A stretch of 64,000 bases of DNA from Patescibacteria group bacterium (GTDB taxonomy: Bacteria > Patescibacteriota > Microgenomatia > UBA1400 > PJMF01): contig JBMORP010000006.1 in the NCBI GenBank assembly GCA_049322655.1, positions 320,410 to 384,409 on the forward strand, in the 5' to 3' direction. Positions 1 to 64,000 of the stretch are shown here, piece after piece. The translations under genes were made by a program, and so were the position numbers. Position 1 is the stretch's first letter; each line of letters begins with the position of its first letter. The notes under the pieces were generated by a model. The model worked only from the letters and a program-made list of their open reading frames with translations. It searched no databases and had not been told where the DNA came from.

Positions 1-1268
1 TTCTCCATTTGACCACCCCAAAGCTCACCAATTTCATTACCAATAATTTCACTAACTTCAAAACCTGTATTAATCTTGGTTTGTGGATTAGCGTATAAAA
101 TTATTCCTTCTGTATCCGTAATCACAATTTGATCAGAAGCATTTTCCACAGCTAATAAAAATTTTTGTAAATCCTTATTTAAATTTTTAGCTAACTCTTC
201 AGCCCTATCTCTCAAGCGCTGCATATTAAAAATAATCAAGGCCAACAAAAAAGAAATTAAATTACCCAAAGCTAGAACTATTAAAGAAATTATCTTGCCA
301 GATAATGGAAAAACTTGATTTAAATCTGAAAAAAAAGTAATTGACCAATTTCTACTACCAATACTAACTAAAGACTTATGTACTGGGTAAATTGCTAAAT
401 AGTCTTGTTGATTGTCTAAAACACCTTTTTTATCAATAAATGAAAGCAGCTCTTCATTATTAAGATTATCAACTACTTGCATAGCTTTAATATCTTGAAG
501 TTGGGTAGTAGTGACCACTTCTTTGAAAAAATCCTTAGCTCTCACTATAACTTGAATTACCCCAATAAAGTTTTCTCGCCTTAGTTCTAAAGATTTAAGA
601 TCTGCATCAGTTTTATAAATGGGTAACATCATTAAAAATGATTTTTCATTGGGATGATCTGTTAATAAATGAATTGGCTCAGTAACTACCAAACCATTAG
701 TGTCTCTAGCCTTCTCAACTGCTAAGCTCCTACTTTCTTCAGCAGAATAGTCATAACCAAACACCGGACTATTCTCATTAAATGGTTCTAAGTAATGGAC
801 TATGTAGTGATCTTTTTTATCACTAAGCAACTTGGTGGTAAATTCTGGATAACCTTTATCAGACAATGATTTATCTAATCTGACTGATCTCTCATAACTT
901 TTAATATTTTCATTGTTAACCAACTTAATTAAAGCTAAACTACTGATAGCCGGGAAATTAGCTTCTATCTCCAAAGAATGATAATAATCACGCCATTCAT
1001 TTCTATCAACAAAATCACTTGAATTTAAAAATCCTCTAGCCGAAATAAGAATTGTTTCATAATTAGCTAAATGTTGCTTAATGGTATTGGTAATTGTTTG
1101 AGATTCAATAGTAAAATCATTCTGTTTTCGCTGATTCTCTATCTTGGCAATATCCTGAATTACAAGAACAAAGATAGCAATAGAAATAAACTGAAAAACA
1201 AAAAAAACTAAAAAAGGTAACTTTAATTGATGAAAAATTTTTGTGTGGGCAGTAATTAGCGAAAACAT
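1..1268 (-). CDS. Sensor protein, N-terminal part (TM - CHASE extracytoplasmic sensor domain - TM - PAS); presumed histidine kinase whose C-terminus lies beyond the left edge
   Basis: Minus-strand ORF starting at ATG 1266-1268 and open to the window edge. My translation shows a CHASE-like block (SYERSVR...GYDYSAEESRSLAVEKARDTNGLVVTEPIHL...LPIYK) between two hydrophobic segments, followed by a PAS-like segment (ITDTEGIILYANPQT...). It is not in the ORF track because it is incomplete. Confidence 0.55.
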   Translation of the reverse strand, partial: MFSLITAHTKIFHQLKLPFLVFFVFQFISIAIFVLVIQDIAKIENQRKQNDFTIESQTITNTIKQHLANYETILISARGFLNSSDFVDRNEWRDYYHSLEIEANFPAISSLALIKLVNNENIKSYERSVRLDKSLSDKGYPEFTTKLLSDKKDHYIVHYLEPFNENSPVFGYDYSAEESRSLAVEKARDTNGLVVTEPIHLLTDHPNEKSFLMMLPIYKTDADLKSLELRRENFIGVIQVIVRAKDFFKEVVTTTQLQDIKAMQVVDNLNNEELLSFIDKKGVLDNQQDYLAIYPVHKSLVSIGSRNWSITFFSDLNQVFPLSGKIISLIVLALGNLISFLLALIIFNMQRLRDRAEELAKNLNKDLQKFLLAVENASDQIVITDTEGIILYANPQTKINTGFEVSEIIGNEIGELWGGQME

Positions 1269-1275
1269 GGTTATC

Positions 1276-2289
1276 TTAAGGTAAAAACTCGTTTGTCTGA
1301 ATAAGATTCAAATCTAAATCATGTTTGATAAAGCCTTTTTCAACCATCTCTGTATAAAGCTGCAACCAACTATAATAGTTCATAGAACCAATGCTAGTAT
1401 TTGAATCTGGCTGAATTAATGGCTGACTTTTTTTCAAAATATATCTTTGATATTCTTCATTCAAATAAGAAGAATTAGTCACATATTTCATAGTATCTTT
1501 GATAGCCAATTCATTATCTTTAAAAGCTAACTCCCAACCCTTAACAGTAGCTGCCAAAAAATCACGAATTAATCCTGGGTTATTTTTTATTAATTCATTC
1601 CTAACAACAATTACATCATTATAAATATTAATTCCATATTCTTCTGGGTAAATAATGTTGTAACTTATATTCTGTTGATCAAAAAAGAATAGTTGATCTG
1701 TTCTATACAGAACATTAACATCAACTTTTTGTTGAAGGTCTTCCAACTCTTTAGTTTTAAAGTCTAAAGAAACTAAGTTAACATCTTCGAGTGATAAGCC
1801 AACCGAGTTTAAGAGCAAAGCATAAAAAATCTCTTCTTCTTTTTTGCCACCTTTATTACCCAGAGTTTTGCCAACGAAATCAGCTGGATTTTTAATTCCA
1901 GAGTCAGTTAAGGAAACTAAGGCAAAAGGAGAAAATTGATAAACAGTAGCGACAGCTGTTATTTCTGCCCCACTATCAACTGTTATCAGAAACTCTTCTG
2001 CACTCATTAGTTGAATATCTGTTCGGCCACTAATTAAGTCATCAGAGAGATTTGTTTCAAAATCAAATTCTTTAAAATTTACATCAAGGCCATTGCCACC
2101 ATAAAAACCTTGCTCTTGAGCAACAAACATTCCAGCAAATTGGGCTTGATTAACCCACTTTAACCCAACTGTAATCTCTGTTTTTCTACCAAAAAAATAA
2201 TACCAAATACTTAGCATAAACAACAAAAAAGCTAAAACCATGGATAAAGATACAGGAAAAAGTTTATTTACTTTCTTCATTGATTTCAT
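1276..2289 (-). CDS. Periplasmic solute-binding protein, NMT1/SsuA/TauA-like (ABC-type nitrate/sulfonate/bicarbonate SBP fold), probably the sensor partner of the downstream CHASE-PAS kinase
   Basis: 337 aa with an N-terminal signal/TM anchor and SBP-like composition. It sits 7 nt upstream of the sensor gene on the same strand. Confidence 0.5.
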   Translation of the reverse strand: MKSMKKVNKLFPVSLSMVLAFLLFMLSIWYYFFGRKTEITVGLKWVNQAQFAGMFVAQEQGFYGGNGLDVNFKEFDFETNLSDDLISGRTDIQLMSAEEFLITVDSGAEITAVATVYQFSPFALVSLTDSGIKNPADFVGKTLGNKGGKKEEEIFYALLLNSVGLSLEDVNLVSLDFKTKELEDLQQKVDVNVLYRTDQLFFFDQQNISYNIIYPEEYGINIYNDVIVVRNELIKNNPGLIRDFLAATVKGWELAFKDNELAIKDTMKYVTNSSYLNEEYQRYILKKSQPLIQPDSNTSIGSMNYYSWLQLYTEMVEKGFIKHDLDLNLIQTNEFLP

Positions 2290-2319
2290 AATAGCTGAAT
2301 TTATGGCATACTGGAAGAT

Positions 2320-4374
2320 GTGTTTAACTACATAAAAAACCCTTTTATCGTTCTTCTTTTAGTGACTATTTTTTCCAAAATAAATACTAATCTTGTTCTA
2401 GCTGCTCCTTGTGGCAATGGAGTTTGCCAGGCTTCTCAAAATGAAAACTGTCTTACTTGCTCTAACGACTGCGGAACCTGTCCTGTGCCAACTCCAACTA
2501 GCCAACCAACTCCTATTCCAACCACCTCTCCAACCAATCCCCCTCAAATTTCAGCCACACCTCAACCATCACCAACCAACACTCCATCAGCTTCAATAAC
2601 ACCACAGCCTTCACCCACTAGTTCAGGACCAACCCCAACTAGTTCTCCAACATCATCAATAGAACCCAGTAACTCAACCAACAACTTCACCACTGAAAAG
2701 ATTTATTACCCAAGCTTAAGCATTGCTAATTTCCCTAGCATCAATAATACTGGAATTATCTCTGGACAAGGTGCAACTAGTATTGAAGTAGGTACAGTTT
2801 CTAGAGTTGAGTATTCTTTTACTGAAGGTAGAGAATGGTTTTCATTACCTGTAAATAATAACCAATTTAATTTTTTAATTGATGATTTGAGCCATGGTTT
2901 ATATAGTTTTCAATTCAGAGCCATCAGTGACAAAAATATTTTTACTCCAACAAATAATTATTTAAAATATCCTCTAGCTGTTTCTTTAATTCCACCACAG
3001 GTTAGTTTTGACCAAATTAGTTATGATGAAACAAATAAAAGCAAAAATCCAAAAATTTCTGGGAAAATAGCAACTTTTTTATCTGAAGTTAGGTCTTTAG
3101 CTTATAGTTTGGATAATGGTAACAACTGGATTAGTTTACCAGCAACTAATAACTTTGATTTTAAATTACCACAATTAGAAGATGGCAATTATAATTTGAT
3201 TATTAGAGTTTTAGACACAGCAGGTAATGAAATCTTTAGCGATCCATTGGAAGTAATAATCGACACCATTCCACCTACTTTTGGTGGGATGTCTTTGACT
3301 GCTGGAAGACAAAGTCTTGATGATCTAAGTAGCAACTTACAAATTTTTCCCACTAACACCTTTGATGTTTTTGTTAGTTTAAAAGGTGGTGTTACTCAGG
3401 CTGAAATTATTATTGGCAACAAAAACTTTGCTCTGAAACCAAAGCCTGGTAACAGAATTTGGACTGCCAAAATTGATAACCTAAATCCAGGAGAAGATTT
3501 GTTAATTTTAAAAGCAAAAGATGGAGCAGACAATCAACTAACCAAAAATCTAATTAATTTAACAGTTAACCAACCTCAACCAATAATTGATGTTGAAACT
3601 AAAGAATTATTGCAAAACGTTACTGCTACTGTTTACTATTTTGATCCTATCAAAAATAAACCAACTCTTTGGGATGCAACTGCTTATGGTCAAACAAATC
3701 CACAAACCATTGATAATTACTTAGGGATGATCCTTCCTCAAGGTAAATATTATATTAAATTTGATCACCAGCAATATCCAACTGTCCAAACAAATATTTT
3801 TGAGTTGAATCAATCAACTCTTATTTCTTTTCCTGTTTATTTCAAAAAAGAACAAAATTTTATCAAAAAATTATTTTTTAAATGGTGGCCACAACAATTA
3901 AATCTAGATAATGAAGATTTAGTTTTCAAATCAACTGTGTCCGCTCAACCTGTCAATGAAAAAGATACAAAAACAAGTTCAGATTCATTTACCTTTGTTG
4001 ATGTTTTTTCTAAACAAGATTTAAATTCAGAAAATCTGCAACCCAATACTTTATTAATTTTCCTTGCACCTTGGACAGATGATTCTTTGGTCACCATTTC
4101 CTATCTAGATCAATATCTTAAAATTAATGAAAAAAATCGCTCTAAATTAAAAATTATTTTCCCTCACGAATCTGTTGGCTCTACCTTGGCTTTTATTAAT
4201 CGAGGACGTTATGATTTACCAATTTACGTTGATCCAGATGGAACAAATATTGAGCTTTTTAACCTCACTTATTTGCCGCAGGCCTTCTTGATTGACCAAA
4301 ATAAACAAATTAAAACTACAGTTTTGGGTAAAAAATCAATTTTAGAGTTAGTAGAAAAAGTCTTAGAAAACTAG
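2320..4374 (+). CDS. Large secreted/surface protein: Cys-rich N-module, Pro/Thr/Ser linker, tandem Ig-like (BIG-like) repeats, C-terminal TlpA-like thioredoxin fold lacking CxxC
   Basis: Signal peptide, then CGNGVCQASQNENCLTCSNDCGTC. A PT-rich low-complexity stretch follows. Two repeats of about 100 aa (…VSRVEYSFTEGREWFSLP… / …VRSLAYSLDNGNNWISLP…). The C-terminus aligns with the TlpA/ResA pattern (LIFLAPWTDDSL… LPQAFLIDQNKQI) but has no cysteines. Confidence 0.55.
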   Translation: MFNYIKNPFIVLLLVTIFSKINTNLVLAAPCGNGVCQASQNENCLTCSNDCGTCPVPTPTSQPTPIPTTSPTNPPQISATPQPSPTNTPSASITPQPSPTSSGPTPTSSPTSSIEPSNSTNNFTTEKIYYPSLSIANFPSINNTGIISGQGATSIEVGTVSRVEYSFTEGREWFSLPVNNNQFNFLIDDLSHGLYSFQFRAISDKNIFTPTNNYLKYPLAVSLIPPQVSFDQISYDETNKSKNPKISGKIATFLSEVRSLAYSLDNGNNWISLPATNNFDFKLPQLEDGNYNLIIRVLDTAGNEIFSDPLEVIIDTIPPTFGGMSLTAGRQSLDDLSSNLQIFPTNTFDVFVSLKGGVTQAEIIIGNKNFALKPKPGNRIWTAKIDNLNPGEDLLILKAKDGADNQLTKNLINLTVNQPQPIIDVETKELLQNVTATVYYFDPIKNKPTLWDATAYGQTNPQTIDNYLGMILPQGKYYIKFDHQQYPTVQTNIFELNQSTLISFPVYFKKEQNFIKKLFFKWWPQQLNLDNEDLVFKSTVSAQPVNEKDTKTSSDSFTFVDVFSKQDLNSENLQPNTLLIFLAPWTDDSLVTISYLDQYLKINEKNRSKLKIIFPHESVGSTLAFINRGRYDLPIYVDPDGTNIELFNLTYLPQAFLIDQNKQIKTTVLGKKSILELVEKVLEN

Positions 4375-4408
4375 GATAATGAAACAAAATAAGGAAATAT
4401 AAAAATAT

Positions 4409-5986
4409 ATGATTGCAACACTCTTTGCTGTTAATCTCCATTTCGGATTATATGTATTAGGTGCGTTGATTCTTTTTTCTATCGGCTGGTTATACCTTGA
4501 TTCATGGAAAAATACTCACAAGAATGGTTTTACTTTTTTTTATATTTTAGGTTATATCCTTCTGGCCATAGGCTGGCTAGGAAAAGCTGTTCAAAACACT
4601 ACTCCAGTTATTAATGCAACTGTAGAAATAGTTAATATTTTAGGATTAAATATTATTCTTTCGGGACTAATCATTGAACCACTTCTTAAGCCTCCGTCAC
4701 AAAAAAAAGTTCTTAAAATAAGCTTAGTTATCCCAGTTGCTCTACTAGGTTGGATATTTATTCCTCCAAAAATTTTATTATTAGCTGCAATCACTATTTT
4801 GTACTTAATCAAAATTAATCGTGGCTACCAAAAACAACTTAAATTTGCAGCTATTGGGTTCTTTTTATTAACCATTGCTTCTATTTTGGAACTACAAGAA
4901 CCACTAGTAAAAATTAGTAACAATGTAGTTTTGGAACAATTACTAACAAATTATGGAATTTTTTGGTATTTACATAAAATATTTTTATTTTTAGGAATTA
5001 CTAGCTTAATAGCCTGGAGCTGGAGCTACCTTAGATTTAGGTTTCAATCACAACTTTTTTTATCTCTAACAAGTGTGGTAGTAGTTATTTTTTTGACAAC
5101 GACAACTGGTTTCACCTGGTTGTTACTACGTAATTTAGAAACAACCATTTTAAGTGGCTTGAAAACAAATATCCATGTTTTTGAATATGCTTTAGAGAAA
5201 AATCAACTAGAACAACTAGCAATTAATAAAAGCATTGCTGCTAACTCACAGCTACCAGCTGCTATAAATAATGAGTTAACTCCAAACCAGATCTCAGAGC
5301 TAACCAGCCAGTTGATGTTAAACAATCAAGCTAGCTTCTTACACTTAATTAACTCTAATGGTGAAGTTGTTCATCGAGTAGAAAATGAGTCACGAAGTGG
5401 TGATTCTGTTGCTGATGAACCAATGATTAAAAAAGCTTTGGCCGGTTACTCACAAAGTGCAATTAGAATTGATCATAGTTTAATGACTCCTCAACTATTA
5501 ATTGAAGCGGCCTCACCGATCTTCGATATAGATGGAAAAAATGTTATCGGAGTAGTCAGTTCTGGCTTTAGTATTGATAACGCTTTTGTTGATGGTATTA
5601 AAGCTGTTACAAATCTAGAAACAACAGTTTTTGCTGATAAACAAAGAATAGCAACCACAATTACCGCCGAAGACGGAATAACTCGTTATCTGGGTACTAA
5701 TGAGAGTAATGGTGAAATTCTAAACCAAGTGTTGGACCAAGGTAATTATTTTTTAGGATCAACAAAAATTATTAATATTCCTTATTATGTCGCTTATGCC
5801 CCGCTAAAAGATTTAAATAGCCAACCAATTGGAATGTTAGCTGTTGGCTCACTTCAAACTAACTTAGAAAATTTGACTGCAGAATCAATCCGTTTAACCT
5901 TTGCAGTAAGTGCTGGCTTGATTGTAATTAGCGTTGCTCCTATCTATTTTTTTTCTAGAAAAATAGAAGAGTATTTAGTAACCTAA
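4409..5986 (+). CDS. Polytopic membrane protein with extracytoplasmic Cache-like sensor domain and no recognisable output domain
   Basis: About 8 predicted TM helices and then a roughly 250 aa soluble region with Cache-like features (…IDGKNVIGVVSSGFSIDNAFVD…YYVAYAPLKDLNSQPIGMLAVG…). It ends shortly after a final TM helix. Confidence 0.45.
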   Translation: MIATLFAVNLHFGLYVLGALILFSIGWLYLDSWKNTHKNGFTFFYILGYILLAIGWLGKAVQNTTPVINATVEIVNILGLNIILSGLIIEPLLKPPSQKKVLKISLVIPVALLGWIFIPPKILLLAAITILYLIKINRGYQKQLKFAAIGFFLLTIASILELQEPLVKISNNVVLEQLLTNYGIFWYLHKIFLFLGITSLIAWSWSYLRFRFQSQLFLSLTSVVVVIFLTTTTGFTWLLLRNLETTILSGLKTNIHVFEYALEKNQLEQLAINKSIAANSQLPAAINNELTPNQISELTSQLMLNNQASFLHLINSNGEVVHRVENESRSGDSVADEPMIKKALAGYSQSAIRIDHSLMTPQLLIEAASPIFDIDGKNVIGVVSSGFSIDNAFVDGIKAVTNLETTVFADKQRIATTITAEDGITRYLGTNESNGEILNQVLDQGNYFLGSTKIINIPYYVAYAPLKDLNSQPIGMLAVGSLQTNLENLTAESIRLTFAVSAGLIVISVAPIYFFSRKIEEYLVT

Positions 5987-5994
5987 AAACTGAT

Positions 5995-6486
5995 TTATAA
6001 ATCTTCAACAGTGACTTGGACTTTGTCAGATTCAATTTTATCTTGATTTAAGTGTTGAGAATCTTCATTTGAAGCTGGCTTAATTTTTGTTTTAACTTGC
6101 AATACTTCATGAGTATATCCAGATATAATTTCATTAACCTTTTGAACAATCTCTTTTGGAGTATAACTGGCCTTAACTAGATAAGCCACTGCCCCAGCCT
6201 CAAGTGCTGCTTCACTATCTTTTTCGCTACTACCAACATTGGTTAACATTACAACAGGAATAGACTTATGTTTTTCATCAGCCTTTAATTTTTTTAATGT
6301 CTCTAAGCCATTCAACTCTGGCATCATGACATCTAATAAAATTACTTCTGGTTTAAAATTATTTAGTTGATCAAAAAGTAAATTACCATCACTAGCAGTT
6401 ATAACTTGATGTCCATCAAGTTCAAACTTTTTTTGATACATTCTGATTAATAATGGGTCGTCATCGACAAGGAGAATTTTTGCCAT
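5995..6486 (-). CDS. Single-domain response regulator (CheY-like receiver) with a short C-terminal tail
   Basis: KILLVDDDPLL… DVMMPELNGLETLKKLK … PVVMLTNVG … AYLVKA are receiver-domain hallmarks, including the phospho-accepting Asp context. Confidence 0.8.
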   Translation of the reverse strand: MAKILLVDDDPLLIRMYQKKFELDGHQVITASDGNLLFDQLNNFKPEVILLDVMMPELNGLETLKKLKADEKHKSIPVVMLTNVGSSEKDSEAALEAGAVAYLVKASYTPKEIVQKVNEIISGYTHEVLQVKTKIKPASNEDSQHLNQDKIESDKVQVTVEDL

Positions 6487-6538
6487 ATCTCAACTTTAGC
6501 ACATCTTTCTATCTACTTCAGCAACAACTTTATAAACT

Positions 6539-7336
6539 CTATATTGGCCTGCGAATCATTAAGTAAACTCGACCGTGATCAGTAGAAAAAGTAAGATTAA
6601 TAGAATAGTCTCCATCTTGCCATTTCATTAGACCAGTTTTTTCATCAAAACTATAATTTGTTTGAAGCTGATATTTTTCTTGATAACTTTTAATCAAGTT
6701 AGCTCTCTCTTTAGTTTCTGCTGACAAGGAAAAATATTGCCAATACTCTACTTCACCACCTTTTTGGTTCAATAAACCAAAACTACTTTCATACTCAACC
6801 AACGATTCATCTAAAGCAACAAGTTCTGGGTAATCTTGAAAATAACGATTAGCTTTTTGATATTCAGCTGTTGGTAAATAAACTTGGAGATAAGCATAAT
6901 TCTGTGGGTTATTACCATAATGTGAGGCAGAAACTTTATACTTACCGATTTGCCCCTCGATTGTTTCTGGTGAGGTTGCAATTTCATTAACTTCACTCAT
7001 TAGCGAACGATAATAAGCTAACAGTTCTGTTGGGTTAGCCTCTGTTTCAAAAACAACATTGTAATAATTAACTGGTTGGCCAAAATAACCAGCAAAGTTA
7101 TTAGGATCATCGTTAACAAAAAACTTAGAAGCACTTACTTTTTTTAATTTATACAATGGCACTGTTTCCACTGGATAATCAGCTAACAAATAATTTTTTT
7201 CACCAAGATTAGAAGTAGCCTGTTCCGTCTTCATTGCTGAACCATTACTAGAATCTTTAAAATAAAAACGACCTAACAAACCAGCACTTAATAAAATCAA
7301 TAAAATAACCACAACCAAAGATTTTTTAGTTTTCAT
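6539..7336 (-). CDS. Hypothetical secreted/membrane-anchored protein
   Basis: ORF with the probable true start at MKTKKSLVVVILLILLSAG (ATG at 7334-7336) and a signal-anchor; no recognisable domain. Confidence 0.45.
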   Translation of the reverse strand: MKTKKSLVVVILLILLSAGLLGRFYFKDSSNGSAMKTEQATSNLGEKNYLLADYPVETVPLYKLKKVSASKFFVNDDPNNFAGYFGQPVNYYNVVFETEANPTELLAYYRSLMSEVNEIATSPETIEGQIGKYKVSASHYGNNPQNYAYLQVYLPTAEYQKANRYFQDYPELVALDESLVEYESSFGLLNQKGGEVEYWQYFSLSAETKERANLIKSYQEKYQLQTNYSFDEKTGLMKWQDGDYSINLTFSTDHGRVYLMIRRPI

Positions 7337-7371
7337 AGTTAAGACTAATTGTAACAGCAAAACTCACTAGG

Positions 7372-8181
7372 TTGTATAATACCAACCTTACTAAGATGCC
7401 AATAACAAAAGAGCAACTTCAATATGTAGCGCTAGACGACCAAGGAGCCGGTAGGTGTGGGATTGGTGAAGCCACTTTGGGTAGCTTTCTTGGTAAAACA
7501 GGCCAGGATGAAACAACAACTCCTGAGACTGAAAAGACTTCTCAAAATTTATTTGCCAATATTATGCGTGCTGGAATAAACCCACCAGATTCCGGTAGAA
7601 CGGAGCTCCATCCTTTAGTCACTGATTTAATCAAGAAACAATTTGGCATCGAGTTCGCTGATAAAAAAATTCACTTGCTTAGACCAGACGATGTAACAGG
7701 TAAATCGCTAGTCATGGTTTTATCAACTGATTTAGATTCAGTCCCAGCTTATGTTTTAACCCAAGCTTTTGATGTCTTACATGCACCAATCAGAGACCCT
7801 TTCCCTAATCTAGAACAAGACCTAGGTTCAGCTGCTGCTCAAATATATTTTTATGCATTTTTACTAGCTTATGTAGTTGAAAATCGCTTTGAGGAACTAG
7901 GAACAAGTCGAGATGAACAAGGCAGAATTATTCCTCGTAACTTATTAAATTTCCATCCAGCTGAATGGGAAAAAGAGTTTTTTGCCGATATTTTCGGGCT
8001 AGCAACAATCAAACTCCCAGCTTCAGGAATGACGATTTTATTAGAAAGAAGAACAACCACAGAGTTTGACTCTTTGGGCAAGGAGCCCCCAGAAAATCCT
8101 GGAAGATCTTTTTTTGATGATGAATGGGGTGAACAATCACTACTATCTAAACCTGGATCATTTTTGGGGGGGAGATTTTAA
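7372..8181 (+). CDS. Hypothetical protein (co-oriented, immediately upstream of the LRR-kinase gene)
   Basis: 269 aa ORF at about 45% GC, which is similar to core genes here; no recognisable motif. Confidence 0.4.
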   Translation: MYNTNLTKMPITKEQLQYVALDDQGAGRCGIGEATLGSFLGKTGQDETTTPETEKTSQNLFANIMRAGINPPDSGRTELHPLVTDLIKKQFGIEFADKKIHLLRPDDVTGKSLVMVLSTDLDSVPAYVLTQAFDVLHAPIRDPFPNLEQDLGSAAAQIYFYAFLLAYVVENRFEELGTSRDEQGRIIPRNLLNFHPAEWEKEFFADIFGLATIKLPASGMTILLERRTTTEFDSLGKEPPENPGRSFFDDEWGEQSLLSKPGSFLGGRF

Positions 8182-8226
8182 ACCAACCAACCAAAACTCT
8201 GATTAAAAATTGATATAATCTGCTTA

Positions 8227-9429
8227 ATGAATGACTTCCCACCAACCACCACAGTTTTAGATCTATCTGCAAAAAACCTTGATCAGCTACCTCAATGGGT
8301 AACAACCTTAAAAAACTTAAAAGTTCTATTTCTATCAAATAATAATTTTAAAAAAATTCCTCAAGAAATCAACCAATTAGAAAACCTAGAATTTCTGGGA
8401 ATGAAATCATGCCAATTAACAACCTTAGAGATTAATTCAATACCAAAAAATATTAGGTGGCTAACTTTAACTGATAATAAAATTAACAAAATTCCTAAAG
8501 ACATTGGTCAACTTGAAAAGCTTGAAAAGCTACTTTTAGCTGGGAACCAAATTACAGCTATACCTGAAGAAATCATTGATTGTAAAAACCTAGCTTTACT
8601 AAGAATTTCAGCCAATAAATTAAAAAAATCACCATTTTCCCTAATTAAAAAACTGCCAAATTTGGCCTGGTATGCTGATGCTGGCAATCCTTTTTCTTTG
8701 AAAAAAACACATCAAGAAATAAATATTCCCAAAATTAATTGGGCAGATATAAAAATTAAATCAATGTTGGGAGCAAGCGCTCAAAATAAAATTTACCAAA
8801 CCTCAGTTAAAGGCCTAAAAGATGAAGTGGCAATCAAAATCTTTGGCAGTAAAATCAGCAGTGACGGTTACCCACAAGATGATTTAATCATTAGTATCTT
8901 AGCTGGCAAACATCCTAACATTATTGAGACACTTTTTGAAATAACTGACGAACCAACTAACAAATTTGCTATCGCTCTAAAAAAAATAGACAAAAAATTT
9001 TTAAACTTGGGTTTCCCTCCCAGTTTTGCTACTTGCTACCGCGATACATTTGCCGAAAATCAAAAATTTACAAGTAACTTTATTTTAAAAGTATTACAAC
9101 AGGTTAGTTCTGCTTATACACACCTACATCAACTAGGAATCATGAATGGAGATTTATATGCTCACAACATTTTAACAAAGCCAAATGGAGAAACCTACCT
9201 TGGTGATTTTGGAGCTGCTTCTTTATACGATAAAGATCTCGAACCAGAAAGAGAAGCAATTGATGTTAGAGCCTTTGGTTTTTTGATTGCAGACTTACTT
9301 GATCATACTGCAGCAGTAGAAACAGAAAATTACCACAAATTAGAACACCTCAAAAATCTTTGTTTAGCAACAGAAATAAATAAAAGACCAACTTTCAAAA
9401 AAATTAATTCAATTTTAAAAAATATTTAG
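8227..9429 (+). CDS. Leucine-rich-repeat protein fused to a eukaryote-like Ser/Thr protein kinase domain (cytoplasmic, no signal peptide)
   Basis: The N-terminal half has about 6 LRRs (LxxLxLxxNxLxxIP: LKNLKVLFLSNNNFKKIP, LTLTDNKINKIP, LLLAGNQITAIP…). The C-terminal half has a beta3 VAIK motif (VAIKIF), a catalytic loop NGDLYAHNIL (HRD-like D and N retained) and DFG (LGDFGAA). Confidence 0.65.
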   Translation: MNDFPPTTTVLDLSAKNLDQLPQWVTTLKNLKVLFLSNNNFKKIPQEINQLENLEFLGMKSCQLTTLEINSIPKNIRWLTLTDNKINKIPKDIGQLEKLEKLLLAGNQITAIPEEIIDCKNLALLRISANKLKKSPFSLIKKLPNLAWYADAGNPFSLKKTHQEINIPKINWADIKIKSMLGASAQNKIYQTSVKGLKDEVAIKIFGSKISSDGYPQDDLIISILAGKHPNIIETLFEITDEPTNKFAIALKKIDKKFLNLGFPPSFATCYRDTFAENQKFTSNFILKVLQQVSSAYTHLHQLGIMNGDLYAHNILTKPNGETYLGDFGAASLYDKDLEPEREAIDVRAFGFLIADLLDHTAAVETENYHKLEHLKNLCLATEINKRPTFKKINSILKNI

Positions 9430-9459
9430 TTTTATTTAATTAATAAAACAAACAACTAA

Positions 9460-10683
9460 CTAATCAAAAGAATAATGAATTTTATTGAACTGTTGATTGA
9501 GTTTCACCACCTCGGACTTAACAATCTGACCTCTCATCGCCTTATCCATTAATTCAGCGACTGATTTCATTTCTGCTTCTTTCATTCCTTTTCTGGTTAG
9601 TTCTGCTGTCCCGATTCTAATAAACCATCTTCCTCCAGCCAATTCATAACCTTGAAAATTAGTTGAAATATTATTAGCAATTAGGTTGCGATAAAGTTCT
9701 AGATGATGACCTTTATTATCAATAAAAACATGAGCCTGGTGATTTTCTGAATAACGACCAGTGTTGGCCTTTCTGACATCATAACCAAGTTCAACAAAGG
9801 CCTCAGCAATAGCATTGGCGTTAGCAATTGTCTGTTGGGCGTAAGCCTGACCGAACTCCTTCATTTCAAGAATTGTAGTTGATAAAGCAATTAAATTAGT
9901 CATGTGGGGAGTAGAATACAAACAACCATCAATGATCGCATTGGCCGTAACTGCCAAAGATTTATCTCTGAAAGCAATCATACCTTTGTGAGGACCAGGT
10001 AGTGTTTTATGGGTATTGGCACAAATAATATTAGCCCCTTCAACCAGAGGAGATTGAAATGTTTGACCCATAATCAACCCCATAGTATGACTGGCATCAT
10101 AGATAATAATCACTTCTTCACCTATTGCCTGTCTGATTTCTTGAAGATTGTGTGGATTGAGGTAATACGAAACATCTAGGTAAATGGCTTTAACTTTATG
10201 TTTTTTGACTTTTTCAGCAATTTTTTTAGTATCGAATTTTAAACTAGCCAAATCAAAATCAATAAAAACATGTTGCCTACCGACTTGTTTAATTAACTTT
10301 TCAGTAGCAAAGTGACCACCATCAACTAAAGCAACTGTCATGACTACATCACCAGGCTTGGTGGCAGCCAGAATGGCCGACATCATAGCATGAACACCAG
10401 ACAAAACATTTAAATTAACATCCGCTGCCCGAAGCATTTCTTTAGCTGCCTGTTTTGCTTGATCAACTAATTCCTGCACACCAGCAAATCCCAACGCTGT
10501 AAAGTCACCAAAATCTACAACTTCATTTTTTCCAGCACCCATGTAATAACGTTCACTTATTTTCGAACCTAAAAAACGAGCTGCTGTTTTTGACATTTGA
10601 TTTTCATTAGCAGTCAAATGCAAAAACTCATTGTTTCTAATTTCCTCTTTGCTAATTTGTTGGAGAAGTGGTGCGATATTCAT
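9460..10683 (-). CDS. glyA: Serine hydroxymethyltransferase family PLP enzyme (divergent GlyA-like)
   Basis: HLTANENQMS… aligns with the SHMT N-terminal motif (LIASENYTS). SHTMGLIMG and the ANTHKTLPGPHKGMI block align with the SHMT TTTHKTLRGPRGG PLP-lysine motif; 407 aa. Confidence 0.6.
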   Translation of the reverse strand: MNIAPLLQQISKEEIRNNEFLHLTANENQMSKTAARFLGSKISERYYMGAGKNEVVDFGDFTALGFAGVQELVDQAKQAAKEMLRAADVNLNVLSGVHAMMSAILAATKPGDVVMTVALVDGGHFATEKLIKQVGRQHVFIDFDLASLKFDTKKIAEKVKKHKVKAIYLDVSYYLNPHNLQEIRQAIGEEVIIIYDASHTMGLIMGQTFQSPLVEGANIICANTHKTLPGPHKGMIAFRDKSLAVTANAIIDGCLYSTPHMTNLIALSTTILEMKEFGQAYAQQTIANANAIAEAFVELGYDVRKANTGRYSENHQAHVFIDNKGHHLELYRNLIANNISTNFQGYELAGGRWFIRIGTAELTRKGMKEAEMKSVAELMDKAMRGQIVKSEVVKLNQQFNKIHYSFD

Positions 10684-10726
10684 GGTTGGAATTATAGCAG
10701 TACCGAAGCTGATTATTTAATTAAAT

Positions 10727-11029
10727 CTAAAGAATAACAATTGAAAACATGAATAAAAAAATTATAAAGACAGCAAAAATTTTGACTGTTTTTGCAAATA
10801 AATTTACTGCTTGCTTTTTCTTTCCCTCAATAAAAAGCATTGATGGTTGATAAAAAAATAAAAATGCCATCACTATTACAGAAATAATTATCATAAATAA
10901 AACTATAGTCTGAGTAAAAAATGCATCTGTTTTGTCCACGAGTCGCACAGAAAAAATATATTGAGTGACAAAATTTATTAAGGTAACAACTGAAGCAAAA
11001 AAAGCATTAATTAAGGGATTTTTTGACAT
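10727..11029 (-). CDS. Small integral membrane protein (3 TM), hypothetical
   Basis: 100 aa hydrophobic ORF between glyA-like and the methyltransferase on the same strand. Confidence 0.4.
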   Translation of the reverse strand: MSKNPLINAFFASVVTLINFVTQYIFSVRLVDKTDAFFTQTIVLFMIIISVIVMAFLFFYQPSMLFIEGKKKQAVNLFAKTVKIFAVFIIFLFMFSIVIL

Positions 11030-11071
11030 AATTTAAGTATTTTCATTATAACTCATAACCTATTTTAAACT

Positions 11072-12085
11072 TCACTTATTAATATTTGATTTTCTAATCA
11101 TCACCCAATTTGAGCCAAAACTCGGAGCAGGTAAACCATTAAATCTATTTGAGCTTTTTTCAGCTCTTTGTCTAGCTAAGTCCTCTTTGTCAAATCCAAC
11201 CACCTCTAAACCCAACTCCTCTACTTTCTTAAGATCTAGATAAAAATCATCAACTCCAGAACCATACATCACCAATACAGCATGATCTTTTGCATATTTT
11301 TTAAATAGTTCTAGTCTTTCGGAAACTTCATTAGGCCATGGATAACAAACCATTACATCGGCATTTTTTAGACTATCGTTTACTGCTGGACTATTTTCAT
11401 CTTCTGCCAAATGAAACTCATCATTAATTATATTGGTTTCTGCCAATGAAATATTTTTTTCTTTAAGAGATTTAATTCTGGCAGCAGCTGTAGTTGTTAG
11501 TGTTGAGTCTCTCTCAATCATCACTGTATTGAATCCCAACCTTGCTAGTACAATTCCCCAAGATCCATCTCCACCTCCAAGATCAACAGCATTTCTTCCA
11601 AGCATAATCCCTTCTTTCGCAGCCAGTGCAATTATCCCCGTCGAAACCCCAAGAGCATCAGCTCCATCTATGGCAACCCACCTTTTGTCAACTTTTCCAA
11701 CGTTACGCAAATAATTCAATTCATCATGAAAGAAAGATCCTGAAGCAATAATTTCTGCTAAAACACCTTGGCTAATCATTTCTTCAGCCTCAAATCCAGG
11801 AAATATTTCTTGATTTAATTGTTGAGTTGTATTCAATGCCCATCTAGATCTTGGAACTGCAATAAGACGATCAAAAATTTCTGAATAAGATAATCTTAAA
11901 GGAGTAAGAGTTTTTACAAGCTGGTCAATAAGTTTATTTCTTCTATTTATTCTCTCATCAAATGAAATACTCGCTTGGATGTGATCAACTCCAATTTCGG
12001 CTTCAATTTGTTCCCATTCTCTTAATGGATCAAATGTTACAGTTAGTTCTAATTCTTTAACTTGAGTTTTATTACCTTCTAGCAT
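11072..12085 (-). CDS. Class I SAM-dependent methyltransferase (PrmA/spermidine-synthase-like Rossmann motif) with an N-terminal domain of about 180 aa
   Basis: Motif I VDLGGGDGSWGIVLARLGF sits at about residue 190, and an acidic motif II-like ERD follows downstream. Confidence 0.5.
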   Translation of the reverse strand: MLEGNKTQVKELELTVTFDPLREWEQIEAEIGVDHIQASISFDERINRRNKLIDQLVKTLTPLRLSYSEIFDRLIAVPRSRWALNTTQQLNQEIFPGFEAEEMISQGVLAEIIASGSFFHDELNYLRNVGKVDKRWVAIDGADALGVSTGIIALAAKEGIMLGRNAVDLGGGDGSWGIVLARLGFNTVMIERDSTLTTTAAARIKSLKEKNISLAETNIINDEFHLAEDENSPAVNDSLKNADVMVCYPWPNEVSERLELFKKYAKDHAVLVMYGSGVDDFYLDLKKVEELGLEVVGFDKEDLARQRAEKSSNRFNGLPAPSFGSNWVMIRKSNINK

Positions 12086-12276
12086 AGAAACAATATCTCA
12101 GATAAATAAGTAAAAAATCAACTTGAAAATTATTTTTCATTGTTAAGAAACCGATCTATAAACAATTATTAGTAGATTGGTGGAATAGACAAAAATACGG
12201 AAAAATTGTCAATGAATATAAACTATCTGGTGATGTTAGCGTATATGAAGCTACCGTAGAATAAATATGGTAAATG

Positions 12277-12348
12277 CTCCCCCGGTAGGATTCGAACCTA
12301 CGACCTTGAAGTTAACAGCTTCCTGCTCTGCCGCTGAGCTACAGGGGA
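12277..12348 (-). tRNA. tRNA-Asn (anticodon GTT)
   Basis: Hand-folded cloverleaf on the minus strand: acceptor TCCCCTG/CGGGGGA, anticodon stem-loop GGAAG-CTGTTAA-CTTCA, T-arm GTAGG-TTCGAAT-CCTAC; 72 nt, CCA not encoded. Confidence 0.75.
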
Positions 12349-12373
12349 ATAATAAAGAACCTCAGTATTATAT

Positions 12374-13645
12374 CTATTCTAAGAAGTCTTGCAACTTCTT
12401 TCTGCGACTTGGATGCTTAAGCTTTCTGAGAGCCTTGGCCTCGATTTGACGAATACGCTCACGAGTGACTCCAAACTTCTTACCAACCTCTTCCAAAGTC
12501 ATGGTTTTATTGCCTTGCAAACCAAATCTCATCTTAAGCACTTTAGCTTCACGATCAGATAAAGCACTCAATACTTCCTCAATGTTTTCACGCAACATTT
12601 GTTTACTAGTGGCCTCATACGGAGAGACTTGTTTATCATCAGCAATGAAGTCACCCAAAATACTGTCATCTTCACCATCACCAACTGGAGTTTCCAAAGA
12701 AGTGGTGTTTTGAGAAATCTTCAGGATTTCCCGAACCTTTTCTGGTTCCATCTCCATTTTTTCACCAATTTCTTCTGGAGTAGGTTCACGACCTAGATCT
12801 TGCATCAAGCGGCGAGCGGTTCTCATTAACTTGTTAATGGTTTCGACCATATGTACTGGAATACGAATGGTACGAGCCTGGTCGGCAATGGAGCGAGTAA
12901 TAGCCTGACGAATCCACCAAGTAGCATAAGTTGAAAATTTAAAACCCTTAGTCCAGTCAAATTTCTCGACAGCTCTGATTAAACCTTTGTTTCCTTCTTG
13001 AATTAAATCCAAAAAAGTCATCCCACGACCAATATATTTTTTGGCAATAGACACCACCAATCTTAAGTTGGCATCGATTAATTTTTGTTTGGCTTTATCA
13101 CTGCCAGCTTCGACCTCCTGGGCCAAACGAATTTCTTGTTCACGATTTAACAAAGGAATTCGACCAATTTCCTTAAGATACATTCTGACTGGATCAGCTA
13201 CACCTGTATTTTTCAAACTACTAAGTAGATCTAATTCTTGTTGTAACTCATCGCTATCTTCTTCCTCCTTAGTTTCAGAAACAGCTTCAAACACATCAAT
13301 ATCTGCTTTAACAATATCATCATAAAAATCATCTAATTGCTCCAAATAAAGTTCTGGCTCAACAAATACATCCAAGATCTCTTCTTGGGTGACATAACCT
13401 TGTTTTTTGGCTTTTTTGAATAAAGCCTCTACTTGTTCTTGAGTTTTAGCTGGAAGTTTTTTTTCCTCTTGTTGAGGACGAAAAGTAAATGGCGTGGTGA
13501 CCCCACTATCTTCGGCTAATTCTTCAACTTGCTTGGCTGCTGTTGCTTTGGTCTCTTTAACTATTTTTTTTACTAGTTTTTTGCTAGCTTTAATATCTTT
13601 TTTTGCAGTCTCAGTTGAAGTTTTTTTGGAAGTTTTTGCGGTCAT
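12374..13645 (-). CDS. rpoD: RNA polymerase sigma-70 factor RpoD
   Basis: Regions 2-4 are conserved ([18 protein letters not shown]…[12 protein letters not shown]…; [27 protein letters not shown]). The ORF-track start at 13675 is a TTG; the first ATG (MTAKTSKK) is at 13643-13645. Confidence 0.9.
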
Positions 13646-13706
13646 AAGATGTATAATTATACACACAAAAGTCAAAGAAGCCAGAGTAGGAAAAACTTGA
13701 CAAAAA

Positions 13707-14486
13707 TTACTTGACCAATGGCCAATCCATAGTCGGGGTTAAAATTTTGGCACTATTTTTGCCGACTAACACCATATATTCAAACATCACCGCTCTTGAG
13801 CCATCACGAGTTTTGACCGACCAACCATCTGCATCAACATACAAATCATTGTTTCCAGCAATCACTTGGGCCTCGACACAAACCACCATCCCTTCACGAA
13901 GCTTAGCTCCAGTTCCTGGGTCACCCCAGGCAGGAAGTTGCGGTTCATCATGTAAAGTTTGACCAATCCCATGTCCAACATATTGTTCTGCTACTGTAAA
14001 ACCTTGTTCCACCACTGTTGTTTCCATAAGATAACCAAGATCTCCGGTCATCACTCCGGCTTTAGCAGCTTGTGCAGCTTTCAGCACTGCCTTACGACCA
14101 GTTTTCATCAAGAGCTCATCTGCTGGAGATAAATAGTCACCAATCACTACCGTAAAACAATGATCAGTATTGTAACCATCCTTTTCAATGCCAAAATCAA
14201 CTTTGACTAAATCACCTGTTTGCAAAGGTTTATCCTGAGGAATACCATGCACCACTGTGTCATTAACTGAAATACAAGTAGCATATTGATAGGGATTACG
14301 TGGGCCACCAACTCCTTTAAAATTTGGTCTAGCTCCAGCTTCTTTGGTTAATTTTTCTGCCAAAGCATCAATCTCCAAAGGAGTCACGCCTGCTTTAGTA
14401 AATTGGTGAAGTTGCCACAAAATATCGGTTGATAATTTAGCAATGGCTTGGTATTTTTCAAGCTCTTGTGGTGAAGTTAAAATCAT
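13707..14486 (-). CDS. map: Methionine aminopeptidase, type I
   Basis: 259 aa with the metal-ligand pattern of MetAP I (…[13 protein letters not shown]… [11 protein letters not shown]… VVCVEAQV…). Confidence 0.9.
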
Positions 14487-14495
14487 AAACTTATT

Positions 14496-15707
14496 TTACA
14501 CTGTAAACATTCCATCACGGTAAATTACTTTGGAAGATCCGTCTTTCATGAAAGCAGTCACCACTCTATCAGTGGTAGAAACCATATCGGTATGTTCAGC
14601 TGAATCGTTGTAGCCCAATTCTTGCCACTCCACATCAGATAACTTACTAGGATCATCCAAGTAGCAATCTCGATAAGCACGCCCAATCGCTACATGAGTA
14701 TTACCAAAAGGGCCTCCGATGTTTTCATCAAATAAAGTCTCGGCCATCACGTGAGTAATTCTAGAAGTTCTTTTATCGGTCAAAGAGAACTCACCCAACT
14801 TATCAGCATTATTACTTTTCAACATTTCTTGCAAAAATTTATCACCTTGTTTGGCTGAGGCTGTTACCACATGGCCTCGCTCAAACTTCATCTCGATCCC
14901 CTTGATAATCTGCCCATAACGATAAAGAGGCTGATTAAACTTAACCCAACCTTCAGTCCCTCGCCAATCTGGAGAAGTAAAGATCTCAAAACTAGGAATA
15001 TTTCTACCCTCACCACCACGCCAACGACGTTTCTCACCGATCCTCACTCGAAGATCTAGATCTTGACCTTTAACAATCACATACTCTATCTGCATATCAT
15101 TCAAAACTTGCTTCACTCTTTCCTGAAATTGGGCAATTTTTTTCCATTCTGCAACTGGATTTTCTTTGTCCAAATAACAAGCTTTGATAATTTGGTTCCA
15201 ATATTCTTTCAAAGTTAGACCGACTTCTTTGGCTTTGGCCTCAACACCCCACAAACCAATTGTCCAAGTGTATTTACCAGCTTGTTCTTTGGCATCCATC
15301 CAGTCTCTCAGAGCTTTTTTGGAATCACGCGCTAAAATAATTTTCTTGGGATCAACGTCAGCCAGTTCTGCTGGTTCAGGATCGGCCAAAATACCCAAAG
15401 TATGATCAATCAAATCAACTTGAACTTTGCTGAATTTTTTAGGAAAAAAAGTTAACTGTTCTTCATTAGCCAGAGTATAAAAATCACGGTCAAAACCAGT
15501 TGGTAAAAACCGCATCATTGGGTGAGCTCCTGCTTTTAAAACTGCATTCTGTAATTCCAAAGCTAAAGCTTTGGCCACATCAGGCACTACTAACCTCACT
15601 ACTTCACCGGCCTTAACTCCTTGACCAGAATTTAGGGCAAAATTAACCAAAACATCGGCATATTTTTTTAAGACCGCTGGTGATAAAAATGGTGGTTTTT
15701 CAAACAT
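14496..15707 (-). CDS. M29-family aminopeptidase (AmpS/PepS/aminopeptidase T-like)
   Basis: 403 aa with a GNTHVAIG-type motif and a length and composition typical of thermophilic-metalloprotease M29 enzymes. Confidence 0.7.
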   Translation of the reverse strand: MFEKPPFLSPAVLKKYADVLVNFALNSGQGVKAGEVVRLVVPDVAKALALELQNAVLKAGAHPMMRFLPTGFDRDFYTLANEEQLTFFPKKFSKVQVDLIDHTLGILADPEPAELADVDPKKIILARDSKKALRDWMDAKEQAGKYTWTIGLWGVEAKAKEVGLTLKEYWNQIIKACYLDKENPVAEWKKIAQFQERVKQVLNDMQIEYVIVKGQDLDLRVRIGEKRRWRGGEGRNIPSFEIFTSPDWRGTEGWVKFNQPLYRYGQIIKGIEMKFERGHVVTASAKQGDKFLQEMLKSNNADKLGEFSLTDKRTSRITHVMAETLFDENIGGPFGNTHVAIGRAYRDCYLDDPSKLSDVEWQELGYNDSAEHTDMVSTTDRVVTAFMKDGSSKVIYRDGMFTV

Positions 15708-15807
15708 ATACTTTCCCCAAGTATGTTAAACTATGACGACAAGGATTTTACCACGTCTTGTGACAAAAAAAGTGTAGACAATCTTACAACCAATAGAAGG
15801 GAATTAC

Positions 15808-16422
15808 ATGTCTAACATGCCTGCTGTTTATAAGCCTAGTGCTGATCGAGAAATTGCTCCCGGTATTTATCACACTACTATTGATGGTCTGCTTTATCTT
15901 GAGTACAAAAAATTCCAAGATGATCGAGGTTTCTTTGCTGATATTACTGGCCTGAAAAACCTAGAAAAAGTACTTGGTAAAAAAATGGAGCTCAAACAAA
16001 TTAACTTGGCTTCTTCCAAAACTAATGTTGTCCGAGGATTGCACGCTGAAGGCTGGAATAAATTAGTAACCACTTTTACTGGTAAAGGGTTCTCTGCCTT
16101 AGCAGACATTAGACCCAACTCACCAACTTTTAAAAAAGTTGAGTATTTTCTATTCGACAATGATGAAAACTCTGACAAGGGTACTGCTCTCTATATTCCC
16201 AAAGGAGTGGCTAACTCAGTTTGCGCTATAGAAGGCCCGCTCCTTTACCACTATGTGGTAGATTCTTTTTATGAAGATCGAGATCCCAGTGGCGATAAAG
16301 CCCTATCGATTTTTGATCCAGAATTAAACATTCAATGGCCAATTACTAAAGAACAAATGATTATTTCTCAGAGAGACCGAGACAGCGTTACTCTCAAAGA
16401 GATGTTAGCTCAAAAAACATAG
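15808..16422 (+). CDS. rfbC: dTDP-4-dehydrorhamnose 3,5-epimerase-like cupin (RmlC family)
   Basis: RGLHAE (RGLH[YF]Q-like) motif, a length of about 200 aa and a cupin pattern; no other rml genes are adjacent. Confidence 0.65.
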   Translation: MSNMPAVYKPSADREIAPGIYHTTIDGLLYLEYKKFQDDRGFFADITGLKNLEKVLGKKMELKQINLASSKTNVVRGLHAEGWNKLVTTFTGKGFSALADIRPNSPTFKKVEYFLFDNDENSDKGTALYIPKGVANSVCAIEGPLLYHYVVDSFYEDRDPSGDKALSIFDPELNIQWPITKEQMIISQRDRDSVTLKEMLAQKT

Positions 16423-18079
16423 TTTGTAATTGAGCTATTGCGGAGTGGTCAAAAAAATTTTGATAAAAAACCAGTAAATTTTTCAAATAGAGCTCTTGTC
16501 GAAGTTTATCCTGGTGAGTTACTGCTTGATCAACTAACTTAACTCGTTCTTCAACTCTAGTCTTCATTTTTTCCGAAATTAGCTGCTGCCTCCAAAAATC
16601 ATTAACCAACTTTAAAAACTCATGCCAACTAAATAAAGATTGAAAAATGGCTGGCTGATTTTTTTTAAAACTTAGCTTAATTTTTTGTTGAGCAAAAGTA
16701 TTTTTTTTCACATTTAATAAACTCACCTCGCCAGTTTCATCATAAGCATAAATTGTTGGTGAAAAATCAGGAGTTAAGTTACTAAATTCAATTAGGTAAT
16801 CTTGCTCTGTTGGTTTAGGCACCAGCGTAAAATAAACTGCTGGCTGATCTGTGGTGAGCTGTTCAACAAGTTGCCTTGTTTCTATCTTCTCTTCATTGTT
16901 AGTAAGAATATTTACCTCTGTTAGAGGGTGATGCACTACTACTAAATAACTCAAATCAGTAAAACTAGGTTGAAAAACTCGAAGCGAGTTAATCTGTTGA
17001 TAATCTACAGTTTTTTGCTGACCAACCAATGGATCATTAACCAAAAAGTCATGATTGTCCTGATCAAAACCATAAAACACCACAAAATGACCAGGAACTT
17101 GAGCAACTACCGGTACTCTAGATCGAATTAATAACTCAGCTGCTGTTGGCCAATGTTCTGTAACAACTGAAAACTCTAGCTTGGGCAAAACCGAATCTTG
17201 GGCAGCCAATTGCTTAGTTAATCTTGTTATTGCCCACCAATTCACTAAACCATCAGCGATATAACCATCAGCCTGAATTTTTAACCACTGATTTAGTGAT
17301 TCAGGATCCAAAACCTGACCATTGGGTAAGTAATTAAAACCATGAAAATTGAGAATCATCACTGCTGAAGTTAAAGCACAACCCCAACGACCGATAGTCG
17401 GCTGACTAGACCAACTCTCAGCCTGATCATAAATACTAGCTGACCACAAAGGATCATTCTGAAAAATTTGAGTCACCGGCAAAACAAAAAAGTTGTGATC
17501 CAAAAACTTCAACTCTTTGATTGTTGTTTCAACTGGATAAACACTGCCCGCTGCTAATTTAAAACCCCAACTCCCAACACTAGTCAAAGGATCATAAGTC
17601 CAATCGGCAAAATGAAAAATTTCATAACCATCCAAAAAAATACTTAATAAACCATTTTCTCTAGCAATTTTCAATTGGTAAGCCTGTTGTTGTTGCCAAG
17701 CGAAATTAATTCCCTTGGCCAACATTTCCTGACCAGCTATAAAGCGATTAACCCAAATCGAACCAGTCGCAAAATGGAGTTGATAGTAATTATGCTCATC
17801 AACAAATCCCCAAATAAAATTATGATCGTTGCCTTGTTGGGGAGTAAAACTAAACTGCCAAACAAAATCCTCAGTCACGGGAAAAAACTCACTGTTAGTG
17901 AGCAAAAAGTTTTGCCCAACCGGTTGCTCCATTAAGCCAGTAATAACGCCATCATTTACCTGCCAAATAACGGCTGGATTAAGGTTAATTTCTGTCCACT
18001 GTTCACTGGCAAAAATACTTTTGGCTGAAGCAAAAAAAAGCAACCAACAACAAAAAAATATTTTTACTAACAACTTCAT
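16394..18079 (-). CDS. Secreted protein with a jelly-roll (LamG-like) N-domain and a peptidase C39-like (papain-fold) domain
   Basis: Signal peptide. The WGCALTSAVMILNFHG block matches the C39-like catalytic Cys context (CGxAxxxMxL). Confidence 0.5.
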   Translation of the reverse strand: MKLLVKIFFCCWLLFFASAKSIFASEQWTEINLNPAVIWQVNDGVITGLMEQPVGQNFLLTNSEFFPVTEDFVWQFSFTPQQGNDHNFIWGFVDEHNYYQLHFATGSIWVNRFIAGQEMLAKGINFAWQQQQAYQLKIARENGLLSIFLDGYEIFHFADWTYDPLTSVGSWGFKLAAGSVYPVETTIKELKFLDHNFFVLPVTQIFQNDPLWSASIYDQAESWSSQPTIGRWGCALTSAVMILNFHGFNYLPNGQVLDPESLNQWLKIQADGYIADGLVNWWAITRLTKQLAAQDSVLPKLEFSVVTEHWPTAAELLIRSRVPVVAQVPGHFVVFYGFDQDNHDFLVNDPLVGQQKTVDYQQINSLRVFQPSFTDLSYLVVVHHPLTEVNILTNNEEKIETRQLVEQLTTDQPAVYFTLVPKPTEQDYLIEFSNLTPDFSPTIYAYDETGEVSLLNVKKNTFAQQKIKLSFKKNQPAIFQSLFSWHEFLKLVNDFWRQQLISEKMKTRVEERVKLVDQAVTHQDKLRQELYLKNLLVFYQNFFDHSAIAQLQTMFFELTSL

Positions 18080-18109
18080 TGAGTGTTAGTAAACACTAGT
18101 AAGCTGACA

Positions 18110-21100
18110 TTACTCAGCTAATTCTTCCTCTTTTTGTTCAACTAACTTAGCTCGTTTACCAGACAATCCTGCCACCAAAACTAGTGATATAAAAGTTAAA
18201 ACTACTATGGTTAAAGATGCCAACGCTATTATCTCTGGTAAATAAACAACTAATAATGAATTATCACCAACTGGAACTTGCCATAAATTAGCCCAATTAT
18301 TTAACCTTAAATGTTGAACTAGTTTTTTATTTTGCCAATCAATTCCCAACCACAAATCATCATAAGTTTGATCAATGCCAACGAAACAAGGTGCCTGTTC
18401 ACATCTATAATCAATCTTAAAAATAGAATCAAGATATTTTTTGTCTTGCTTAGTAGTCAAGTTATTAGTTAACTGACTAAAATCACTATTTTTTAAAGTA
18501 ATTTGAGCTAATCTTTTTAATGGTAATGGTTGAAGTTGAATTTTTTCTAATGCATTCATACTTTCTTTACCAAAAGATCTAGTCTCCCAGTTAATGCTAA
18601 AGATATCTCTAGCATCAGTAGTAACTTGACCTAAAGTAATAAATAAATCAAAAACATTTTTTTGTTCTAAATAATCTTCTGGCAAAATATTACGATTACT
18701 ATAATTAATAAAAAACTTAGTTCCCCGACCTTGGTAATTTCTACCAGCAACTCTCATTACATAAGAATAAGCAGCTGAAACATCTTTAAAAGTATAACCA
18801 TTACAATTTACGGCTCGATCTTTTGCCTGATAAATTACTTTATTATCAGTAATAACTGTTTCAATTTCACCAATTTCTCCAGTTACACAATTAATCGATG
18901 GATTCTTAGTTAGATCAACATTCAACGTGGGAAAAATTGAAATTAACCCCAAGGCTCTTATTTCGTGCGTATCTAAAACAACTTCTTTAGTCAACTCAGA
19001 CCAATTTGGAGTAAAAGTAAATAGTTCAGTTGTATCAAATAATAAACCACTCACCGCTTCAGTTTGATTATAATCAAGTTCTTCAGGCTTAGGGGCGTAT
19101 TCAACCTTAATCTCCTCTCCAACCTCAAACTCAATAATAGGAAAAACAGTTTCACCTTTTTGTACTATCACGCCAAAATCATTAAAGAAAACAACCATTT
19201 CATTGGGTATAGTTTCATCTGATAAGGAAAACTCAAAATTTTCTAATTTTGCTAAATCTATTTGCTGTTTCTCTGTTAATAAAACATAGTGAGGAAAATC
19301 AACTGTCACCTTTCGATCTTGATAGCTAATAGTGGCTGGCAGCAAGTATTGATCGTCAGTCAAAGCAGGGATGGTTAACTGATAATTATCTTGCTTAAAA
19401 TACTTCCATACCTTGGCATTATTTTCCTCAAAAATAACATCTGTTAAACGGTGAGACATTAAATCTGCAAAAGGGTAAACTAAATCTGCTTGATCAGTTA
19501 GCACATAGTCTCCAATTTGTTGATAAATAAAGTCTGTTCTCACTCTTTCGGTATCACCAGTAACAAAACTCAATTTTGCTGGTACCAAAACCTCAGCTTC
19601 TTTATTGGGTGCTTGTCGTTCATAAATTGTTAAAAAATCTTGTTGCCAAACCTGTTTAAAACCAGCCTTAGTTAATAGTTCTTTTGTCTGCTCAAGATCA
19701 TGATCACGACTAGGATCAACTCTAGTTTCGTCAATAATTACTAAATCAACATTATATTTTCTGGTCATTAGTGAAAATTGTTCTGTGTCAGCAGCGTCTA
19801 AAACATGTTTTAGTTCATAGTAAAAGAAATCAGATGTCTCTACCCATCGGTCAGAATCACGATTTAAAAAAGCCTGAGGAAAACCAAAAAAATAAAAACC
19901 CATACCTTGATAACCATTCTCTTCAGCCAAAAATTGCCAATCATAGAGCTCCCAACCAGCGTGAGTAAACTGAGGCAGCTGCAAAATTCTCAAATCTTTA
20001 TCACGAGTTTTTAAATAGTCAAACATAACCCAGTATTGATCTGGGTACTTAATTTGTAATTTTTCACTAATAAAATGTCCTTGAAATGATGGCCAAGCAA
20101 CTACAAAAGGACTAATATAAATAGTAAAAAAAATTAGTACTGCTAAAAATCGAGCAAAAAATTTTAATTTTTGCAGATTAACTAAAAATAAAACAGTTTT
20201 TTCTACTACAGTAATAAATAAAATAACTGACACAAAAGAATAGAGAATGGAAAGTTTGGTGAATGGATTACGAAAAGCTTCTCTAAAAGTTGGAGATTGG
20301 TAAAGTTGGTCTAGTATTCTATTGGTTGGCAATAAATCAATCCAAACGAACACCAAACAAAAAATATAGAACAATAAAACAGCCCAACGTCGCCAACTTT
20401 TATCTTGAGCAAAAATAGTCACCACAAAACCAAACAAAGTAATCACCCCAAGAGTTTTCATTAAATAGATTACAATTGGTTGATTTAAATGATCTTGCCA
20501 TTCATTAAAGATTAATTCATGTTTTTTAGTAGAAAAATTATAATCCTGCCAGGTAAAAAGATAGTGCTTGCCACTAGTTAAATTTTCAATCGTGCCAGCC
20601 TCACGAATACTCCACACTGATTCTGGAGCAAATAATTGGTTGTCTCGACTTTCTTGAACGTAGTGAGCATTGTGAAAACTATAATAAAGATTAGGTAAAA
20701 TCCAATAAGAATTCGCAAAAAAAGTAATTAAACCCACCAAAAAACCATATTGAATAGCTTTAACTATCTTATGTTTTTGTAAGGTAAGAAAAAAAGCATA
20801 AAGCAAAGAAAATATCACAGCTAAATAAAAAACAGTTTGAGTGTGAGCACTAGGAGCAATTAAAAACTGTAATAATAAAAAATAAAGAATAGACTTAGCA
20901 GTAATTTTTTCTAGTAAAAAGTGAATACTTAATAATAGAAACGGTAAAAAAGCAAACTGCACCATAAACATTTCAAAACTGATGTAGAACTGCTGTAAGG
21001 TGAGAATGTGAAGTAAGTAAAAAACAGCTCCTAAACTGGCCAACCATGATTGCCAAAACTTGTTTTTATCATTTAACCAAACACATTTTAGGTAAAAATA

Positions 21101-21448
21101 AATACCAACTCCACCAACTAAAAACATTAAAAAGATAAACACTAATCTTAAGTTAGCCACTGGTACAAATAAACTTAACAAAAAAATCAATGGTAAACGA
21201 AAAATCTCTGCTAGTTGCCCTTGAGCAGATGGAGCACCCAAACTTTGGTGTTCACTCCAAGCTCCAAAAAAAACTTGCCTAGCATACTCAATTAGGTCAA
21301 ATTCAGGATGAACATTATCCCAGCCAGAATAAAACCAACCCCATTTGATATTAACTAAGGCCGTAGTGACAGCAGTAGCAATTACTACTAATAATGGCAG
21401 CGAATTCCACAAATTCTTTATGGTAAAAATTTTCAAAAAATTTTTCAA
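18110..21448 (-). CDS. Large polytopic membrane protein (about 14 TM, then an extracytoplasmic domain of about 500 aa and a C-terminal TM), possibly a GT-C/YfhO-like glycosyltransferase
   Basis: 1112 aa. The architecture resembles YfhO/ArnT-like GT-C enzymes, but the family assignment is inference only. Confidence 0.5.
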   Translation of the reverse strand: MKNFLKIFTIKNLWNSLPLLVVIATAVTTALVNIKWGWFYSGWDNVHPEFDLIEYARQVFFGAWSEHQSLGAPSAQGQLAEIFRLPLIFLLSLFVPVANLRLVFIFLMFLVGGVGIYFYLKCVWLNDKNKFWQSWLASLGAVFYLLHILTLQQFYISFEMFMVQFAFLPFLLLSIHFLLEKITAKSILYFLLLQFLIAPSAHTQTVFYLAVIFSLLYAFFLTLQKHKIVKAIQYGFLVGLITFFANSYWILPNLYYSFHNAHYVQESRDNQLFAPESVWSIREAGTIENLTSGKHYLFTWQDYNFSTKKHELIFNEWQDHLNQPIVIYLMKTLGVITLFGFVVTIFAQDKSWRRWAVLLFYIFCLVFVWIDLLPTNRILDQLYQSPTFREAFRNPFTKLSILYSFVSVILFITVVEKTVLFLVNLQKLKFFARFLAVLIFFTIYISPFVVAWPSFQGHFISEKLQIKYPDQYWVMFDYLKTRDKDLRILQLPQFTHAGWELYDWQFLAEENGYQGMGFYFFGFPQAFLNRDSDRWVETSDFFYYELKHVLDAADTEQFSLMTRKYNVDLVIIDETRVDPSRDHDLEQTKELLTKAGFKQVWQQDFLTIYERQAPNKEAEVLVPAKLSFVTGDTERVRTDFIYQQIGDYVLTDQADLVYPFADLMSHRLTDVIFEENNAKVWKYFKQDNYQLTIPALTDDQYLLPATISYQDRKVTVDFPHYVLLTEKQQIDLAKLENFEFSLSDETIPNEMVVFFNDFGVIVQKGETVFPIIEFEVGEEIKVEYAPKPEELDYNQTEAVSGLLFDTTELFTFTPNWSELTKEVVLDTHEIRALGLISIFPTLNVDLTKNPSINCVTGEIGEIETVITDNKVIYQAKDRAVNCNGYTFKDVSAAYSYVMRVAGRNYQGRGTKFFINYSNRNILPEDYLEQKNVFDLFITLGQVTTDARDIFSINWETRSFGKESMNALEKIQLQPLPLKRLAQITLKNSDFSQLTNNLTTKQDKKYLDSIFKIDYRCEQAPCFVGIDQTYDDLWLGIDWQNKKLVQHLRLNNWANLWQVPVGDNSLLVVYLPEIIALASLTIVVLTFISLVLVAGLSGKRAKLVEQKEEELAE

Positions 21449-21554
21449 GTTATCTCATTTTAAACCAGAGTTAACTTGATTTTATAGGGACAATTTTAAA
21501 AAAAGCTTCCAAAATTACAATTCAAAAGAAACAAATGTTTATTTCCTTTGGATT

Positions 21555-21581
21555 GTCGGTGGGGCTTGTGACCCCACCGAC
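21555..21581. other. Perfect 10-bp stem / 7-nt loop hairpin (GTCGGTGGGG-cttgtga-CCCCACCGAC) at the left edge of the GC-rich island
   Basis: Seen directly in the sequence. It sits 20 nt downstream of the stop of the 21602-22459 minus-strand gene. There is no U-run, so it is not a canonical intrinsic terminator. Confidence 0.5.
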
Positions 21582-21601
21582 AGGTAAAACAGGGTGAGAA
21601 G

Positions 21602-22459
21602 TTACGGAGCGTTGACGTTCGTGTGCAAAAGCACCCAGCCGAACTCGGTCGTATGCCGGTAAATGCCATAACTGCCATCGTTAATGTCCAAGAGGACAAC
21701 AATGGAAATCGGACACCCTTGGATGCCGCAGTTATCATAGCGATGACCAGCGTCGATGTCTTCCTCCAAGTGAATCTGGGAGAAAAAGCCGCCGTGACCA
21801 ACGGGAATCGGATAGCGCATAACTTTCACGCGCCCGGGATGCTCGGTGATGAACGACACCGGTGTGTTTCCATCACCTGGCATATCATAATTCCCGCGCA
21901 TCAACAGGGTGTAGTTGGTGTTTTCAGTCGCCTCAAAATCGAGGCGGAAAGATTCACCTTGGGCGTTCTGCAACGTGATTGTTGCCTGAGGAAACGTAAC
22001 CTTCATGTAACCCTCTTCAGGGAGCAAGTAGGTTGCGGTGTGATTTTCCATCAGGTTGTCAACCTGCGCGCCGCCATGCCAAACGGCAGATGGATTGGCA
22101 GCCGCTTCTTCTTCATTGTCTGCACCGATAACGCCTGGGTCGGCTAACATCCAGTTGGCGCTGTTCAAGGTGCTGGTGTTTTCAGGCTGAATAATACCAG
22201 CCCAACGAACAGGAGTGGTATCTCCGGGCACACCCCAGATACTCACACCCACCCGACTGATGTCGGGCCTGCCATCATCCGCGCTGACAGGATGGTCTTC
22301 AGCCTCAGGAGGTTGAGCCTCCACCTCTTCAGCAGGAGCAACCGCATAAGGCGGGTTGTCCCAGTAAAAGGTAAAGCCATTCTCATCGGCATGAAAACCA
22401 CAAGCTGAGAGCAGGAAGGTGGCAACAATAAGGAGTGAAAGAACACTTGCGTGTTTCAT
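21602..22459 (-). CDS. Lipoprotein of unknown function, inside the GC-rich island
   Basis: Signal peptide with lipobox LLSAC-G; 285 aa at about 55-62% GC. A strong SD (AAGGAGG) is 8 nt upstream. Confidence 0.6.
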   Translation of the reverse strand: MKHASVLSLLIVATFLLSACGFHADENGFTFYWDNPPYAVAPAEEVEAQPPEAEDHPVSADDGRPDISRVGVSIWGVPGDTTPVRWAGIIQPENTSTLNSANWMLADPGVIGADNEEEAAANPSAVWHGGAQVDNLMENHTATYLLPEEGYMKVTFPQATITLQNAQGESFRLDFEATENTNYTLLMRGNYDMPGDGNTPVSFITEHPGRVKVMRYPIPVGHGGFFSQIHLEEDIDAGHRYDNCGIQGCPISIVVLLDINDGSYGIYRHTTEFGWVLLHTNVNAP

Positions 22460-22588
22460 GGGTTTGGTCCTCCTTTTCTTTTATAAGAGCTTAGAGCGGA
22501 CCAGGTGCTCAGAGCTCAGGTAGGTGTACTCCCCAATCACGGGGAGCCAGAAGGGTTGAGGTATTGTTTCACCAGATTTCTCTGGTTA

Positions 22589-22637
22589 ACTCACTCAAAG
22601 AAAAACCTATCTTCATAAAGTTTCTCTTTGAGTGAGT
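22589..22637. repeat. Inverted repeat (13 bp perfect, ACTCACTCAAAGA / TCTTTGAGTGAGT, extendable to about 18 bp) with a 23-nt spacer
   Basis: Seen directly in the sequence; it lies in the intergenic region of the GC-rich island. Confidence 0.55.
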
Positions 22638-22944
22638 CACAAACCACAACATCTTCTTTTCCATAAAAAAGAAAAGTTTTATTAATTTCTCACCTGTTAA
22701 AGAGCAACTACTTGAAGTAGTTACCATGCTGAAAAAAGTTTTGTTCGCTTGAGCCAAGCGAGGTGCTTGGTTAGCAATTAAAGCTCCTCAGCTCAAAATC
22801 CTGGTAAGACTTTGAGCTAGGGACCTTCTTTAAAGTTTTTTAATAGTTCATACAAGGTCAAATTGTAGCAGTAAATGTCTTGTTTGTCAATATTATAGGA
22901 CTAATTTATATAATTTTTATCATAAACTTGATTTGTTAAAGGTA

Positions 22945-22981
22945 AATGCTCCACTCGTCTTTCTAAGAAAAGTGGAGCATT
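22945..22981 (-). terminator. Hairpin (11-bp perfect stem AATGCTCCACT/AGTGGAGCATT, 15-nt loop) downstream of the small lipoprotein gene; putative terminator
   Basis: It lies 23 nt past the stop of the 23004-23297 gene on the minus strand, and a partial U-tract follows. Confidence 0.45.
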
Positions 22982-23003
22982 ATTTGATGATGAAAGAAGC
23001 CTC

Positions 23004-23297
23004 TCACCGTGAAGGTGTGGCTGATGGAACAACCTGCTTGGTTGGAGCAGGGGTAGGTGCGTGAGCGGCATCGTAAGCCGCCTGAGCAACCTGCAAAGCA
23101 GCTTCAGCTGCCTCCACCTGCTTGTGAGCATTATAAAGCTCACAAGCAGGACCAGTCATTCCAGCATCCATGCACTCCACAGCGAGCGCTCCCATCATCT
23201 GTTGATATTCAGAGTCGCTCTTTCCTCCGCACCCAGTAATTAACAGGGCGGAAACGAGCAACAGTGAAACCAACGTGAGGATAGACCGCTTGGTCAT
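23004..23297 (-). CDS. Small lipoprotein of unknown function, inside the GC-rich island
   Basis: 97 aa with signal peptide plus lipobox LITGC-G; Ala/Gln-rich mature part with 2 Cys. SD GGAGG is 5 nt upstream; about 60% GC. Confidence 0.5.
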   Translation of the reverse strand: MTKRSILTLVSLLLVSALLITGCGGKSDSEYQQMMGALAVECMDAGMTGPACELYNAHKQVEAAEAALQVAQAAYDAAHAPTPAPTKQVVPSATPSR

Positions 23298-23446
23298 TTT
23301 TCCTCCAAAGATGGCATCAGCAGTTTTGAATTTGACTGTTAGAAGTTTTTCCAGGCAAACCTAGAAACTTCTTTCAGCCAGCTACTGACACTCGTAGTAT
23401 AACAAAATACCTCAAAATAGTCAATTATTATAGGATAAATTTTTAG

Positions 23447-24850
23447 CTACTTACGTCTCACCTCATAGCTATACAAATGACTTAAGAAAATAGCTGGAGG
23501 ATCTTCCAACAAAAACTGTTGAAACTCCTGGTACAAAGCTTTGCGTTCTTCTTGATCAATGGTTTTTCTAGCTTTCTCCAGTAAACTATCAATTCTCGTG
23601 TTTTTATATCTAGTAAAGTTAGTCGGTTGATCTGAGTGCCACAAAAAGTATTGATCAGGGTCTAGTGGTGACTCTTGACCTATTAATAGTAATTGAAAAT
23701 CATTGGTATCTGGAAAGCTACTAACTTTAAGATTAACTTTAATCTCCAAAAAAGCACAAAGTTCTTTATCTTCTACCTCTTTGGCAACTTGACATTCACC
23801 AATCGCTTTTTTACCAAGTTCAGACCATTGCTCAATAATATTCTCGGCTTCTTGTTCAAAAGTTTGAGTGGTAATTAAGTTCAGCTCCATTGGTTGCCTA
23901 GGCAAATCATCAAGCAATCTTTCCACAGCCCGATCCAAATTTTTTTCATAAGTTTTTCCACCTTCTAGGTAAGCCCATGAAGTAGGATCAATTGGTCCTC
24001 TAGCCTGAGTTCCATCGTCAACTGTTCCCAAAGCATAAGATAAAGCCTGACGAACATTTTTAGTCATTAATGGATCAGCATTGTTAAAGAAAACAGCCAG
24101 GTAACGATTGGTTTGGAGTCGTTCAGTTATTTCCACGTTTGGCCAATCTTTTAAATCTTCTGGGTCAGCTAAATCAGGAATAATATCTATTTCTCCTCTT
24201 TTAAAAGCATTAATTAAATCAGTTTCAGTGAGATAAAAACGATAAACTAGTTTTTTTTCTGGAGTTTCAATCACCAACTCTTCTAAACGATTCCCTTTTT
24301 TTTGGTAATCAGTAATTCTAGTATTACCAATACCAATCAACGTCGGACGACTAAAAAACCATAAATAACTCTCAATTCCCTGACGGAAGACAGGTTCAGC
24401 TAACACACTCGGAAATGGTGAAAAAGAGTCTGGCAACTTGAACACCAGGTCATTGGGGGTAGCAACTGTCTCAACATCAACAAACTGGTAGTTAATATCT
24501 TCAGGTAGAACTTCTTTACCATCTTGCCAAAAAATATCTTTTTTCAAAACAAAACGATATTGTTTACCATCATCTTCAACCACCCAACGCTGAGCTAAAT
24601 AAGGTTTAACTTCTTTATTTTCTGTTATCTGAGTCAAACCAGCACTTAACTGATTCTTAATTTCATTAGGCAAAGTATTAATAGTAAAACTGCCGATCAT
24701 CCCAATATATTCCTTGGGTTTAAAAGTAATTCGATCAACCAAAAAAGGAATGAAGAGAGAAAATACAACAATTGCTCCAACCAGTGAAGCTACTAAAATC
24801 CAACCATGTTTTTTGGCATAAGCAGTTAGATACCAATAAAAACGTCTCAT
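23447..24850 (-). CDS. Solute-binding protein family 5 (peptide/oligopeptide/nickel-type ABC SBP), membrane-anchored
   Basis: N-terminal TM anchor and SBP_bac_5-like regions (…DGKQYRFVLKKDIFWQDG… QYFLWHSD…). Confidence 0.55.
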   Translation of the reverse strand: MRRFYWYLTAYAKKHGWILVASLVGAIVVFSLFIPFLVDRITFKPKEYIGMIGSFTINTLPNEIKNQLSAGLTQITENKEVKPYLAQRWVVEDDGKQYRFVLKKDIFWQDGKEVLPEDINYQFVDVETVATPNDLVFKLPDSFSPFPSVLAEPVFRQGIESYLWFFSRPTLIGIGNTRITDYQKKGNRLEELVIETPEKKLVYRFYLTETDLINAFKRGEIDIIPDLADPEDLKDWPNVEITERLQTNRYLAVFFNNADPLMTKNVRQALSYALGTVDDGTQARGPIDPTSWAYLEGGKTYEKNLDRAVERLLDDLPRQPMELNLITTQTFEQEAENIIEQWSELGKKAIGECQVAKEVEDKELCAFLEIKVNLKVSSFPDTNDFQLLLIGQESPLDPDQYFLWHSDQPTNFTRYKNTRIDSLLEKARKTIDQEERKALYQEFQQFLLEDPPAIFLSHLYSYEVRRK

Positions 24851-24930
24851 TAGGCCTTCTTCAAAATAATAAATACTTTACCAGCCTTATTCTAGGCAGA
24901 AATCAGAACTTTGCCAAGCCTATGGTGGTA

Positions 24931-25143
24931 CTACATTAGAGACACGATGGAAACAGCAGCAAATAAAATAATTGCCACAATCGTCATGGTAAAGATTACC
25001 TTTTCGACTCCTCTTCTAGTATGAAAAGTTTCACCACCGCCACCCCAAGTAGAACCCAATCCACTGCCTTGAGCTTGAAGTAAGATAAACACCACAATTA
25101 AAATAGCCAAAAAAATCTGAATTACCAAATAGATGTTTTGCAT
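24931..25143 (-). CDS. secG: Preprotein translocase subunit SecG
   Basis: 70 aa with two TM helices and the LQAQGSGLGSTWGGGGETFHTRRGVEK motif typical of SecG. Confidence 0.8.
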   Translation of the reverse strand: MQNIYLVIQIFLAILIVVFILLQAQGSGLGSTWGGGGETFHTRRGVEKVIFTMTIVAIILFAAVSIVSLM

Positions 25144-25151
25144 ATATTCCT

Positions 25152-26723
25152 TTATTTAGTTTTTGCTTCAGCTCGATTTTCTCTGATCACTGTGACTCTA
25201 ACACTACCAGGAACCATCACTTTTTCTTGTACCTCATCACGAATCTTAGTAGCCAAAACTTCAACGTCATTATCTTTGGATTTTTCTGGTTCTAATAACA
25301 CTCTCAATTCACGACCAGCTTGAACAGCATAAGCGTTTTTAACCTCTGGATAAGAAGTAGCAATCTCTTCTAGATCTTCTAGACGCTTAATGTATTCTTC
25401 GTGGTTTTCATAACGAGCTCCTGGTCTGGCTCCAGAGATAGCATCAGCTACATAAACAGCCATTTGTTCTGGTCCGGAAAAAGGCTCGTCCTCATGGTGT
25501 TGAGCAATACAATCAACCACTTTTTGGGGCATACCAAATTTTTTGGCGATTCTGACACCAAGAGCAATATGGTTATCATCTGGATCTTCAGCCACTTTAC
25601 CAATATCGTGTAATAAACAACCTAGTTTGACCGTGTTGACATCAAGACCTAATTCATGAGCGATCTTGGTTCCAATCTTGGTTTCTTCGATAGTGTGAGT
25701 AATCATGCTTTGACCATAAGAAAATCTGTATTTAAAACGACCCAACATCGCAATTAAACCAGAGGGTAGGTTGTAAACACCCACAGCATGACAGAGTTGT
25801 TTACCAGCCTCAAAAATAGTTTTTTCGATCTCTTTTTCGACTTTATCGATCACTTCTTCAATCTTGGCTGGTTGGATACGACCGTCCTTCACCAATCTTT
25901 CCAAAGAAATACGAGCAATTTCTCTTCTAACTGGATCAAAACTAGAAAGCTTGACTTCGTTTGGCGCTGCATCTAGATCTACATCAACTCCAGTGCGACG
26001 TTCAAAAGAGTGAATATTGCGACCATTTTTACCAATAATCTTCCCTTTGATTTCTTCAGATGGAATATTCACCACTGAAACAGTGTATTCTGCCACATTA
26101 TCAGTAGCTCCATACTTCATTGCATCAATTAAGATTTGAGCAGCTTTTTCATCGGCTTCCTGCTTGGCAACTTCTTCTCGTTCCTTGATATATCTGGCCA
26201 TTTCATCGGCCATTTTCTTTTCTAAACCATCCATCAATAGCTGTTTAGCTTCTTCTTTGGATAACTTGGCAATCTTTTCTAAACGATTAAGTAATCTCTC
26301 CTTAGTTTTTTCGATTTCTTCACGAGCCTGAGCCAGTTTTTCTTTTTCTCGCTCTAAGTTTTCTTCTTTTCTTTCCAAACCAGATAAACGATCATCTAAA
26401 CGATCTAACTTTGTTTCCAAAAAACGTTGTTGTTCTTCTAATTGTTTCTCTAGAGTTCTAGCTTTCTTTTCAGCCTCAGTTCTAATAGCCAAAGCCTCAT
26501 CTTTGGCTTCAACAATAATCTCTCTGGCTTTTGCCTGAGCCTCTCTCTCTATCGCCTTATAATCAATTTCAGGTAAAACTTTATTATCCCTATGTTGCTT
26601 TTTTGGCTTTAAAACAGGTTTTTGTTTAATTTTTGGTGCCTGTTCTTTATTAACAACTACTGGTGTTTTTTCACCGGCTGGTTGTTCACCAAACAGTTTT
26701 GATAAATTATTAAAAAATGACAT
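25152..26723 (-). CDS. rny: Ribonuclease Y
   Basis: N-terminal anchor, coiled-coil, KH domain (IIGKNGRNIHSFERRTGVDV) and HD domain (LLHDIGK). Confidence 0.9.
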   Translation of the reverse strand: MSFFNNLSKLFGEQPAGEKTPVVVNKEQAPKIKQKPVLKPKKQHRDNKVLPEIDYKAIEREAQAKAREIIVEAKDEALAIRTEAEKKARTLEKQLEEQQRFLETKLDRLDDRLSGLERKEENLEREKEKLAQAREEIEKTKERLLNRLEKIAKLSKEEAKQLLMDGLEKKMADEMARYIKEREEVAKQEADEKAAQILIDAMKYGATDNVAEYTVSVVNIPSEEIKGKIIGKNGRNIHSFERRTGVDVDLDAAPNEVKLSSFDPVRREIARISLERLVKDGRIQPAKIEEVIDKVEKEIEKTIFEAGKQLCHAVGVYNLPSGLIAMLGRFKYRFSYGQSMITHTIEETKIGTKIAHELGLDVNTVKLGCLLHDIGKVAEDPDDNHIALGVRIAKKFGMPQKVVDCIAQHHEDEPFSGPEQMAVYVADAISGARPGARYENHEEYIKRLEDLEEIATSYPEVKNAYAVQAGRELRVLLEPEKSKDNDVEVLATKIRDEVQEKVMVPGSVRVTVIRENRAEAKTK

Positions 26724-27098
26724 ACTTTTACTTTCTTTTTAACTAATCACTCTTCAGCTGATTAACATCAGCCAAGTAACTGCATTAAGCACTCTTTAAG
26801 GTATGGAAAAACTAGTGATGAATCACTAAACAGAAAGCGCCTCTAGCGCCTGACTCGTTATAGACTGATAATGGCTATTAACATTGGTCATAAATTAATA
26901 ATTAGATTTGTAAGTCCGTTATTATTTCTGTTTGCGTTTTTTTCCAAATTATCTCTCTCGAGACATAGCGCAAATTACTTGTGTGGAGATTATATGTCTT
27001 ATCTGCTCTTTAGTCAATCAAAATTCTAGTTTTTAAAAAATAAAAATTACTATATATCAATCTTTTTTAAAAATAACTCGACTAAAAGAAAATAAATT

Positions 27099-27124
27099 CA
27101 GCCCTTTTTAAGTTAAAAGGGCTG
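27099..27124 (-). terminator. Rho-independent terminator of recA (CAGCCCTTTT-taagtt-AAAAGGGCTG followed by a U-run on the minus strand)
   Basis: Hairpin 12 nt past the recA stop; the plus-strand A-run upstream gives a U-tract in the transcript. Confidence 0.65.
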
Positions 27125-27135
27125 AATAATCAACC

Positions 27136-28191
27136 CTATTTCTTAGAGTCAGCCTCCTTAATCGTCTCCCAAATTTTCTTTTCAATCTCTTTTCTCAAAG
27201 CTAAATCTTCTTTAAGTTTGTCTTTGGTCGCTTCTCTACCTTGGGCCAATACTTCACCGTTATACTTGTAAAAACTACCAGCCTTTTCCAAAACTCCTTT
27301 TTCTACACCTAAATCAACCACATCTCCTTCTCTAGAAATACCCCGTTCATCCATATCAAATTCTGCAACTTTAAATGGTGGCGCCACTTTATTTTTCTTT
27401 ACTTTGACTCGGTGTCTACTCCCAACAATCTCCTCACCCTCTTGAATATTACCAATTTTACGAATATCCAAACGCTGAGAAGCATAGAACTTCAAAGCAT
27501 TACCACCAGTAGTGGTTTCAGGACTACCAAACATGACGCCAATTTTCATTCTGATTTGATTGGTAAAAATCATCAGCGTGTTAGTTTTGCTAAGAGCAGC
27601 TGTAAGTTTACGCATTGCCTGAGACATCAATCTGGCTTGAGTACCCATCTGATGGTCGCCCATTTCACCCTCAATTTCTGATTTGGGCACTAAAGCTGCT
27701 ACTGAGTCAATAATCACCAAATCAACACCCCCTGATCTAACCAGGGTTTCAGCAATCTCCAAAGCCTGCTCACCATAATCTGGTTGAGAAATTAACAATT
27801 CCTCCAAGTTTACCCCAATTTTTTCTGCTCTTACCGGATCCAAAGCATGTTCTACATCTACAAAAGCTGCCACTCCACCGTGACGTTGAACCTCAGCAAT
27901 GGCATGCAAACAAAGAGTAGTTTTACCAGAAGCTTCAGGGCCATAAATCTCAACAATTCTACCTTTGGGGAAACCACCAACTCCAAGAGCCATATTAAGA
28001 GATAAAGAACCAGTGGAAATCACTGGAATCTTGGGCATGTTTTTTAAAGATTCACCCATTTTCATGATTGAACCTTTCCCAAACTGTTGTTCAATTTGTT
28101 TCATGGCAATCCCAACTGCTTGTTGCTTGCCATCTCTGGAAACCATCTCCAAGTTACTTTCAGCATCGATTGATTTTTTCTTTTTCGACAT
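27136..28191 (-). CDS. recA: Recombinase RecA
   Basis: Walker [12 protein letters not shown]1/L2 regions and …[16 protein letters not shown]…; 351 aa. Confidence 0.95.
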
Positions 28192-28346
28192 AAAATTCTA
28201 ATCCTTTCTTTTTTCGCTATACCCACACATTACCCCAAACTAATAACCACTACAAGCTACAAAATTATTAGTTTGATTGCTTAAGATTATAAAAACTAAA
28301 ACTGACACTTTTTAGTTAAACTTTGGTACAATCAGCTGACAAAACC

Positions 28347-28420
28347 CGGAGAGTGGCGCAGATGGCTAGCGCGCGCGCATGGGGTGCGCGAGGTCGCAGG
28401 TTCGAGTCCTGTCTCTCCGA
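28347..28420 (+). tRNA. tRNA-Pro (anticodon GGG)
   Basis: Hand-folded: acceptor CGGAGAG/CTCTCCG, D-arm GCGC…GCGC, anticodon stem-loop CGCGC-ATGGGGT-GCGCG (G37), T-arm GCAGG-TTCGAGT-CCTGT. Confidence 0.75.
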
Positions 28421-28428
28421 CAAAGCAG

Positions 28429-28453
28429 AAAACTGGCTAAATGCCAGTTTTTT
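28429..28453 (+). terminator. Rho-independent terminator after tRNA-Pro (AAAACTGGC-taaat-GCCAGTTTTTT)
   Basis: Perfect 9-bp stem followed by a T-run, seen directly. Confidence 0.75.
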
Positions 28454-28659
28454 GGTTTGTTGGAGAAACTAAAGAAAAAAAGCTTAGGTTCGCTCTATCA
28501 AGAACATAGTGCAAACGCAGTGCACTATGCTGGATAGCGTGAAGAAGCGCAAGTGGAACCAGATACATAACTGAAAGTTATGCTGGTGAAACGAGCAAGC
28601 TCACTCGTCTCTGTCTCTCCGGCAACATTATTTGTGTTTAATGTTATAATATAGGCCAT

Positions 28660-29088
28660 ATGAAAGTTGAAAATTCTGCAAAACTCTGGACAGGCTTATT
28701 TACTGTAATCTTACTTGGTATCGTCGGTTACTTTGGCTATAAATATTACTTCTCTAAAGATGAAGTCGTTGATCTAAACCAGGATGATGAAACTATAGAG
28801 CCAACCACTGCTCCATTCAGATGGGACCTTTACTTGGATGAAGAAGAAGCCACTGAAGAGGCCGTCCCCACTAAAAAGGTTGAAGAAAAACAAACCACAC
28901 CTAAAAATTCTACTACTACAACTCAACCAGCCCAAGCTGTAACCAAAACCACAGAAACAACTGTTACCACCACCACTACTACCAATGTTGATGGTAAAGA
29001 AACTAGTGAGACTCAGACATACACCACCAATGATGGCAACATCAATGTTGAAGTAAAATCTGAAGCTCATTCTGAATCGAGCAACTAA
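28660..29088 (+). CDS. Membrane-anchored Thr-rich hypothetical protein
   Basis: N-terminal TM helix, acidic segment and poly-Thr tract (TTVTTTTTTN). Confidence 0.4.
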   Translation: MKVENSAKLWTGLFTVILLGIVGYFGYKYYFSKDEVVDLNQDDETIEPTTAPFRWDLYLDEEEATEEAVPTKKVEEKQTTPKNSTTTTQPAQAVTKTTETTVTTTTTTNVDGKETSETQTYTTNDGNINVEVKSEAHSESSN

Positions 29089-29149
29089 TTTAGTAATTTG
29101 TTACTTAGCTTACTGCTCGTAACTGTTATTCTGTTAAACTGGTCTTGTT

Positions 29150-29626
29150 ATGTTAAAACCACTAGACCAAGCTCCTTTGGACATCCCAGTTATAGATAAT
29201 CAAGGTAAAAAAACCTCTCTCAACGAACATCTGGGACAATATCTCGTTATTTATTTTTACCCAAAAGACAATACTCCAGGTTGTACCACCGAAGCTTGTA
29301 GCTTTCGTGATGCTAATGTTGAATTACAAAAACTAGGAGTTAAAGTCATTGGAATAAGTAAAGACTCACTATCTTCACATCAAAAATTTGCTGAAAAGCA
29401 TCGCTTAAATTTTCCACTTTGGTCTGACCCAGATCACCAACTCTTAAAAGCATTTGGCGCTTGGGGCCAAAAGAATCGCTTTGGGAAAATTTATATGGGA
29501 ATTATTCGTTCCACATTTATCATTGATCCACAAGGAAAAATTATAAAAACCTGGGAAAAAGTTAACGTCAAAAACCACACCCAAGAAGTCTTGACCTTTC
29601 TTAAAGAAAAACTTAACAATAAGTAA
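29150..29626 (+). CDS. bcp: Peroxiredoxin, Bcp-type (AhpC/TSA family thiol peroxidase)
   Basis: FYPKDNTPGCTTEACSFRD holds the peroxidatic and resolving Cys; 158 aa. Confidence 0.85.
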   Translation: MLKPLDQAPLDIPVIDNQGKKTSLNEHLGQYLVIYFYPKDNTPGCTTEACSFRDANVELQKLGVKVIGISKDSLSSHQKFAEKHRLNFPLWSDPDHQLLKAFGAWGQKNRFGKIYMGIIRSTFIIDPQGKIIKTWEKVNVKNHTQEVLTFLKEKLNNK

Positions 29627-29627
29627 A

Positions 29628-30017
29628 CTAATCAATACTCTCTGGTGGTCTAAGGCCTCTTTTTTCAGTACCAGTTAACAAAGCCCAAAGTTTAGCTAAA
29701 GCCCATTTATTGCCACTTGTTGTCAACCCATTTCTACCATGCCGTTTGTAGTGGTCTTGATAATGTTCTCGCACTGTTAGTAATCTACCATTGCTAGCTT
29801 TATCATACTTTTCATCTCTGCTATGGTCTATGTGGGCGGCATGTAGTCGTTCTCGTTGCCCACTTAGCTTAGACTTTCCACCATCTCTTTCCCAAATTTC
29901 TTGCTTAGTTTTTTTGCTAAAAGCTCCAAAACTTGCGATCACTAGGAGTCCAATAGTTGTCGCTGTTAACAAATAATTTTCATAATTAATACCTTTATTA
30001 ATTTCTCTTTCTAACAT
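29628..30017 (-). CDS. Small membrane-anchored HNH-like nuclease-fold protein (zinc-binding cysteines not conserved)
   Basis: ERDGGKSKLSGQRERLHAAHIDH…NGRLLTVREHYQDH follows the HNH pattern (…GxCxxCG…LxxHHI…N…H) with Ser in place of Cys. Confidence 0.35.
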   Translation of the reverse strand: MLEREINKGINYENYLLTATTIGLLVIASFGAFSKKTKQEIWERDGGKSKLSGQRERLHAAHIDHSRDEKYDKASNGRLLTVREHYQDHYKRHGRNGLTTSGNKWALAKLWALLTGTEKRGLRPPESID

Positions 30018-30139
30018 TACTTCCTTTTAAAAGTCATCCGAATTTCTGTTGGTTTAAAACAGAAAACAGACAATTAACACGTAAAAAAACGGGTTGGAAA
30101 AAATAATGTCGATTCAGCTAGTCAGACGATTAAAATCGG

Positions 30140-30565
30140 TTAAGAGCGGTTAGTCCAATAGCTGTGATGTTTCTTTTTCAAAGCTTCAATGTCTTGATCG
30201 TATTTTTTAAAAATAAAATCTAAAAAAAGATGAATATCATCTAAAGCTTCATCTGGAAGTTGAAACTTTTCTCTTAAATAAAAATCTAGATCGGGTAAAT
30301 CAATTCTAATTTCATCAACAATCTCACATTTATTTAAAAAAGTATAAACAGGAATCCCAAAACCATGAGCTAAAGACTCAATTGCAACATAGGTAGGGCT
30401 GGTATAAGTTCCAGTCTCCAAACGTGACAGGTAAGATGGAGTTAAACTAGTTTTTTCTGCTAAATCTTGTAAGGACCAGTTTCTTTTTTCTCTTTGGTAT
30501 TTAACGTATTTACCAATCTTTTCTCCAGCTGTTTTATTTTTAATTTGATTCTTATTAAAACTCAT
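30140..30565 (-). CDS. XRE-family helix-turn-helix transcriptional regulator
   Basis: HTH_3 signature NWSLQDLAEKTSLTPSYLSRLETG, plus a C-terminal domain of about 70 aa. Confidence 0.75.
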   Translation of the reverse strand: MSFNKNQIKNKTAGEKIGKYVKYQREKRNWSLQDLAEKTSLTPSYLSRLETGTYTSPTYVAIESLAHGFGIPVYTFLNKCEIVDEIRIDLPDLDFYLREKFQLPDEALDDIHLFLDFIFKKYDQDIEALKKKHHSYWTNRS

Positions 30566-30614
30566 TGACTATAGTCTATTATGAATATAAACTATAATCA
30601 ACATTAATTTTGAT

Positions 30615-31409
30615 ATGAATCAACAAATAAAAACAACCATTAGAATTCCCAAAAAAGAAAATCATATTCTTAATCAAACTATTAATAAAATCAACCAAGA
30701 TAAAGAAGTGCAAACACTATGGAGAGTGGCTAATATCAATGCCATTGAACGTTTGAATATGACTGATCATGGACCAATACATTTCCAAATTGTAGCAAAT
30801 ATTGGTTTAAAATTATTTCAGTTAATTTCTCAAGTTGTAAAACCAACAATAACAAAAAACTATCCAGAAACTAACCTCAACCACGCTGAAACAGTTGTTT
30901 TTCTAGGTTGTATTTTGCATGATCTTGGTATGTCTATTAACCGCGAAGGTCATGAAATGTTAAGCCTGTTCTTAGCTGACAGAATTTTACAAAGAACACT
31001 AGAGTTTATACCAGTGGAAGAACGAACAATCATCATTGCTGAAACACTCCATGCTATTTTTAGTCACCGTAATGGAGGAACTCCTCTCACCATTGAAGCC
31101 GGAATTGTCAGAGTTGCTGATGCTCTGGATATGAGTAAGGGTCGTTCTAGAATTTCTTTTTCTAAAGGTGATCTTAGCATTCATTCTGTCTCAGCAATGG
31201 CAATCAACTCAGTTGAACTTAGAAAAGGCACTATTAAACCAGTTATAGTAAAAATAAACATGAACAATTCTTCTGGCCTATTCCAAATAGATAACTTATT
31301 AAAACCAAAACTAAAAAACTCCGGTTTAGAAAAATTTATCGAGGTTGAAGCTAAAATGACTGGCAACTCAGAACACAGATTAGTTAAGGATTTCAACTTG
31401 AAACTCTAA
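30615..31409 (+). CDS. HD-domain metal-dependent phosphohydrolase
   Basis: H…HD…H…D ligands (HGPIH, ILHDLGMS, TLHAIFSHR, RVADALD); divergent from the XRE gene. Confidence 0.65.
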   Translation: MNQQIKTTIRIPKKENHILNQTINKINQDKEVQTLWRVANINAIERLNMTDHGPIHFQIVANIGLKLFQLISQVVKPTITKNYPETNLNHAETVVFLGCILHDLGMSINREGHEMLSLFLADRILQRTLEFIPVEERTIIIAETLHAIFSHRNGGTPLTIEAGIVRVADALDMSKGRSRISFSKGDLSIHSVSAMAINSVELRKGTIKPVIVKINMNNSSGLFQIDNLLKPKLKNSGLEKFIEVEAKMTGNSEHRLVKDFNLKL

Positions 31410-31413
31410 TAAA

Positions 31414-32058
31414 TTATTCTAAAGGAAATTTTTCTTGAACCCACTGAGCAAGTTTTTCAAAGGTACTAAGAGGTGGCTTTTGGTGGAGTAAAACCTCAGA
31501 CAAGATGTCGATCACTTCTTGTTTCTTTTCAGGAGGCAATACTAAAGTTAACCTACCTGGAAAATAAGCTGTTTCAATCATTAACAACAAAGAATCATAT
31601 TTTTTATCGAACCAGAATCGTCCCAGTTCCTGCCAAGCATAAAGCTTGCCTTCGACACTAACCCCAAAATTAGTAATCTTGTGAGTTATATCTTGAGGAG
31701 GAATCACTGCCAAAACATAATTTAAAAATACCACCGAAAAAACCATTGCTATTGGTAAAAATTGACCAGAAAAAAACAAAATTAGAGAAATTAGCAAAGC
31801 AATCACTAGAACTGTAGTAAAAAATTGTTTATTTCGTTTGCGAAAAGGCCTACTGGGAGCAAGCCATTCCAAAATAACTCTTTCTGGAATTGGTCTGTAC
31901 ATTCCTGGAGCAACCCTAGACATTTCTAGTTGAGAATCAAAAGGATAATAAGCACTGGGATCAACCTGGTTTTGCTCCTCAGTTGGAATATCACCGACCT
32001 GTTTTACTGGCCGCTGACCACCCAAAAAACTGCGGATAGTGTCCTTAGTTTTACTCAT
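31414..32058 (-). CDS. Hypothetical membrane protein (2 TM)
   Basis: 214 aa ORF with a central hydrophobic pair and no recognisable motif. Confidence 0.4.
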   Translation of the reverse strand: MSKTKDTIRSFLGGQRPVKQVGDIPTEEQNQVDPSAYYPFDSQLEMSRVAPGMYRPIPERVILEWLAPSRPFRKRNKQFFTTVLVIALLISLILFFSGQFLPIAMVFSVVFLNYVLAVIPPQDITHKITNFGVSVEGKLYAWQELGRFWFDKKYDSLLLMIETAYFPGRLTLVLPPEKKQEVIDILSEVLLHQKPPLSTFEKLAQWVQEKFPLE

Positions 32059-32145
32059 TAGCTACACTATACACCAATAGTAGTTGCCCAGAAAAGTAGC
32101 TGAACGAAAGTTTGCTTCAAGATGGTACAATTACAGCTTATAACA

Positions 32146-32228
32146 GGAAGGGTCGCATAGTGGTTCATTGCACAGGTCTTGAAAACCTGCGGCTTACGCC
32201 ATCGCGGGTTCGAATCCCGCCCCTTCCG
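32146..32228 (+). tRNA. tRNA-Ser (anticodon TGA), type II
   Basis: Hand-folded: acceptor GGAAGGG/CCCTTCC, 3-bp D-stem, anticodon stem-loop CAGGT-CTTGAAA-ACCTG, long variable arm, T-arm GCGGG-TTCGAAT-CCCGC. Confidence 0.8.
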
Positions 32229-32438
32229 CAATAACTAAAAAATTATGACGAACCAATCCTTTTAGCTAAAATTGGTTAATAGGTTTTGCTAAATTTCAAC
32301 ATTTTCTAACCCAACAAACTATATACAAGCTTAATGCTTGTTATTATGACAAATAAAATGCTATCGTGAATATAGAGCAAAGACTGGGTGGTAATAAATT
32401 AATCTAGCATCCCTGGTTTTTTAAAACTAAAATACAAA

Positions 32439-32804
32439 TTGAATATTATTCAAATACAAAATATGCAAAAACTATTAAAATTCACAATCTTATTAAATAG
32501 AATTTATATCCTGCCCGCTTTTATGCTCGCTTTGTTTTCACCAATGTATAGGCCTGATATGGGAAATATTAATTTTCTTGGTATGTATTTACTTACCATG
32601 CCATTGCAACCATACATTAGTATTAAATTAGTTAAAAAATATGAAAAAACAAACCCAAAAAAAGCTTTGATTTTGGGGCTCATAACTACACTTACAATTG
32701 GCATATTTGTAATACCAGTAATTGTTACAATAACTGGTGGTATATTTTCAGAAATTACTAAAAATGGGTTGATTCCAACAATTAAAAGAATACTGTTTTA
32801 TTAA
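32439..32804 (+). CDS. Small hypothetical membrane protein
   Basis: 121 aa hydrophobic ORF; it may not be a real gene. Confidence 0.3.
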   Translation: MNIIQIQNMQKLLKFTILLNRIYILPAFMLALFSPMYRPDMGNINFLGMYLLTMPLQPYISIKLVKKYEKTNPKKALILGLITTLTIGIFVIPVIVTITGGIFSEITKNGLIPTIKRILFY

Positions 32805-32985
32805 GAATCAAATTTTTCTTGCACAATAAACCTCAAAAAATCTTGGAAAAATGACTATTGTTCTACCATTAAGTATAAACAAAATAAACACCTGGTTAAT
32901 ATATACAAAGCAATAAGTTGTGGAATATAACCATTTTCAACAGAGAAAAATTCCAAAAGTGAGTTGAAGATAGTTTCTTAAGTTT

Positions 32986-33678
32986 TTAGTTCAAATTAAT
33001 ACTTTTCAAAATTTCTTTTACAGTATCATTTAGAGCAATTTCGCTAGGAAACTTTACCTCAACCACTGTATTATCTTGTAATAACACATATTCATTAAAT
33101 CCAGGGGGAAATCCTTCTACCCTTGCTGCTGAATAAGTCTTTTTTAGTGAAAAAAGCTGATCTGCTAACTCAACAAATTGCCAATGAAAACCAGGTGTTG
33201 AAGGGATACCTCCATTATCAAGCTCTTCTTGGCTTTTTTTCTCTAAACGACCAAGGTAGTTTCTAATATCTGTTTCAGGAATATTTTCTGAGTCATCGAT
33301 ATATGAAAAAGTAACTAAACAAGGAGTTGAATTTTCTAAACCAACCAAACTACAAGAGTTGTCAGTAAGTTCAATATGAACTAAATTCATACTTGGATAA
33401 AACTCCTCACTAATTTTTGCTTGAGCAGGATACTTAAAAGTAAAAGGAACAATACTATTTTGATAAGTCAGCCAGTTTTCACTTGTCTTGATAGTCAATG
33501 AAGGTTCTTGCTTCATCATCTGCAAGAATAAAACATAACCATAACTACAAACACCATCCCAATGACCGCCATCTTCTGTTCTGCCACCACAAGGAACCTT
33601 CCAAAATAATAAGAATGCAGTAACTGTTACAATTAATAACAATAAACCAATAAAAAGACCACGCGATTTTTTCTTCAT
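32986..33678 (-). CDS. Hypothetical membrane-anchored/secreted protein
   Basis: Probable start at MKKKSRGLFIGLLLLIV (ATG at 33676-33678); single N-terminal TM. Confidence 0.4.
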   Translation of the reverse strand: MKKKSRGLFIGLLLLIVTVTAFLLFWKVPCGGRTEDGGHWDGVCSYGYVLFLQMMKQEPSLTIKTSENWLTYQNSIVPFTFKYPAQAKISEEFYPSMNLVHIELTDNSCSLVGLENSTPCLVTFSYIDDSENIPETDIRNYLGRLEKKSQEELDNGGIPSTPGFHWQFVELADQLFSLKKTYSAARVEGFPPGFNEYVLLQDNTVVEVKFPSEIALNDTVKEILKSINLN

Positions 33679-33852
33679 ATTAATCACTATAGTAAACTTA
33701 AATTGAAAATTCAATTGGTCGACTTATTTAAAATAAAGTTTTAATTATTAGTGGTCTTAGATTTGAACAATTACCAAATTATTTCGATAAAATGTGCTAA
33801 ACTGCAATTATTAAACTAAAAAGGACAAATATAGGTTAATAAAACTGTATCA

Positions 33853-34098
33853 ATGATCACAGCAGAAGCAGTTATTATCCCTCAAGAAAAAATCACCAGA
33901 GTTGTTTTCGATTTAGCCGTTCGTTTAAGATCTTTTGAAAATATTGAATTAGCTCCAATAGTGTTACTTGTTTTAGAAAACATTAAAGACCCTAAAACTA
34001 GTTTTGAAGATTTAGAACCAGCTCAACAATTACTAGTAGTTAATTTTCTAATCGAAATGCTACCTCAAATTGATATCTCTAGTTATCAAACCAAGTAA
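33853..34098 (+). CDS. Small hypothetical protein
   Basis: 81 aa ORF with low support. Confidence 0.25.
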   Translation: MITAEAVIIPQEKITRVVFDLAVRLRSFENIELAPIVLLVLENIKDPKTSFEDLEPAQQLLVVNFLIEMLPQIDISSYQTK

Positions 34099-35272
34099 AA
34101 ATACCCACATTGCTCATCCAAACAAAAACTTCTTCATACCAATCTTTTAAATGAGAATAATCAGAATAATTTTTTTGTAAATTATTCATAACTTCATTAA
34201 AAGTTGCATCAATTGATTTCTGTCTATCTTCACCATGCCAACGAGAATAATAAGCGGTAAACTTATCCAAAATTTCTAATAAGGCACATTGTTTAATCCA
34301 TTTTTGATCAGTTATTATTTGTTCACGGTCAACCAACAAGGATAAATTGTCTTGAGAAAAATGATGGCTCATAGCCATTGGCACCAAAGAAGCTTGATCT
34401 GGAGTTAAAAAACCACCTCTTTGAAAAAATAAGTCACCAAACAAAACATGACTTCTAGTAAAAAACCTACGAATTGGCATTGCTTGAGGATCATTCCCAA
34501 TAGAAATTAAAAAATCCCTCTCTAGAGTAGTCAGGCTAAAAGTAGCAGTAATTTTTTCACCCAAATCAGGATCTTGTTCAAGTAGTTTTGGCTCATTTTT
34601 CACTTTTTCTAAAGCAACTTGTCTTAAGACATAAAGGTAGAGTTCAATTGGTAAAGCAAAAAAAACTCCATTTTTAAAAATTAAGTCAAAATCTGATAAA
34701 CCAGTTGGCGTCGTTTCTCGACTAATCGTAGCCAAAGCTGGTTGTAAGTCTTCAGGAAAACTAGCTGGATCACAAGCTAACAACCAATCTCGATGTTCTT
34801 TAGTAAAAAGACAATGATTATAAATCCTTCTAATAACAGCTGCTGGTTCATTACTAGATTCAACTAACACTGGACCAGCTTTGCCAATGTCACTAATAGC
34901 AACCATAAAAACTAAATCAGCAATAAAACTATTATCACCAGAAAAATTAGCCTTGATTTCTTCTGCAAACCGCAGCACAACTTTGATCATGGATAACTCA
35001 TAACTCCAATGACCATTTTGTGATTCATGTGTCTTAAGTAATGGTTTTTCTAACAAAAAACCCAATTGGTTAAAAATAGCACTAGGATAAGTTGAAAAAC
35101 TTGTTCTTAAATCTTCCAACAAATTCTGATCAAATAACAATTTTTGATCTTCAAGTAAAGAAAAAAGATCGGAACGAACAACTTGTCCATAATCATTCAA
35201 CTTACCACTTTTTTCTTCAACTTCTTCTCGCTCTTTTTTAACAACAGAAAAAAACTTTTCTTTGTTGCTCAT
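34079..35272 (-). CDS. Hypothetical protein
   Basis: 397 aa ORF with no recognisable motif. Confidence 0.4.
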   Translation of the reverse strand: MSNKEKFFSVVKKEREEVEEKSGKLNDYGQVVRSDLFSLLEDQKLLFDQNLLEDLRTSFSTYPSAIFNQLGFLLEKPLLKTHESQNGHWSYELSMIKVVLRFAEEIKANFSGDNSFIADLVFMVAISDIGKAGPVLVESSNEPAAVIRRIYNHCLFTKEHRDWLLACDPASFPEDLQPALATISRETTPTGLSDFDLIFKNGVFFALPIELYLYVLRQVALEKVKNEPKLLEQDPDLGEKITATFSLTTLERDFLISIGNDPQAMPIRRFFTRSHVLFGDLFFQRGGFLTPDQASLVPMAMSHHFSQDNLSLLVDREQIITDQKWIKQCALLEILDKFTAYYSRWHGEDRQKSIDATFNEVMNNLQKNYSDYSHLKDWYEEVFVWMSNVGIFTWFDN

Positions 35273-35335
35273 TGAACAAGCTATTATAACTCAAGTTTTA
35301 AACTGAGAAATCAGGATTAATAAGAAGACTAATTA

Positions 35336-37009
35336 TTAATTTAGTAATTTTGCCAAATGCTTTTGTTTTTCTTCTAAATAAGCATTTTTATCCAAGCCCA
35401 ATCGTTTAATCATTCTAGCGGCATACTCAGCTCCCAAAAGATGAGGAATCATCACAAAAGCTGCCCCCAAATCATATAATTCTTTTGCTTCAGTGATTGC
35501 ATGAGCTATTGGCACTACCAAAACCTTAGAATTTTTTTCTAACATTGTTCTAATAATAAGCTTATTAGTTACAAAGTCTGGAATTGTCGAAACCACTAAT
35601 TGAGGTTTAGTTACTGGTAATTCTTCTAAAAACTCAACATCACTAGCATCACCATAGCGAAATGGTAGCTGAAGTTTTTCTACTCGTTGAATAGAAGCTG
35701 GGTTGTAATCTACCACCAGATAACTTTGTTCAGCTTTAGTTAGAGCTTCAGCAAAAATATCACCAACTCGATCAAAACCAAAAATTACACTCGAATAATC
35801 TTCACCAACTGCCCCTTTTTCTGTTTTTCTAGTTTTCAATAGCTCTAACTTTTTCAAAATATTAGCAATTCTTGGATAAATGCTATCAGCGTAAAGAATT
35901 AAATAAGTCGAGCCAGCAATAGTAATCAAACCAACCAAAGTTACTAACGACAACACTTCTTGTGATAAATGACCAACTCGCATTCCCAAACTAGCCAAAA
36001 TTAATGAAAACTCACTAATTTGCGCTACAGTTAAACCAGCCAAAAAACCAGTTCGACGGCTATAGCCAGCTAGATTCATCAATAAAATCACAATCACTGG
36101 GTTACCAACCAACACAAACAAAGATAAGAGTAAAGCTGGCAAAATAATGGTAGCTAAATTAGCAATCACCATCTGCGAACCCAATAAAATGAAAAAAATA
36201 ATAATGAAAAAATCTCTGAGTGGCTTTAGTCTAGAGGACATTTCATCCGCATAAGGAGTCAGTGACATCGTCACTCCAGCAACTAATGCCCCAATCTCGA
36301 TCGAAAAACCAAGTAATAAAAACAAAGAAGCCAGACCTGTCCCCCAAGCTAGTGAAAACAAAAACAGTAATTCTTGAGAATGAGCAATATAGTTAGTAAG
36401 CTTTTGCAAAACCAGACTAGTAAAGAGATACAAACCGACCAATAAACCAAAACCTTTTAACAAAGTCCAACCCAAGGTATTAAGTAAACCGGCTTCACCA
36501 CCATTGTTAAAAACAGTCACTCCAATCAAAACAAACGTAGCAATCACATCTTGAACCAAGAGAAAACCAATCGCTATTTTGGCATAAAGTTTTTGTAAAT
36601 CTTTTTTATCAGCCAAAAGCTTCAGAATAATAATGGTGCTACTAAAAGTCAAAGCAATAGCCACATAAAGAGCAGCCAACCGATCAATTCCCAACAGTAT
36701 TGCTAAGAAAAAACCAATTAACGAGGTAAAAACTACTTGACCAATGCCCGTTACTAAAGAGATAGAACCTACTTCCTTAATTACTTTTGGATTGAGATGT
36801 AAGCCTACAATAAATAACAAAAAAACAATCCCAACTTTAGAAAAAAGTTCCAACTCATGAGTAGAATGAAGAACATTTAAAAAATAAGGCCCAGTAACAA
36901 TTCCAGCTAAAATATAACCCACTACCAATGGTTGTTTAAGAAGTTTTACCCCCAAAGCAACCACTGTTGTGACTAATAGCAAAATACTTAACTCAATAAA
37001 AATATTCAT
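35336..37009 (-). CDS. Monovalent cation:proton antiporter (CPA2/Kef-type) with C-terminal RCK/TrkA-N domain
   Basis: About 12 TM Na+/H+-exchanger-like core, then a Rossmann GxGxxG-like VIFGFDRVGD…DASD domain. Confidence 0.8.
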   Translation of the reverse strand: MNIFIELSILLLVTTVVALGVKLLKQPLVVGYILAGIVTGPYFLNVLHSTHELELFSKVGIVFLLFIVGLHLNPKVIKEVGSISLVTGIGQVVFTSLIGFFLAILLGIDRLAALYVAIALTFSSTIIILKLLADKKDLQKLYAKIAIGFLLVQDVIATFVLIGVTVFNNGGEAGLLNTLGWTLLKGFGLLVGLYLFTSLVLQKLTNYIAHSQELLFLFSLAWGTGLASLFLLLGFSIEIGALVAGVTMSLTPYADEMSSRLKPLRDFFIIIFFILLGSQMVIANLATIILPALLLSLFVLVGNPVIVILLMNLAGYSRRTGFLAGLTVAQISEFSLILASLGMRVGHLSQEVLSLVTLVGLITIAGSTYLILYADSIYPRIANILKKLELLKTRKTEKGAVGEDYSSVIFGFDRVGDIFAEALTKAEQSYLVVDYNPASIQRVEKLQLPFRYGDASDVEFLEELPVTKPQLVVSTIPDFVTNKLIIRTMLEKNSKVLVVPIAHAITEAKELYDLGAAFVMIPHLLGAEYAARMIKRLGLDKNAYLEEKQKHLAKLLN

Positions 37010-37078
37010 GATATTTCATTCTACTAGTTAACTAGTTGGTCCTGTAAACTGATTAAACTATAGATTAATCAATAAATC

Positions 37079-37993
37079 ATGAATAGTAAACCCATTGGTA
37101 TTACTTTTAGCCACCGTCATCTGGAATACTTAAAACTAGATGTTGAACCAGCTTTAGCCAAAGCCTTAACACTAAATTTCTCTCACCTCAGATTGGGTTG
37201 TTACTGGTCAGAAATAGAACCAGCAAAAAATAACTATAATTTTTCAAAAATCAACCAACTTCTAGAAAAGTGTGAAGTTGCTAACCAACCAGTAATTTTA
37301 ACTATTGGTGTTAAAGCACCTCGTTGGCCAGAATTTTATTGGCCTGAGCATATAAAAGAAAAAAATTTTACCCACTTAGTAACTCAACAAAAAATAATCA
37401 ATTTTTTAGAAAAAATAGTTGAAAAATTAAAAAAATATCAATGCATTACTTACTGGCAAGTAGAAAACGAGCCATTAGATCCAAGTGGTCCTAGCAACTT
37501 AGTCATTCCGTTAAGTTTTCTCAAAAAAGAAATCGAACTAGTAAAAAACTTGGATCATAGAAAAGTGCTTATTAATTTTTGGGGAAACGACTTATTAACT
37601 AGAAAATTAATTTATAAAATAGAAGATCAGGCTGATTTAATTGGTTTGGATTTATATCCCAAACAATTTGTCAAAAAAATTCTGGGCAAAAATATCTATA
37701 AAAACTATTTTGGTTTTCACCAGCCCAAAAATAAACTTCTCAATACTCTCAAAAACATCAACCAAAAAATCATTATTACCGAACTTCAAGCAGAACCATG
37801 GGAAGACAATGAACAAGAATATTTAAGTAAAAATCCTGCCAGTATTTCTCCAACAAAATTAGAACAAAATATTTTAGCGGCCCTTGAGTTACCAATTGAA
37901 GAAATTTTACTTTGGGGTTTTGAGTATTGGTGGTGGCAAAAAAAACAAAATAATAACAGTGACTACTTCAAAGTAGTGGAAAAGTTTTTATAA
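37079..37993 (+). CDS. TIM-barrel glycoside hydrolase, GH5-like (clan GH-A)
   Basis: Acid/base YWQVENEP (NEP motif) and a nucleophile-like ITELQAEPWE; no signal peptide. Confidence 0.45.
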   Translation: MNSKPIGITFSHRHLEYLKLDVEPALAKALTLNFSHLRLGCYWSEIEPAKNNYNFSKINQLLEKCEVANQPVILTIGVKAPRWPEFYWPEHIKEKNFTHLVTQQKIINFLEKIVEKLKKYQCITYWQVENEPLDPSGPSNLVIPLSFLKKEIELVKNLDHRKVLINFWGNDLLTRKLIYKIEDQADLIGLDLYPKQFVKKILGKNIYKNYFGFHQPKNKLLNTLKNINQKIIITELQAEPWEDNEQEYLSKNPASISPTKLEQNILAALELPIEEILLWGFEYWWWQKKQNNNSDYFKVVEKFL

Positions 37994-38003
37994 ATTATAA
38001 AAT

Positions 38004-39467
38004 TTAATCTTTAGTCACACGGTAAATAAAAATCTGATCGACTACACCGACCTCAACCCAAACTTGATCTAAAAAACTGGCTATTTCCCAAGCCTGATTA
38101 CTTTTTGTTTTGGCCAAATCGTGAGGAGAAATCACATACAACACTGTTGCTTGAGGATATTGGTCAACTCCATCAACTAAAATTTTTTCTTTTTGTAAAA
38201 AGTAGCGATAACGAGTCGCTCTGGTATCTACATCAGTCAAACTAGCTAGATTAACTTTTTTACCAGAATAATTATCTTTATAATCATTAACAATAATTTC
38301 ACTCAAACTTCTAAGCAAAGGTAAGTTTTCACTCCAATTTGGTTGTCTATTCAAATTAATATTCTTGTACATCAATAAAGCCAATAAAAAATAGAAAATT
38401 AACATTAACTTTTTCTGGCCAAAAAATTCAATAAAAAGATAAAAAAAGCCAAACCACAAATAACTACTATGATACTCATCGAAAACTGTTGGAAAAAAAC
38501 CAATCATCAAAAAGAAACAAAACCAAACAAAAGAAAGTAAAATCTTCAAATTAATCTCTTTAGTTATAAAGTAATGTTTAATATTTTTAAAAACCAACCA
38601 GAAAAAAATTAATTCCAAAAAAATAATTAATAGTTTGCTTGTAAAAAATAAACCTATTAATAAATTAAAAATAAATTTAATTGGAATAATTAAAAAATTA
38701 ATTAAATTAAAAGAAAAATATTGTTGATCAGAGCCACCAAAAAAAGATTCTTTAAGAATTTTAAAATAGAAAAAATCGTGAGTTAAATCAAAAATCAGAA
38801 AACTTAAATTTGGTAATATAAATAACAAACTAAACAAAATTAATTCCGACCAATGTTTTTTTCTATCATGAAAAAAAATTAATAAATAAGCTATGACCAA
38901 AGGTAAACTAAAGTAGTGGAGTTGAAAAAGTAATCCCAACATCAACCCAGCTAAACCAACCCAAATCAACTTAATTTTATCTTTTTTCAACAAGTTGGTT
39001 AAACATAAAAAATAAAGCAAAGCAAAAAATGGCAAAGTATTGGGGTTCCATGGCCACTGAACATATTTAATTACTAATGGGCTAACTGCATAGAAAAAAC
39101 TAGTTAATAAAGCTGTTTTTTCTGAAGACCACTGTCTAACCAATAAGTAAACTAAACCAACCGATAAAACACCCAAAAAAACAGTCAAAACAGCAGGGCC
39201 AATTGGATCAAAATCAGCTAATAATAAAGCTGGAGCCATCAAATAATAATGAAAAACTCCAAAAAAATCTTTTTTGCCATCGATTTCATTAAATGGACCA
39301 AATAAAGTCAAGTTTTTAGCTACCACTAAACGATGAATAGCCATCATATCCCGGCCTTCATCCCAAATAAACCTCATTTTAAGTTCAAGCTTGTAGAAAC
39401 GCACAAAGCTCGCCAACAAAATAATCAGCAGCAAAAAAAACAGTGACAGTTGAGGAAATTTCTTCAC
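38004..39467 (-). CDS. GT-C fold glycosyltransferase of the PMT/ArnT (GT39/GT83-like) family
   Basis: Multi-TM with an N-terminal FYKL…WDEGR (DE motif in the first extracytoplasmic loop); 487 aa. Confidence 0.55.
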   Translation of the reverse strand: MKKFPQLSLFFLLLIILLASFVRFYKLELKMRFIWDEGRDMMAIHRLVVAKNLTLFGPFNEIDGKKDFFGVFHYYLMAPALLLADFDPIGPAVLTVFLGVLSVGLVYLLVRQWSSEKTALLTSFFYAVSPLVIKYVQWPWNPNTLPFFALLYFLCLTNLLKKDKIKLIWVGLAGLMLGLLFQLHYFSLPLVIAYLLIFFHDRKKHWSELILFSLLFILPNLSFLIFDLTHDFFYFKILKESFFGGSDQQYFSFNLINFLIIPIKFIFNLLIGLFFTSKLLIIFLELIFFWLVFKNIKHYFITKEINLKILLSFVWFCFFLMIGFFPTVFDEYHSSYLWFGFFYLFIEFFGQKKLMLIFYFLLALLMYKNINLNRQPNWSENLPLLRSLSEIIVNDYKDNYSGKKVNLASLTDVDTRATRYRYFLQKEKILVDGVDQYPQATVLYVISPHDLAKTKSNQAWEIASFLDQVWVEVGVVDQIFIYRVTKD

Positions 39468-39502
39468 TCTTCAGATTATAGCTTAACTGTTATACTACCA
39501 AC

Positions 39503-40171
39503 ATGGCTGATATTCTTACAAGAAAAGCTGGTGAGAACCTCCTTAAAAGCTTTTTTGAAAACTATCGAACTTTTACTTATAAAACTGGTGAAACTATTAT
39601 TCAACCAGGAGATAAATTAACAACTATCTATTATTTAGAATCTGGTTACGTTAGCCAACAAGTAATCTCAGAAAATGGTGAAGACTTTATTTTAAATATC
39701 TTCAAACCAGGTTCTTATTTCCCAATCTCTTTGGTTCTTCAAGGTTCAGAAAATGAGTATTTTTATGAAAGTTTAACTGAAGTTAGAATTAAAAAAGCTC
39801 CAATTAAAGAAGTTTTATTATTTTTGAAAAATAATCCACAGGCTATGGAAGAGTTACTGCTAAGACTTAGTGCTGGTCTCAATATGCTCGCCAATAGAAC
39901 AGAAGCCTTAGTTTTTGGTGATGCAGGCAGAAAGGTAGCGGCCACCCTTTATTTTACTGCCCAAAGATTTGGTAAAACTAAAAACAAAAAAACAATTATT
40001 AACTTTCCTCTTACTCATAAAAGAATTGCCACTATGACTGGCATTACCAGAGAAACTGTTAGTATTGAAATGAGTAAGTTGAAAAAAAGCCAAATCATAG
40101 ACTATCAAGGCAAACAAGTCTCAGTCTTGGATATGAAAAAGCTTCACCATTCTTGTCTATGTAATCTTTAA
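39503..40171 (+). CDS. Crp/Fnr-family transcriptional regulator (cNMP-binding + HTH)
   Basis: beta-roll cNMP-binding-like N-domain and C-terminal HTH (…HKRIATMTGITRETVSIEMSKLKK…). Confidence 0.75.
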   Translation: MADILTRKAGENLLKSFFENYRTFTYKTGETIIQPGDKLTTIYYLESGYVSQQVISENGEDFILNIFKPGSYFPISLVLQGSENEYFYESLTEVRIKKAPIKEVLLFLKNNPQAMEELLLRLSAGLNMLANRTEALVFGDAGRKVAATLYFTAQRFGKTKNKKTIINFPLTHKRIATMTGITRETVSIEMSKLKKSQIIDYQGKQVSVLDMKKLHHSCLCNL

Positions 40172-40187
40172 AAAAACAGCAAAAATC

Positions 40188-41207
40188 ATGGGTTTCGGTA
40201 TAAAAACTAAAATCAGCAAACTAGTAAAAAATAAAATTAATTTTTATCATCTTTTTGGCCCAAGAATTATTAGAATTAATCCAATTGGTTACGCCTGTAC
40301 TAATGCTTGTCCAATGTGTTGGCGAGTCATGAACCAAATTAATAAAAAAGGTGGCCTAAAAAAAACAGAACTTCAATGGAAAAATTACAAAAAACTTTTG
40401 GAAAACATTCCTTTTACTGTTGAAACCATTGAAGTCGTAGGAGGTGGAGAACCATTATTGTTTCCCCAAATAGATAAACTTTTAAAACTAATTAAAAAGA
40501 AAAAAATAAATGCTTCTCTAATCACCAATGGAGTACTATTAACTCCAAAAATTAGCAAACTGCTTATCGATATCGGCTGGGACATGGTTAGAGTCTCAAT
40601 TAATGCTGGTAGTAAAGAAGTTTACCCCCTAGCTAATGGTTCATATTACTTTGATAAAATCGTTAACAACTTAGAACAACTAATTGCTCTCAGAAAAGAG
40701 AAAAACTCACCCAAAGTCGGGTTGCATTTTGTAATTCAAAAATCAAACTTTAAAGATATCGCTAACTTTATTAAGTTAGCAGAAAAATTAAATATTGATT
40801 TTATTAGTTTTGATAACCTGATTTATGATTCTCCAGAAAATTTAAAATTAACTAATCAAGAGAATCAAGCTTTAGCCAAGATTTTAATCTTAGCTAAAAA
40901 ACATACTAAAATTGAAAATAATATTGAGCAAGTTTTGAAAAAAATCAAACAAGGCAATACCAAAAGAAAAAAATCATATTTTGCAGACAAATATTGTCAA
41001 ATAGTTCAAGAAAATCTAGATATTAGTTCAGAAGGAGTGACTGTCCCTTGCTGTATGGCCTATGGAGAAAAAATCTCTAAGAATTTAAAAGAAAAAGATC
41101 TTAAAACTATCTGGCAAGAATTTTCCCAATTCAGAACAGAGCTGAGGAAAGGCCAATTCAAGGATTTTTGTTATAAAAAATGTAACTACCCACTAGAAAA
41201 AATCTAG
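40188..41207 (+). CDS. Radical SAM enzyme with Cys-rich C-terminal (SPASM/twitch-like) extension
   Basis: CxxxCxxC cluster CTNACPMCW at residues 37-45, plus C-terminal cysteines (YCQ…VPCCMAYGE…FCYKKCNYP). It lies 16 nt downstream of the crp-like gene. Confidence 0.7.
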   Translation: MGFGIKTKISKLVKNKINFYHLFGPRIIRINPIGYACTNACPMCWRVMNQINKKGGLKKTELQWKNYKKLLENIPFTVETIEVVGGGEPLLFPQIDKLLKLIKKKKINASLITNGVLLTPKISKLLIDIGWDMVRVSINAGSKEVYPLANGSYYFDKIVNNLEQLIALRKEKNSPKVGLHFVIQKSNFKDIANFIKLAEKLNIDFISFDNLIYDSPENLKLTNQENQALAKILILAKKHTKIENNIEQVLKKIKQGNTKRKKSYFADKYCQIVQENLDISSEGVTVPCCMAYGEKISKNLKEKDLKTIWQEFSQFRTELRKGQFKDFCYKKCNYPLEKI

Positions 41208-41518
41208 ACTTTGGGATTTAAAACTAGTTTTTCAAACTTACCAGAACGAACTAACAAAGCAATTACAGCATAAACTGCAATATCTTTCCAGTTATCATCC
41301 AAACTCTCGTTTTTGGGCTTTTTACCAGCTGTTAATAAGTTCTGCAGTCGTCTCAATTTGTCATTAGTTCTAAACAAAATTCCCAACTCACCAGTATCTA
41401 AAATATTGCCTTTACCATAATCCTTGTGCTTTTGAATAAAAGTTCGTAACAGCTCTTCACAAATCTCTTGAAATGCCTCATCAAGGTATTGTTTGCTAGA
41501 AGTTGATTTACTTGCCAT
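41204..41518 (-). CDS. Hypothetical protein
   Basis: 104 aa ORF overlapping the rSAM stop by 4 nt on the opposite strand; no motif. Confidence 0.3.
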   Translation of the reverse strand: MASKSTSSKQYLDEAFQEICEELLRTFIQKHKDYGKGNILDTGELGILFRTNDKLRRLQNLLTAGKKPKNESLDDNWKDIAVYAVIALLVRSGKFEKLVLNPKV

Positions 41519-41565
41519 GAAAGGACTCCCTTCAATTAATTTACGAGAACCCTCTTAGATTAACA

Positions 41566-41599
41566 CACCCCCTAGTCTTTTTGAAAGAACTAGGGGGTG
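41566..41599 (-). terminator. Strong hairpin (CACCCCCTAG-14 nt-CTAGGGGGTG) downstream of the small secreted-protein gene; putative terminator/stabiliser
   Basis: 10-bp perfect GC-rich stem 30 nt past the stop of 41630-41953; the U-tract is weak. Confidence 0.45.
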
Positions 41600-41629
41600 C
41601 TTTGATTAACAAATATAATTACTCAATAA

Positions 41630-41953
41630 TTATTTGCCCATACGAATACGAGCAACTGTAGCGGCGACACCAGTGACAACAGTGCCAACTGACATTGCAA
41701 TACCTTGAGCATCAAGCCCAGTATCAACTACTTCATGAGTGACTACACCATCACGTTTAACGATGGCACTAGCAGTAGCATCACTCTTAGCTTTACAGTT
41801 GGTATTTTGACCATACTGTCCAGTTGTTTCACAAACAACTTCTGCATTAGCGTTGGCTTCAACTTGCACTTCATCAGCGTAAGCTTTGGCAACAACACCA
41901 TTTAACATTACTGCAGCAACTGCTACAGCAACGAGTGATTTGACGATTTTCAT
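41630..41953 (-). CDS. Small secreted Ala/Val/Thr-rich protein with two Cys (unknown function)
   Basis: Signal peptide ending AKAYA-DE; 107 aa. Locally elevated GC (about 48%) suggests high expression or foreign origin. Confidence 0.5.
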   Translation of the reverse strand: MKIVKSLVAVAVAAVMLNGVVAKAYADEVQVEANANAEVVCETTGQYGQNTNCKAKSDATASAIVKRDGVVTHEVVDTGLDAQGIAMSVGTVVTGVAATVARIRMGK

Positions 41954-42165
41954 GCGTCTCCTTTTTTGAGTCCCATGTTCTGTTAAGCCTGATTTACCTT
42001 TTTAGAAGTAAATCAAAAGGGACACGATTCAACCCACTGTAGGGCTGCACACTGTTACTATTTTTTTTAGAATAATAAAAATATTTTACTATTCTGATAT
42101 ATTATGATAACTTAAGAACATCCTTTTGTCAATAGTTATAGGGACGTTATATCAGGAAACATTTT

Positions 42166-43401
42166 TTAGTAATTTACATGGAGATAATAAGTATCTTCAG
42201 AGTCATCTTTATGATCAACCTTAACATATCTGAGGTAGCCTCCGCCACACTTAATACTACCTCGATATAAGGTACCATCTCTAACTGCTTTCACCGTATA
42301 ATCACCAGAAGTTTTACTCAAGATGTCAATACCAGTATGAGGCGATCCACCATAAAATCTCTTGACTCTGGCATAATAAGTCATCCCATAACCCTGAGTA
42401 ATTAAAGCTGCATTATTAACTGGCCATTCCCAACTACCAGAAAAACCAAAGGGATCATCAGGATTATTATGCCAAATAATATCGGTAGATTTTAAATAGC
42501 CAGCAGGATTACGATGAGCCCCATCCTTGGCTACTTCAAAATGAAGGTGAGCTCCAGTAGAACAAGCAGATGGACCAGCAATAATCGAAGCAATTTTATC
42601 GCCTTGTTTCACATCTTTAACTTTGCTTTCATCACCACGGCCAGCAATAATCGACTGAATAGCTTCCAACTCAGCTAAAGTCTTGGCTAATTCTGATTGA
42701 TATTTAGCTTCATTATTTTTAGTCTCACTCAGTAGATATTGTTGATCTGCCTTTTGTGAACGAAGAGATTCTTGCAAATTCTCTAGAGAAATCTTTTTTA
42801 GTTCTAGCTCTGTTTGTTTGTCTTCCTTGAGTTGTTTTTGTTCATCATATTCAAGTCGTTGAGTTTCAGTTCTAGCCATCACCTCAGCAGTCTGTTTTTG
42901 TGCCAAAGATAAGTATCTCAAGTTGGCAATAACATCTGTCAAAGACTCTGAACCAAGTAACTGTAAACTAGGGCTAGTTCTACTTTGTTTATATTGAGCC
43001 TGAACTCGCTCAATCAAGACTGTTCCCAGTCTATCTAACGAATAACCCAAGCCCTTAATTCTTTCAGTTAACTCGGTAACCTGATTTTCCAGTTTAAATA
43101 TTTCTGATTTGGTTAGATCAACTTGAAGTTGCTGAAGAGAAATCTGTCCATTTAATAAATTAATGGTACTAGTCAAGGTAGTAGCTTGAGTTTGGGCATC
43201 GGCAATTTTTTGTTCCCAACAGACCTGTTTCTTTTTATTACATTCATAATAATCTGTCTCTGATTGAGTAGCCGAAGAACAAACAATACTGGCACAATCA
43301 TCTGCTTGAATAGTTTGAGCTTGGTCAAAAGAAACAAACCACAATCCACCCAACAAAATTGGTAGCAACCAGAGGAAAATGATCTTTTTAGATAATTTCA
43401 T
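42166..43401 (-). CDS. EnvC-like murein hydrolase activator/M23 peptidase (coiled-coil + LytM domain)
   Basis: Long coiled-coil N-half; C-terminal M23 with GAHLHFEV (HxH). It is immediately downstream of ftsEX. Confidence 0.75.
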   Translation of the reverse strand: MKLSKKIIFLWLLPILLGGLWFVSFDQAQTIQADDCASIVCSSATQSETDYYECNKKKQVCWEQKIADAQTQATTLTSTINLLNGQISLQQLQVDLTKSEIFKLENQVTELTERIKGLGYSLDRLGTVLIERVQAQYKQSRTSPSLQLLGSESLTDVIANLRYLSLAQKQTAEVMARTETQRLEYDEQKQLKEDKQTELELKKISLENLQESLRSQKADQQYLLSETKNNEAKYQSELAKTLAELEAIQSIIAGRGDESKVKDVKQGDKIASIIAGPSACSTGAHLHFEVAKDGAHRNPAGYLKSTDIIWHNNPDDPFGFSGSWEWPVNNAALITQGYGMTYYARVKRFYGGSPHTGIDILSKTSGDYTVKAVRDGTLYRGSIKCGGGYLRYVKVDHKDDSEDTYYLHVNY

Positions 43402-43413
43402 CCTTACCCCATT

Positions 43414-44286
43414 TTAACGTCTTTTCAACATTCGTCGAGCAGCCATCAAACTAGCCCCAGCTCCTAACATCACCGCCAACAAAGTACCAACTCCAAGCTG
43501 ATAAATAAAGAAATCAATTGATAAAGGGAAACTAACAATTACCCCCAAGAAACTCTGTAACCACGGAGTTGCATAGAGTAAAAATCCATACATTACTCCC
43601 CAGCCCAATAATGATCCCATCACCCCATAAAGAGCACCTTCCATCACAAAAGGGCCGCTCACATACCAATTCGTGGCCCCAATCACTTTCATTACTGCAA
43701 TTGCATGTCTTCTGGCAGAAATCTTCATACTCATCAGGGTGACAATCACCAAGAATGAGACTAAGCCCAAAGTCGAGGTTACCGCCAAACCAACAGCTCT
43801 AACAGCCGAAGTCCATTGCTGAATATTTTTAATAATATCTTCTTGGTAAACCACATCATCTACCCCTTTAAAACTAGCCAAATCTTCTTGAATCAAAGCT
43901 AAAGAAGTAGCATCCTTACCAGAGACTTCGATACTAGCCGGCAAAATATCTGCTGTCACCAACTCCAGTAAGAGAGGATTATCTTTGTGATCTTGTTTAT
44001 AAAACTCTAAAGCTTGCTCTTTGGACACAATCTTGACTTCTGCTACATAGCTTTTGCTCTTCATTTCTTCAGCAATTCGATCAACTTCGGTGGAAGCAGT
44101 GCCGACCTCAAAGAAAGCAATTACTTGAGGTCTAGTCTCAAAAAACTTCAGCACTGTATCAGTACCCAAAATAAATAAAGAAAAAACATAACCAACAAAA
44201 AAAGTGACTGTAATCACTAATAAAGCTAAAGTACTCTGGTAAGGAGATCGTCTAATCGCCACTAATGCATCTTGAAGTTTTTTCAT
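43414..44286 (-). CDS. ftsX: Cell-division ABC transporter permease FtsX
   Basis: 4-TM topology with a large first extracytoplasmic loop; it overlaps the ftsE stop (ATGA). Confidence 0.8.
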   Translation of the reverse strand: MKKLQDALVAIRRSPYQSTLALLVITVTFFVGYVFSLFILGTDTVLKFFETRPQVIAFFEVGTASTEVDRIAEEMKSKSYVAEVKIVSKEQALEFYKQDHKDNPLLLELVTADILPASIEVSGKDATSLALIQEDLASFKGVDDVVYQEDIIKNIQQWTSAVRAVGLAVTSTLGLVSFLVIVTLMSMKISARRHAIAVMKVIGATNWYVSGPFVMEGALYGVMGSLLGWGVMYGFLLYATPWLQSFLGVIVSFPLSIDFFIYQLGVGTLLAVMLGAGASLMAARRMLKRR

Positions 44287-45224
44287 GACTTTTTTTCTTC
44301 CTTATCTGCTTTACTGGTTTTCTTGAAAAAAGGTAAGGAAAAACCAAATTTTTTAGGTTTGTTTTCGTCGGCTGGCTTTTTTGTTTGATCAGGCTGTTTA
44401 ATAAAATCCTCAATTAGATCTTGATCTTCAGTGTGTTCAGGCTTGCGCTTATCTTTATTAACCGGCTGTTTGTTTTCCTTCTTATCGATTTTTTGAGGTG
44501 ATGGTTTTGCTGGAGTTTTTTCTGCTAATTTGGGCGAGTCTTTTTGAGCAACCTGCTTGGGAGCAGAATCACTTTTTAAGACTCCTTTGTCCAGTTTAAT
44601 AATTCTTTCTTTAGCCAGGTCATCAAGAACAACTACATCATGAGTAGCCAAAATAATCGTGGTACCTAATTTATTGATTTGCTTAAGCAACTTGATAATG
44701 GCTAAACTTGATTCTCTGTCCAAATTTCCGGTTGGCTCATCAGCAAAAATCAAACTTGGGCCAGTGGCCAAAGCCCGAGCTATACTCACTCTTTGAGCTT
44801 CACCTCCAGATAATTGCTTGGGAAACATCAAAGCTTTTTCAGTCAAAGACACCAAATTTAACAGATCAGTCACTCTGGATTCAATTTCAGCTGTTGGCTT
44901 CCCAATAATCGATAATGGTAAAGCAATGTTTTCCCAAACATTCAACTCTGGTAGTAAACGGTAATCTTGAAAAACTACGCCGATTTTCCTTCTATGAGCA
45001 GGTAATTGGGAAGCGGGCAAGTTATTAATCACTGCATCTTTATAAATAACTTCACCCTCACTAGGAACTAAATCTTTAATCAATAGATTCATCAAGGTAG
45101 TCTTACCACTGCCAGATGGACCAGCAACAATCACAAAATCACCAGAATCAAGATGAAATGAAACATCTTTAAGGGCAACATCCCCATTGCCAAATTTTTT
45201 GGTTACGGACACAAAACTAAGCAT
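44283..45224 (-). CDS. ftsE: Cell-division ABC ATPase FtsE with a roughly 90-aa Lys/Pro-rich C-terminal extension
   Basis: Walker A GPSGSGKTT, signature LSGGEAQR and Walker B IFADEPTGNLD, followed by a KPSPQKIDKKENK… tail. Confidence 0.9.
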   Translation of the reverse strand: MLSFVSVTKKFGNGDVALKDVSFHLDSGDFVIVAGPSGSGKTTLMNLLIKDLVPSEGEVIYKDAVINNLPASQLPAHRRKIGVVFQDYRLLPELNVWENIALPLSIIGKPTAEIESRVTDLLNLVSLTEKALMFPKQLSGGEAQRVSIARALATGPSLIFADEPTGNLDRESSLAIIKLLKQINKLGTTIILATHDVVVLDDLAKERIIKLDKGVLKSDSAPKQVAQKDSPKLAEKTPAKPSPQKIDKKENKQPVNKDKRKPEHTEDQDLIEDFIKQPDQTKKPADENKPKKFGFSLPFFKKTSKADKEEKKS

Positions 45225-45286
45225 ATTTGTAAATCTATAATAACAAACTCAGTACCGAGAAAACTAGTGTAAAAAAAAGTAATTTC

Positions 45287-45886
45287 TTACTCTTCAACTG
45301 GAGGCTCGGCCTTGACCTCAACTACCTGGATTCGGCCAACATCCATTAACCAGCCAGCTTTTTGCCCTTTAAAAGTTTCTCCCCAAACCTTAACTTGCAT
45401 GCCCACCAATTTATCCAAATCAGTAATTGAAGAAGTCAAGTAAACTGTTTGGCTTTCACCACCCTCTCTCAAAAGTCGATGTGAACCTTCACCATCAACG
45501 CCTCCTTCAGCCAGATAACCTTCAGCACTATCTTTAAAAGTTTGATCATCCTTGATGCCAAAAACATCGCCTGCTTTGACTACATCACCAGCCACTTGTT
45601 GATCAGCCTGAGGGGATTCAGTGGCACTTGTCTTCATTTTAAGTTTAAAAGCGCCAAAACCGGTCCCAAAACCAGCAGCAAGAGCGACAAAAACTACTAC
45701 AGCTAACATCTTTTTTTGTTGAGATTGCATATCTTTTTTTTCTTTTTCTGTTGTTAAATTTAAAGTCTTAATGCCAATAGAAGACAAGTCATGATTGTGC
45801 CTCACATCCCGAGCTTCGTCAAGGGTAGTGGTTGCAGGTGAACCATCCAAATTTTCTGTTCTTATTTTGGGCTTAGTCTCTGACAT
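45287..45886 (-). CDS. Hypothetical membrane-anchored protein
   Basis: 199 aa with a central TM and no motif. Confidence 0.4.
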   Translation of the reverse strand: MSETKPKIRTENLDGSPATTTLDEARDVRHNHDLSSIGIKTLNLTTEKEKKDMQSQQKKMLAVVVFVALAAGFGTGFGAFKLKMKTSATESPQADQQVAGDVVKAGDVFGIKDDQTFKDSAEGYLAEGGVDGEGSHRLLREGGESQTVYLTSSITDLDKLVGMQVKVWGETFKGQKAGWLMDVGRIQVVEVKAEPPVEE

Positions 45887-45916
45887 ATACCAATTATCAT
45901 ACCCTATTTCAAACTG

Positions 45917-46999
45917 CTATGTGAGTTTTATTTCTTCAAAAATAAATCGATCCAAATCACCAGCTAAAACCCCAACCGTATCAGAAGTCTCAACGGCTGT
46001 TCTGGTATCTTTAACTAACTGATAAGGATGTAAAACATAATTTCTAATTTGAGTACCCCAGCTAGCATGTTGATGCTCGCCTTTTTGTTTGCTCAACTCC
46101 GCCAACTGTTTTTCTTCCTCAAGAATAGCTAATTTTGATTTCAACATTTTTAAGGCTTTTTCTCTGTTTTGCACCTGACTTCTTTCTTCTCTACATCTAA
46201 CCACAATTCCAGTGGGTAAATGCCTCAATTCCACCGCGCTATTAACTTTATTAACACTTTGACCACCAGCCCCACCAGCCCGCATAAATGACCACTCTAA
46301 ATCTGTATCTTTAAGCTCTATGTCACTATCATCATCTAAAAGTGGCGCTACCTCAACTAAAGCAAACGAAGTTTGTCTTAAGTTGTCTGCATTAAAAGGA
46401 CTCAATCTAACCAACCGATGAGTTCCTTGCTCTTTTTTTAAAAAACCGTAAGCATTATTAACTCTAACCTCAAAAATCATTTCTTTAATCCCAGCATCTT
46501 CACCTCTAACCTCAGAAATTAATGAATACTTCCACCCTTTTCTTTCAAAATATCTGGCATACATCCTAGCTACCATTTCTGCCCAATCCATAGCTTCAGT
46601 CCCTCCCTGCCCTGGATGAACAGAAAGAATCGCAGCCTCAACATCATATTTGCCAGTTAAATAGGTCTCAAGCTCAAGCTCTTTAAAAAGTTTAACTAAT
46701 TGCCAATATTTAGTTGTTGTTTCTTGGGCAAAGGCTTGTTGCTCTTGGGTCTCCAAATCCAAAAAAGCTTGAATATCACCAACCAAAGTGGCTAGTTGTT
46801 GGTAACTATCTAATTGAGCTTGCAAACCAGATACTCGTTGCATTTTTTGTTGAGCATCACCCCGCTCCCAAAATCCCGGTTCACCAGATTCAGTTTGCAA
46901 GGCTTTTAATTCTGCTTGTTTGGTGGGTTGATCGATTTCTGTTAGAAACTGTTTCACCTGCTCAACCAAGTTTGTTAATTCCTCAAAAGTAAGTTCCAT
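45917..46999 (-). CDS. prfB: Peptide chain release factor 2 (no programmed +1 frameshift)
   Basis: SPF tripeptide (RLSPFN) and GGQ (GGAGGQSVN); continuous 360-aa ORF from the ATG at 46997-46999. Confidence 0.9.
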
Positions 47000-47004
47000 A
47001 ACTT

Positions 47005-48633
47005 TTATTCTAACTCCTCTGTCCAGACAAAACTGTCATTAACAATATTTTGATAAATTAAACCAGACTGTTTTTGGATAAAAACTTGATCAACTGCTGT
47101 GGCCATAACGAAATCAGTCACTACTTCAACTTGGTTATTTTCTGGCACAGTCACCAAAAATCCATACTGATAATAAACTTGGCCATTAGCTATTACTAAC
47201 TCTGTTTTATCCCAATCTGTTAAAACCTGCTCTCCGACTTTAACACTAACCAATTCCAGATTAGTAGAAGTAATTAGGCGGTAGTAATTAATATAACCCA
47301 AATGAGAAGCTGTTTTATAAAATTCATTATTAGTAGGTAAAACAGGACGATCAGTTACTGTTGCTTGGTTATTAAAATTAACTTGTAAGCGTAATAATTG
47401 GTTATTTTTACTAAGATCAAGAGTTCTCGTCACCCAACGGTTGGCTTTATTTACCCCCACATTAGATTCGACTGGGAAAATAAAAACCTCTTCCTGGTTA
47501 TAGGCATATAAATTTCCAGCTACTTTTAGTTTGACAAAATTGTTTTCTACCAAATCATCTACAGCAAAAAACTGAATTTCTCGCCAAAAAGCTCCTTTTA
47601 AAAACGCCTTTAAGAAAATAATTAATTCTTGGTTTGATAAAGAATTAATTTTCAAAAACAAAGCTGTTTGCAACGCCGACAAGTTATTTTCTTTTTGATT
47701 ACTACCAGGGAAAAACTCAGTTCGATCAGCTCGAAGTAACTCAGCCAACTCATCGGCACTAATCACTGTTTTTTTATCTGGCAGATAGATCTCGCCCAGC
47801 AAAGCAATGGTTTTTTCTAACGTAGCAAAGTTCAAAGCAATTACCCCATCATAATATTGAGGATCACCTTCAATATTGGCAAAAAACCAAAGAATATCTT
47901 TGGCCGTTGTCGAAAAATCAGCTGACCAATTAGCATCATGAAGTGGTAAACCTTTGCCCTCACTAAGGTAAAAATCATAACCTGGTGGTGACTGTTTGGT
48001 TGGACTTAAGCCACTCGGATCATAAATATCACGGATCACAAAACGCAAAAAATCTGGTTTGGCAAAATTTAAGACAGCATAAGAACCCATAAAACCACCA
48101 GTAGCTCTAAGTTCAGTAGAATTTTGAAAAATTAATAAATATTTTTTTCCAGCTTCTTTCTCTTGGTTGATTACTCTTAATAAACCAACTAACTCTTTGA
48201 GTTCAGCTGGTTCATAGCCATTTTTAGTAAAAACTTGGTTGATTAACCAAGATTTTTCTCCCTGAGCTAACATTTCCTCACTATGAATTAAAAAATTAGC
48301 TAAGTGATAATTAGTCATTAACCAAGTTAAAGGATCGGTTTGGTTTTTAGCCTCAGCAATCAAGCTGACTGTTTCCTGACCTAAAAGAATATTCTCTCGC
48401 CAAAATTCAAGAAGTGGGAGTTTTTTCAAACTCAAAACTGAAAACAACCCTGTCACAGGCCTAACCACGGCAAAAGAAAAACTTGCTAAACCAAGGTTGG
48501 CTTTGATAATAGACAACCAAGCCACCAGAGTAAAAACTATACTTAGTAACCAAATAATGACTAACCTAATCGCAACCTTCTTTAACCATTTAAATTCCAA
48601 AATCGACTTTACTGAAAAATAAGAATTAATCAT
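47005..48633 (-). CDS. DUF4012-like membrane-anchored extracytoplasmic protein
   Basis: N-terminal TM and the [11 protein letters not shown] motif seen in DUF4012-family proteins of cell-wall loci; family recalled from memory. Confidence 0.45.
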
Positions 48634-48641
48634 CTATATCT

Positions 48642-48649
48642 TGTATAAT
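48642..48649 (+). promoter_or_regulatory. Extended -10 element TGTATAAT upstream of the alpha/beta-hydrolase operon
   Basis: Perfect TGnTATAAT 27 nt upstream of the ATG at 48677; the ORF-track start at 48641 is a TTG inside this element. Confidence 0.4.
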
Positions 48650-48676
48650 AACGCAAGTAAGAATAAAAAATCTTGT

Positions 48677-49393
48677 ATGAATCCTCAATCAACCAAAGTT
48701 GTTTTGCTTCATGGCTGGACTCCAGATACCGCAGTGATCGAACGCTGGCAACCTTTGAAAAAATTATTTGAAAAAAACAATTACCAAGTTTATCTATGGA
48801 AAATCCCAGGACTAACCACCAATCCAAATAAAACTTTTACTCTCGAAGAATATCAAGTTTGGTTGAAAACAAAAATCAAACCATTAAAAAAAGTGGTTTT
48901 AGTTGGTCATTCCTTTGGAGGGCAATTAGCTACTATTTTTACTGAACAAAATCCAGAATTAGTGGAAAAACTAATTTTAATCAATAGTGCTGGCATTAGA
49001 GACTTCACTTGGCAAAAAATCTTGAAAAGAAATATGCTTAAGTTTTTAGCCAAAATTGGTTTTATTTTCAAAAAAATAAATTTTTTTAGAAAAATTATTT
49101 ATAAATTAATTAGAGAAAAAGATTATTTGGAGGCTAACCACTTTCAAAGAGTAACTATCAACAATGCTCTCAGTTTTTCCGTTAAACCACTCTTAACTAA
49201 CATCAAAACTCCCACTTTAATTTTATGGGGGGAAAATGACCAAACTACCCCTCTTTATTTAGGTAAAGTTTTTAAAAACAATCTTCCCCACAATGACTTT
49301 ATTGAGCTACCAACTAGACATTCACCTGTTTATACTCACCCCCAACTAGTTTTCAATCATATTAATCAATTTATTAAAGAAAAAAAACTATGA
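48677..49393 (+). CDS. Alpha/beta-fold hydrolase
   Basis: Nucleophile elbow VVLVGHSFGGQLA (GxSxG) and an HGW oxyanion region near the N-terminus. Confidence 0.7.
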   Translation: MNPQSTKVVLLHGWTPDTAVIERWQPLKKLFEKNNYQVYLWKIPGLTTNPNKTFTLEEYQVWLKTKIKPLKKVVLVGHSFGGQLATIFTEQNPELVEKLILINSAGIRDFTWQKILKRNMLKFLAKIGFIFKKINFFRKIIYKLIREKDYLEANHFQRVTINNALSFSVKPLLTNIKTPTLILWGENDQTTPLYLGKVFKNNLPHNDFIELPTRHSPVYTHPQLVFNHINQFIKEKKL

Positions 49394-50850
49394 CCATTGT
49401 GGTGATTCTTTGTATTATCAGTACCTTGCCTTTTACCTTGGTGAGGTTATTAAGATGGTTAGCTTGGTCACAACAAAAAGAATACCGTTCAGATCGAGTC
49501 TGGAGTTTTTTACTTTCTCCAGAGGGTAGCAGTGAATTACTTAGGCTTATTCCTCAAAAAAAAGATTTTTCTAGAACAGGTTTAAAAAGACCAGTCATTA
49601 CTATTAGATCGATACTGGTATTTTTTATTAGTTTAGTGTTACTAGGCTTTATTTTTGCCACTAGTCTTAACCTTGGTTGGTGGTGGCTACCTTTTTTAAT
49701 TTATATTTTTATCCCGTTGTTACCAGTTATTAGTAGTTTCGTCACCGAAATAATTAAATTATTGATTAGCTTGGTGTTACTATTCATCGCTCAAAAAAAA
49801 GTAAATAAACATCAACCCAAAATAGTTGGTGTAACCGGTAGTTATGGCAAAACTGCCACCCGCCATTTAGCAACTAGTGTCTTAGCTCAGCAATATACTG
49901 TTTACACACCACCAAAATCTCACAATACACCTTTAAGTATTGCTTTAGATTTGATTAAAAATTACCAAAACCAAGATATTTTGTTTCTTGAATTTGCTGC
50001 TTATAAACAAGGAGAAATCAAGAAACTAGCTCATTGGTTTAAACCAGATATTACCATTATTACTGGTCTAACTGCTCAACACTTAGCTTTATTTGGTAGT
50101 TTGGAAAACATTGTTAGGGCTAAGGGAGAACTAGTCAAAGCAACCAAAATAGACGGTAAAGTCTTATATAACCAAATGGATCCTGGAACAGAAAAAATCT
50201 GTGCCGAAGATCAAAGTAAACAACATCAGCCTTACTCTCCTCAACTCCAACAAACACTGTTGAGTCAAGAAAAACTAGATCATAAAGCTCGACTGAGTGT
50301 CTATTGGGGAGAAGATAAGCTTAATACTAATCTAATTGGCCTTCATCATACAGAAACAATTGCTGCAGCAATTAGTTTGGGTTTAATATTAAATATTCCC
50401 AAACAAAAAATCATTACAGGGATTAAATCATTCGTACCAGAGAATGTCTTTACTCAAGCTTATTTTCACCCTACTACCCAAACCCTCATTATTAATGATG
50501 GCAAAACCACTAACCCCAAGGGTTTTCGCTCTGCGCTAGCTATCTTGAATCACTTTAAAAAACAGGGGAAAAATACAATTTTAATTACCGGCGGAGTGGT
50601 AGATTTGGGTGATGAAACAGAATCAATTCACTTGGATTTGGCGAGAACTGCCAAACCAATTGTTGATTTAGTCTTTTATACAGGCTCTGACGGTAAAGCA
50701 GCTTTCAAAGAAGTATTTGAACAAAGAATGACTGACCACTTACCCACTTTAGTGTCCTTAATTCCAAAATTTAATCAAGATGATGTCATTTTAATCGAGG
50801 GCCATATTCCTTTGGAATTAACTAAATTACTGAAAAGAAAAAATGATTAA
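49390..50850 (+). CDS. Mur-ligase-family protein (MurF-like central and C-terminal domains) whose N-terminal substrate-binding domain is replaced by a roughly 130-aa 4-TM anchor
   Basis: P-loop KIVGVTGSYGKTATRHLA right after the hydrophobic helices; C-terminal Mur ligase domain (…INDGKTTNPKGF…). It overlaps neighbouring genes, which indicates an operon. Confidence 0.65.
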   Translation: MTIVVILCIISTLPFTLVRLLRWLAWSQQKEYRSDRVWSFLLSPEGSSELLRLIPQKKDFSRTGLKRPVITIRSILVFFISLVLLGFIFATSLNLGWWWLPFLIYIFIPLLPVISSFVTEIIKLLISLVLLFIAQKKVNKHQPKIVGVTGSYGKTATRHLATSVLAQQYTVYTPPKSHNTPLSIALDLIKNYQNQDILFLEFAAYKQGEIKKLAHWFKPDITIITGLTAQHLALFGSLENIVRAKGELVKATKIDGKVLYNQMDPGTEKICAEDQSKQHQPYSPQLQQTLLSQEKLDHKARLSVYWGEDKLNTNLIGLHHTETIAAAISLGLILNIPKQKIITGIKSFVPENVFTQAYFHPTTQTLIINDGKTTNPKGFRSALAILNHFKKQGKNTILITGGVVDLGDETESIHLDLARTAKPIVDLVFYTGSDGKAAFKEVFEQRMTDHLPTLVSLIPKFNQDDVILIEGHIPLELTKLLKRKND

Positions 50851-52063
50851 TGCCAGTCTAGGAGCTCATTACTCAAACAGATTTATTTGGCTAAGCTTAA
50901 AGCAATTGGTTTTAGCTGGTCTTGGACTTAACCAACCCCAATACTCAGAAAAACTAGCCAATTTAATAACCGATTTTTTCCCAGGAAAAGTCGAGTTTGT
51001 TTATAAAGGTCGTGATGCGATTGAACTTTGTCTAAAACAATATGGCATTACTAATCGTCGTGATGGAGTTATTACCCAAGCTTTTACTTGTTCAGCCATT
51101 GAAGAAGGAATCGTAAGAGCTGGAGCTACACCCATTTATGCTGACCTTGGCCACCAGCAACTAAATCTAAATACTGAAACCTTGGAACAAGTAAAAAATA
51201 ATCAGCCAAACTTAAAAATAAAAGCTGTACTCGTTCAACATAGTTTGGGCCATCCAGCAGAAATTAAAGCGATTAAAAACTGGTGCCAAAAAAACCAAGT
51301 TTTGCTAATAGAAGATCTAGCTCAAAGTTTTGGCGCCACGGATTCTGCCGACAACTTGCTAGGTAAAAATGCTGATGCAATTATCTTGTCGTTTGGCCGA
51401 GACAAAATCATCGATGCTGTAACTGGTGGTGCCGTGATTTTTCGCACTCAACCCCGAAACTACCAACCAAAAAAATTTGCTTTACCCAATAAAAAAATCA
51501 TTATCAAAGACTTGAGTTACCCTGTTTTAACCTGGTTGATTAGACATACCTACCACCTAAAAATAGGTAAAATCATCCATTTTTTACTTAAAAAAACTCA
51601 CTGGTTTTACTCACCAATCAAGGCACCTACTAAGCAAATCACTCTATTGCCCAGCTATTTTGTTCAACTAGCTTTACTACAATTGATTGAATTGGATACT
51701 AATCACCAACATCGCCAAGAAATAAGTGAATTTTATCTTAAGGAATTAACTAACTTACCAATCCAACTCTTCACCACTCAACAGAACCTTGAGAAAGCTT
51801 CATTACTTAGATTTGCTTTTACTACCCCACACTGGTCTGAAATAATGACCGATTGGCAACAACACCAAATTTACTTAGCTGATCGATGGTACCGACAACC
51901 AGTAGACTGTGGCCAACTACATTGTTCAAGATTTTACCAAGAAAAATCATGTCCTAATGCCGAAAAAATTAGTCAACAAATTCTCAACCTCCCAACTCAC
52001 AGACAAATTTCTCTCAAAGCTGCCCAAAAAATTGTGGCTATAATAAAAAAACATGTCAATTAA
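50843..52063 (+). CDS. DegT/DnrJ/EryC1/StrS-family PLP-dependent (sugar) aminotransferase
   Basis: …ILSFGRDKIIDAVTGGAV… (SxxxxK PLP lysine context); 406 aa. Confidence 0.75.
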   Translation: MINASLGAHYSNRFIWLSLKQLVLAGLGLNQPQYSEKLANLITDFFPGKVEFVYKGRDAIELCLKQYGITNRRDGVITQAFTCSAIEEGIVRAGATPIYADLGHQQLNLNTETLEQVKNNQPNLKIKAVLVQHSLGHPAEIKAIKNWCQKNQVLLIEDLAQSFGATDSADNLLGKNADAIILSFGRDKIIDAVTGGAVIFRTQPRNYQPKKFALPNKKIIIKDLSYPVLTWLIRHTYHLKIGKIIHFLLKKTHWFYSPIKAPTKQITLLPSYFVQLALLQLIELDTNHQHRQEISEFYLKELTNLPIQLFTTQQNLEKASLLRFAFTTPHWSEIMTDWQQHQIYLADRWYRQPVDCGQLHCSRFYQEKSCPNAEKISQQILNLPTHRQISLKAAQKIVAIIKKHVN

Positions 52064-53081
52064 TTTTCAAGTTATCGAGACCGAACAAAACTGGGAAAGA
52101 ATTATTAGTTATTTTCCTGAAGCCAATTTTTTACAATCTTTTTATTGGGGTGAATTTGAAAAAAAATTAAACAAAAAAGTTTTCAGGTTTGCTCTTTTTA
52201 AAAAAAATCAACCAATTATTGCTTTACAAATCATCAAAGAAACAGCCAAAAGAGGCAACTACCTCACCATTGCCGGTGGCCCATTGCTTGACTGGGAAAA
52301 ACAATTAACCAACCACAACTTTTCCCAATTAATCAATTTTTTAAAGACTTTAGCTCAAAAAGAAAACTGTAGTTTTATTCGCCTCAGACCTCAAACCTTA
52401 GATACTGAAGAGCTCAGACAACAACTCAAAAAATACCAACTTATTCCTTCGCCAATGCATCTAACTGCCGATCTCACCCTCCAGTTAGATCTAACCAAAT
52501 CGCCAACCCAACTTCTCCAAGAAATGAGAAAAAATACTCGTTATGAAATCAAACAAGCAGAAAAAAAAGGCATCACTGTAATCCAAACACAAGATTCACA
52601 CAAAATCAAAGGGTTTTATCAACACCAACTGGAACTGGCTAATAAACACAACTTTGTGCCTTTTAGTTATGAATTTTTGTTAGCTCAATTTGAAACTTTT
52701 GTGGAAAAAAATAAAGTTACTTTATTTTCTAGTTACTTAGAAAATAAGTTACTAGCTTCAGCCTTTATTATTTTTTACAACCAAGAAGCTGTCTATCACT
52801 ATGGTATTTCTACTGAGGATAATTACAAACTTCCTGGAGCCTATGCTTGTCAGTGGGCCGCTATCCAGGAAGCCCAAAAAAGAGGTTGCAAAAAATACAA
52901 TTTTTGGGGGATTGCTCCCAAAGATGAGCCTCAGCATCGTTTTGCTGGGGTGTCATTATTTAAACGCGGTTTTGGTGGTGAAGAAGTAGCCTACTTACCA
53001 GCCCATGATTTACCAGTCTCAACGTTCTATTGGGCCACCTATTTCTTTGAAAGTTTTAGAAAAAAAATCAGAAAACTATAA
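52053..53081 (+). CDS. FemAB-family aminoacyl-tRNA-dependent peptidyltransferase (peptidoglycan/polymer side-chain formation)
   Basis: …NFLQSFYWGEFEKK…, YHYGISTEDNYKLPGAYACQWAAIQEAQKRGCKKYNFWGI are FemX/FemAB-like blocks; 342 aa. Confidence 0.6.
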   Translation: MSINFQVIETEQNWERIISYFPEANFLQSFYWGEFEKKLNKKVFRFALFKKNQPIIALQIIKETAKRGNYLTIAGGPLLDWEKQLTNHNFSQLINFLKTLAQKENCSFIRLRPQTLDTEELRQQLKKYQLIPSPMHLTADLTLQLDLTKSPTQLLQEMRKNTRYEIKQAEKKGITVIQTQDSHKIKGFYQHQLELANKHNFVPFSYEFLLAQFETFVEKNKVTLFSSYLENKLLASAFIIFYNQEAVYHYGISTEDNYKLPGAYACQWAAIQEAQKRGCKKYNFWGIAPKDEPQHRFAGVSLFKRGFGGEEVAYLPAHDLPVSTFYWATYFFESFRKKIRKL

Positions 53082-54080
53082 ATTTTCATAAAGATCAACA
53101 TAAAGCTGTGCGATTCGATGCCAACTATGTTGTTTGGCAAATTCATAAGCTTGTGTCAATTTATCTTGATTAAAATGAGTATTCTTTTGCAAAATAGTTA
53201 ATTTTCTTGACAACTCACTACTATTTTTAACCACTTGAACAAATTTACCTAGAGGAGATAAGGAAAAATAATCTCTTTTGAGAGGATTACTGTAGGCAGC
53301 CACGACTAAACATTTATAAGCAAAAGCTTCTAAAACTGATAAATACCCACCAGCAAAAACAAGCTTAGCTTTTTTTAAATAAGGCATTGGATTTCTAAAA
53401 CCAGTCACTTCACCAAATAAAGCAGCTTGTTCTCTTAACTCACCATCTCCACAAAAAACCACCTGACCATGCCAAGATTGGTCTTTTAAACTTTGGAGCA
53501 ACAATGGTAACCCAGTGTCATAACTCAACCGACCAACATATAACAAAATATGCTGTTTAAGATAATCTTTTTGGGGAAGATGAACCCCACCATAGATCAC
53601 TAGATCGGCAGAAAAACCATAATATTTTTCCAAATATTTACCAACGGCAATCGTTTTAGTTGACAACCATACGCCCAACTTACGCCACAGTTTATTTTTT
53701 TGCGGTAAAGGAAATTTACCTTCCCAACCATGAAAAGTTGTCACTATTGGTTTTCGCCAAAACAATAATTTAAAAGGTAGATACCAAATAAAAACATCAT
53801 GAATATGAATTACTTCAGCTTCTTTAATCAGAGCAAAATATTTTTTCAACAGTTGCCACCAAATATTTAACAGTCCTAAAAACCTTGTTTTAGGGTAACT
53901 AAATCGATAAATTTCTATGCCAGTTTTTTTTTCAAAAATGGCTGATTTTTTAGTTTGTTCAGTAATAATTTTGATTGAGTATTTTTTTTTGTTTAAATAA
54001 TGAACTGTCTCCCAAACATGACGTTCAACTCCACCTATGTTGGGAAAAAATGATGGCGTAAAAACAAGAATTTTTTTCAT
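53076..54080 (-). CDS. GT-B glycosyltransferase, family 4-like
   Basis: N-terminal Glyco_trans_4-like region and a C-terminal EX7E-like GGYLSVLEAFAYKCLVVA. Confidence 0.55.
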   Translation of the reverse strand: MKKILVFTPSFFPNIGGVERHVWETVHYLNKKKYSIKIITEQTKKSAIFEKKTGIEIYRFSYPKTRFLGLLNIWWQLLKKYFALIKEAEVIHIHDVFIWYLPFKLLFWRKPIVTTFHGWEGKFPLPQKNKLWRKLGVWLSTKTIAVGKYLEKYYGFSADLVIYGGVHLPQKDYLKQHILLYVGRLSYDTGLPLLLQSLKDQSWHGQVVFCGDGELREQAALFGEVTGFRNPMPYLKKAKLVFAGGYLSVLEAFAYKCLVVAAYSNPLKRDYFSLSPLGKFVQVVKNSSELSRKLTILQKNTHFNQDKLTQAYEFAKQHSWHRIAQLYVDLYENL

Positions 54081-54117
54081 TAAAAAACAATAATTTTAAA
54101 AGTTATAATAACCTATC

Positions 54118-55068
54118 ATGAAGATTAGTTTAGTTATAACGATTTTTAATGAAGAATCAACTCTAGATTTACTATTAACTGCTATCAAAAAACAAACACA
54201 ACAAATCGATGAACTAATTATTGTTGATGGAGGTTCAACCGATCGAAGCTGGGCAATTTTAAAAACTTATCAACAACAAAAATTTTTCAAAAATAAATTA
54301 AAAATTTATCAAAAAACTGGCAATAGAAGTACTGGTAGAAACTTAGCCATTAAAAAAACTACTAACGAACTAATTGCCATTACTGATGCTGGCTGCATCC
54401 CCAATAAAGATTGGTTAGAAAAACTAGTAAAAAAACAGCACCAAACTCAAGCTCCAGTAGTTGCTGGTTACTACTACGGTCTAGCAAAAAACAACTTTCA
54501 ACAAGCAGTTATTCCTTATGTATTGGTGATGCCAGACAAAATCGATCACAATTTTTTACCAGCCACTCGGTCAATGTTAATTAGCAAAAAAACTTGGCAA
54601 GAAGTCGGCGGCTTTAATGAACAACTCAACCACAATGAAGATTATGCTTTTGCCAAAGAACTAGAAAGTAGAAAAATTAAAATTGCCATTGCCCAAGCAG
54701 CCCAAGTAGCTTGGTTGCCCAGAAAAAACTTATGGTCTTTCATCGTAATGATTTACCGCTTTGCTTTGGGTGATGCTGAAGCAGAAATCTTCAGACCAAA
54801 AGTAGGACTAATCTTGGCTAGATATTTTTTATTAATTTTAGTTTTATTTTTTAGTTTGCTTGGTTTATTTTTTCCACCAGTTAATTTTTTAACTAGTTAT
54901 GGTTTAACTATACTGCTGTTAGCAATAATTAGTTATGGTAGCTGGGCTATAGCAAAAAATAAAAAATATGTTGTCACTGGTTGGTGGTGGTTACCACTAT
55001 TACAAATCTCGGCTGACTTAGCAGTCATTACTGGCACTGTGACCGGTTCATTAAAAAAACTAAATTAA
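54118..55068 (+). CDS. GT-A glycosyltransferase family 2 with C-terminal membrane helices
   Basis: ISLVITIFNEESTL…LIIVDGGSTD (DxD region); 3-4 TM at the C-terminus. Confidence 0.7.
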   Translation: MKISLVITIFNEESTLDLLLTAIKKQTQQIDELIIVDGGSTDRSWAILKTYQQQKFFKNKLKIYQKTGNRSTGRNLAIKKTTNELIAITDAGCIPNKDWLEKLVKKQHQTQAPVVAGYYYGLAKNNFQQAVIPYVLVMPDKIDHNFLPATRSMLISKKTWQEVGGFNEQLNHNEDYAFAKELESRKIKIAIAQAAQVAWLPRKNLWSFIVMIYRFALGDAEAEIFRPKVGLILARYFLLILVLFFSLLGLFFPPVNFLTSYGLTILLLAIISYGSWAIAKNKKYVVTGWWWLPLLQISADLAVITGTVTGSLKKLN

Positions 55069-55629
55069 CTCTTCAAAATCAACCACATCAATAAAATCAA
55101 TCCCAGCAGCAGCTGCTGCCAACTGGTCGTTCTCACTATCACCAATCATTAAATAATCTTTTTTACTTGTGCCAGGAATAAAGATTTGGTCAAAACCAGC
55201 CGGTCTGGGCTTGGGATAATCAACCGCATCTCTAGTAATAATGTTCCTAAAGGACTGCTCTAAACCCAAATCTTGTAAAACAGGTTGAATGGTTTCCAGG
55301 TGGTTGCTAGTCCATAAAAAAAATTGAAAACGAGTTTGATTCTCCTGAATAAACTGAACTAACCTCATGTTTGGTTCATGGTTGGTATAGTTTTGTTGTT
55401 CATATTCTTTGGTAAAAGTTTGAAAGGCCTCAATCGCCGGCTGACCAACCCGATCAATAACCTCTGCTTGGAATACATAAGGATTACCATTAATGACTAA
55501 ACTAGTATCGCCAGTCAGTTCTTTAGCTAATTTTAACCACCCCTCACGAGAATGACTCCAATCAATAATGAGCGTATCAATCGTTCGGTCAAAATCAAAA
55601 ACTAAATATTTTTTGCTGGTTAAATTCAT
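55060..55629 (-). CDS. HAD-superfamily hydrolase
   Basis: Motif I VFDFDRT (DxDxT) and motif IV-like MIGDSENDQLAAAAAG. Confidence 0.55.
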   Translation of the reverse strand: MNLTSKKYLVFDFDRTIDTLIIDWSHSREGWLKLAKELTGDTSLVINGNPYVFQAEVIDRVGQPAIEAFQTFTKEYEQQNYTNHEPNMRLVQFIQENQTRFQFFLWTSNHLETIQPVLQDLGLEQSFRNIITRDAVDYPKPRPAGFDQIFIPGTSKKDYLMIGDSENDQLAAAAAGIDFIDVVDFEELI

Positions 55630-55638
55630 TGTCTTTTT

Positions 55639-56847
55639 CTAGTTGTCACTTACAATGGTGTTAACACTATCACTGGAAGCATGAATTAATAAAGTATTTC
55701 TTCTTACCGTTGCTTTCACATTAAGTAACTTGCCTGTTTGGTATTCAAAATATGGAGTCAACCTAATTCGACCTTTCATAATTAGTAAATCCATAAAATC
55801 CTCAGTAGCATAAGTAATGCTCACTTTTTTATTACTGAGAAAAGGCTGGATCAACCAACTCTGTTTACTTTCTTCAATAGATTGAAGCAATTGTTTCAAT
55901 TGAACTTTTGATTTTTTATGTAAAAAGTTAACACTCTTTGCCCAAGAAGCATCAGGATGATTGCCAGCCATTTTAACAACAAACCTTAATTGTTCTCTAG
56001 GAAAATTAACTAAATCAAGCCAATTTTTAATAGTTAAAGGAAAATCGGTTGGAACTGAGCTTTTGATAAACCAAGTGGGTAATAACAATTGGTCTAATAA
56101 TTTTATGGTTTCACCAGATAGTTTGGCTCGCAAATTATCATCAGAAAAATAATCAGCTAATAAATACTTGCCCTCAAAGTATGGATCTATTTGGGGAAAT
56201 AGCTTGGGTTCACTAAGCAAAAATTTATTAATTGCTTCATCCAAACTAGCTTCGTAAGTATAAAAAGCACGATAAAAAAAATTGTTTTTAATTTCTTCAG
56301 CTGTGAGATCTTCGATAAACCTAACCGAAAAATCACCCCCATATTGCTTCAAACTATTTGCCAAATAAACTAATTGACCTTTAAAACGATCAGTATGATC
56401 TGAATAAACAAAAATTCCTTGATTTGTGCCAGTACTTTGTTGCCACCACTGCATGAAACCAGTAAAAATATATCTAACATCCTGACCAAGCACTTTAGTC
56501 CATTCACGATAAGAACTTTGCAAAAAAATTATCAAAGCCAAACCAAAAGGTTGAGTTTCTATTTCGCAAACTTTCAAGCCATCAGCTGTCATCAACACAT
56601 CTGGTCTAATAAAAAAAGTGTTAAATGGTTTTTGGTAAAGCTCAGTAGCTTGAGTCATGAGCTCTTTCAAAGCAGGTCCCAAAGCTAACAACTTGCTTTT
56701 TTCTTCCTCAGCCAAATGAAAAGTTTCTGCCGTTACCAAAAAAGGCAAATTGTTACTGGTTGTATGCTGAAAAGCAGAATCATATAAAGAAATATCAGCC
56801 GCCGACTGGTCAATCTTAGCAGCTTTTTTTAATAAAGATGATTGCAC
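55639..56847 (-). CDS. Hypothetical protein, possibly a circularly permuted ATP-grasp-like amide ligase
   Basis: …RPDVLMTADGLKVCEIETQPFG… resembles the ATP-grasp …LEVNTxPG… block but is displaced to the N-terminus. Confidence 0.3.
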   Translation of the reverse strand: MQSSLLKKAAKIDQSAADISLYDSAFQHTTSNNLPFLVTAETFHLAEEEKSKLLALGPALKELMTQATELYQKPFNTFFIRPDVLMTADGLKVCEIETQPFGLALIIFLQSSYREWTKVLGQDVRYIFTGFMQWWQQSTGTNQGIFVYSDHTDRFKGQLVYLANSLKQYGGDFSVRFIEDLTAEEIKNNFFYRAFYTYEASLDEAINKFLLSEPKLFPQIDPYFEGKYLLADYFSDDNLRAKLSGETIKLLDQLLLPTWFIKSSVPTDFPLTIKNWLDLVNFPREQLRFVVKMAGNHPDASWAKSVNFLHKKSKVQLKQLLQSIEESKQSWLIQPFLSNKKVSITYATEDFMDLLIMKGRIRLTPYFEYQTGKLLNVKATVRRNTLLIHASSDSVNTIVSDN

Positions 56848-56849
56848 AA

Positions 56850-57389
56850 CTACTCTCTTTCTTTGGACGTTCCCGTCACTGCATCATAACATTTGGGAAT
56901 CATGCCTACCGGGAAATTATATTTATCAACTATTTCACAGTAAATCAAGCCAACCCCATTGTGAGCAATTTGCCAACCATCCGCTGTTTTAGCCGCAAAG
57001 TAAATCCCACCTTTATCCCCCTCACCCACATTCACAAATCCAGTCATAAACTCCAAACTACTTTCCGCTTCAGCGGTAATCTGCACCTCTGCTAGATCCA
57101 TTTTAAAACTTTCAGCAAGCTTTTCTCTCACTTGCTGAACATCATCAGCTGTGAGACCGCTTTTTTGAGCTTGTTCTGTTAATGGATTCGCAAAGTCATC
57201 CTCATCTGCAGGAATGCCCACCTGAGGCACTACACTTCCCTGATTTTCTCCAGTCGAGCCAGCATTAATTGTTTTTAACTCTAAATTGTTATCTCCCTCT
57301 GGAGCCTGACAACCAGCAAATACCACTGCAGCAACCAAAACCACTAACAACAAAAATGACTTTTTCATAACAAGCTTAAGTCTACCCAC
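56850..57389 (-). CDS. Lipoprotein of unknown function
   Basis: Signal peptide with lipobox VFAGC-Q; 179 aa. Confidence 0.5.
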   Translation of the reverse strand: MGRLKLVMKKSFLLLVVLVAAVVFAGCQAPEGDNNLELKTINAGSTGENQGSVVPQVGIPADEDDFANPLTEQAQKSGLTADDVQQVREKLAESFKMDLAEVQITAEAESSLEFMTGFVNVGEGDKGGIYFAAKTADGWQIAHNGVGLIYCEIVDKYNFPVGMIPKCYDAVTGTSKERE

Positions 57390-57445
57390 TTATGAACTAA
57401 CTCTCAAGAGTTGAGTTTTTTAACATGGTCCACCCAAAAAATGGC

Positions 57446-57454
57446 TGGTATAAT
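57446..57454 (+). promoter_or_regulatory. Extended -10 (TGGTATAAT) for tRNA-Ser(GCT)
   Basis: TGnTATAAT 18 nt upstream of the tRNA 5' end. Confidence 0.45.
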
Positions 57455-57472
57455 CTGGGCTTACCAAAACTA

Positions 57473-57560
57473 GGAGGCATCGCATAGTGGCCAATTGCAC
57501 AGGTTTGCTAAACCTGACCGGATCTCCGGTTCATGGGTTCAAATCCCATTGCCTCCGCCA
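57473..57560 (+). tRNA. tRNA-Ser (anticodon GCT), type II, CCA encoded
   Basis: Hand-folded: acceptor GGAGGCA/TGCCTCC, anticodon stem-loop CAGGT-TTGCTAA-ACCTG, long variable arm, T-arm ATGGG-TTCAAAT-CCCAT, 3' GCCA. Confidence 0.85.
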
Positions 57561-57569
57561 AACATTATC

Positions 57570-57992
57570 ATGCATAAACTAGAATCATTCAGTTTCCGCG
57601 GCGAAACACTTACTACTCAACTAATCGAAACAACCGAAGTTTTTACCGGAGTAATTTGTGATGCTTATCTTCACCCAGAAACCAAAGAAAGAGATCTCGG
57701 AGTTATTTATATCGAAGCAGACAGAAGAACTCATCCTCAAAGAGTATTAAAAGGCGACCAAACCATAGAAGGCTATATATCAGGAAAGGGTGAGTTAATC
57801 ATCAAAAAAAGTAATGGAGAGAGGTTGGTTTTTCAAGTTGGACCAGGTAGTGAGGGCTTTGCCCAAAATATAGAGGTCGGCGATATTATGCAGTGGCGAG
57901 CAGATGAACAAGAGGGCTTAGTTGTCTTTGAAGTTTGCTATCCACCATATGAAGCGGGTCGCTATGAAAACCTAGCAGATATGTTGCTATAA
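57570..57992 (+). CDS. Hypothetical cupin-like protein
   Basis: Probable start at MHKLESF (ATG at 57570), because the longer ORF-track start overlaps the tRNA; beta-rich with an HPETKERDLG…EGYISGKGEL pattern. Confidence 0.4.
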   Translation: MHKLESFSFRGETLTTQLIETTEVFTGVICDAYLHPETKERDLGVIYIEADRRTHPQRVLKGDQTIEGYISGKGELIIKKSNGERLVFQVGPGSEGFAQNIEVGDIMQWRADEQEGLVVFEVCYPPYEAGRYENLADMLL

Positions 57993-57994
57993 AG

Positions 57995-58468
57995 TTACTT
58001 CAACCTAGCTAATAAATATTTAACTTCTCCTGTTGGAGAACTAACTAGCACTTCGGCTCCTACTTTTTTACCAACCACCGCCTGACCAATTGGACTATCT
58101 AGTGAAAATTTCATTTGTTCTGGATCAGCTTCATAACTACCAACCAAGGTAAAAACTAAAGTATGAGTCTCGTTTTGCAAAGTCACTTCCTTACCAAAAC
58201 TAGCTAAATCGCTTTGGTCAATTTTTGGAACATAAGCATTAGCCAAAAGATAGTGAAGTTGTCTGAGTTGCCGTCTCACTCCGCCTAATTCAAACTTAGC
58301 AGCTTTGTAGGCTCCGTTCTCTGATAAATCACCCATTTCTCTAGCCACAACCAATCGATCTAGAATTTCTTTTTTAAGCTTCATCAACCTAACTAGCTCA
58401 GCTTTTTTACTATCTAGAGCTTGTTGAGATAAAGGAATCTTTGCTGGTTTAGGTGGATTATTCATCAA
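57995..58468 (-). CDS. greA: Transcription elongation factor GreA
   Basis: Coiled-coil N-domain with the acidic tip (…MGDLSENGAYKAAK…) and an FKBP-like C-domain; 157 aa. Confidence 0.85.
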   Translation of the reverse strand: MMNNPPKPAKIPLSQQALDSKKAELVRLMKLKKEILDRLVVAREMGDLSENGAYKAAKFELGGVRRQLRQLHYLLANAYVPKIDQSDLASFGKEVTLQNETHTLVFTLVGSYEADPEQMKFSLDSPIGQAVVGKKVGAEVLVSSPTGEVKYLLARLK

Positions 58469-58544
58469 TAAAACTATCTTAACAGTTAATCTTGATAATT
58501 ATTAAACAAAATTTAGCAACTCAATGATAAAATCTAAACATTAA

Positions 58545-58629
58545 GGAGAGGTCGCATAGTGGTCTAGTGCAGCGGTTTACTAAACCGCCGTGGTGAAAGC
58601 TACCGCGGGTTCGAATCCCGCCCTCTCCG
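58545..58629 (+). tRNA. Type-II Ser-type tRNA with apparent anticodon ACT (anticodon loop TTACTAA)
   Basis: Hand-folded: acceptor GGAGAGG/CCTCTCC, the same TC-GCA-TAGTGG…TGC-A D-arm as the other Ser tRNAs, anticodon stem-loop GCGGT-TTACTAA-ACCGC, 16-nt variable arm, T-arm GCGGG-TTCGAAT-CCCGC. Confidence 0.6.
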
Positions 58630-58695
58630 CATCCTAGGATTAGAACTATAACGACGACGTGTTTTAGACCAACATGTCCAGCCAAACTAAAATAT

Positions 58696-59112
58696 ATGAT
58701 TGATTTTATAAAAAATAAACTTGCAGAACTAGCCGCCTATAGTGAAATCATGAGACAAAAAGCAATAGCTGAAAAACTATTGGACATGATATGGGGTTTT
58801 CACTATCGTGGCCAAAAAGGAAACGAATTTAATCCAAGTGGAATTGAGGCTGCAATTCGTATTAATCTAGAATACTTGCCCAACTCAATCAAGGGTTTAA
58901 ACATCGGCTGGGAAAGACCAATTATGCGCTCAAGTGCTACTCCAGATGATAAACCAAATAGTCTGGCTGACCTAGAAGAACTTGCAAAAAAACTAGCCAA
59001 AGAAGCCGGAATCCATAGATACATTTGGTACGAACAACAAGAGGATGGAAAATTGATTCGTTTTACTGAAAATACCATTAATGGCGATGTTTATAAACAT
59101 GACCATATGTAA
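58696..59112 (+). CDS. Hypothetical protein
   Basis: 138 aa ORF lying between the tRNA and a tRNA 3' fragment. Confidence 0.4.
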   Translation: MIDFIKNKLAELAAYSEIMRQKAIAEKLLDMIWGFHYRGQKGNEFNPSGIEAAIRINLEYLPNSIKGLNIGWERPIMRSSATPDDKPNSLADLEELAKKLAKEAGIHRYIWYEQQEDGKLIRFTENTINGDVYKHDHM

Positions 59113-59144
59113 TAAAATGTTAAGCAAATATATTAAAGTCGGCT

Positions 59145-59169
59145 TGGGTTCCAGACCCACCTGCTCCGC
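59145..59169 (+). other. tRNA 3'-end-like fragment (T-arm + acceptor 3' strand: TGGGTTCCAGACCCACCTGCTCCGC), possible att-site remnant
   Basis: It resembles the GGGTTCGAATCCCGCCCTCTCCGC 3' end of the tRNA 500 bp upstream (about 18 of 25 positions), with no 5' half. A very AT-rich stretch follows. Confidence 0.4.
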
Positions 59170-59298
59170 TTATAATAATATTGTTGTTGATATATAGTTA
59201 TATATTCTAGATATAGCCAAATGTCACTGATTAGATCTGAACTCAAGATCATAACTCTTAAATAAGACTTTTCCTTTTCGGAATGATAGTATTAATGT

Positions 59299-60348
59299 AT
59301 GAATAATAAAAACCAAGACCAGACTGTTACAAACTCCATAACCAATCAGCAACTACTTGATTATATCAAACAACAAATACAAGAAGGCGTATCACAAGAA
59401 ATTATTACGAGTAATTTAATTTCTAGAGGTTGGCAATTATCAGATATTAATGATGCATTTTCTAAATCATCCAATCAAATTTTTTCAAAACAGATAAATC
59501 CAACTTCTTCTATTGGCAATGCTTCTAAAAATATAAAAGCAACAATTAGTTTAGTTTTGGGAATTATTGGATTGATTGCTTGGCTTGTTCCTTTAATTGG
59601 TGCTCCTATAACCATTATAGGTCTTTTTTTGGGTATTATGGGCTTGAAATCTATAAAACGTAGCATGGCAATAGTTGGAATTGTTTTGAGCTCAATCGGT
59701 TTATTTGCAACTATTGTTAATGTTTCTATTGAGGCATATCAAGGAGAAGTAGGAAAAAATTACTTAATTAATAAATTTCTAAACGGTGAAAACTACAAAA
59801 AAAATATAGCTCAACCATCACCGCAACAATTACAACAACAAACGACCTCACAAAACAATGTTCCAGACACTTTAGAAAAACAACCTTATTACAACACAAA
59901 ACATGGTTTGAAACTAAATGTGCCAAAAGGATGGCGAATAGATGAAAGCGGACAATTTAATTTAATTGTGGCTTTCATTAACACTGAAACCGACTGGGAA
60001 AATTATCCTTCAAAAGAAGAAGCATTTCCATTTAATACAAACATTACTGTGGGATCTGAGTCTGCTCAAGGATATGACTTAGACGGTTATATAAATGTAG
60101 CACAAGAATCTTTTAAATTACTCACAGACTACAAATCAATTGAAAATAAAAAAGTAACAGTAAACGGTATGCAATCTCAAATCCTTGGTGGAACATTTAC
60201 ACAAGGAGGGGTTACGTTCAGAATTTTACAACTTGCTGTAGAAAAAAACGGACAAATATATGTAGTTACAGGAACAACCCTTGAATCAACCTGGAGTCAA
60301 TATAAAGATTTAATCGAATCATCCTTAATGACGTTAACCATAAATTAA
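59299..60348 (+). CDS. Hypothetical membrane protein (cytoplasmic N-domain, 3 TM, extracytoplasmic C-domain)
   Basis: 349 aa with hydrophobic segments at about 85-140 and no motif. Confidence 0.45.
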   Translation: MNNKNQDQTVTNSITNQQLLDYIKQQIQEGVSQEIITSNLISRGWQLSDINDAFSKSSNQIFSKQINPTSSIGNASKNIKATISLVLGIIGLIAWLVPLIGAPITIIGLFLGIMGLKSIKRSMAIVGIVLSSIGLFATIVNVSIEAYQGEVGKNYLINKFLNGENYKKNIAQPSPQQLQQQTTSQNNVPDTLEKQPYYNTKHGLKLNVPKGWRIDESGQFNLIVAFINTETDWENYPSKEEAFPFNTNITVGSESAQGYDLDGYINVAQESFKLLTDYKSIENKKVTVNGMQSQILGGTFTQGGVTFRILQLAVEKNGQIYVVTGTTLESTWSQYKDLIESSLMTLTIN

Positions 60349-60395
60349 CTAAAAAAATAAAAATTAGCTATAAATGAAATCGAAAAATTTAACAA

Positions 60396-61154
60396 CTAAT
60401 TATCTTGTGAGTGATATATATTTTCAAAAAACTTCAATCTATTTTTAAAAGATTGATCCATATTTTCATCAAAATAAACAACCTTTATCCTCTTGGGAAA
60501 ATTGTCCAATAGCTCAAAACTTGACACCTCAGCAAACTTAAACCTAGCTTTATCAGGATTTTTGCCGGCTTTTAGCACTCTGCTACCATAGTGGTCAGAT
60601 AATTCTCCATTTGGCATACATATAATATTTATATTCAAGATATTTAATGTTTTATCTTCATATAATATTGTAATAAAGTAAGTTAAACATATTTTTTCAT
60701 TTTCCAATCCTTTGTTATAAAAAGTGGGCAGAGCTGGTTCATAAAATCTTTTTGGTTCAAAAGAGTTACCGTTGGCCTGTTTAATTTCCCCAAAGTAACT
60801 ATTTTGGTTTCTACCAACAAAGATACTGTCTGTTATATCTCCAATATTTCTTGTTTGCACTGTTTTTAAATCGATATGAATAAAGGCATCTTCAACTTCA
60901 AAAAACATATCAGAGCCAACTGGACAAGAGTTGGGTTGACCCACCCCTTTGCCATTCATTAACGCATACACTATTCTTTCGGCACCAACTGCAAAATCTG
61001 ATATCTCTGCCCCAAACTTACCATACCAATCATTTTTGATCTTTTCTTTAGTTCTAAAGCCGAACATCATTTCATCTTCGGCGTACTTCATCAAATAAAA
61101 AAACTTCTTTAAATATTTTTGTTCAATCTTTTCAATTTGTTTTTGAGTTAGCAT
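60396..61154 (-). CDS. Putative type II restriction endonuclease (PD-(D/E)xK-like) paired with the upstream C5-methyltransferase
   Basis: It lies 13 nt downstream of the methyltransferase on the same strand. The candidate catalytic pattern is GSD…EVED…IHIDLK; the function is inferred from context. Confidence 0.4.
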   Translation of the reverse strand: MLTQKQIEKIEQKYLKKFFYLMKYAEDEMMFGFRTKEKIKNDWYGKFGAEISDFAVGAERIVYALMNGKGVGQPNSCPVGSDMFFEVEDAFIHIDLKTVQTRNIGDITDSIFVGRNQNSYFGEIKQANGNSFEPKRFYEPALPTFYNKGLENEKICLTYFITILYEDKTLNILNINIICMPNGELSDHYGSRVLKAGKNPDKARFKFAEVSSFELLDNFPKRIKVVYFDENMDQSFKNRLKFFENIYHSQDN

Positions 61155-61166
61155 AAGTTGTCTAAA

Positions 61167-62354
61167 TTAAATAATACTACTTTTAATTACTTTAGCTATT
61201 TTTTCTGCCAATAGCACTGGTACAGCATTCCCAATTTGTTTGTACATATTGCCAATGCTCCCATAAAATATAAAGTCATCTGGGAATGTTTGAATTCTAG
61301 CACACTCTCTAACTGACATCCTCCTTTTTTTGTTTGGATGTATCTCAGGACCTGTAGCGGTAATTGTATCGCTAGGCCTATCCCAATTACTAATTCTAAG
61401 AGATTGCTCAAATTTTATTTCTTTTAGTTCCAACTCAGTAACTTGTTTATCATATTTATCATCGAAACCAAGTAGTTTTTTTAACTCCCACCAATCTTCT
61501 GGCTTGGGAATACTTCCAGAGTTATTATCTTTCCTAAACCAATGTCCGGCTGTATGACTATACCCAAAATATTCATCAACTTTTTTAGTAGAAATTCCCT
61601 TTTTGTTTCGCCAGTATTTAAGATAATCACAAATATCGTGTTGATTAACTTTATGTTTTCTTCCCCAAAAGGTGTCGTGAACATTGGTTCTTGCAACATG
61701 ATTATGAATTAATTTATTTCCAATTTTAAAAGACTCATCTCTAGTTCTAATACTTTCTAGATCACCAACAACATCTTTAACACTAATATGTTTATTTTCA
61801 TGAGTTTTTCTGGGGAAAGGATTCTTCACTCCAATTCTATTACCAATAATAATAACTCTTTCTCTCTGTTGAGGCACACCATAGTCAGCAGAATTAATCA
61901 ATTTATAATCAACTACATAACCCAATTTTTTGAAATCATTAACTATCATTTCAATAACTTTGCCTTTGTGCATTGATAACAAGCCTTTTACATTTTCGGC
62001 TAGAAAAAACTTTGGTCTCTTATTATCAATTATTCTAAGCATTTCTTTGTATAAAAAATTTCGCTCATCTTTCATTGATCTTTTGCTATTAGCTATAGAA
62101 AAACCTTGACAAGGAAAACCACCCAATAAGATATCAAAACCATTAGGAATCTTCGAGTTATCAATCTTTGCTATATCTTCCAAAATAATATGGTCACCAA
62201 TGTTCTTCTTATAGGTTTCAACTGCTTCTGGAAAAAAATCATTGGCCCAAATTATTTCATAGCCGGCATTTATAAAACCCAAATCTAAACCACCACAACC
62301 AGAAAAAAGACTCAAAACCTTCGGTCTATTACTACTCTTTTTATTCATGATCAT
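61167..62354 (-). CDS. DNA (cytosine-5)-methyltransferase
   Basis: Motif I FSGCGG, motif IV GFPCQGFS (catalytic Cys), motif VI ENV (FLAENVKGL), motif VIII QRER; 395 aa. Confidence 0.9.
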   Translation of the reverse strand: MIMNKKSSNRPKVLSLFSGCGGLDLGFINAGYEIIWANDFFPEAVETYKKNIGDHIILEDIAKIDNSKIPNGFDILLGGFPCQGFSIANSKRSMKDERNFLYKEMLRIIDNKRPKFFLAENVKGLLSMHKGKVIEMIVNDFKKLGYVVDYKLINSADYGVPQQRERVIIIGNRIGVKNPFPRKTHENKHISVKDVVGDLESIRTRDESFKIGNKLIHNHVARTNVHDTFWGRKHKVNQHDICDYLKYWRNKKGISTKKVDEYFGYSHTAGHWFRKDNNSGSIPKPEDWWELKKLLGFDDKYDKQVTELELKEIKFEQSLRISNWDRPSDTITATGPEIHPNKKRRMSVRECARIQTFPDDFIFYGSIGNMYKQIGNAVPVLLAEKIAKVIKSSII

Positions 62355-62444
62355 TACAATCTACTACAATAAAATAACTTCTTCTACATCAAATAAAAAA
62401 TCAACCAGCAAAACTATTCTCTTAAAAAGATACTTACTTAACCT

Positions 62445-63689
62445 TTAACCAAACATCAACCATTCCGGTTTGAATAATAACAATAAGCCAATAATCAACA
62501 TCAAGACGCCTCCAATTAGGTGAGAAAATCTGGCATATTTACCTTGAATGCCAGTGACTCGAAGTGTAGTCATAGCCAAGAAAAAAATTAACAAATCGTC
62601 CAACATGAAAATTAAAATATACAATAATAAATAAAAGTAATATTGGATTGGTGATAAGCCTGATAAACTCAAAATTTGAGTATAAATTGCTGGTAAACCA
62701 GCAGAACAAACCAACTCAATCAAGTTTACACTTACCGCCAACACCATAATTCCAAGCACTGCCATTAATAAACTACGATTACTAATTACCTGTTTTAACT
62801 TATTAAAAAAATTACTTTTTTCTTTACCTCCGGTAACTTGACAAGCACCATCTTTATTGACCATAAAATCATACAAATAATAGCCGCCAGCACCCAACGC
62901 AATTAAACCAACCAATAATTTAACCCAACTCACCACTCCCAAAAATAAAAATAAATTCAACCAAGCTGCTAAAAATAAAAAGTAAACGGTTGCCGAAGCA
63001 AAAATAAATGCTCCACCCAAAATCAACATCTTTTTTCTATCTTCCATACCCAACAACAAACTAATTAGAAACAATAATGTCCACATGGCGCAGGGATTAA
63101 AACCATCCACTGCCGCTAACAAAATAGTAATGATTGGCAAAGAAAAAGTTTGGGGATTGATCTCTCCCAAAATAGGTAATTTAATTTTTTCAACATTTAA
63201 AGTTGTAGCAGTCGCTTCTATTTTTGGAGGTTTTTCTACAGATGGTTGTGGACTTTTTACTTGTTCAAGCAAAATAACTTTAGCTTGATCAACCAAGTCA
63301 TAATACTCACTAGCATCTGTTTGATAAGCAGTTAAAATATCAATAATTTTTCGGTCGGTAATTCCTTCAGCATAACCCACCACATATTGATCACCAATTA
63401 CTGTAAAAGGAACTCCTCCCACATCAGCTTGAAGCAACAAACTGGTTTGGTACATCAACTGACTGTTGTTTTGATTTTTATAAATTTCGTATTGTTTAAT
63501 TTCTAAATTAGGAAATTTTTTTATTACTTCCCGTTCCAAAAATTCCTTCTCTTTGGCACAATGAGGGCAACCCTCACCATAAAACAAATATAAAGTAATT
63601 TTGGCAGCTGGCTGCTGAGCAAGAGTTGGTTGTGCAAAAATAACCAAACCCAACAACATCAAAACCAAGAAAAATAATTTTTTTAACAT
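62445..63689 (-). CDS. Thiol:disulfide interchange protein: N-terminal thioredoxin domain (CPHC) fused to a CcdA/DsbD-like transmembrane domain
   Basis: Signal peptide and YGEGCPHCAKEK, then 6 TM with conserved membrane cysteines (NPCAMW, ELVCSAG). Confidence 0.65.
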   Translation of the reverse strand: MLKKLFFLVLMLLGLVIFAQPTLAQQPAAKITLYLFYGEGCPHCAKEKEFLEREVIKKFPNLEIKQYEIYKNQNNSQLMYQTSLLLQADVGGVPFTVIGDQYVVGYAEGITDRKIIDILTAYQTDASEYYDLVDQAKVILLEQVKSPQPSVEKPPKIEATATTLNVEKIKLPILGEINPQTFSLPIITILLAAVDGFNPCAMWTLLFLISLLLGMEDRKKMLILGGAFIFASATVYFLFLAAWLNLFLFLGVVSWVKLLVGLIALGAGGYYLYDFMVNKDGACQVTGGKEKSNFFNKLKQVISNRSLLMAVLGIMVLAVSVNLIELVCSAGLPAIYTQILSLSGLSPIQYYFYLLLYILIFMLDDLLIFFLAMTTLRVTGIQGKYARFSHLIGGVLMLIIGLLLLFKPEWLMFG

Positions 63690-63713
63690 CAGATTTTCTT
63701 ATTATAAACCTAA

Positions 63714-63721
63714 TGTATAAT
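63714..63721 (+). promoter_or_regulatory. Extended -10 (TGTATAAT) for tRNA-Ser(GGA)
   Basis: Perfect TGnTATAAT 15 nt upstream of the tRNA 5' end. Confidence 0.5.
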
Positions 63722-63736
63722 ACTCACTATTCCAAA

Positions 63737-63819
63737 GGAGGTGTCGCATAGTGGTCAATTGCACACGCTTGGAAAGCGTGAGCCTCACGGCTTCGCAGGT
63801 TCAAATCCTGTCACCTCCG
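63737..63819 (+). tRNA. tRNA-Ser (anticodon GGA), type II
   Basis: Hand-folded: acceptor GGAGGTG/CACCTCC, anticodon stem-loop CACGC-TTGGAAA-GCGTG, long variable arm, T-arm GCAGG-TTCAAAT-CCTGT. Confidence 0.85.
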
Positions 63820-63864
63820 CACGTAAAAAAATCGTGAAATTCTGTCACCTCAACTCACTCAACC

Positions 63865-64000
63865 AACTTTTTTATCTCTGCAATATTTTCCTCTACCACT
63901 TGTTCACCTATAGCAATTAGTTGCTCAGCTTTACCAAGAAAGTTACTAAATACATTATAGTTTTTACTTTCTGGAATATCTGGATAAAGAACAAAATCGG
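63865..64000 (-). CDS. C-terminal 45 codons of an unknown gene entering from the right edge
   Basis: Open minus-strand frame (…DFVLYPDIPESKNYNVFSNFLGKAEQLIAIGEQVVEENIAEIKKLVE-stop) ending at about 63862; too short to assign. Confidence 0.25.

Follow-up and report, generated by a model that had tools for sequence, protein, structure and literature searches.

The locus examined here raises the question of what a protein that joins leucine-rich repeats (LRRs) to a eukaryote-like protein kinase (ePK) does in a low-GC Patescibacteria (CPR) genome, and whether the gene directly upstream is its partner. The window, a stretch of 64,000 nucleotides, carries two open reading frames on the forward strand, one called mechanically at 7372..8181 (+; 269 aa, TTG start) and the kinase gene at 8227..9429 (+; 400 aa, ATG start), with a gap of 45 nt between them (8182..8226, +). 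These coordinates and this spacing agree with a first-pass annotation of the DNA. The true start of the upstream frame is most likely the ATG at 7396, giving a gene of 7396..8181 (+) and a protein of 261 aa, the same as the NCBI call. The TTG at 7372 falls within a promoter-like site 5′ of this first gene (GTAACA-18 nt-TATAAT, 7351..7380, +), which is no more than a 10/12 match to the consensus; nine promoter-like sites were found in the region against 7.6 expected from shuffled sequence, so there is no excess of them. Neither a Shine-Dalgarno-like purine run nor a terminator-like site was found in the 45 nt gap. There is an extended -10-like box, TGATATAAT (8211..8219, +), ending 7 nt 5′ of the kinase ATG. 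The same box reads TGCTATAAT in the locus L002, which is uninformative because L002 is 98 % identical to the window in this region.

The first part of the 400 aa protein is an LRR domain (residues 8-160; 8248..8706, +) of six repeats, starting at residues 8, 31, 54, 76, 99, and 122 with a period of 22-23 residues, followed at residue 146 by a C-terminal cap, LAWYADAGNPF. The approximately six canonical LRRs proposed earlier are thus recovered, and LRR profiles match above the Pfam cut-offs (LRR_8, E 3.8e-17 and 62.3 bits, cut-off 27; LRR_14, E 2e-15). The closest solved LRRs are those of Leptospira LIC11098 (E 6e-65) and SHOC-2. No signal peptide or transmembrane segment was found, the maximum Kyte-Doolittle mean over 19 residues being 0.95 and the N-terminus not being hydrophobic, in keeping with the earlier statement that a signal peptide is lacking; the protein is soluble and cytoplasmic. 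Between the end of the cap, near residue 160, and the start of the kinase domain at 175 lies a linker of ~15 residues, and the AF2 model of the whole protein (pLDDT 94.7, pTM 0.93) packs the LRR solenoid on the kinase in one confident arrangement. By analogy, and as modelled, the solenoid would probably supply recognition of a substrate or ligand.

The second part is a compact kinase domain (residues 175-400, about 226 aa; 8749..9426, +). The first-pass annotation had named a fold other than that of a protein kinase in this half as the result that would count against it; the AF2 model, Foldseek, and profile searches all return the protein kinase fold. The domain scores above the Pfam cut-offs for Pkinase (38.3 bits, cut-off 31.7) and PK_Tyr_Ser-Thr (36.6 bits, cut-off 23.1), the top Foldseek matches in the PDB are all protein kinases (BRAF, FGFR, and similar; E 3e-12, target-normalized TM 0.55-0.64), and a family profile of the domain matches 2,284 solved kinases, FGFR1 being the best (1.8e-16). 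The window protein has all the catalytic residues cited previously, K204, D309, N314, and DFG, and the family shows no variation in them. The beta3 lysine lies in a VAIK motif (8827..8838, +), of which A202 and K204 do not vary among 36 sequences; all eight of the commonest variants listed for this position among 120 homologues read xAxK. The catalytic loop, N307-G-D309-L-Y-A-H-N314 (9145..9168, +), has the family consensus HGDLYAHN, opening with HGD in 115 of the 120 homologues and with NGD in five, the window protein being of the NGD type. The DFG motif (D327-F328-G329; 9205..9213, +) is present in 120/120, and in the 36-sequence alignment D309, N314, and DFG do not vary. The alphaF aspartate (D346) and the alphaH-alphaI arginine (R387) are also kept. 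A cytoplasmic fusion of LRRs to an ePK-like kinase with its catalytic core intact is therefore borne out, and the domain would be a catalytically competent phosphotransferase.

Other elements of the domain are reduced. Conservation of the glycine loop and of the APE region had been put forward as checks, and neither gave the usual motif: the loop is degenerate, GASAQN rather than GxGxxG, with the second and third glycines lost (GxGxxG occurs in 82/120 relatives and a glycine-poor loop in 32/120), and no recognizable APE motif is found in the window protein. D218 and D219, candidates for the acidic residue that would pair with the beta3 lysine, lie within the predicted alphaC helix (216-226), where the family has DE (78/120) or DD (28/120). 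The HRD arginine is absent, the motif reading NGD (HGD in the family). Only 12 residues separate DFG from the start of alphaF; the DFG-to-alphaF segment spans 19 residues (36 in PKA) and the alphaF-to-Arg segment 41 (60 in PKA), the latter suggesting that alphaG is missing. In ePK, pknB, and HRK, phosphorylation of the loop is associated with an extended activation loop together with the HRD arginine (Kannan et al., PMC1821047). Because the window protein has no HRD arginine and both segments are short, switching by activation-loop phosphorylation seems unlikely by analogy with those kinases and on the modelled structure.

The protein belongs to the BLRK family, named by Kannan, Taylor, Zhai, Venter & Manning (2007, PLoS Biol 5:e17; PMC1821047). 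The HMM of Dataset S2 bears the description 'Bacterial Leucine Rich Repeat Kinase'; Dataset S1 lists Shewanella oneidensis SO4016 and Burkholderia proteins (PMC1821047). The window protein aligns end to end with SO4016 (BLASTP, 38 % identity over 413 columns, E 2e-100) and with Burkholderia ZP_00213921 (36 %, E 6e-99). The supplement gives a cysteine before the conserved alphaH-alphaI arginine in 98 % of BLRK (PMC1821047); C379 is found in 116/120 homologues and the window protein carries both C379 and R387-P388. It also shares the motifs TSDG, PPSxxTCxRD, (H)GDLYAHN, DFGAA, (D/E)VRAFG, and C...RP, and the architecture and size class, with N-terminal LRRs and a C-terminal ePK-cluster kinase in one polypeptide of ~400-460 aa (median of 120 relatives 431.5 aa, against 400 aa here). 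It differs from the family in its glycine loop (GASAQN against GEGASG), in NGD for HGD, in lacking an N-terminal segment of ~30 residues found in 117/120 relatives, and in coming from a CPR/Patescibacteria genome.

The architecture had been described as rare in bacteria, which does not hold. Relatives make up more than 2,319 protein clusters at 90 % identity, with at least 598 confirmed matches in a collection of one genome per species, and extend over hundreds of species in at least eight phylum-level groups, including free-living soil, water, and marine bacteria. A 2005 survey had already noted an LRR-kinase in Pseudomonas aeruginosa, and NCBI lists a protein 100 % identical to that of the window as 'leucine-rich repeat-containing protein kinase family protein'. 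Since the family was named in 2007 and is now found in hundreds of bacterial species, the architecture is ordinary. Literature on BLRK and SO4016 was limited, among the sources found, to the 2007 definition, the 2005 mention, and a network list with SO_4016. As no experiment on any member was found there, we infer both the activity and the substrate class of BLRK.

Comparison with better-known kinases sets the family apart. With PknB-type (Hanks) kinases the window protein shares the ePK-type fold, the K, D, N, and DFG residues, the alphaF aspartate, and the alphaH-alphaI arginine, but it has no HRD arginine, catalytic-loop lysine, or APE motif, its activation segment is ~17 residues and its alphaF-to-Arg segment ~19 residues shorter than in PKA, and there is no transmembrane segment, PASTA, or other extracellular sensor domain. 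NCBIfam PknB-type models gave partial matches only (23 bits, cut-off 450), and the top 60 solved structures matched by the family profile include no PknB. Roco/LRRK2 proteins likewise have cytoplasmic SHOC-2/LRRK-like LRRs of 23 residues, N-terminal to the enzymatic domain; the window protein differs in having no Roc GTPase or COR domain (no Pfam match), for which the short interval between the LRR cap and the kinase leaves no room. Plant LRR receptor kinases and IRAK/Pelle also combine LRRs and a kinase on one polypeptide, and the solved kinases nearest to the family profile are of the TK/TKL groups (FGFR1, TIE2, ABL, and BRAF). In contrast to the plant receptors, no signal peptide or transmembrane helix is present, and the LRRs are therefore not extracellular; the non-RD character and minimal C-lobe of the window kinase are further differences from both.

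The genomic setting is one of housekeeping genes. Flanking genes in the window encode RpoD, methionine aminopeptidase, an M29 peptidase, RmlC, and a response regulator. When the three neighbours on each side were clustered for 81 loci, none was conserved across phyla, and clusters were bound to lineages: 10-11 loci mainly of Sulfuricurvum and other Campylobacterota MAGs, 6-7 loci belonging to a single clade of Bacteroidia, and four Paraburkholderia loci. The BLRK gene thus appears to stand alone in most bacteria. The best explanation of the kinase gene, probable as a whole, is that it encodes a soluble BLRK member with a reduced ePK-type kinase that would be active, that the gene mostly stands alone, and that the LRRs probably recognize a substrate or ligand.

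The upstream gene had been reported as having no recognizable domain. By sequence this stands, with no domain found using Pfam, NCBIfam, PADLOC, or PHROGs; by structure it does not, as an LMW-PTP/ArsC-like fold is confidently predicted for the core (residues 1-200). The tail (residues 203-261) is predicted to be disordered (pLDDT below 50). At the beta1-alpha1 junction there is a P-loop-like segment, D14-D-Q-G17-A-G19-R20-C21 (D-X5-R-C; 7435..7458, +), where phosphatases have their C-X5-R-(S/T) signature. In LMW-PTPs a C-X5-R(S/T) P-loop with the nucleophilic cysteine lies at the beta1-alpha1 loop, and a D-loop has been described (PMC7772506). Across 19 sequences of the upstream family G17, G19, and R20 do not vary; D stands at position 14 in 15/19 and C in 4/19, those four reading C-G-E-G-x-G-R-S. 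D134-P135 (7795..7800, +) is invariant in 19/19 and aligns with the ADP of Corynebacterium ArsC1′, making D134, from this alignment, a candidate for the general-acid aspartate of the LMW-PTP D-loop. The disordered tail contains a short conserved motif, RSFFDDEWGE (8104..8133, +), in which R237, S238, F239, F240, D242, W244, G245, and E246 are invariant in six close homologues.

The likeness to LMW-PTP/ArsC proteins thus comprises a glycine-rich loop with an invariant arginine at the beta1-alpha1 junction, an invariant DP, and, in four of the 19 relatives, a canonical C-X5-R-S loop. The differences are the replacement of the nucleophilic cysteine by aspartate, seen in most members, and of the Ser/Thr after the arginine by cysteine, which is a tendency of the family, an extra invariant S-G-R motif, and, in the window protein, an inserted disordered loop (37-49) and the 60-residue disordered tail with its RSFFDDEWGE motif. 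The literature searched yielded no earlier case of an Asp-type LMW-PTP loop. Pfam LMWPc had no match at E <= 10 in any of the 19 members, and the family profile reached ArsC (3t38) at E 0.076 and LMW-PTP (4egs) at E 0.18 in the PDB. The family is very small, with 18 representatives among 1.84 billion proteins; extension by profile search added no new members and gave no match with a Pfam domain.

Kinase genes beside phosphatase genes are common in bacteria, Wzc-Wzb being an example. The two genes may be read as a kinase-phosphatase or kinase-regulator module, expressed as one transcript, in which the LMW-PTP-fold protein would reverse the action of BLRK, serve as its substrate, or dock on it; this reading is somewhat unlikely, while being the one that weighs most among the alternatives. 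The genes are on the same strand, 45-48 nt apart, no terminator-like site separates them, and the upstream protein has a predicted phosphatase-type fold with a conserved P-loop arginine and the invariant DP. The upstream gene lies directly 5′ of the kinase gene in four loci of one narrow CPR clade (the window, L002, L090, and L089), where the pair has been kept despite protein divergence to about 60-66 % identity, and it accompanies all known members (P0001-P0003) of the BLRK subclade with the short N-terminus and NGD. The Wzc-Wzb precedent is an analogy: there too a kinase gene adjoins a gene for an LMW-PTP fold, but Wzc is a P-loop BY-kinase, of a fold unrelated to ePKs, whereas the kinase here is of the ePK type and the pairing is limited to one small clade.

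Against the module, L003, L004, and L005 carry homologues of the upstream gene with no kinase gene inside 5 kb, and L086 and L093 carry them with none downstream. No relative of the upstream gene was found near any of 80 distant BLRK loci (tblastn, E <= 10; family HMM, E <= 10), and no phosphatase family recurs beside BLRK genes across phyla. The earlier designation of the upstream gene as a possible partner is thus supported by its adjacency in four loci and weakened by five kinase-less loci and by its absence at the 80 distant ones. Moreover, the four loci represent only two lineages, and branching in a neighbour-joining tree of the upstream proteins is poorly supported (bootstrap 21-49); given this, inheritance by descent is enough to explain the adjacency. 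The extended -10-like box within the gap and the different GC content of the two genes (39.8 % upstream, 31.3 % in the kinase gene) also speak against a single unit. A further locus, L088, was left out of the tally because it may be either a deletion variant or an assembly chimera, matching L089 at 100 % for 1,131 nt and then breaking 34 codons into the kinase gene. With the pair in four loci and five upstream-gene loci without a kinase, a kinase-phosphatase module, like the co-transcription named in the first-pass annotation, is possible but unproven, and whether or not the pair forms one, the pathway of BLRK may or may not be that of the upstream protein.

A narrower form of the module, improbable as it stands, is one of reversible phosphorylation with a rearranged D-X5-R-C active site and a kinase that may act on tyrosine. 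In the D-X5-R-C loop a cysteine follows the arginine instead of occupying the first P-loop position. The suggestion of tyrosine comes from the catalytic loop LYAH, which is nearer to LAAR of tyrosine kinases than to LKPE of Ser/Thr kinases, and from the best solved-structure matches of the kinase, which are tyrosine kinases. If true, a tyrosine module would give a first functional handle on BLRK and a new catalytic variant of the LMW-PTP fold.

The reduced features of the kinase domain invite the explanation that it is a pseudokinase or scaffold, in which the degenerate glycine loop and the change of H to N abolish catalysis and the protein acts via LRR-mediated binding. The second and third glycines are indeed lost, the catalytic loop opens with NGD instead of HGD, and the N-terminal segment of most relatives is missing. 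The explanation is nevertheless quite improbable: K204, D309, N314, D327, and D346 are all kept, the kinase fold is well formed in the AF2 model, and the glycine-poor loop is itself a conserved subfamily signature (GESAQN and GESPSS among the 32), which suggests a working variant and not decay. A glycine-poor loop (32/120) and NGD (5/120) are minority states of the family, shared by the window protein, and could reduce or change activity.

There is similarly little probability that the domain phosphorylates small molecules, like its APH/choline-kinase, Kdo-kinase, or Bud32-type relatives. The H/N-G-D-L-x-x-x-N loop, without the lysine of Ser/Thr kinases, resembles that of small-molecule or atypical kinases, there are weak partial Pfam/NCBIfam matches to Kdo kinase (PF06293, E 3e-4) and Bud32, and some relatives are labelled Bud32 by JGI. 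The alphaF motif and the alphaH-alphaI arginine, however, form a substrate-lobe network specific to ePK/pknB (Kannan et al., PMC1821047), of which the window protein retains DVRAFG and RP; both by profile and by fold it comes closest to TK/TKL protein kinases and not to CAK or Kdo kinases; and LRRs are typically protein-binding (2005 survey).

The first-pass annotation had also pointed to host-interaction effectors and anti-phage sensors. Both roles are unsupported, because the local context is one of housekeeping genes and no neighbour is conserved over 80 loci; no secretion signal was found and the PADLOC matches are partial. An anti-phage sensor, in which the LRRs would detect a phage protein and the kinase trigger a response, is very improbable. 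LRR sensors do serve in immunity elsewhere, which is suggestive by analogy, and there are weak partial kinase-domain matches to PADLOC mad6 (9e-11), PD-T4-6, and MkoA, and a weak match to mad2 (3.6e-8) in a methyltransferase-like gene at 11072..12085. These matches are limited to generic kinase and methyltransferase cores (52-208 of the 659 positions in the mad6 profile), and the remaining components of MADS, Mokosh, and PD-T4-6 are absent from the neighbourhood (PADLOC-DB 2.0). Synteny is stable within Paraburkholderia, Sulfuricurvum, and one Bacteroidia clade with no recurring defence gene, and literature linking the LRR-kinase architecture to defence was not found. A MADS system was rejected on the partial mad6/mad2 matches, the absent components, and the housekeeping neighbours. 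Phage origin was likewise rejected: in PHROGs the kinase matched only LRR and generic kinase entries, and the upstream gene matched none.

A secreted effector would fit the attachment of CPR bacteria to host cells, as well as partial matches of the LRR part to the Xanthomonas type III effectors XopAC (1e-16), XopAE, and XopL, but these matches cover the LRRs only and fall far below the cut-offs (61 bits, cut-off 450), and with no signal peptide, no adjacent secretion-system genes, and a family widespread in free-living bacteria an effector is very improbable.

The reading of the kinase as a soluble BLRK member makes it of little discovery value in itself, the family being known, the protein named, and the architecture widespread. 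As a minimal non-RD kinase joined rigidly to LRRs, it offers a model for a solenoid replacing the usual docking elements. What is new here is the unannotated upstream gene, with its predicted tyrosine-phosphatase/arsenate-reductase fold and altered active-site loop. If the upstream protein is active, it would represent a well-studied catalytic loop in a naturally altered form, and if it works with the kinase, it would provide the first testable hypothesis for BLRK function.

The gene at 8227..9429 on the forward strand (ATG start) encodes a 400-aa protein and is separated from the gene upstream, which ends at 8181, by 45 nt (8182..8226); both ORFs and the gap are as the first-pass annotation had described them. 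Matches of the protein to the Pfam LRR and kinase models are far beyond chance, passing the curated cut-offs for LRR_8 (E 3.8e-17), LRR_14 (E 2e-15), Pkinase (38.3 bits against 31.7), and PK_Tyr_Ser-Thr (36.6 against 23.1). The proposed LRR periodicity is therefore borne out, with six repeats starting at residues 8, 31, 54, 76, 99, and 122 and a cap, LAWYADAGNPF, at 146. The catalytic residues that had been recognized are also present, at K204 (VAIK), D309 and N314 (NGDLYAHN), and D327-F328-G329, with coordinates checked by translation. None of these vary across 36 aligned relatives and DFG is found in 120 out of 120 homologues. Hydropathy shows no membrane segment and, in agreement with the annotation, no signal peptide. 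In this protein GASAQN replaces GxGxxG in the glycine loop, the APE motif is absent, and the HRD position is occupied by NGD. The protein shares three peculiarities with its two closest homologues: all three lack an N-terminal segment of about 30 residues present in 117 of 120 relatives, all three start the catalytic loop with NGD (5 out of 120 across the family), and all three belong to the minority with a glycine-poor loop (32 out of 120).

An identical protein (100 %) is already in NCBI as a 'leucine-rich repeat-containing protein kinase family protein', on a 652-kb contig of a Patescibacteria-group MAG. BLRK is one of 20 protein-kinase-like families in Kannan, Taylor, Zhai, Venter, and Manning 2007 (PMC1821047); the supplementary HMM, built in 2005 from 36 sequences, is described as 'Bacterial Leucine Rich Repeat Kinase', and the accompanying FASTA file includes Shewanella oneidensis SO4016 and several Burkholderia proteins (PMC1821047). 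At the sequence level, membership of the family is established by end-to-end alignments, at 38 % identity to SO4016 (E 2e-100) and 36 % to a Burkholderia member (E 6e-99), together with family-characteristic residues including C379, the equivalent of a Cys reported as 98 % conserved in BLRK (PMC1821047). The view that LRR-kinase architectures are rare in bacteria does not stand. Clusters (90 % identity) with the full architecture number more than 2,319, and in a collection with each species represented by a single genome at least 598 BLRK matches were confirmed; the 80 loci retained are from Burkholderia/Paraburkholderia, Shewanella, Vibrio, Bacteroidota, Campylobacterota, Cyanobacteria, Leptospiraceae, Acidimicrobiia, and Kaiserbacteria. 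An LRR-containing Ser/Thr kinase of Pseudomonas aeruginosa was noted already in 2005. No experimental work on any BLRK member was found in the literature.

The AF2 model from the family alignment covers the whole two-domain chain (pLDDT 94.7, pTM 0.93) and predicts one confident arrangement of the LRR and kinase domains. Foldseek against the PDB matched eukaryote-type protein kinases (BRAF, FGFR2/3, EphA3, ABL; E ~1e-11), as expected from the kinase fold claimed for the C-terminal half; taken by itself, that half finds no close relative among solved structures (FGFR1 best, E 2e-5). A profile of 12 kinase domains matches 2,284 solved kinases, led by FGFR1 (1.8e-16), TIE2, TYK2, ABL, CDK12, and BRAF, with PknB absent from the best 60 of the 2,284. 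The best solved structures for this family profile are thus tyrosine kinases (FGFR1, TIE2, TYK2, ABL), not PknB-type kinases, and the BLRK catalytic loop D-L-Y-A-H-N (9145..9168) aligns with D-L-A-A-R-N of tyrosine kinases.

The kinase domain spans only about 226 residues. Relative to PKA (literature numbering D184, D220, and R280, the latter two cited in PMC1821047), the DFG Asp and the alphaF Asp are 19 rather than 36 residues apart, the alphaF Asp and the conserved Arg are 41 rather than 60 apart, and the AF2 model shows no more than three helices after DFG (342-358, 367-379, 390-399). Based on these spacings and helices, we infer a very short activation segment, and alphaG is probably absent. 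The BLRK catalytic loop, H/N-G-D-L-Y-A-H-N, has neither the HRD arginine nor a Lys at the Ser/Thr-kinase Lys position. Since an extended activation loop and the HRD arginine have been tied to regulation via loop phosphorylation (Kannan et al., PMC1821047), BLRK kinases would not be switched in this way. The LRR solenoid probably supplies substrate or ligand recognition beyond the capacity of the reduced C-lobe.

For the upstream gene, the mechanical call (7372..8181, forward strand, 269 aa) begins at a TTG that falls within a promoter-like GTAACA-18-TATAAT. The true start is most likely the ATG at 7396, giving 261 aa rather than 269, and NCBI annotates the same start. The first-pass annotation saw no recognizable domain here, which holds for sequence matches, none being found in Pfam, NCBIfam, PADLOC, or PHROGs, but not for the predicted fold. 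The family is very small: 1.84 billion proteins yielded 18 representatives. On 19 sequences, AF2 modelled a confident core (residues 1-200, mostly pLDDT 87-97) that includes a disordered loop at 37-49, and 60 disordered C-terminal residues. [quoted passage not shown] They are also the two best PDB matches of the family profile (ArsC, E 0.076; LMW-PTP, E 0.18), a sequence link that is only suggestive. The bridge to the canonical loop comes from within the family, where 4 of the 19 members carry C-G-E-G-x-G-R-S. In the other 15, the window protein among them (P-loop segment, 7435..7458), Asp takes the Cys position; in the ArsC alignment it faces the catalytic Cys of C-V-H-N-A-G-R-S, and the invariant DP faces ADP. 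Ser follows the Arg in each of the four Cys-type members, and Cys follows it in 11 out of 15 Asp-type members (alignment A4; Fisher p 0.004, without correction for phylogeny). It looks as if the Cys has shifted within the P-loop, the nucleophile-position and post-Arg residues co-varying. Invariant across the 19 sequences are G17, G19, R20, G60, S66-G67-R68, D134-P135, and P180. An LMW-PTP is defined by its fold and Cys nucleophile (PMC7772506); the upstream protein has the fold, as predicted, but lacks the Cys nucleophile and does not match the Pfam model. It is therefore filed, on its modelled fold, as a divergent relative of the LMW-PTP/ArsC superfamily and not classed as a phosphatase. A distant relative forms residues 321-447 of the 450-aa protein P0133, behind an RmlD/epimerase-type domain; this could be a genuine fusion or an artefact of gene calling where the contig ends.

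The suggestion that the upstream protein is a partner of the kinase is supported in part. A same-strand pair with a gap of 45-48 nt occurs at four loci. Besides the window these are L002, whose kinase is 88 % identical, L090, at 66 % for the kinase and 60 % for the upstream protein, and L089, where the homologue P0122 is followed by a BLRK N-terminus, 65 % identical over 79 aa up to the contig end. However, no kinase adjoins the homologues in L003, L004, L005, L086, and L093, and no relative of the upstream gene was found at 80 distant BLRK loci. Both a single gain and several losses of the pair are compatible with the upstream-protein tree. A kinase adjoining a phosphatase-fold protein is suggestive of a functional module, but adjacency inherited by descent in one small clade fits the evidence equally, and a module is considered rather unlikely. 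The 45-nt gap has no terminator-like site, nor a Shine-Dalgarno-like sequence before the kinase ATG. An extended -10-like box, TGATATAAT (8211..8219), ends 7 nt 5′ of this ATG; L002, the only relative available there, is 98 % identical and thus uninformative on conservation. Transcription of the kinase gene from a promoter of its own, as a leaderless mRNA, is possible, as is co-transcription of the pair. The upstream gene (7396..8181) has 39.8 % GC and the kinase gene (8227..9429) 31.3 %, against a window mean of 34.9 %; both are inside the 1-kb range of the window (26-45 %), although the step between adjacent genes is noticeable.

Locus L088 (1140..1688) is from a sister sample of L089 (1028..1264). 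The contigs share 1,131 nt at 100 % identity and part company 34 codons inside the BLRK gene, after which L088 continues in frame into an 18x-aa protein, Nudix-hydrolase-like by eye (no Pfam match on record), and then DUF4256; this is either a strain-level kinase deletion or an assembly chimera. The 18x-aa and DUF4256 genes recur beside the LMW-PTP-fold gene, in differing orientations, in L004 (3823..4930), L005 (3823..4930), and L088 (1140..2238). L003 has DUF4256 alone (1474..2028), about 3 kb from the LMW-PTP-fold gene, and the 64-kb window has no DUF4256 homologue. A 101-aa membrane-protein gene adjoins the LMW-PTP-fold gene in L003 (4615..4920) and has a homologue 3′ of the kinase in the window (10727..11029); rpoD is near both (L003, 10299..10780; window, 12374..13675). 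L003 and the window appear to represent one region of the chromosome that has undergone rearrangement between relatives.

The kinase is surrounded by housekeeping genes, not by a defence island or mobile element. Its flanking genes encode NMT1-like, Ig-domain surface, and Cache-domain membrane proteins, a response regulator, a divergent SHMT-like PLP enzyme, a small membrane protein, a methyltransferase-like protein, RpoD, methionine aminopeptidase, an M29 peptidase, and RmlC. When three neighbours per side were clustered at 81 BLRK loci, synteny was confined to lineages and no neighbour family was common to several phyla; in most bacteria the BLRK gene is solitary. The host-interaction effector role once proposed finds no support in these surroundings or neighbours, nor does the anti-phage role, PADLOC giving only partial matches to the kinase core.

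Among the neighbours, the SHMT-like enzyme (9460..10683, reverse strand) is convergent with the kinase, an arrangement kept in L002, and scores below the curated cut-offs for serine hydroxymethyltransferase (200 bits; cut-off 335) and for fluorothreonine transaldolase (235 bits; cut-off 650). Beyond it lie a gene for a 100-aa membrane protein and the methyltransferase-like gene (11072..12085). At 4409..5986 (forward), a membrane protein carries dCache/sCache sensor domains and several hydrophobic segments in its N-terminal part, but no recognizable output domain; convergent with it is a response-regulator receiver that stands alone and has an acidic tail of 45 residues (5995..6486, reverse). 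A place on the cell surface is probable for the 684-aa product of 2320..4374 (forward), which combines a signal-like N-terminus with a long linker rich in Pro, Thr, and Ser and a bacterial Ig-like (Big_13) domain. Two reverse-strand ORFs, 18110..21448 (1,112 aa) and 21602..22459 (285 aa), have no Pfam match at E <= 0.001.

The kinase adds a new and slightly atypical member to a family that has been recognized since 2007; it is already annotated as such and is in itself of low interest. The fold assignment of the upstream protein and its unusual D-X5-R-C loop add modest value, providing a cheap, testable hypothesis for an otherwise uncharacterized kinase family.

What the first reader, a model, noticed from the sequence alone, without database searches (positions are those of the whole stretch)
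21480..23450. Compositionally foreign ~1.8 kb island encoding two lipoproteins, flanked by hairpins
Sampled 60-nt windows inside 21.6-23.3 kb are 53-62% GC, against roughly 25-35% in the immediately flanking genes and about 42-45% even in conserved core genes (rpoD, map). Both encoded proteins (285 aa and 97 aa) carry lipoprotein signal peptides with lipoboxes (LSAC, ITGC). Both genes have perfect GGAGG Shine-Dalgarno sites, which are weak or absent for most native genes here. The island is bounded by a perfect 10-bp hairpin at 21555-21581, has internal structured elements (22589-22637, 22945-22981) and is followed by another imperfect hairpin near 23343-23372. This pattern suggests recent horizontal acquisition from a high-GC donor, possibly the host of an episymbiont, or alternatively an assembly chimera. 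The overlapping ORFs in the track (21496..21801, 21623..22147) are GC-induced artefacts.
Basis: seen in the sequence. Interest (0 to 1): 0.75.

Follow-up and report, generated by a model that had tools for sequence, protein, structure and literature searches.

The report
GC-rich, hyper-structured surface-lipoprotein expression island
Two surface-lipoprotein genes in an AT-rich, probably ultra-small (CPR-like) bacterium are GC-rich not because they came from a high-GC donor, but apparently because their mRNAs are built to fold very tightly, and the whole 1.85-kb unit, including a previously undescribed structured leader RNA, is swapped among related lineages.

Summary
Two minus-strand lipoprotein genes (285 aa, 97 aa) are 53-54% GC in a 34.9% GC window. 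Their GC3 lies 5.6-7.5 SD above 57 other genes, and they carry the only GGAGG Shine-Dalgarno sites among 60 genes.

A chimera is unlikely: independent assemblies from other samples reproduce both junctions. Recent import from a high-GC donor is not supported. Homologues sit at the same kind of locus in at least eight AT-rich lineages, down to 25-36% protein identity, and nearly all keep the GC excess.

Three new findings:
- **RNA structure.** The block 21.3-23.55 kb is the most RNA-structured stretch of the window (z to -9.3). The coding sequences fold far better than dinucleotide or synonymous-codon shuffles (z -4.3 to -10.5; controls +1.1 to -3.4).
- **Leader RNA.** A conserved ~260-nt five-helix leader, absent from Rfam, precedes the 285-aa gene.
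- **Exchange.** One lineage has dS 2.1 in the flank but 0.03 in the 285-aa gene. Another, ~96% identical in the flanks, carries a non-homologous but equally GC-rich, structured lipoprotein.

Best reading: a high-expression, stable-mRNA surface-lipoprotein cassette in a hypervariable envelope locus. The function is inferred, not shown.

The parts
23396..23440 (-). Promoter of lipo97: a conserved TCCTATAAT box, then -35 TTGACT, a 17-nt spacer and an extended -10 TGtTATACT.
   Evidence: Promoter scan gives 10/12 plus TG, among the six best in the 64 kb. The box and both hexamers are conserved in L002 and L005. Identity to L032 begins exactly here.
23298..23389 (-). 5' leader of lipo97 (~92 nt if the predicted promoter is used). 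It has a hairpin near its 5' end (23333-23380) and a GGAGG SD at 23302-23306.
   Evidence: Inverted repeat I5; SD survey. The 300-nt windows 23101-23400 and 23251-23550 have z of -7.8 and -4.4. The transcription start is inferred, not measured.
23004..23297 (-). lipo97: a 97-aa lipoprotein (lipobox LITGC). It is 54.1% GC and holds a 17-bp hairpin inside the CDS (23117-23150).
   Evidence: ORF and lipobox. GC. Fold z -6.55 with 200 dinucleotide shuffles and -8.3 against synonymous-codon shuffles. Orthologues are P0154 (98%), P0155 (91%) and the L005 protein (60%). L002 carries a non-alignable small lipoprotein at the same position.
22945..22981 (-). Hairpin after lipo97, probably its terminator.
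   Evidence: Inverted repeat I4. An equivalent hairpin with a different sequence occurs in L005.
22862..22900 (-). Promoter of lipo285: TCCTATAAT box, -35 TTGACA, 17-nt spacer, extended -10 TGcTACAAT.
   Evidence: 11/12 plus TG, the best sigma-70-like match in the whole window. The box is invariant in W, L002 and L005, and variants occur upstream of the distant homologues in L013 and L020.
22575..22840 (-). Conserved structured leader RNA inside the ~395-nt 5' UTR of lipo285. It has five helices and invariant unpaired CUCUUUAACA and GAAAUAUAAA stretches.
   Evidence: RNAalifold on three leaders. Covariance model R1 finds full-length matches upstream of distant homologues: L013, L025 and L014 at E about 1e-8 to 1e-6, L009/L011/L012 at 8e-8, L020 at 0.014. 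95.3% of cells are paired and 44 of 62 pairs show changes on both sides, against 35-48% and 11-17 in slid controls. No Rfam family matches. No conserved ORF. Window 22501-22800 has z -9.3.
22469..22473 (-). GGAGG Shine-Dalgarno of lipo285, within AAAAGGAGGA.
   Evidence: AAAGGAGGA is invariant in W, L002 and L005. AGGAG-type SDs are kept in all GC-rich homologues and absent in the GC-poor L016 homologue.
21602..22459 (-). lipo285: a 285-aa lipoprotein (lipobox LLSAC), 52.9% GC. It has a disordered tether (residues ~22-70) followed by a beta-sandwich domain.
21521..21582 (-). Two tandem hairpins after lipo285: a GC-rich one (21554-21582) and an AU-rich one with a T-run (about 21521-21553). Probably the terminator.
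   Evidence: Inverted repeat I7. Both hairpins are kept with compensated sequences in L002 and L005. Window 21301-21600 has z -9.2. Identity to L032 ends at the start of the first hairpin.
21585..23440 (-). The recently exchanged tract, i.e. the island as an evolutionary unit.
   Evidence: Against L032 and L033 the flanks are 0.70-0.88 identical and this tract is 0.90-1.00 identical. dS is 2.12 in SBP5 against 0.03 in lipo285 and 0.19 in lipo97.
18110..21448 (-). Neighbouring 1112-aa polytopic membrane protein, the usual partner of the lipo285 family. It lies outside the GC island at 31.8% GC.
   Evidence: Adjacent or one gene away in L002, L005, L010, L013/L024, L016 and L027. Not adjacent in L020; missing in L022 through a deletion or assembly joint. 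It has at least 9 TM segments in the first 450 aa plus a C-terminal TM, and an invariant YSGWDN.H.EF motif after TM1. No Pfam, NCBIfam or PDB match. A GT-C-like role is inferred only. In L030 it is replaced together with lipo285.

Best explanation
The block is a native, self-contained expression island for two surface lipoproteins. It sits in a hypervariable cell-envelope locus of an AT-rich, monoderm, CPR-like bacterium.

Each gene is its own transcription unit. Each has a near-consensus extended -10 promoter behind a shared TCCTATAAT box, a structured 5' leader, a perfect Shine-Dalgarno site that is otherwise absent in the region, a GC-rich coding sequence and a hairpin terminator.

The GC excess is not a donor signature. 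It goes with, and most likely results from, selection for dense base pairing in the mRNA. Synonymous sites are arranged so that the sense RNA folds far better than chance.

The inferred purpose is a long-lived, heavily translated message for abundant surface proteins, as in S-layer genes. The ~260-nt conserved leader would act as a stabiliser or a regulatory element.

The island and the larger lipoprotein-plus-giant-membrane-protein cassette are exchanged among related lineages by recombination whose break points lie in conserved island ends. This gives allelic and even non-homologous replacement.

**Shown:** composition, signals, RNA-fold excess, leader covariation, mosaic ancestry. **Inferred:** high expression, mRNA stability, surface abundance, and why the locus varies.
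For: **Not a chimera.** L001 is identical over both junctions.

**Old and widespread.**
- Same synteny in L002 and L005, whose housekeeping proteins are 84-89% identical to the window's and whose synonymous sites are near saturation.
- The GC excess of the homologue recurs in L010, L013/24/25, L020, L026 and L027. The gene is 0.47-0.60 GC against 0.29-0.44 for its neighbours.

**No drift back toward the genome's composition in the window's lineage.** Implied GC3* is 0.54 for lipo285 against about 0.27-0.3 for the directly adjacent genes.

**RNA structure.**
- CDS z-scores are -4.3 to -10.5 in nine GC-rich homologues, and -4.0 to -6.9 in three of four small-lipoprotein alleles.
- 13 same-locus control CDSs give +1.1 to -2.6. 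9 E. coli CDSs at similar GC give +0.2 to -3.4.
- Synonymous-codon shuffles give z of -5 to -8.3.
- The consensus fold of three orthologues has z -10.5, with 15 compensatory pairs against 0-4 in slid controls.
- The sense-strand MFE is lower than the antisense MFE in 12 of 12 sequences tested.
- In the window-wide scan, the four most negative of 425 windows all lie in the locus, and all 14 consecutive windows from 21301 to 23550 have z <= -2.5, with flanks near 0.

**A natural control.** The only GC-poor homologue (L016) has z -0.75, no SD and no leader.

**A property of the slot, not of one protein family.** In L030 a non-homologous lipoprotein in the same position, behind the same leader, is 55% GC with z -4.8 and -5.9.

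**Signals.** Best promoter and only GGAGG SDs in the window.

**Leader RNA.**

**Exchange.**

**Precedents.** S-layer mRNAs have 14-15 min half-lives, attributed in at least two Lactobacillus strains to long structured 5' UTRs, plus codon bias (PMC3666127). Structured coding sequences lengthen functional mRNA half-life (PMC6883848).
Against: - No expression, half-life or proteomic data exist. High abundance is inferred only from the signals.
- The leader is very structured at only 36-40% GC, so structure alone does not require 53% GC.
- Part of the GC1/GC2 excess is simply amino-acid composition. The family-wide GARP/FYMINK ratio is about 1.26 against 0.63 for the background.
- The L030 allele of lipo97 is GC-rich (56%) but not unusually structured (z -0.7), so GC and structure can be uncoupled.
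- Antisense strands also have negative z (-2.2 to -7.4), and in 2 of 12 sequences the antisense z exceeds the sense z. A DNA-level role for the palindromes is therefore not excluded.
- Frequent recombination at the locus makes GC-biased gene conversion a live contributor.
- The z-scores rest on thermodynamic prediction and small shuffle sets (16-20, and 200 for lipo97).
- The consensus CDS structure was derived from the same sequences on which pairs were counted.
Confidence: 0.55

Rival explanations
1. Recent horizontal acquisition from a high-GC donor, for example the host of an episymbiont, with the composition still reflecting the donor.
For: Atypical GC, GC3, amino-acid composition and SD usage. 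The island does move horizontally.
Against: - All homologues whose DNA context was read lie in AT-rich genomes at the same kind of locus.
- The GC excess persists across lineages whose synonymous sites are saturated.
- The promoters, the SD and a leader RNA conserved across these lineages belong to the unit.
- Only the coding sequences are GC-rich; the promoter, leader and spacers inside the exchanged tract are AT-rich.
- No amelioration signal in the window's lineage.
- No integrase, tRNA or direct repeats at the ends.
- Codon usage is not that of a typical 50-55% GC donor: TTG is the commonest Leu codon and CTG is only 16%.
Confidence: 0.04
2. GC-biased gene conversion. Because the locus recombines unusually often, repair bias has driven its GC upward, and the RNA structure is incidental.
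For: Strong evidence of repeated recombination exactly at this tract. The GC excess occurs in non-homologous genes occupying the slot. The L030 lipo97 allele is GC-rich without excess structure.
Against: - The leader, promoters and spacers lie inside the same exchanged tract but stay at 34-37% GC.
- Gene conversion does not predict sense-strand fold excess or a non-random arrangement of synonymous codons.
- The adjacent big gene, replaced together with the lipoprotein in L030, is 29-32% GC.
- The size of the effect (+30 points of GC3) is, from my recollection of the bacterial gBGC literature and not checked here, far larger than reported effects.
Confidence: 0.15
3. Translational codon selection alone. 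The genes use 'optimal' C-ending codons because they are highly expressed, and GC3 rises as a by-product.
For: Third positions shift from A (0.31 to 0.11) to C (0.11 to 0.34). AGA, ATA, TTA, CTA and GTA are avoided. The same preferences recur in orthologues.
Against: - Ribosomal-protein, RpoA, HU and IF-1 genes of a genome that carries a homologue show no such preference. C/(C+T) at two-fold NNY codons is 0.19 in those genes against 0.47 in the lipoprotein gene.
- Shuffling synonymous codons while keeping codon usage still destroys the fold excess, so codon order matters as well as codon choice.
Confidence: 0.1
4. A DNA-level recombination device, as in Borrelia vls. GC-rich palindromic DNA promotes gene conversion or cassette exchange for antigenic variation.
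For: A GC-rich surface-lipoprotein locus in an AT-rich genome, with inverted repeats and recombination, as in vls (49.1% against 28.6% G+C; PMC11499132). Antisense strands also fold better than chance. One break point lies at a hairpin.
Against: - No GC skew: the coding strand has G equal to C.
- No silent or partial copies in the 64 kb.
- Exchange is between lineages, not within a genome.
- The sense strand folds better than the antisense in 12 of 12 sequences by MFE.
Confidence: 0.08
5. Assembly chimera: a piece of a higher-GC organism joined into this contig.
For: Sharp compositional boundaries.
Against: An independent assembly from SRR32167788 is identical across both junctions. Orthologous loci with the same order occur in at least six further samples. 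The promoter box and leader tie the genes to the locus.
Confidence: 0.02

Closest known systems
Borrelia vls antigenic-variation locus (vlsE and silent cassettes)
   Same: A surface-lipoprotein locus about 20 points richer in G+C than an AT-rich genome. The excess is conserved across species and attributed to selection rather than foreign origin. It is associated with inverted repeats and recombination (PMC11499132).
   Different: Here there is no GC skew, no silent cassette array in the window, and no head-to-head arrangement. Variation arises by exchange between lineages and by replacement with non-homologous cassettes. The excess structure is stronger on the sense RNA. The proteins are unrelated.
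S-layer and other abundant surface-protein genes with stabilised mRNAs (e.g. Lactobacillus slpA)
   Same: Strong promoters, a long structured 5' untranslated leader, distinctive codon usage and a monocistronic unit with a strong terminator. The literature links these to 14-15 min mRNA half-lives (PMC3666127).
   Different: Here the structure extends through the whole coding sequence and coincides with a large GC shift. The products are small lipoproteins, not S-layer lattice proteins. Expression and half-life are unmeasured.
Hypervariable surface-structure loci replaced by recombination in conserved flanks (O-antigen, capsule or teichoic-acid-type cassette switching)
   Same: Conserved flanks (93-99% identical) around non-homologous central cassettes that include glycosyltransferases (L030). 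Ancestry of the centre and the flanks is discordant.
   Different: The cassette core is a lipoprotein plus a ~1100-aa uncharacterised membrane protein rather than a polysaccharide gene cluster. A smaller sub-unit, the two-lipoprotein island, is exchanged separately. That this kind of switching is typical of O-antigen and capsule loci rests on my own knowledge.
Cis-regulatory leader RNAs and riboswitches (Rfam)
   Same: A conserved multi-helix RNA with covariation, always between a promoter and one gene family.
   Different: No match to any of 4227 Rfam families. No ligand, terminator/antiterminator switch or SD-sequestering helix could be demonstrated.
Classical genomic island acquired by HGT
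   Same: Compositional contrast with sharp edges, and a horizontal history.
   Different: No mobility genes, tRNA or direct repeats. It is present at the same locus in all relatives read. The donors are relatives. The composition is not drifting toward the genome's.

Membership tests
Foreign genomic island from a compositionally distinct donor | Composition atypical for the host genome | tested here: met
   GC 53-54% against 34.9%; GC3 5.6-7.5 SD above the other genes.
Foreign genomic island from a compositionally distinct donor | Absent from close relatives, or present only patchily | tested here: not met
   A lipoprotein island occupies the same slot in all relatives read: L002, L005, L029-L033. 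The alleles differ.
Foreign genomic island from a compositionally distinct donor | Closest homologues lie in a donor clade of matching (high) GC | tested here: not met
   Every homologue with readable DNA sits in a 30-44% GC background. The 215 family representatives could not all be placed.
Foreign genomic island from a compositionally distinct donor | Ongoing amelioration (excess of GC>AT changes) | tested here: not met
   In the window's lineage, S>W 12/60 against W>S 15/63, giving GC3* 0.54. The L005 lineage does show an AT bias, GC3* 0.32. This is a parsimony count at near-saturated sites.
Foreign genomic island from a compositionally distinct donor | Mobility genes, tRNA target or flanking direct repeats | tested here: not met
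   No integrase or transposase ORF in 18-25 kb. The nearest tRNAs are at 12.3 and 28.3 kb. No repeats of the island elsewhere in the window.
Bacterial lipoproteins (Lgt/LspA substrates) | N-terminal signal peptide ending in a lipobox [LVI][ASTVI][GAS]C | tested here: met
   LLSAC (lipo285) and LITGC (lipo97). LLLSAC in the L030 replacement protein. 57 of 153 family representatives have a lipobox-like motif.
Bacterial lipoproteins (Lgt/LspA substrates) | Lgt and LspA encoded in the genome; lipid modification | not testable with these tools
   Neither enzyme was found among the window genes scanned. The rest of the genome is not available.
Borrelia vls-type antigenic variation | High G+C relative to the genome, in a lipoprotein locus | tested here: met
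   compare PMC11499132.
Borrelia vls-type antigenic variation | Strong GC skew of the coding strand | tested here: not met
   Coding strand G 0.26 and C 0.26; skew about 0.
Borrelia vls-type antigenic variation | Adjacent array of silent cassettes | tested here: not met
   No partial DNA or protein copies in the 64 kb. The rest of the genome is unseen.
Stabilised-mRNA surface-protein genes (S-layer type) | Strong promoter, long structured 5' UTR, biased codon usage | tested here: met
   Best promoter in the window. A ~395-nt leader with a conserved structure. Distinct codon usage.
Stabilised-mRNA surface-protein genes (S-layer type) | Exceptionally long mRNA half-life and very abundant protein | not testable with these tools
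   No expression data are available.
Known structured RNA families (Rfam 15) | Score at or above a family's gathering threshold | tested here: not met
   Only tRNAs in the window. The permissive scan of 21400-23500 gives only generic hairpin hits far below threshold.
Cassette-type hypervariable envelope locus | Conserved flanks with a non-homologous centre in close relatives | tested here: met
   L030 is 95-96% identical to W 28515-22453 and 18112-15635, but between them carries lipo238 + GT2 + big1078. There is no homology to lipo285, and big1078 is 26% identical to big1112.
GT-C glycosyltransferases (for the neighbouring 1112-aa protein) | Sequence or fold match to a GT-C family | tested here: not met
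   No Pfam, NCBIfam or PDB sequence match. Only topology and an acidic motif after TM1 are suggestive. No structure was predicted for this protein.

The most novel reading that the evidence does not exclude
These bacteria use a previously undescribed way to express variable surface lipoproteins. It is a portable expression cassette in which a dedicated ~260-nt structured leader RNA and a deliberately GC-rich, rod-like coding sequence together form one large functional RNA.

The fold of that RNA, not just the encoded protein, would be under selection. Possible purposes are extreme mRNA longevity in cells with very few ribosomes, regulated translation on host contact, or resistance to host or phage RNases. 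Any lipoprotein gene dropped into the slot would evolve the same RNA architecture.
Probability: 0.3. Interest if true: 0.85.

Novelty: new variant of a known kind. Interest (0 to 1): 0.68.

Why it matters
- **Composition is not proof of foreign origin.** Here a textbook HGT signature is a stable, selected property of a gene slot. The best predictor of it is RNA folding, as with rRNA and tRNA genes in AT-rich genomes.
- **A testable natural system.** It allows the question of whether bacteria tune whole coding sequences for mRNA structure. It comes with built-in controls: a GC-poor, unstructured homologue that has also lost the SD and the leader, and a non-homologous gene that has converged on the same architecture.
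- **New elements.** It adds an undescribed structured leader RNA and two uncharacterised protein families. One is a 215-cluster lipoprotein family. The other is a ~1100-aa membrane-protein partner.
- **A candidate interface.** It identifies a hypervariable, horizontally exchanged surface locus in CPR-like bacteria. Their cell-surface interactions with hosts and phages are poorly understood, and this locus is a candidate for those interactions.

Tried and rejected
- **Protein annotation.** Pfam, NCBIfam, PHROGs and PADLOC scans of both lipoproteins, the L030 replacement protein and the big membrane protein gave nothing beyond signal-peptide noise.
- **PDB sequence searches.** A single-sequence search with the big protein and a profile search with the lipo285 family (A2) both returned no hits.
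- **Homologue searches.** The word-indexed profile search with 50 sequences added almost nothing. The GTDB scan gave only 3 loci, titled 'uncultured Pseudomonadales', a label contradicted by gene content. The 50-sequence alignment was too diverse for the locus finder.
- **Antisense overlapping gene.** Rejected: the frame is not conserved.
- **Leader peptide in the 5' UTR.** Rejected: no conserved ORF.
- **Ordinary translational selection.** Rejected as the sole cause.
- **Polarised substitution counts among the closest relatives.** Too few changes, and recombination confounds the outgroup, so I treat the result as inconclusive.
- **L005 against L022.** These turned out to be the same sequence plus a deletion or assembly joint, so they were not usable for polarisation.
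- **Literature.** A full-text search for GC-rich lipoprotein genes, HGT and codon usage in Patescibacteria found nothing relevant.

Full report
**1. The observation**

The window is 34.9% GC. With 300-nt windows (mean 0.349, sd 0.051), the only places above 0.50 are 21551-22551 and 22951-23351. These coincide with two minus-strand ORFs:
- lipo285 (21602-22459): 52.9% GC, GC by codon position 0.59/0.43/0.57.
- lipo97 (23004-23297): 54.1% GC, GC by codon position 0.62/0.51/0.49.

The neighbours are 31.8% GC (a 1112-aa membrane protein, GC3 0.22) and 35.8% GC (SBP_bac_5, GC3 0.26). Across 57 other genes GC3 is 0.264 +/- 0.040 with a maximum of 0.351, so the two genes lie 7.5 and 5.6 SD out.

The island is not uniform. 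The 544-bp spacer between the genes is 36.9% GC and the outer intergenic regions are 34-35%.

Both proteins have lipoboxes. GGAGG lies upstream of exactly these 2 of 60 genes, and 49 of 60 have no SD-like tetramer at all. The overlapping ORFs are composition artefacts.

**2. Not a chimera, and not a recent import from a high-GC donor**

An independent Logan assembly (L001, SRR32167788) is 100% identical over 8.5 kb spanning both junctions.

Orthologues at 78% and 72% protein identity (L002, L005-L008) lie in the same order: RecA, RNase Y, SecG, SBP_bac_5, small lipoprotein, lipo285, ~1100-aa protein, C39_2, and on to sigma-70. Housekeeping proteins of these genomes are 84-89% identical to the window's. 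Third positions of conserved codons are only 50-63% identical, which is near saturation. The orthologues are nevertheless still 51.6% and 47.6% GC.

More distant homologues (25-50% identity) nearly all repeat the pattern:

| Locus | Homologue GC / GC3 | Neighbouring genes GC / GC3 |
|---|---|---|
| L010 | 0.47 / 0.43 | 0.30 / 0.21 |
| L020 | 0.54 / 0.62 | ~0.39 / 0.34 |
| L013, L024, L025 | 0.56 / 0.58-0.60 | 0.39-0.40 / 0.34-0.41 |
| L026 | 0.60 / 0.66 | 0.44 / 0.50 |
| L027 | 0.53 / 0.60 | 0.36 / 0.34 |

The single exception is the L016 clade (0.40 / 0.24), which is below its neighbours.

In the window's lineage, lineage-specific third-position changes are balanced: S>W 12/60 and W>S 15/63, implying GC3* of 0.54. 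The adjacent genes imply about 0.27-0.3, matching their present GC3.

An exhaustive HMM search shows the family is larger than first seen, with 215 cluster representatives at E <= 1e-3. It has no Pfam or NCBIfam model.

**3. The genes and their context**

The homologue is adjacent to, or one gene from, a ~1090-1114-aa polytopic membrane protein in L002, L005, L010, L013/L024, L016 and L027. The more distant loci add Mannosyl_trans2, GT4, GT2 and C39_2 genes. It is not adjacent in L020 and is missing in L022.

That protein has at least 9 TM segments in its first 450 residues, a C-terminal anchor, and an invariant YSGWDN.H.EF motif after TM1. It matches no family or solved structure. A GT-C-like glycosyltransferase role is therefore only an inference.

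The window's other genes include FtsEX with an M23 peptidase, FemAB, a Mur ligase, DUF4012, PMT_2, GT2, GT4 and RNase Y. They fit a monoderm, CPR/Patescibacteria-like organism, not the 'Pseudomonadales' label on three related MAGs. The taxonomy was not determined directly.

**4. Expression signals**

What first looked like a shared box is a promoter:
- lipo285: TTGACA, 17 nt, TGcTACAAT. This scores 11/12 plus TG and is the best match in the 64 kb.
- lipo97: TTGACT, 17 nt, TGtTATACT. This is among the top six.

Each is preceded by TCCTATAAT. The box and hexamers are conserved in L002 and L005, and variants lie upstream of the distant homologues in L013 and L020.

Hairpins follow each gene and are kept with compensated sequences in the orthologues. 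The two genes, and the big gene after them, therefore look like separate transcription units.

AGGAG-type SDs are retained in all GC-rich homologues and are absent in L016.

**5. A new structured leader RNA**

The spacer is not junk. Between the lipo285 promoter and start codon lies a ~395-nt leader, and its core (22575-22840) is far more conserved than synonymous sites of neighbouring genes.

RNAalifold on three leaders predicts several helices with 18 compensated pairs. A covariance model built from those three finds full-length matches directly upstream of distant homologues:
- L013 and L025: E 3e-8.
- L014: E 8e-7.
- L009, L011 and L012: E 8e-8.
- L020: E 0.014.

It finds nothing elsewhere in the window at E < 0.1 on that strand.

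On the six-sequence alignment, 95.3% of cells pair and 44 of 62 pairs have changes on both sides. Slid controls give 35-48% and 11-17, and 0 of 500 shuffles reach the observed values. The alignment was fitted to the model, which inflates these numbers somewhat.

No Rfam family matches, and there is no conserved ORF.

**6. The coding sequences are hyper-structured**

Folded as RNA, lipo285 has z = -7.2 and lipo97 has z = -6.55 against dinucleotide shuffles.

| Sequence set | z-score range |
|---|---|
| Eight further GC-rich homologues | -4.35 to -10.5 |
| Small lipoproteins of L002 and L005 | -4.0 and -6.9 |
| GC-poor L016 homologue | -0.75 |
| 13 control CDS segments from the same loci | +1.1 to -2.6 |
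| 9 E. coli genes of similar GC | +0.2 to -3.4 |
| Lipoprotein CDSs against synonymous-codon shuffles (protein and codon usage kept) | -5.0 to -8.3 |

A codon-aligned consensus fold of three orthologues scores z = -10.5, against -1.5 to -4.7 for three control genes. It has 15 compensatory pairs against 0-4 in slid controls.

The sense strand has the lower MFE in 12 of 12 sequences tested. It has the more negative z in 10 of 12. This favours an RNA-level over a DNA-level structure, but does not prove it.

In a scan of all 425 overlapping 300-nt windows on the minus strand (mean z -0.74, sd 1.56), the four most negative all lie in this locus: -9.3, -9.2, -7.8 and -7.1. All 14 consecutive windows from 21301 to 23550 are <= -2.5, and the flanks return to about 0.

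**7. Codon usage**

Third positions shift from A to C (A 0.31 to 0.11, C 0.11 to 0.34). AGA, ATA, TTA, CTA and GTA are avoided.

Ribosomal-protein, RpoA, HU and IF-1 genes of a genome carrying a homologue do not share this. C/(C+T) at two-fold NNY codons is 0.19 in those genes against 0.47 in the lipoprotein gene. Ordinary translational selection is therefore not a sufficient explanation.

Part of the GC1 and GC2 excess is amino-acid composition that is typical of the whole family.

**8. The island is exchanged among relatives**

The search with lipo97 found closer genomes.

*L032 and L033.* The flanks are only 78-83% identical to the window (SBP_bac_5 dS 2.12). The tract from the promoter box (23440) to 17 nt past the lipo285 stop codon (about 21585) is 90-100% identical in 150-nt windows: lipo285 98.6% with dS 0.03, lipo97 94.9% with dS 0.19, and the leader 94.6%.

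*L030 and L031.* The flanks are 93-99% identical (dS 0.05-0.13), yet the lipo97 promoter region is 77% identical and lipo97 itself 88% (dS 0.42).

*The L030 replacement.* In L030 the segment lipo285 plus the big gene (W 22453-18112) is replaced by three genes:
- A non-homologous 238-aa lipoprotein.
- A GT2.
- A 1078-aa protein only 26% identical to all other 'big' proteins.

The replacement lipoprotein sits behind the same leader. It is again GC-rich (55%, GC3 0.62) and hyper-structured (z -4.8 and -5.9), whereas its GT2 and big neighbours are 28-29% GC with z of -0.4 to -1.4.

The horizontal history is therefore real, but the partners are relatives. The GC-rich, structured architecture belongs to the slot rather than to one protein family.

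Gene-wide dN/dS is 0.12-0.16, which indicates purifying selection more relaxed than in housekeeping genes (0.05-0.06).

**9. Interpretation**

The most coherent reading is a portable, high-expression cassette for surface lipoproteins. Its mRNAs would be selected for dense secondary structure and hence for stability.

There are two precedents:
- S-layer gene mRNAs have unusually long half-lives, attributed in at least two Lactobacillus strains to long structured leaders, and they also show codon bias (PMC3666127).
- Structured coding sequences extend functional mRNA half-life (PMC6883848).

The nearest known compositional analogue is the Borrelia vls locus. There a lipoprotein system is kept at 49% G+C in a 28.6% genome by selection (PMC11499132). 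The present locus lacks GC skew and silent cassettes.

GC-biased gene conversion may contribute, given the recombination. It does not explain why only the coding sequences are GC-rich, nor the fold excess.

Three observations remain unexplained:
- The leader achieves z of about -9 at only 40% GC, so it is unclear why the coding sequences need 53%.
- The L030 lipo97 allele is GC-rich but not structured.
- What the proteins, the leader and the big membrane protein do is unknown.

High expression and mRNA stability are inferences from sequence, not measurements.

Noticed in passing
L022:6700-6960 (compare L005:10812-14182): A 609-kb JGI contig is 100% identical to L005 up to 50 nt before the lipo287 stop codon. 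It then jumps 3.37 kb, skipping the whole ~1087-aa gene, and continues at only 97.6% identity. This is either a natural deletion plus recombination or an assembly joint between two strains.
   Followed up: partly
L018-L020 and L010, L016 (NCBI MAGs GCA_964466145.1, GCA_964609285.1 and others): The record titles call these MAGs 'uncultured Pseudomonadales bacterium'. Their gene content (RNase Y, monoderm-type envelope genes, 30-41% GC) does not fit that label and looks CPR/Patescibacteria-like.
   Followed up: partly
window 5101-5400, 41851-42150 and 63151-63450 (minus strand): Three further 300-nt windows fold much better than shuffles (z -6.0, -5.2, -5.2) with no Rfam hit. The one at 41.9-42.15 kb lies in an intergenic region that also holds an 11/12 promoter match at 42132.
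   Followed up: no
L016:8607-9734 and L017: In one clade the lipo285 homologue is GC-poor (GC3 0.24, below its neighbours at 0.40-0.50). It has no SD, no leader RNA (90-nt spacer), no fold excess (z -0.75), and a long Glu/Lys-rich N-terminal insertion. The whole set of features appears to have been lost together.
   Followed up: partly
window 18110-21448 and homologues: The ~1100-aa membrane protein has an invariant YSGWDN(I/V)H.EF...QVFFG.W motif right after its first TM segment and no match in Pfam, NCBIfam or PDB. It comes in at least two classes that are only 26% identical to each other: W-type and L030-type.
   Followed up: partly
L002:5018-5434: At the position of lipo97, L002 carries a 138-aa lipoprotein that cannot be aligned with lipo97. 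It has the same build: a lipobox, a Cys-containing helical part and a Pro/Thr-rich tail. This suggests very fast turnover or another replacement.
   Followed up: no
window 22480-22560: About 34 nt of GC-rich sequence (GAGCTCTGAGCACCTGGTCCGCTCTAAGCTCT) just upstream of the lipo285 SD is an insertion specific to the window's lineage relative to L002 and L005. It accounts for the GC-rich look of the proximal 5' UTR.
   Followed up: no
window 8227-9429 and 61167-62354: A leucine-rich-repeat protein fused to a Ser/Thr kinase domain, and a C-5 cytosine DNA methyltransferase, both unusual-looking in this small-genome context.
   Followed up: no
window 21449-21520: The big gene has its own promoter-like CCCTATAAAAT box, resembling the TCCTATAAT box of the two lipoprotein genes, and a TTG start. 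The box is only partly conserved in L002 and L005.
   Followed up: no

What the first reader, a model, noticed from the sequence alone, without database searches (positions are those of the whole stretch)
48677..53081. Operon of alpha/beta hydrolase - membrane-anchored Mur-ligase paralog - DegT aminotransferase - FemAB transferase
Four overlapping or tightly spaced plus-strand genes (stop/start overlaps at 49390, 50843 and 52053). The Mur-ligase-family protein keeps the P-loop/central domain and the C-terminal domain but has a roughly 130-aa, four-helix membrane anchor where MurE/MurF carry their UDP-substrate-binding N-domain. This is reminiscent of membrane-bound amide ligases such as PgsB/CapB rather than cytoplasmic Mur enzymes. 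It is translationally coupled to a PLP sugar aminotransferase and a FemAB-type tRNA-dependent aminoacyl transferase. Together these suggest synthesis of an amino-sugar- or peptide-decorated envelope polymer, or a non-canonical peptidoglycan stem/bridge, that has not been described. The cluster continues with DUF4012, GT4, GT2, HAD and a possible permuted ATP-grasp ligase (47005-57389).
Basis: partly seen in the sequence, partly recalled or inferred. Interest (0 to 1): 0.6.

Follow-up and report, generated by a model that had tools for sequence, protein, structure and literature searches.

The report
Membrane-anchored MurF ligase cell-wall operon
This four-gene operon most likely finishes the peptide stem of the cell-wall precursor, using an undescribed membrane-anchored form of the enzyme MurF; in this bacterial group, two unusual enzymes sit where the D-Ala-D-Ala ligase gene normally lies.

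Summary
Four overlapping plus-strand genes (48677-53081) encode a Ser-Asp-His alpha/beta hydrolase, a 486-aa Mur ligase, a DegT-type PLP enzyme and a FemX-like transferase. In the ligase, three transmembrane helices and a conserved cytosolic loop replace the UDP-binding N-domain.

The ligase is not PgsB/CapB-like. By sequence and fold it belongs with MurF. It is one member of a large family of membrane-anchored MurF-type ligases found in many phyla. I found no description of this family in the searched literature. A hydrolase gene lies directly upstream in 76 of 80 surveyed genomes. The ligase occupies the murF slot of dcw clusters in Poribacteria, Chloroflexota and Woesebacteria. It is therefore probably the organism's MurF equivalent, not an extra paralog, although the whole genome could not be checked.

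The family has two clades. One is followed by ddl. The other, found only in candidate-phyla-radiation (CPR) bacteria and including this window, is followed by DegT plus FemAB in exactly the same slot, and has lost two residues conserved in Mur ligases. Whether DegT and FemAB only branch the stem peptide or replace Ddl is open.

This is a new variant of a known kind, of moderately high interest.

The parts
48644..48649 (+). Perfect -10 hexamer TATAAT in the 43-nt divergent intergenic region, 27 nt before the hydrolase ATG. It is a candidate operon promoter.
   Evidence: Read directly from the sequence. The consensus scan found no more promoter-like sites than shuffled sequence gives, so this is only a candidate.
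48677..49393 (+). Cytoplasmic alpha/beta-fold serine hydrolase (238 aa). It is the obligate partner of the membrane-anchored ligase. The catalytic triad is S79 (in HSFGG), D188 and H215, with an HGW oxyanion motif at 12-14.
   Evidence: Pfam Abhydrolase_1 1.2e-18. The triad is invariant in 81 homologues from many phyla and in the 28-sequence alignment A5. A homologue lies directly upstream of the ligase in 76 of 80 GTDB loci. The family profile is closest to lipid and carboxyl esterases in the PDB (6i8w at 141 bits). The NCBI name is 'alpha/beta fold hydrolase', MFZ5438069.1.
49390..49809 (+). N-terminal membrane domain of the ligase (residues 1-140). It comprises TM1 (2-29), a K/R-rich cytosolic loop (23-71) with the motif Q28-x3-Y32-x3-R36, TM2 (72-95), a short helix (100-106) and TM3 (110-141). 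TM3 runs straight into the P-loop strand. This domain stands where MurF domain 1 (the UDP-MurNAc binding domain) would be.
   Evidence: Hydropathy and the AlphaFold model with pLDDT 95.5. Q28 and Y32 are invariant in 65 sequences, and the Q...Y core is visible in Clostridia, Poribacteria, Bacteroidota and Chloroflexota. There is no Pfam match. A phmmer search of 1.84 billion representatives finds this domain only at the N-terminus of proteins of about 440-530 aa, or in fragments.
49810..50850 (+). MurF-type catalytic part of the ligase: the central ATP-binding domain and the C-terminal domain. Conserved residues are the P-loop GVTGSYGKT at 147-155, E201, H231, K245 and D370. The protein belongs to clade T. 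It has HLA instead of HLE after the Mg-binding His. It has no Arg at the HRL/GR position (F354). It has GLHHTET instead of G-x-H-N-x-x-N, NDGKTTNP instead of DDSYNxNP, and a C-terminal EGHIP.
   Evidence: Pfam and NCBIfam, PDB profile search, residue alignments to T. maritima and A. baumannii MurF, Foldseek, motif tables and the neighbour-joining tree.
50843..52063 (+). DegT/DnrJ/EryC1/StrS-family PLP enzyme (406 aa). The PLP lysine K188 (in SFGRDK) and D158 are conserved. The substrate is unknown.
   Evidence: Pfam 129.9 bits. The best NCBIfam matches, PseC and LegC, lie far below their cut-offs. The best PDB matches reach only about 49 bits, with K188 aligned to the PLP lysine motif. K188 and D158 are invariant in 21 operon homologues. 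The gene is present in all 22 clade T operons.
52053..53081 (+). FemAB-family (FemX-sized, 342 aa) aminoacyl-tRNA-dependent aminoacyl transferase, with a conserved F303-K304-x-G-F-G-G motif.
   Evidence: Pfam FemAB 109.4 bits. The best NCBIfam hit is Weissella-type FemX (NF047883, 60 bits, below cut-off). PDB matches are FemA, FemX and an aminoacyl-tRNA-dependent peptide synthase. Conservation is shown. The NCBI name is 'lipid II:glycine glycyltransferase FemX'.
42166..48633 (-). Conserved upstream neighbours on the opposite strand: M23 peptidase, FtsX, FtsE, a 199-aa protein, peptide chain release factor and DUF4012. This is cell-division and wall-hydrolysis context, not part of the operon.
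   Evidence: Pfam. The same block occurs in 7-9 of the 22 clade T loci.

Best explanation
The operon encodes the last cytoplasmic-face steps of peptidoglycan stem-peptide synthesis, in a form typical of many candidate-phyla-radiation (CPR) bacteria.

The 486-aa protein is a MurF-type ATP-dependent amide ligase. Its UDP-binding domain 1 has been replaced by three transmembrane helices plus a conserved cytosolic loop. The active site is therefore held directly against the inner face of the membrane.

It most likely does the MurF job: it adds the C-terminal unit (normally D-Ala-D-Ala) to a MurNAc-tripeptide precursor next to MraY. It is probably the genome's only MurF equivalent.

It works with a co-translated Ser-Asp-His esterase-like hydrolase whose substrate is unknown. 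The FemX-like enzyme then uses an aminoacyl-tRNA to put a branch residue on the stem peptide. The DegT-like PLP enzyme acts on the same branch or on its precursor.

Shown: the domain architecture, MurF-clade membership, conservation of catalytic residues, operon conservation and the murF-slot position in relatives.

Inferred: the substrates, the order of steps and the housekeeping role in this particular genome.
For: **MurF-clade membership.** TIGR01143 murF scores 180 bits, against 69 for the next family, murD. The family profile scores 235 bits against solved MurF, compared with 97 for MurD. Foldseek's top ten hits are all MurF. The P-loop, E201, H231 and D370 are conserved.

**Membrane anchor.** The N-domain occurs only in this architecture.

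**Housekeeping role.**
- In Poribacteria the ligase is the only MurF-like gene in a complete dcw cluster, between murE and ddl-mraY.
- In Chloroflexota it is adjacent to mraY.
- In CPR loci L008, L015 and L020 it is next to mraY-ftsW-murG.
- Fifty of the 80 GTDB loci have ddl in the locus, mostly immediately downstream.
- The Butyrivibrio hungatei orthologue is the protein annotated MurF.
- No second Mur ligase lies in the 64-kb window.
- No second family member appears on the seven contigs over 100 kb that carry this clade.

**Operon conservation.** The four genes are present in 22 of 22 loci, with FemAB detected in 21. The hydrolase triad, the PLP lysine and the Fem F-K motif are conserved. 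Neighbours are FtsEX/M23, PBP2, MreC and FtsQ.
Against: - The window covers only 64 kb of a 652-kb contig, so a canonical murF or ddl elsewhere in the genome cannot be excluded.
- The murF score is below NCBI's cut-off (180 versus 288.6), and PGAP names the protein only 'Mur ligase family protein'.
- Clade T has lost an acidic residue next to the Mg-binding His and the Arg at the start of the C-domain. Clade D and solved MurFs keep both. The window's subclade has also lost the N-x-x-N motif. Either chemistry or substrate may differ.
- ddl is never seen in a clade T locus.
- The roles of the hydrolase and the PLP enzyme are not explained by the canonical pathway.
Confidence: 0.55

Rival explanations
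1. DegT and FemAB replace Ddl. In clade T organisms the unit that the ligase adds is not made by D-Ala-D-Ala ligase. Instead, a tRNA-dependent FemAB-like peptide-bond former makes it together with the PLP enzyme. One possible route is aminoacylation of an amine or D-amino acid, with PLP chemistry on the free alpha-amine. The ligase would still be the MurF equivalent, but the stem terminus would be built differently.
For: In one conserved CPR synteny frame (class II aaRS-SerRS-hydrolase-ligase-[X]-FtsQ), X is ddl in L040 and L062. X is DegT-FemAB in L007, L017, L031, L039 and L080. In dcw clusters, X before mraY is ddl in Poribacteria and DegT-FemAB in Woesebacteria. ddl and DegT/FemAB never co-occur in about 78 loci. 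Neighbour type follows ligase clade and active-site motifs: no Ddl-linked ligase falls in clade T and no DegT/FemAB-linked ligase falls outside it. At least 20 contig-length coincidences link Ddl hits to clade D ligases, and none link them to clade T contigs.
Against: No genome-wide absence of ddl could be shown. The contig-length test uses truncated top-120 lists that are biased towards clade D lineages. tRNA-bound residues are L or Gly, whereas DD-transpeptidases, which lie next to the operon in L007, need a D-D terminus. A FemX that simply branches the MurF product explains the adjacency without new chemistry. The C-domain motif DDSYNxNP is canonical in most clade T members.
Confidence: 0.17
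2. Accessory paralog. The ligase is an extra, neofunctionalised Mur-ligase relative. Together with the PLP aminotransferase, the Fem-like transferase and nearby glycosyltransferases, it decorates a secondary envelope polymer or amino sugar with amino acids. A normal MurF exists elsewhere in the genome.
For: The ligase has lost several residues that are otherwise invariant in Mur ligases. Its murF score is below cut-off. DegT enzymes usually aminate nucleotide-keto-sugars. GT4, GT2, HAD and DUF4012 genes flank the operon in the window and in close relatives. In Labrys, an alphaproteobacterium expected to carry a canonical dcw murF, a clade D member is evidently an additional copy.
Against: The flanking glycosyltransferases are conserved in only 3-5 of 22 loci. 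No dehydratase or oxidoreductase that would make a keto-sugar lies in any operon. The operon occupies the murF slot next to mraY-ftsW-murG in Woesebacteria. It sits in the same frame as the ddl-linked form in other CPR genomes. No second family member was seen on long contigs.
Confidence: 0.12
3. Lipid-linked acceptor. Because the UDP-binding domain is gone and the catalytic domain is fixed to the membrane, the ligase acts after MraY. It would add the terminal unit to undecaprenyl-PP-MurNAc-tripeptide (lipid I or II), as MurT/GatD acts on lipid II. This reading can be combined with any of the other explanations.
For: Domain 1 is replaced by a TM bundle, and TM3 continues directly into the P-loop strand. 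The cytosolic Q/Y/R motif near the membrane-cytosol boundary is invariant. MurT, the known Mur-ligase relative without an N-domain, uses lipid II; that point rests on my own knowledge, though MurT structures appear among the matches. The hydrolase partner is most similar to lipid esterases.
Against: There is no direct evidence. Anchoring could serve only to channel UDP-MurNAc-pentapeptide to MraY. The conserved loop could itself bind UDP. Gene order (ligase before mraY) is the canonical one.
Confidence: 0.15

Closest known systems
MurF, UDP-MurNAc-tripeptide:D-alanyl-D-alanine ligase (TIGR01143; PDB 3zl8, 4qf5, 4cvm, 1gg4)
   Same: The central ATP-binding domain and the C-terminal domain match, as do the P-loop, the Mg-binding Glu and His, and the conserved Asp. 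MurF is the best match by sequence profile and by fold. Relatives occupy the murF position of dcw clusters and lie next to ddl.
   Different: Domain 1, which binds UDP-MurNAc, is replaced by three TM helices and a conserved loop. The P-loop is GSYGKT. There is an obligate upstream serine hydrolase. In this clade the HLE acidic residue and the GR/HRL arginine are lost, and ddl is replaced by DegT plus FemAB. The score is below the curated murF cut-off.
MurT of the MurT/GatD lipid II amidation complex
   Same: It is a Mur-ligase relative that lacks the UDP-binding N-domain. It works on a membrane-bound precursor with a partner enzyme encoded next to it.
   Different: MurT is soluble, carries a DUF1727 C-domain and pairs with a glutaminase. 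Sequence similarity is weak: 15 bits in NCBIfam and 67 bits against the family profile.
PgsB/CapB poly-gamma-glutamate synthetase
   Same: It is a membrane-associated amide ligase of the Mur-ligase superfamily.
   Different: No PgsB/CapB family matched at E<=0.01, and none appears among the PDB matches. The catalytic domains here are MurF-like, and the gene context is peptidoglycan and cell division.
Weissella viridescens FemX and staphylococcal FemX/A/B
   Same: The FemAB fold, the FemX-like size (342 aa) and the F-K catalytic motif are shared. A role downstream of MurF on the stem peptide fits the gene order.
   Different: Similarity is only about 29-60 bits. The gene is always paired with a DegT-like PLP enzyme, which has no counterpart in known Fem systems. 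It sits where ddl sits in sister lineages.
vanHAX-type precursor remodelling modules
   Same: These also group a ligase making the terminal dipeptide or depsipeptide with a hydrolase. The Labrys locus adds an M15 D-Ala-D-Ala dipeptidase.
   Different: Here the module includes its own adding enzyme and is in most lineages the housekeeping copy. The hydrolase is an alpha/beta-fold esterase-like enzyme, not a zinc peptidase.

Membership tests
MurF (TIGR01143 / Mur ligase family) | Central ATP-binding domain with P-loop, Mg-binding Glu and His | tested here: met
   Mur_ligase_M 4.6e-23. G150, S151, K154, E201 and H231 are invariant in 65 sequences.
MurF (TIGR01143 / Mur ligase family) | C-terminal Mur ligase domain with the conserved Asp of the DDxYNxNP motif | tested here: met
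   Mur_ligase_C 1.8e-07, 32.5 bits against a cut-off of 28.4. D370 is retained in NDGKTTNP.
MurF (TIGR01143 / Mur ligase family) | N-terminal domain 1 that binds the UDP-MurNAc part of the substrate | tested here: not met
   The profile match starts at murF position 64 and at solved-MurF residue 68. Residues 1-140 are three TM helices and a loop.
MurF (TIGR01143 / Mur ligase family) | Score at or above the curated family cut-off | tested here: not met
   180.3 bits against a cut-off of 288.6. The Poribacteria relative also falls short, at 254 bits.
MurF (TIGR01143 / Mur ligase family) | Mur-ligase invariant Arg at the start of the C-domain and the N-x-x-N adenine-binding motif. Residue identities are from my memory of MurC/MurD mutagenesis work. 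| tested here: not met
   The window protein has F354 where A. baumannii and T. maritima MurF have GR, and GLHHTET where they have GEHNVQN. Clade D relatives keep HRL.
MurF (TIGR01143 / Mur ligase family) | Gene in the murF slot of the dcw cluster or next to ddl | tested here: inconclusive
   This is met in relatives. The window itself has no dcw genes. The operon lies next to ftsEX, an M23 peptidase gene and prfB instead.
MurF (TIGR01143 / Mur ligase family) | D-Ala-D-Ala adding activity; sole MurF of the genome | not testable with these tools
   Testing this needs biochemistry and the whole 652-kb contig. Only 64 kb plus about 10 kb of right flank could be read.
PgsB/CapB | Sequence membership in the poly-gamma-glutamate synthetase family | tested here: not met
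   No such family appears among the 21 NCBIfam matches at E<=0.01 or among the PDB matches.
FemAB family (PF02388) | Pfam score above the gathering cut-off and a conserved catalytic F-K motif | tested here: met
   109.4 bits against a cut-off of 24. F303 and K304 are conserved in at least 95% of 20 homologues. The assignment of the motif's role is from memory.
FemAB family (PF02388) | Use of aminoacyl-tRNA and of a peptidoglycan precursor as acceptor | not testable with these tools
   Only the context is suggestive. The SerRS and class II aaRS neighbours are general synteny that is also present in ddl-type loci.
DegT/DnrJ/EryC1/StrS aminotransferases (PF01041) | Pfam score above cut-off, with the PLP lysine and the PLP-binding Asp | tested here: met
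   129.9 bits against a cut-off of 19.8. K188 aligns with the SF..K lysine of solved enzymes. K188 and D158 are invariant in 21 homologues.
DegT/DnrJ/EryC1/StrS aminotransferases (PF01041) | Nucleotide-keto-sugar substrate | not testable with these tools
   No equivalog model is reached (PseC 101 bits against 423.5). No keto-sugar-forming enzyme lies in any of the operons.
alpha/beta hydrolase fold serine hydrolases | Nucleophile elbow G-x-S-x-G with Asp and His of the triad | tested here: met
   S79, D188 and H215 are invariant in 81 and in 28 sequences.

The most novel reading that the evidence does not exclude
In a large part of the candidate phyla radiation, the end of the peptidoglycan stem peptide is not supplied by D-Ala-D-Ala ligase. 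A FemAB-like aminoacyl-tRNA-dependent transferase and a DegT-like PLP enzyme make the unit instead. A membrane-embedded MurF-type ligase that has lost its UDP-binding domain then attaches it, possibly to a lipid-linked precursor after MraY. An esterase-like hydrolase acts as an obligatory fourth component. That would be a tRNA-dependent and partly membrane-bound variant of a pathway thought to be universal.
Probability: 0.12. Interest if true: 0.9.

Novelty: new variant of a known kind. Interest (0 to 1): 0.62.

Why it matters
MurF is treated as a soluble, universally conserved three-domain enzyme and as an antibiotic target. This analysis points to a widespread membrane-anchored form without the UDP-binding domain, always paired with a serine hydrolase. 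It occurs in gut Clostridia, Bacteroidota, Chloroflexota, Poribacteria, cyanobacteria and CPR bacteria. If confirmed, this changes the picture of where the last cytoplasmic step takes place and how its substrate is recognised.

The CPR-specific clade, with DegT plus FemAB in the place of ddl, gives a concrete, testable handle on cell-wall chemistry in ultra-small episymbiotic bacteria, which has hardly been studied. It also bears on how these bacteria respond to cycloserine, glycopeptides and beta-lactams.

Tried and rejected
**Searches for a second MurF or Ddl in the same genome**
- A blastp search for a second Mur ligase in the window found none.
- Pfam annotation of 30 other window ORFs, looking for dcw, ddl or mraY genes, found none.
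- Walking beyond the window failed on the left edge, whose protein is not on record. The right flank is a ribosomal protein operon.
- A Ddl profile search and a clade D ligase profile search were used to look for contig-length matches with clade T genomes. The method works for Ddl and clade D (at least 20 shared contig lengths), but no clade T contig appeared. Both lists are top-120 truncations, so the result is only weak evidence.

**Literature**
- Eight full-text searches and four papers read gave no description of a membrane-anchored MurF or of a hydrolase in the murF operon. One search was swamped by muscle MuRF papers, and one was rejected for syntax.

**Hypotheses dropped**
- The idea that NDGKTTNP (MurD-like) marks the DegT-linked type was rejected. 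Most DegT-linked ligases have the canonical DDSYNxNP.
- The idea that nearby tRNA-Ser genes or SerRS point to serine as the Fem substrate was rejected. The tRNA genes are conserved only in close relatives, and SerRS also flanks ddl-type loci.
- The idea that an M15 dipeptidase replaces the hydrolase in Labrys was rejected. The hydrolase is present there too.
- The ATP-grasp gene upstream in Woesebacteria L020 is not found in any other locus.

- ORF 55639-56847, the 'permuted ATP-grasp', has no PDB or Pfam match and is present only in the closest relative.
- A plasmid search found only canonical murF genes.
- Single-sequence AlphaFold of the hydrolase gave pLDDT 52.5 and was not used.
- The afdb50 fold library was unavailable.

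Full report
**1. What is in the sequence**

One search lists four + strand ORFs: 48641/48677..49393, 49390..50850, 50843..52063 and 52053..53081. Their stop/start overlaps are 4, 8 and 11 nt. They are bounded by a divergent DUF4012 gene (47005-48633, minus strand) and a convergent GT4 gene (53076-54080, minus strand).

The 43-nt upstream intergenic region holds a perfect TATAAT, 27 nt before the first ATG. The generic promoter scan, however, is no richer than shuffled sequence.

The four products are exact matches to consecutive NCBI proteins of a 'Patescibacteria group bacterium' MAG on a 652,381-bp contig:
- MFZ5438069.1, alpha/beta fold hydrolase
- MFZ5438070.1, Mur ligase family protein
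- MFZ5438071.1, DegT/DnrJ/EryC1/StrS family aminotransferase
- MFZ5438072.1, lipid II:glycine glycyltransferase FemX

Pfam and NCBIfam confirm the four families.

**2. The ligase**

Pfam finds Mur_ligase_M (residues 148-329) and Mur_ligase_C (365-471), and nothing on residues 1-140.

| Comparison | MurF | Next best |
|---|---|---|
| NCBIfam, window protein | 180 bits, profile positions 64-413 of 418, cut-off 288.6 | MurD 69 bits; MurT 15 bits; no PgsB/CapB hit |
| PDB, profile of 65 family members | 206-235 bits, starting at MurF residue ~68 | MurD 97; pseudomurein ligases 81; MurT 67 |

An AlphaFold model built on that alignment is very confident (pLDDT 95.5, pTM 0.91). Its ten best Foldseek matches in the PDB are all MurF chains.

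In the model, the first 141 residues form these elements:
- a long helix at 2-29
- three short helices at 34-60
- a second hydrophobic helix at 72-95
- a short helix at 100-106
- a third long helix at 110-141, which runs directly into the P-loop strand (144-149)

With the hydropathy profile and at least nine K/R residues in loop 23-71, the simplest topology is this: N-terminus outside, three membrane spans, and both the loop and the catalytic domains inside.

The anchor is more than a tether. Q28 and Y32 are invariant and R36 nearly so in 65 sequences. The L-Q-x3-Y core is recognisable in Clostridia, Poribacteria, Bacteroidota and Chloroflexota. A phmmer search of 1.84 billion representative proteins with residues 1-140 found 100 proteins. 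All were N-termini of proteins of about 440-530 aa, or short fragments, so the domain occurs only in this architecture.

**3. The family is large and not confined to CPR bacteria**

I analysed the best 80 loci. All 80 ligases that could be read have a hydrophobic N-terminal extension of about 110-230 aa before the P-loop.

A phmmer neighbour table, supplemented by Pfam, shows an alpha/beta hydrolase directly upstream in 76 of the 80 loci. Often there is the same 4-nt overlap. One of the four exceptions is cut off by the contig end.

| Downstream context | Loci (of 80) | Lineages |
|---|---|---|
| ddl | 50 | Clostridia, Poribacteria, Chloroflexota, Bacteroidota, Omnitrophota and some CPR lineages |
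| DegT-like plus FemAB-like | 17 | MAGs labelled Pace-, Woese-, Colwell-, Magasanik-, Nealson-, Roizman-, Sacchari- and Peribacteria, plus some with evidently wrong labels |
| neither | 13 | many on short contigs |

ddl and DegT/FemAB never occur in the same locus.

**4. Evidence that this is the working MurF**

- In Poribacteria locus L029, NCBIfam identifies the order rsmH, a PBP, murE (546 bits), the hydrolase, the membrane-anchored ligase (murF model, 254 bits), ddl (343 bits), mraY, murD, ftsW, murG and murC. This is a complete dcw cluster with this ligase as its only MurF.
- In Chloroflexota chromosomes the order is hydrolase-ligase-mraY.
- In CPR locus L008 the pair lies between mraY-ftsW-murG-ftsA-ftsZ on one side and two ddl genes, murC/E and murD on the other.
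- In Woesebacteria L020 the order is murB (opposite strand), an ATP-grasp gene, hydrolase, ligase, DegT, FemAB, mraY, ftsW, murG, x, ftsA and ftsZ.
- In cultured Butyrivibrio hungatei the 526-aa orthologue is the protein annotated MurF.
- No second Mur ligase lies in the window.
- Among the 120 listed homologues, no second family member shares a contig length with the seven contigs over 100 kb that carry this clade.

Against this, only 64 kb of the genome could be read. In Labrys, an alphaproteobacterium expected to have a canonical dcw murF, the membrane form is evidently an extra copy. There it is preceded by an M15 D-Ala-D-Ala dipeptidase and the hydrolase, with an L,D-transpeptidase nearby.

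**5. Two clades**

A neighbour-joining tree of the catalytic parts separates all 22 DegT/FemAB-linked ligases from every ddl-linked one. Two sequences without informative neighbours (L026 and L036) fall with the DegT/FemAB group.

| Feature | Clade D (ddl-linked) | Clade T (DegT/FemAB-linked) | Solved MurF |
|---|---|---|---|
| After the Mg-binding His | QHLE.FGS | QHL[A/S/G]LFGS | HLE or HLGE |
| Start of C-domain | (P/E)HRL(Q/E) | no equivalent Arg at that position | GR |
| C-terminus | ENDLPDxY | EG(R/H)(I/M)P or ESRG | not compared |

The solved MurF residues come from the alignments to T. maritima and A. baumannii MurF. The five CPR members of clade D side with the non-CPR members, so the split is not simply CPR against the rest.

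Clade T has therefore lost two residues that, as I remember the MurC/MurD mutagenesis work, belong to the Mur-ligase invariants. It keeps the P-loop, E201, H231 and D370.

The window's own subclade (Pace/Woese/Colwell) has further changes: GLHHTET instead of G-x-H-N-x-x-N, and NDGKTTNP instead of DDSYNxNP. These changes are lineage-specific and do not track the DegT link.

**6. The partners**

*Hydrolase.* S79, D188 and H215 are invariant in 81 sequences and in a 28-sequence cross-phylum alignment. It is an active enzyme, not a structural relic. Its profile is closest to lipid and carboxyl esterases. The best matches are 6i8w (141 bits), PHB depolymerases, ABHD6, arylesterases, C-C hydrolases and BioH. 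NCBIfam's best hit is an EstV-type lipase. No peptidase is among the best-scoring matches.

*DegT-like protein.* It keeps the PLP lysine (K188, aligned to the SF..K motif of solved enzymes) and D158. It is remote from every characterised member, with at most 49 bits to any PDB chain.

*FemAB-like protein.* It is FemX-sized and keeps the F-K motif.

DegT and FemAB always occur together: DegT is in all 22 loci and FemAB was detected in 21.

**7. Positional alternation with ddl**

In many CPR loci the frame is class II aaRS, SerRS, hydrolase, ligase, [X], FtsQ. X is ddl in L040 and L062. X is DegT-FemAB in L007, L017, L031, L039 and L080. Before mraY, X is ddl in Poribacteria and DegT-FemAB in Woesebacteria.

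This observation, together with the clade-specific active-site changes, is what keeps the more novel reading alive. I could not test whether clade T genomes lack ddl. Contig-length coincidences link at least 20 Ddl hits to clade D ligase hits and none to clade T contigs. Both lists are truncated and biased, so this is weak evidence.

**8. Most likely mechanism**

I put 0.55 on the ordinary reading:
- A membrane-anchored MurF equivalent adds the terminal unit to the MurNAc-tripeptide precursor beside MraY.
- The FemX-like enzyme uses an aminoacyl-tRNA to branch the product.
- The PLP enzyme acts on that branch or on its precursor.
- The esterase-like hydrolase is an obligatory but unexplained partner.

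The rivals are as follows:

| Rival | Confidence | Note |
|---|---|---|
| DegT and FemAB replace Ddl | 0.17 | |
| Lipid-linked acceptor after MraY | 0.15 | can be combined with any of the others |

**9. Comparison with what is known, and novelty**

The parts are individually annotated in public databases, and some orthologues are named MurF. In eight full-text literature searches and four papers read, I found no description of a membrane-anchored MurF. I also found none of a hydrolase tied to murF, nor of a DegT/FemAB pair in the ddl position.

The protein fails three formal MurF criteria: domain 1, the curated score, and two invariant residues. I therefore file it as a new variant of the MurF kind rather than as a plain member.

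The PgsB/CapB analogy is not supported. MurT is the nearest functional analogy for a Mur ligase without an N-domain acting at the membrane.

**10. Caveats**

- ORF starts in fetched loci are my own longest-ORF calls.
- Several MAG taxon labels are unreliable.
- The functional assignment of the lost residues rests on my memory of the Mur-ligase literature.
- The tree is a simple neighbour-joining tree without support values.

Noticed in passing
window 58545-58630 (+): A tRNA-Ser with anticodon ACU (A34), supported by both ARAGORN and Rfam (56.6 bits). It is a distinct tRNA, not a copy of the neighbouring tRNA-Ser(GCU) at 57473-57560. ARAGORN found no tRNA at the syntenic place in the closest relative L010. 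A34 is unusual in bacterial tRNAs other than tRNA-Arg. The window carries four tRNA-Ser genes in all.
   Followed up: partly
It has no Pfam, NCBIfam or PDB sequence match. The only homologue found is in the closest relative (L010). The ATP-grasp claim is unverified.
   Followed up: partly
L020 7952-9241 (+): In a Woesebacteria dcw cluster, a 429-aa ATP-grasp-like protein overlaps the start of the hydrolase gene by 8 nt. Its matches are weak: 83 bits to a biotin-carboxylase model and a faint ATPgrasp_ST hit. It is thus a fifth operon member there. It could be a dipeptide ligase, but it is absent from all other loci.
   Followed up: partly
L085 8365-11584 and 15458-16885: In the complete genome of Labrys okinawensis, an M15 D-Ala-D-Ala dipeptidase gene precedes the hydrolase and a clade D membrane-anchored ligase. 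An IS200-like transposase and a YkuD L,D-transpeptidase lie nearby. This looks like an accessory precursor-remodelling module in an organism expected to have a canonical murF.
   Followed up: partly
window 9460-10683 (-): A 407-aa PLP enzyme with only a weak SHMT match (102 bits) and a weak DegT match. GlyA has been proposed as a D-alanine source in Chlamydia (title of PMC3935232, seen). This gene might therefore matter for D-Ala supply.
   Followed up: no
window 8227-9429 (+): A leucine-rich-repeat domain fused to a eukaryotic-type protein kinase domain (Pfam LRR_8, Pkinase) in a small CPR genome.
   Followed up: no
window 18110-21448 (-) and 16394-18079 (-): A 1112-aa ORF with no Pfam match lies next to a 561-aa protein with a C39-like peptidase domain.
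   Followed up: no
window 60396-62354 (-): A C-5 cytosine DNA methylase lies next to a protein that the public record marks with an MwoI_N domain. This is a probable type II restriction-modification pair.
   Followed up: no
L010, L012, L013, L017, L035 (record titles): GTDB representative MAGs labelled 'uncultured Pseudomonadales' or 'Gammaproteobacteria' carry the CPR-type operon. L010 is 79% identical to the window ligase. The taxon labels of these TPA assemblies are evidently wrong.
   Followed up: no
L007, L008 (PaaX_M genes at L007 12968-13489 and L008 11544-12425): A PaaX-like protein recurs next to the ligase in two distant CPR loci. In one it lies between DegT and FemAB. In the other it lies between the ligase and two ddl genes.
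   Followed up: no
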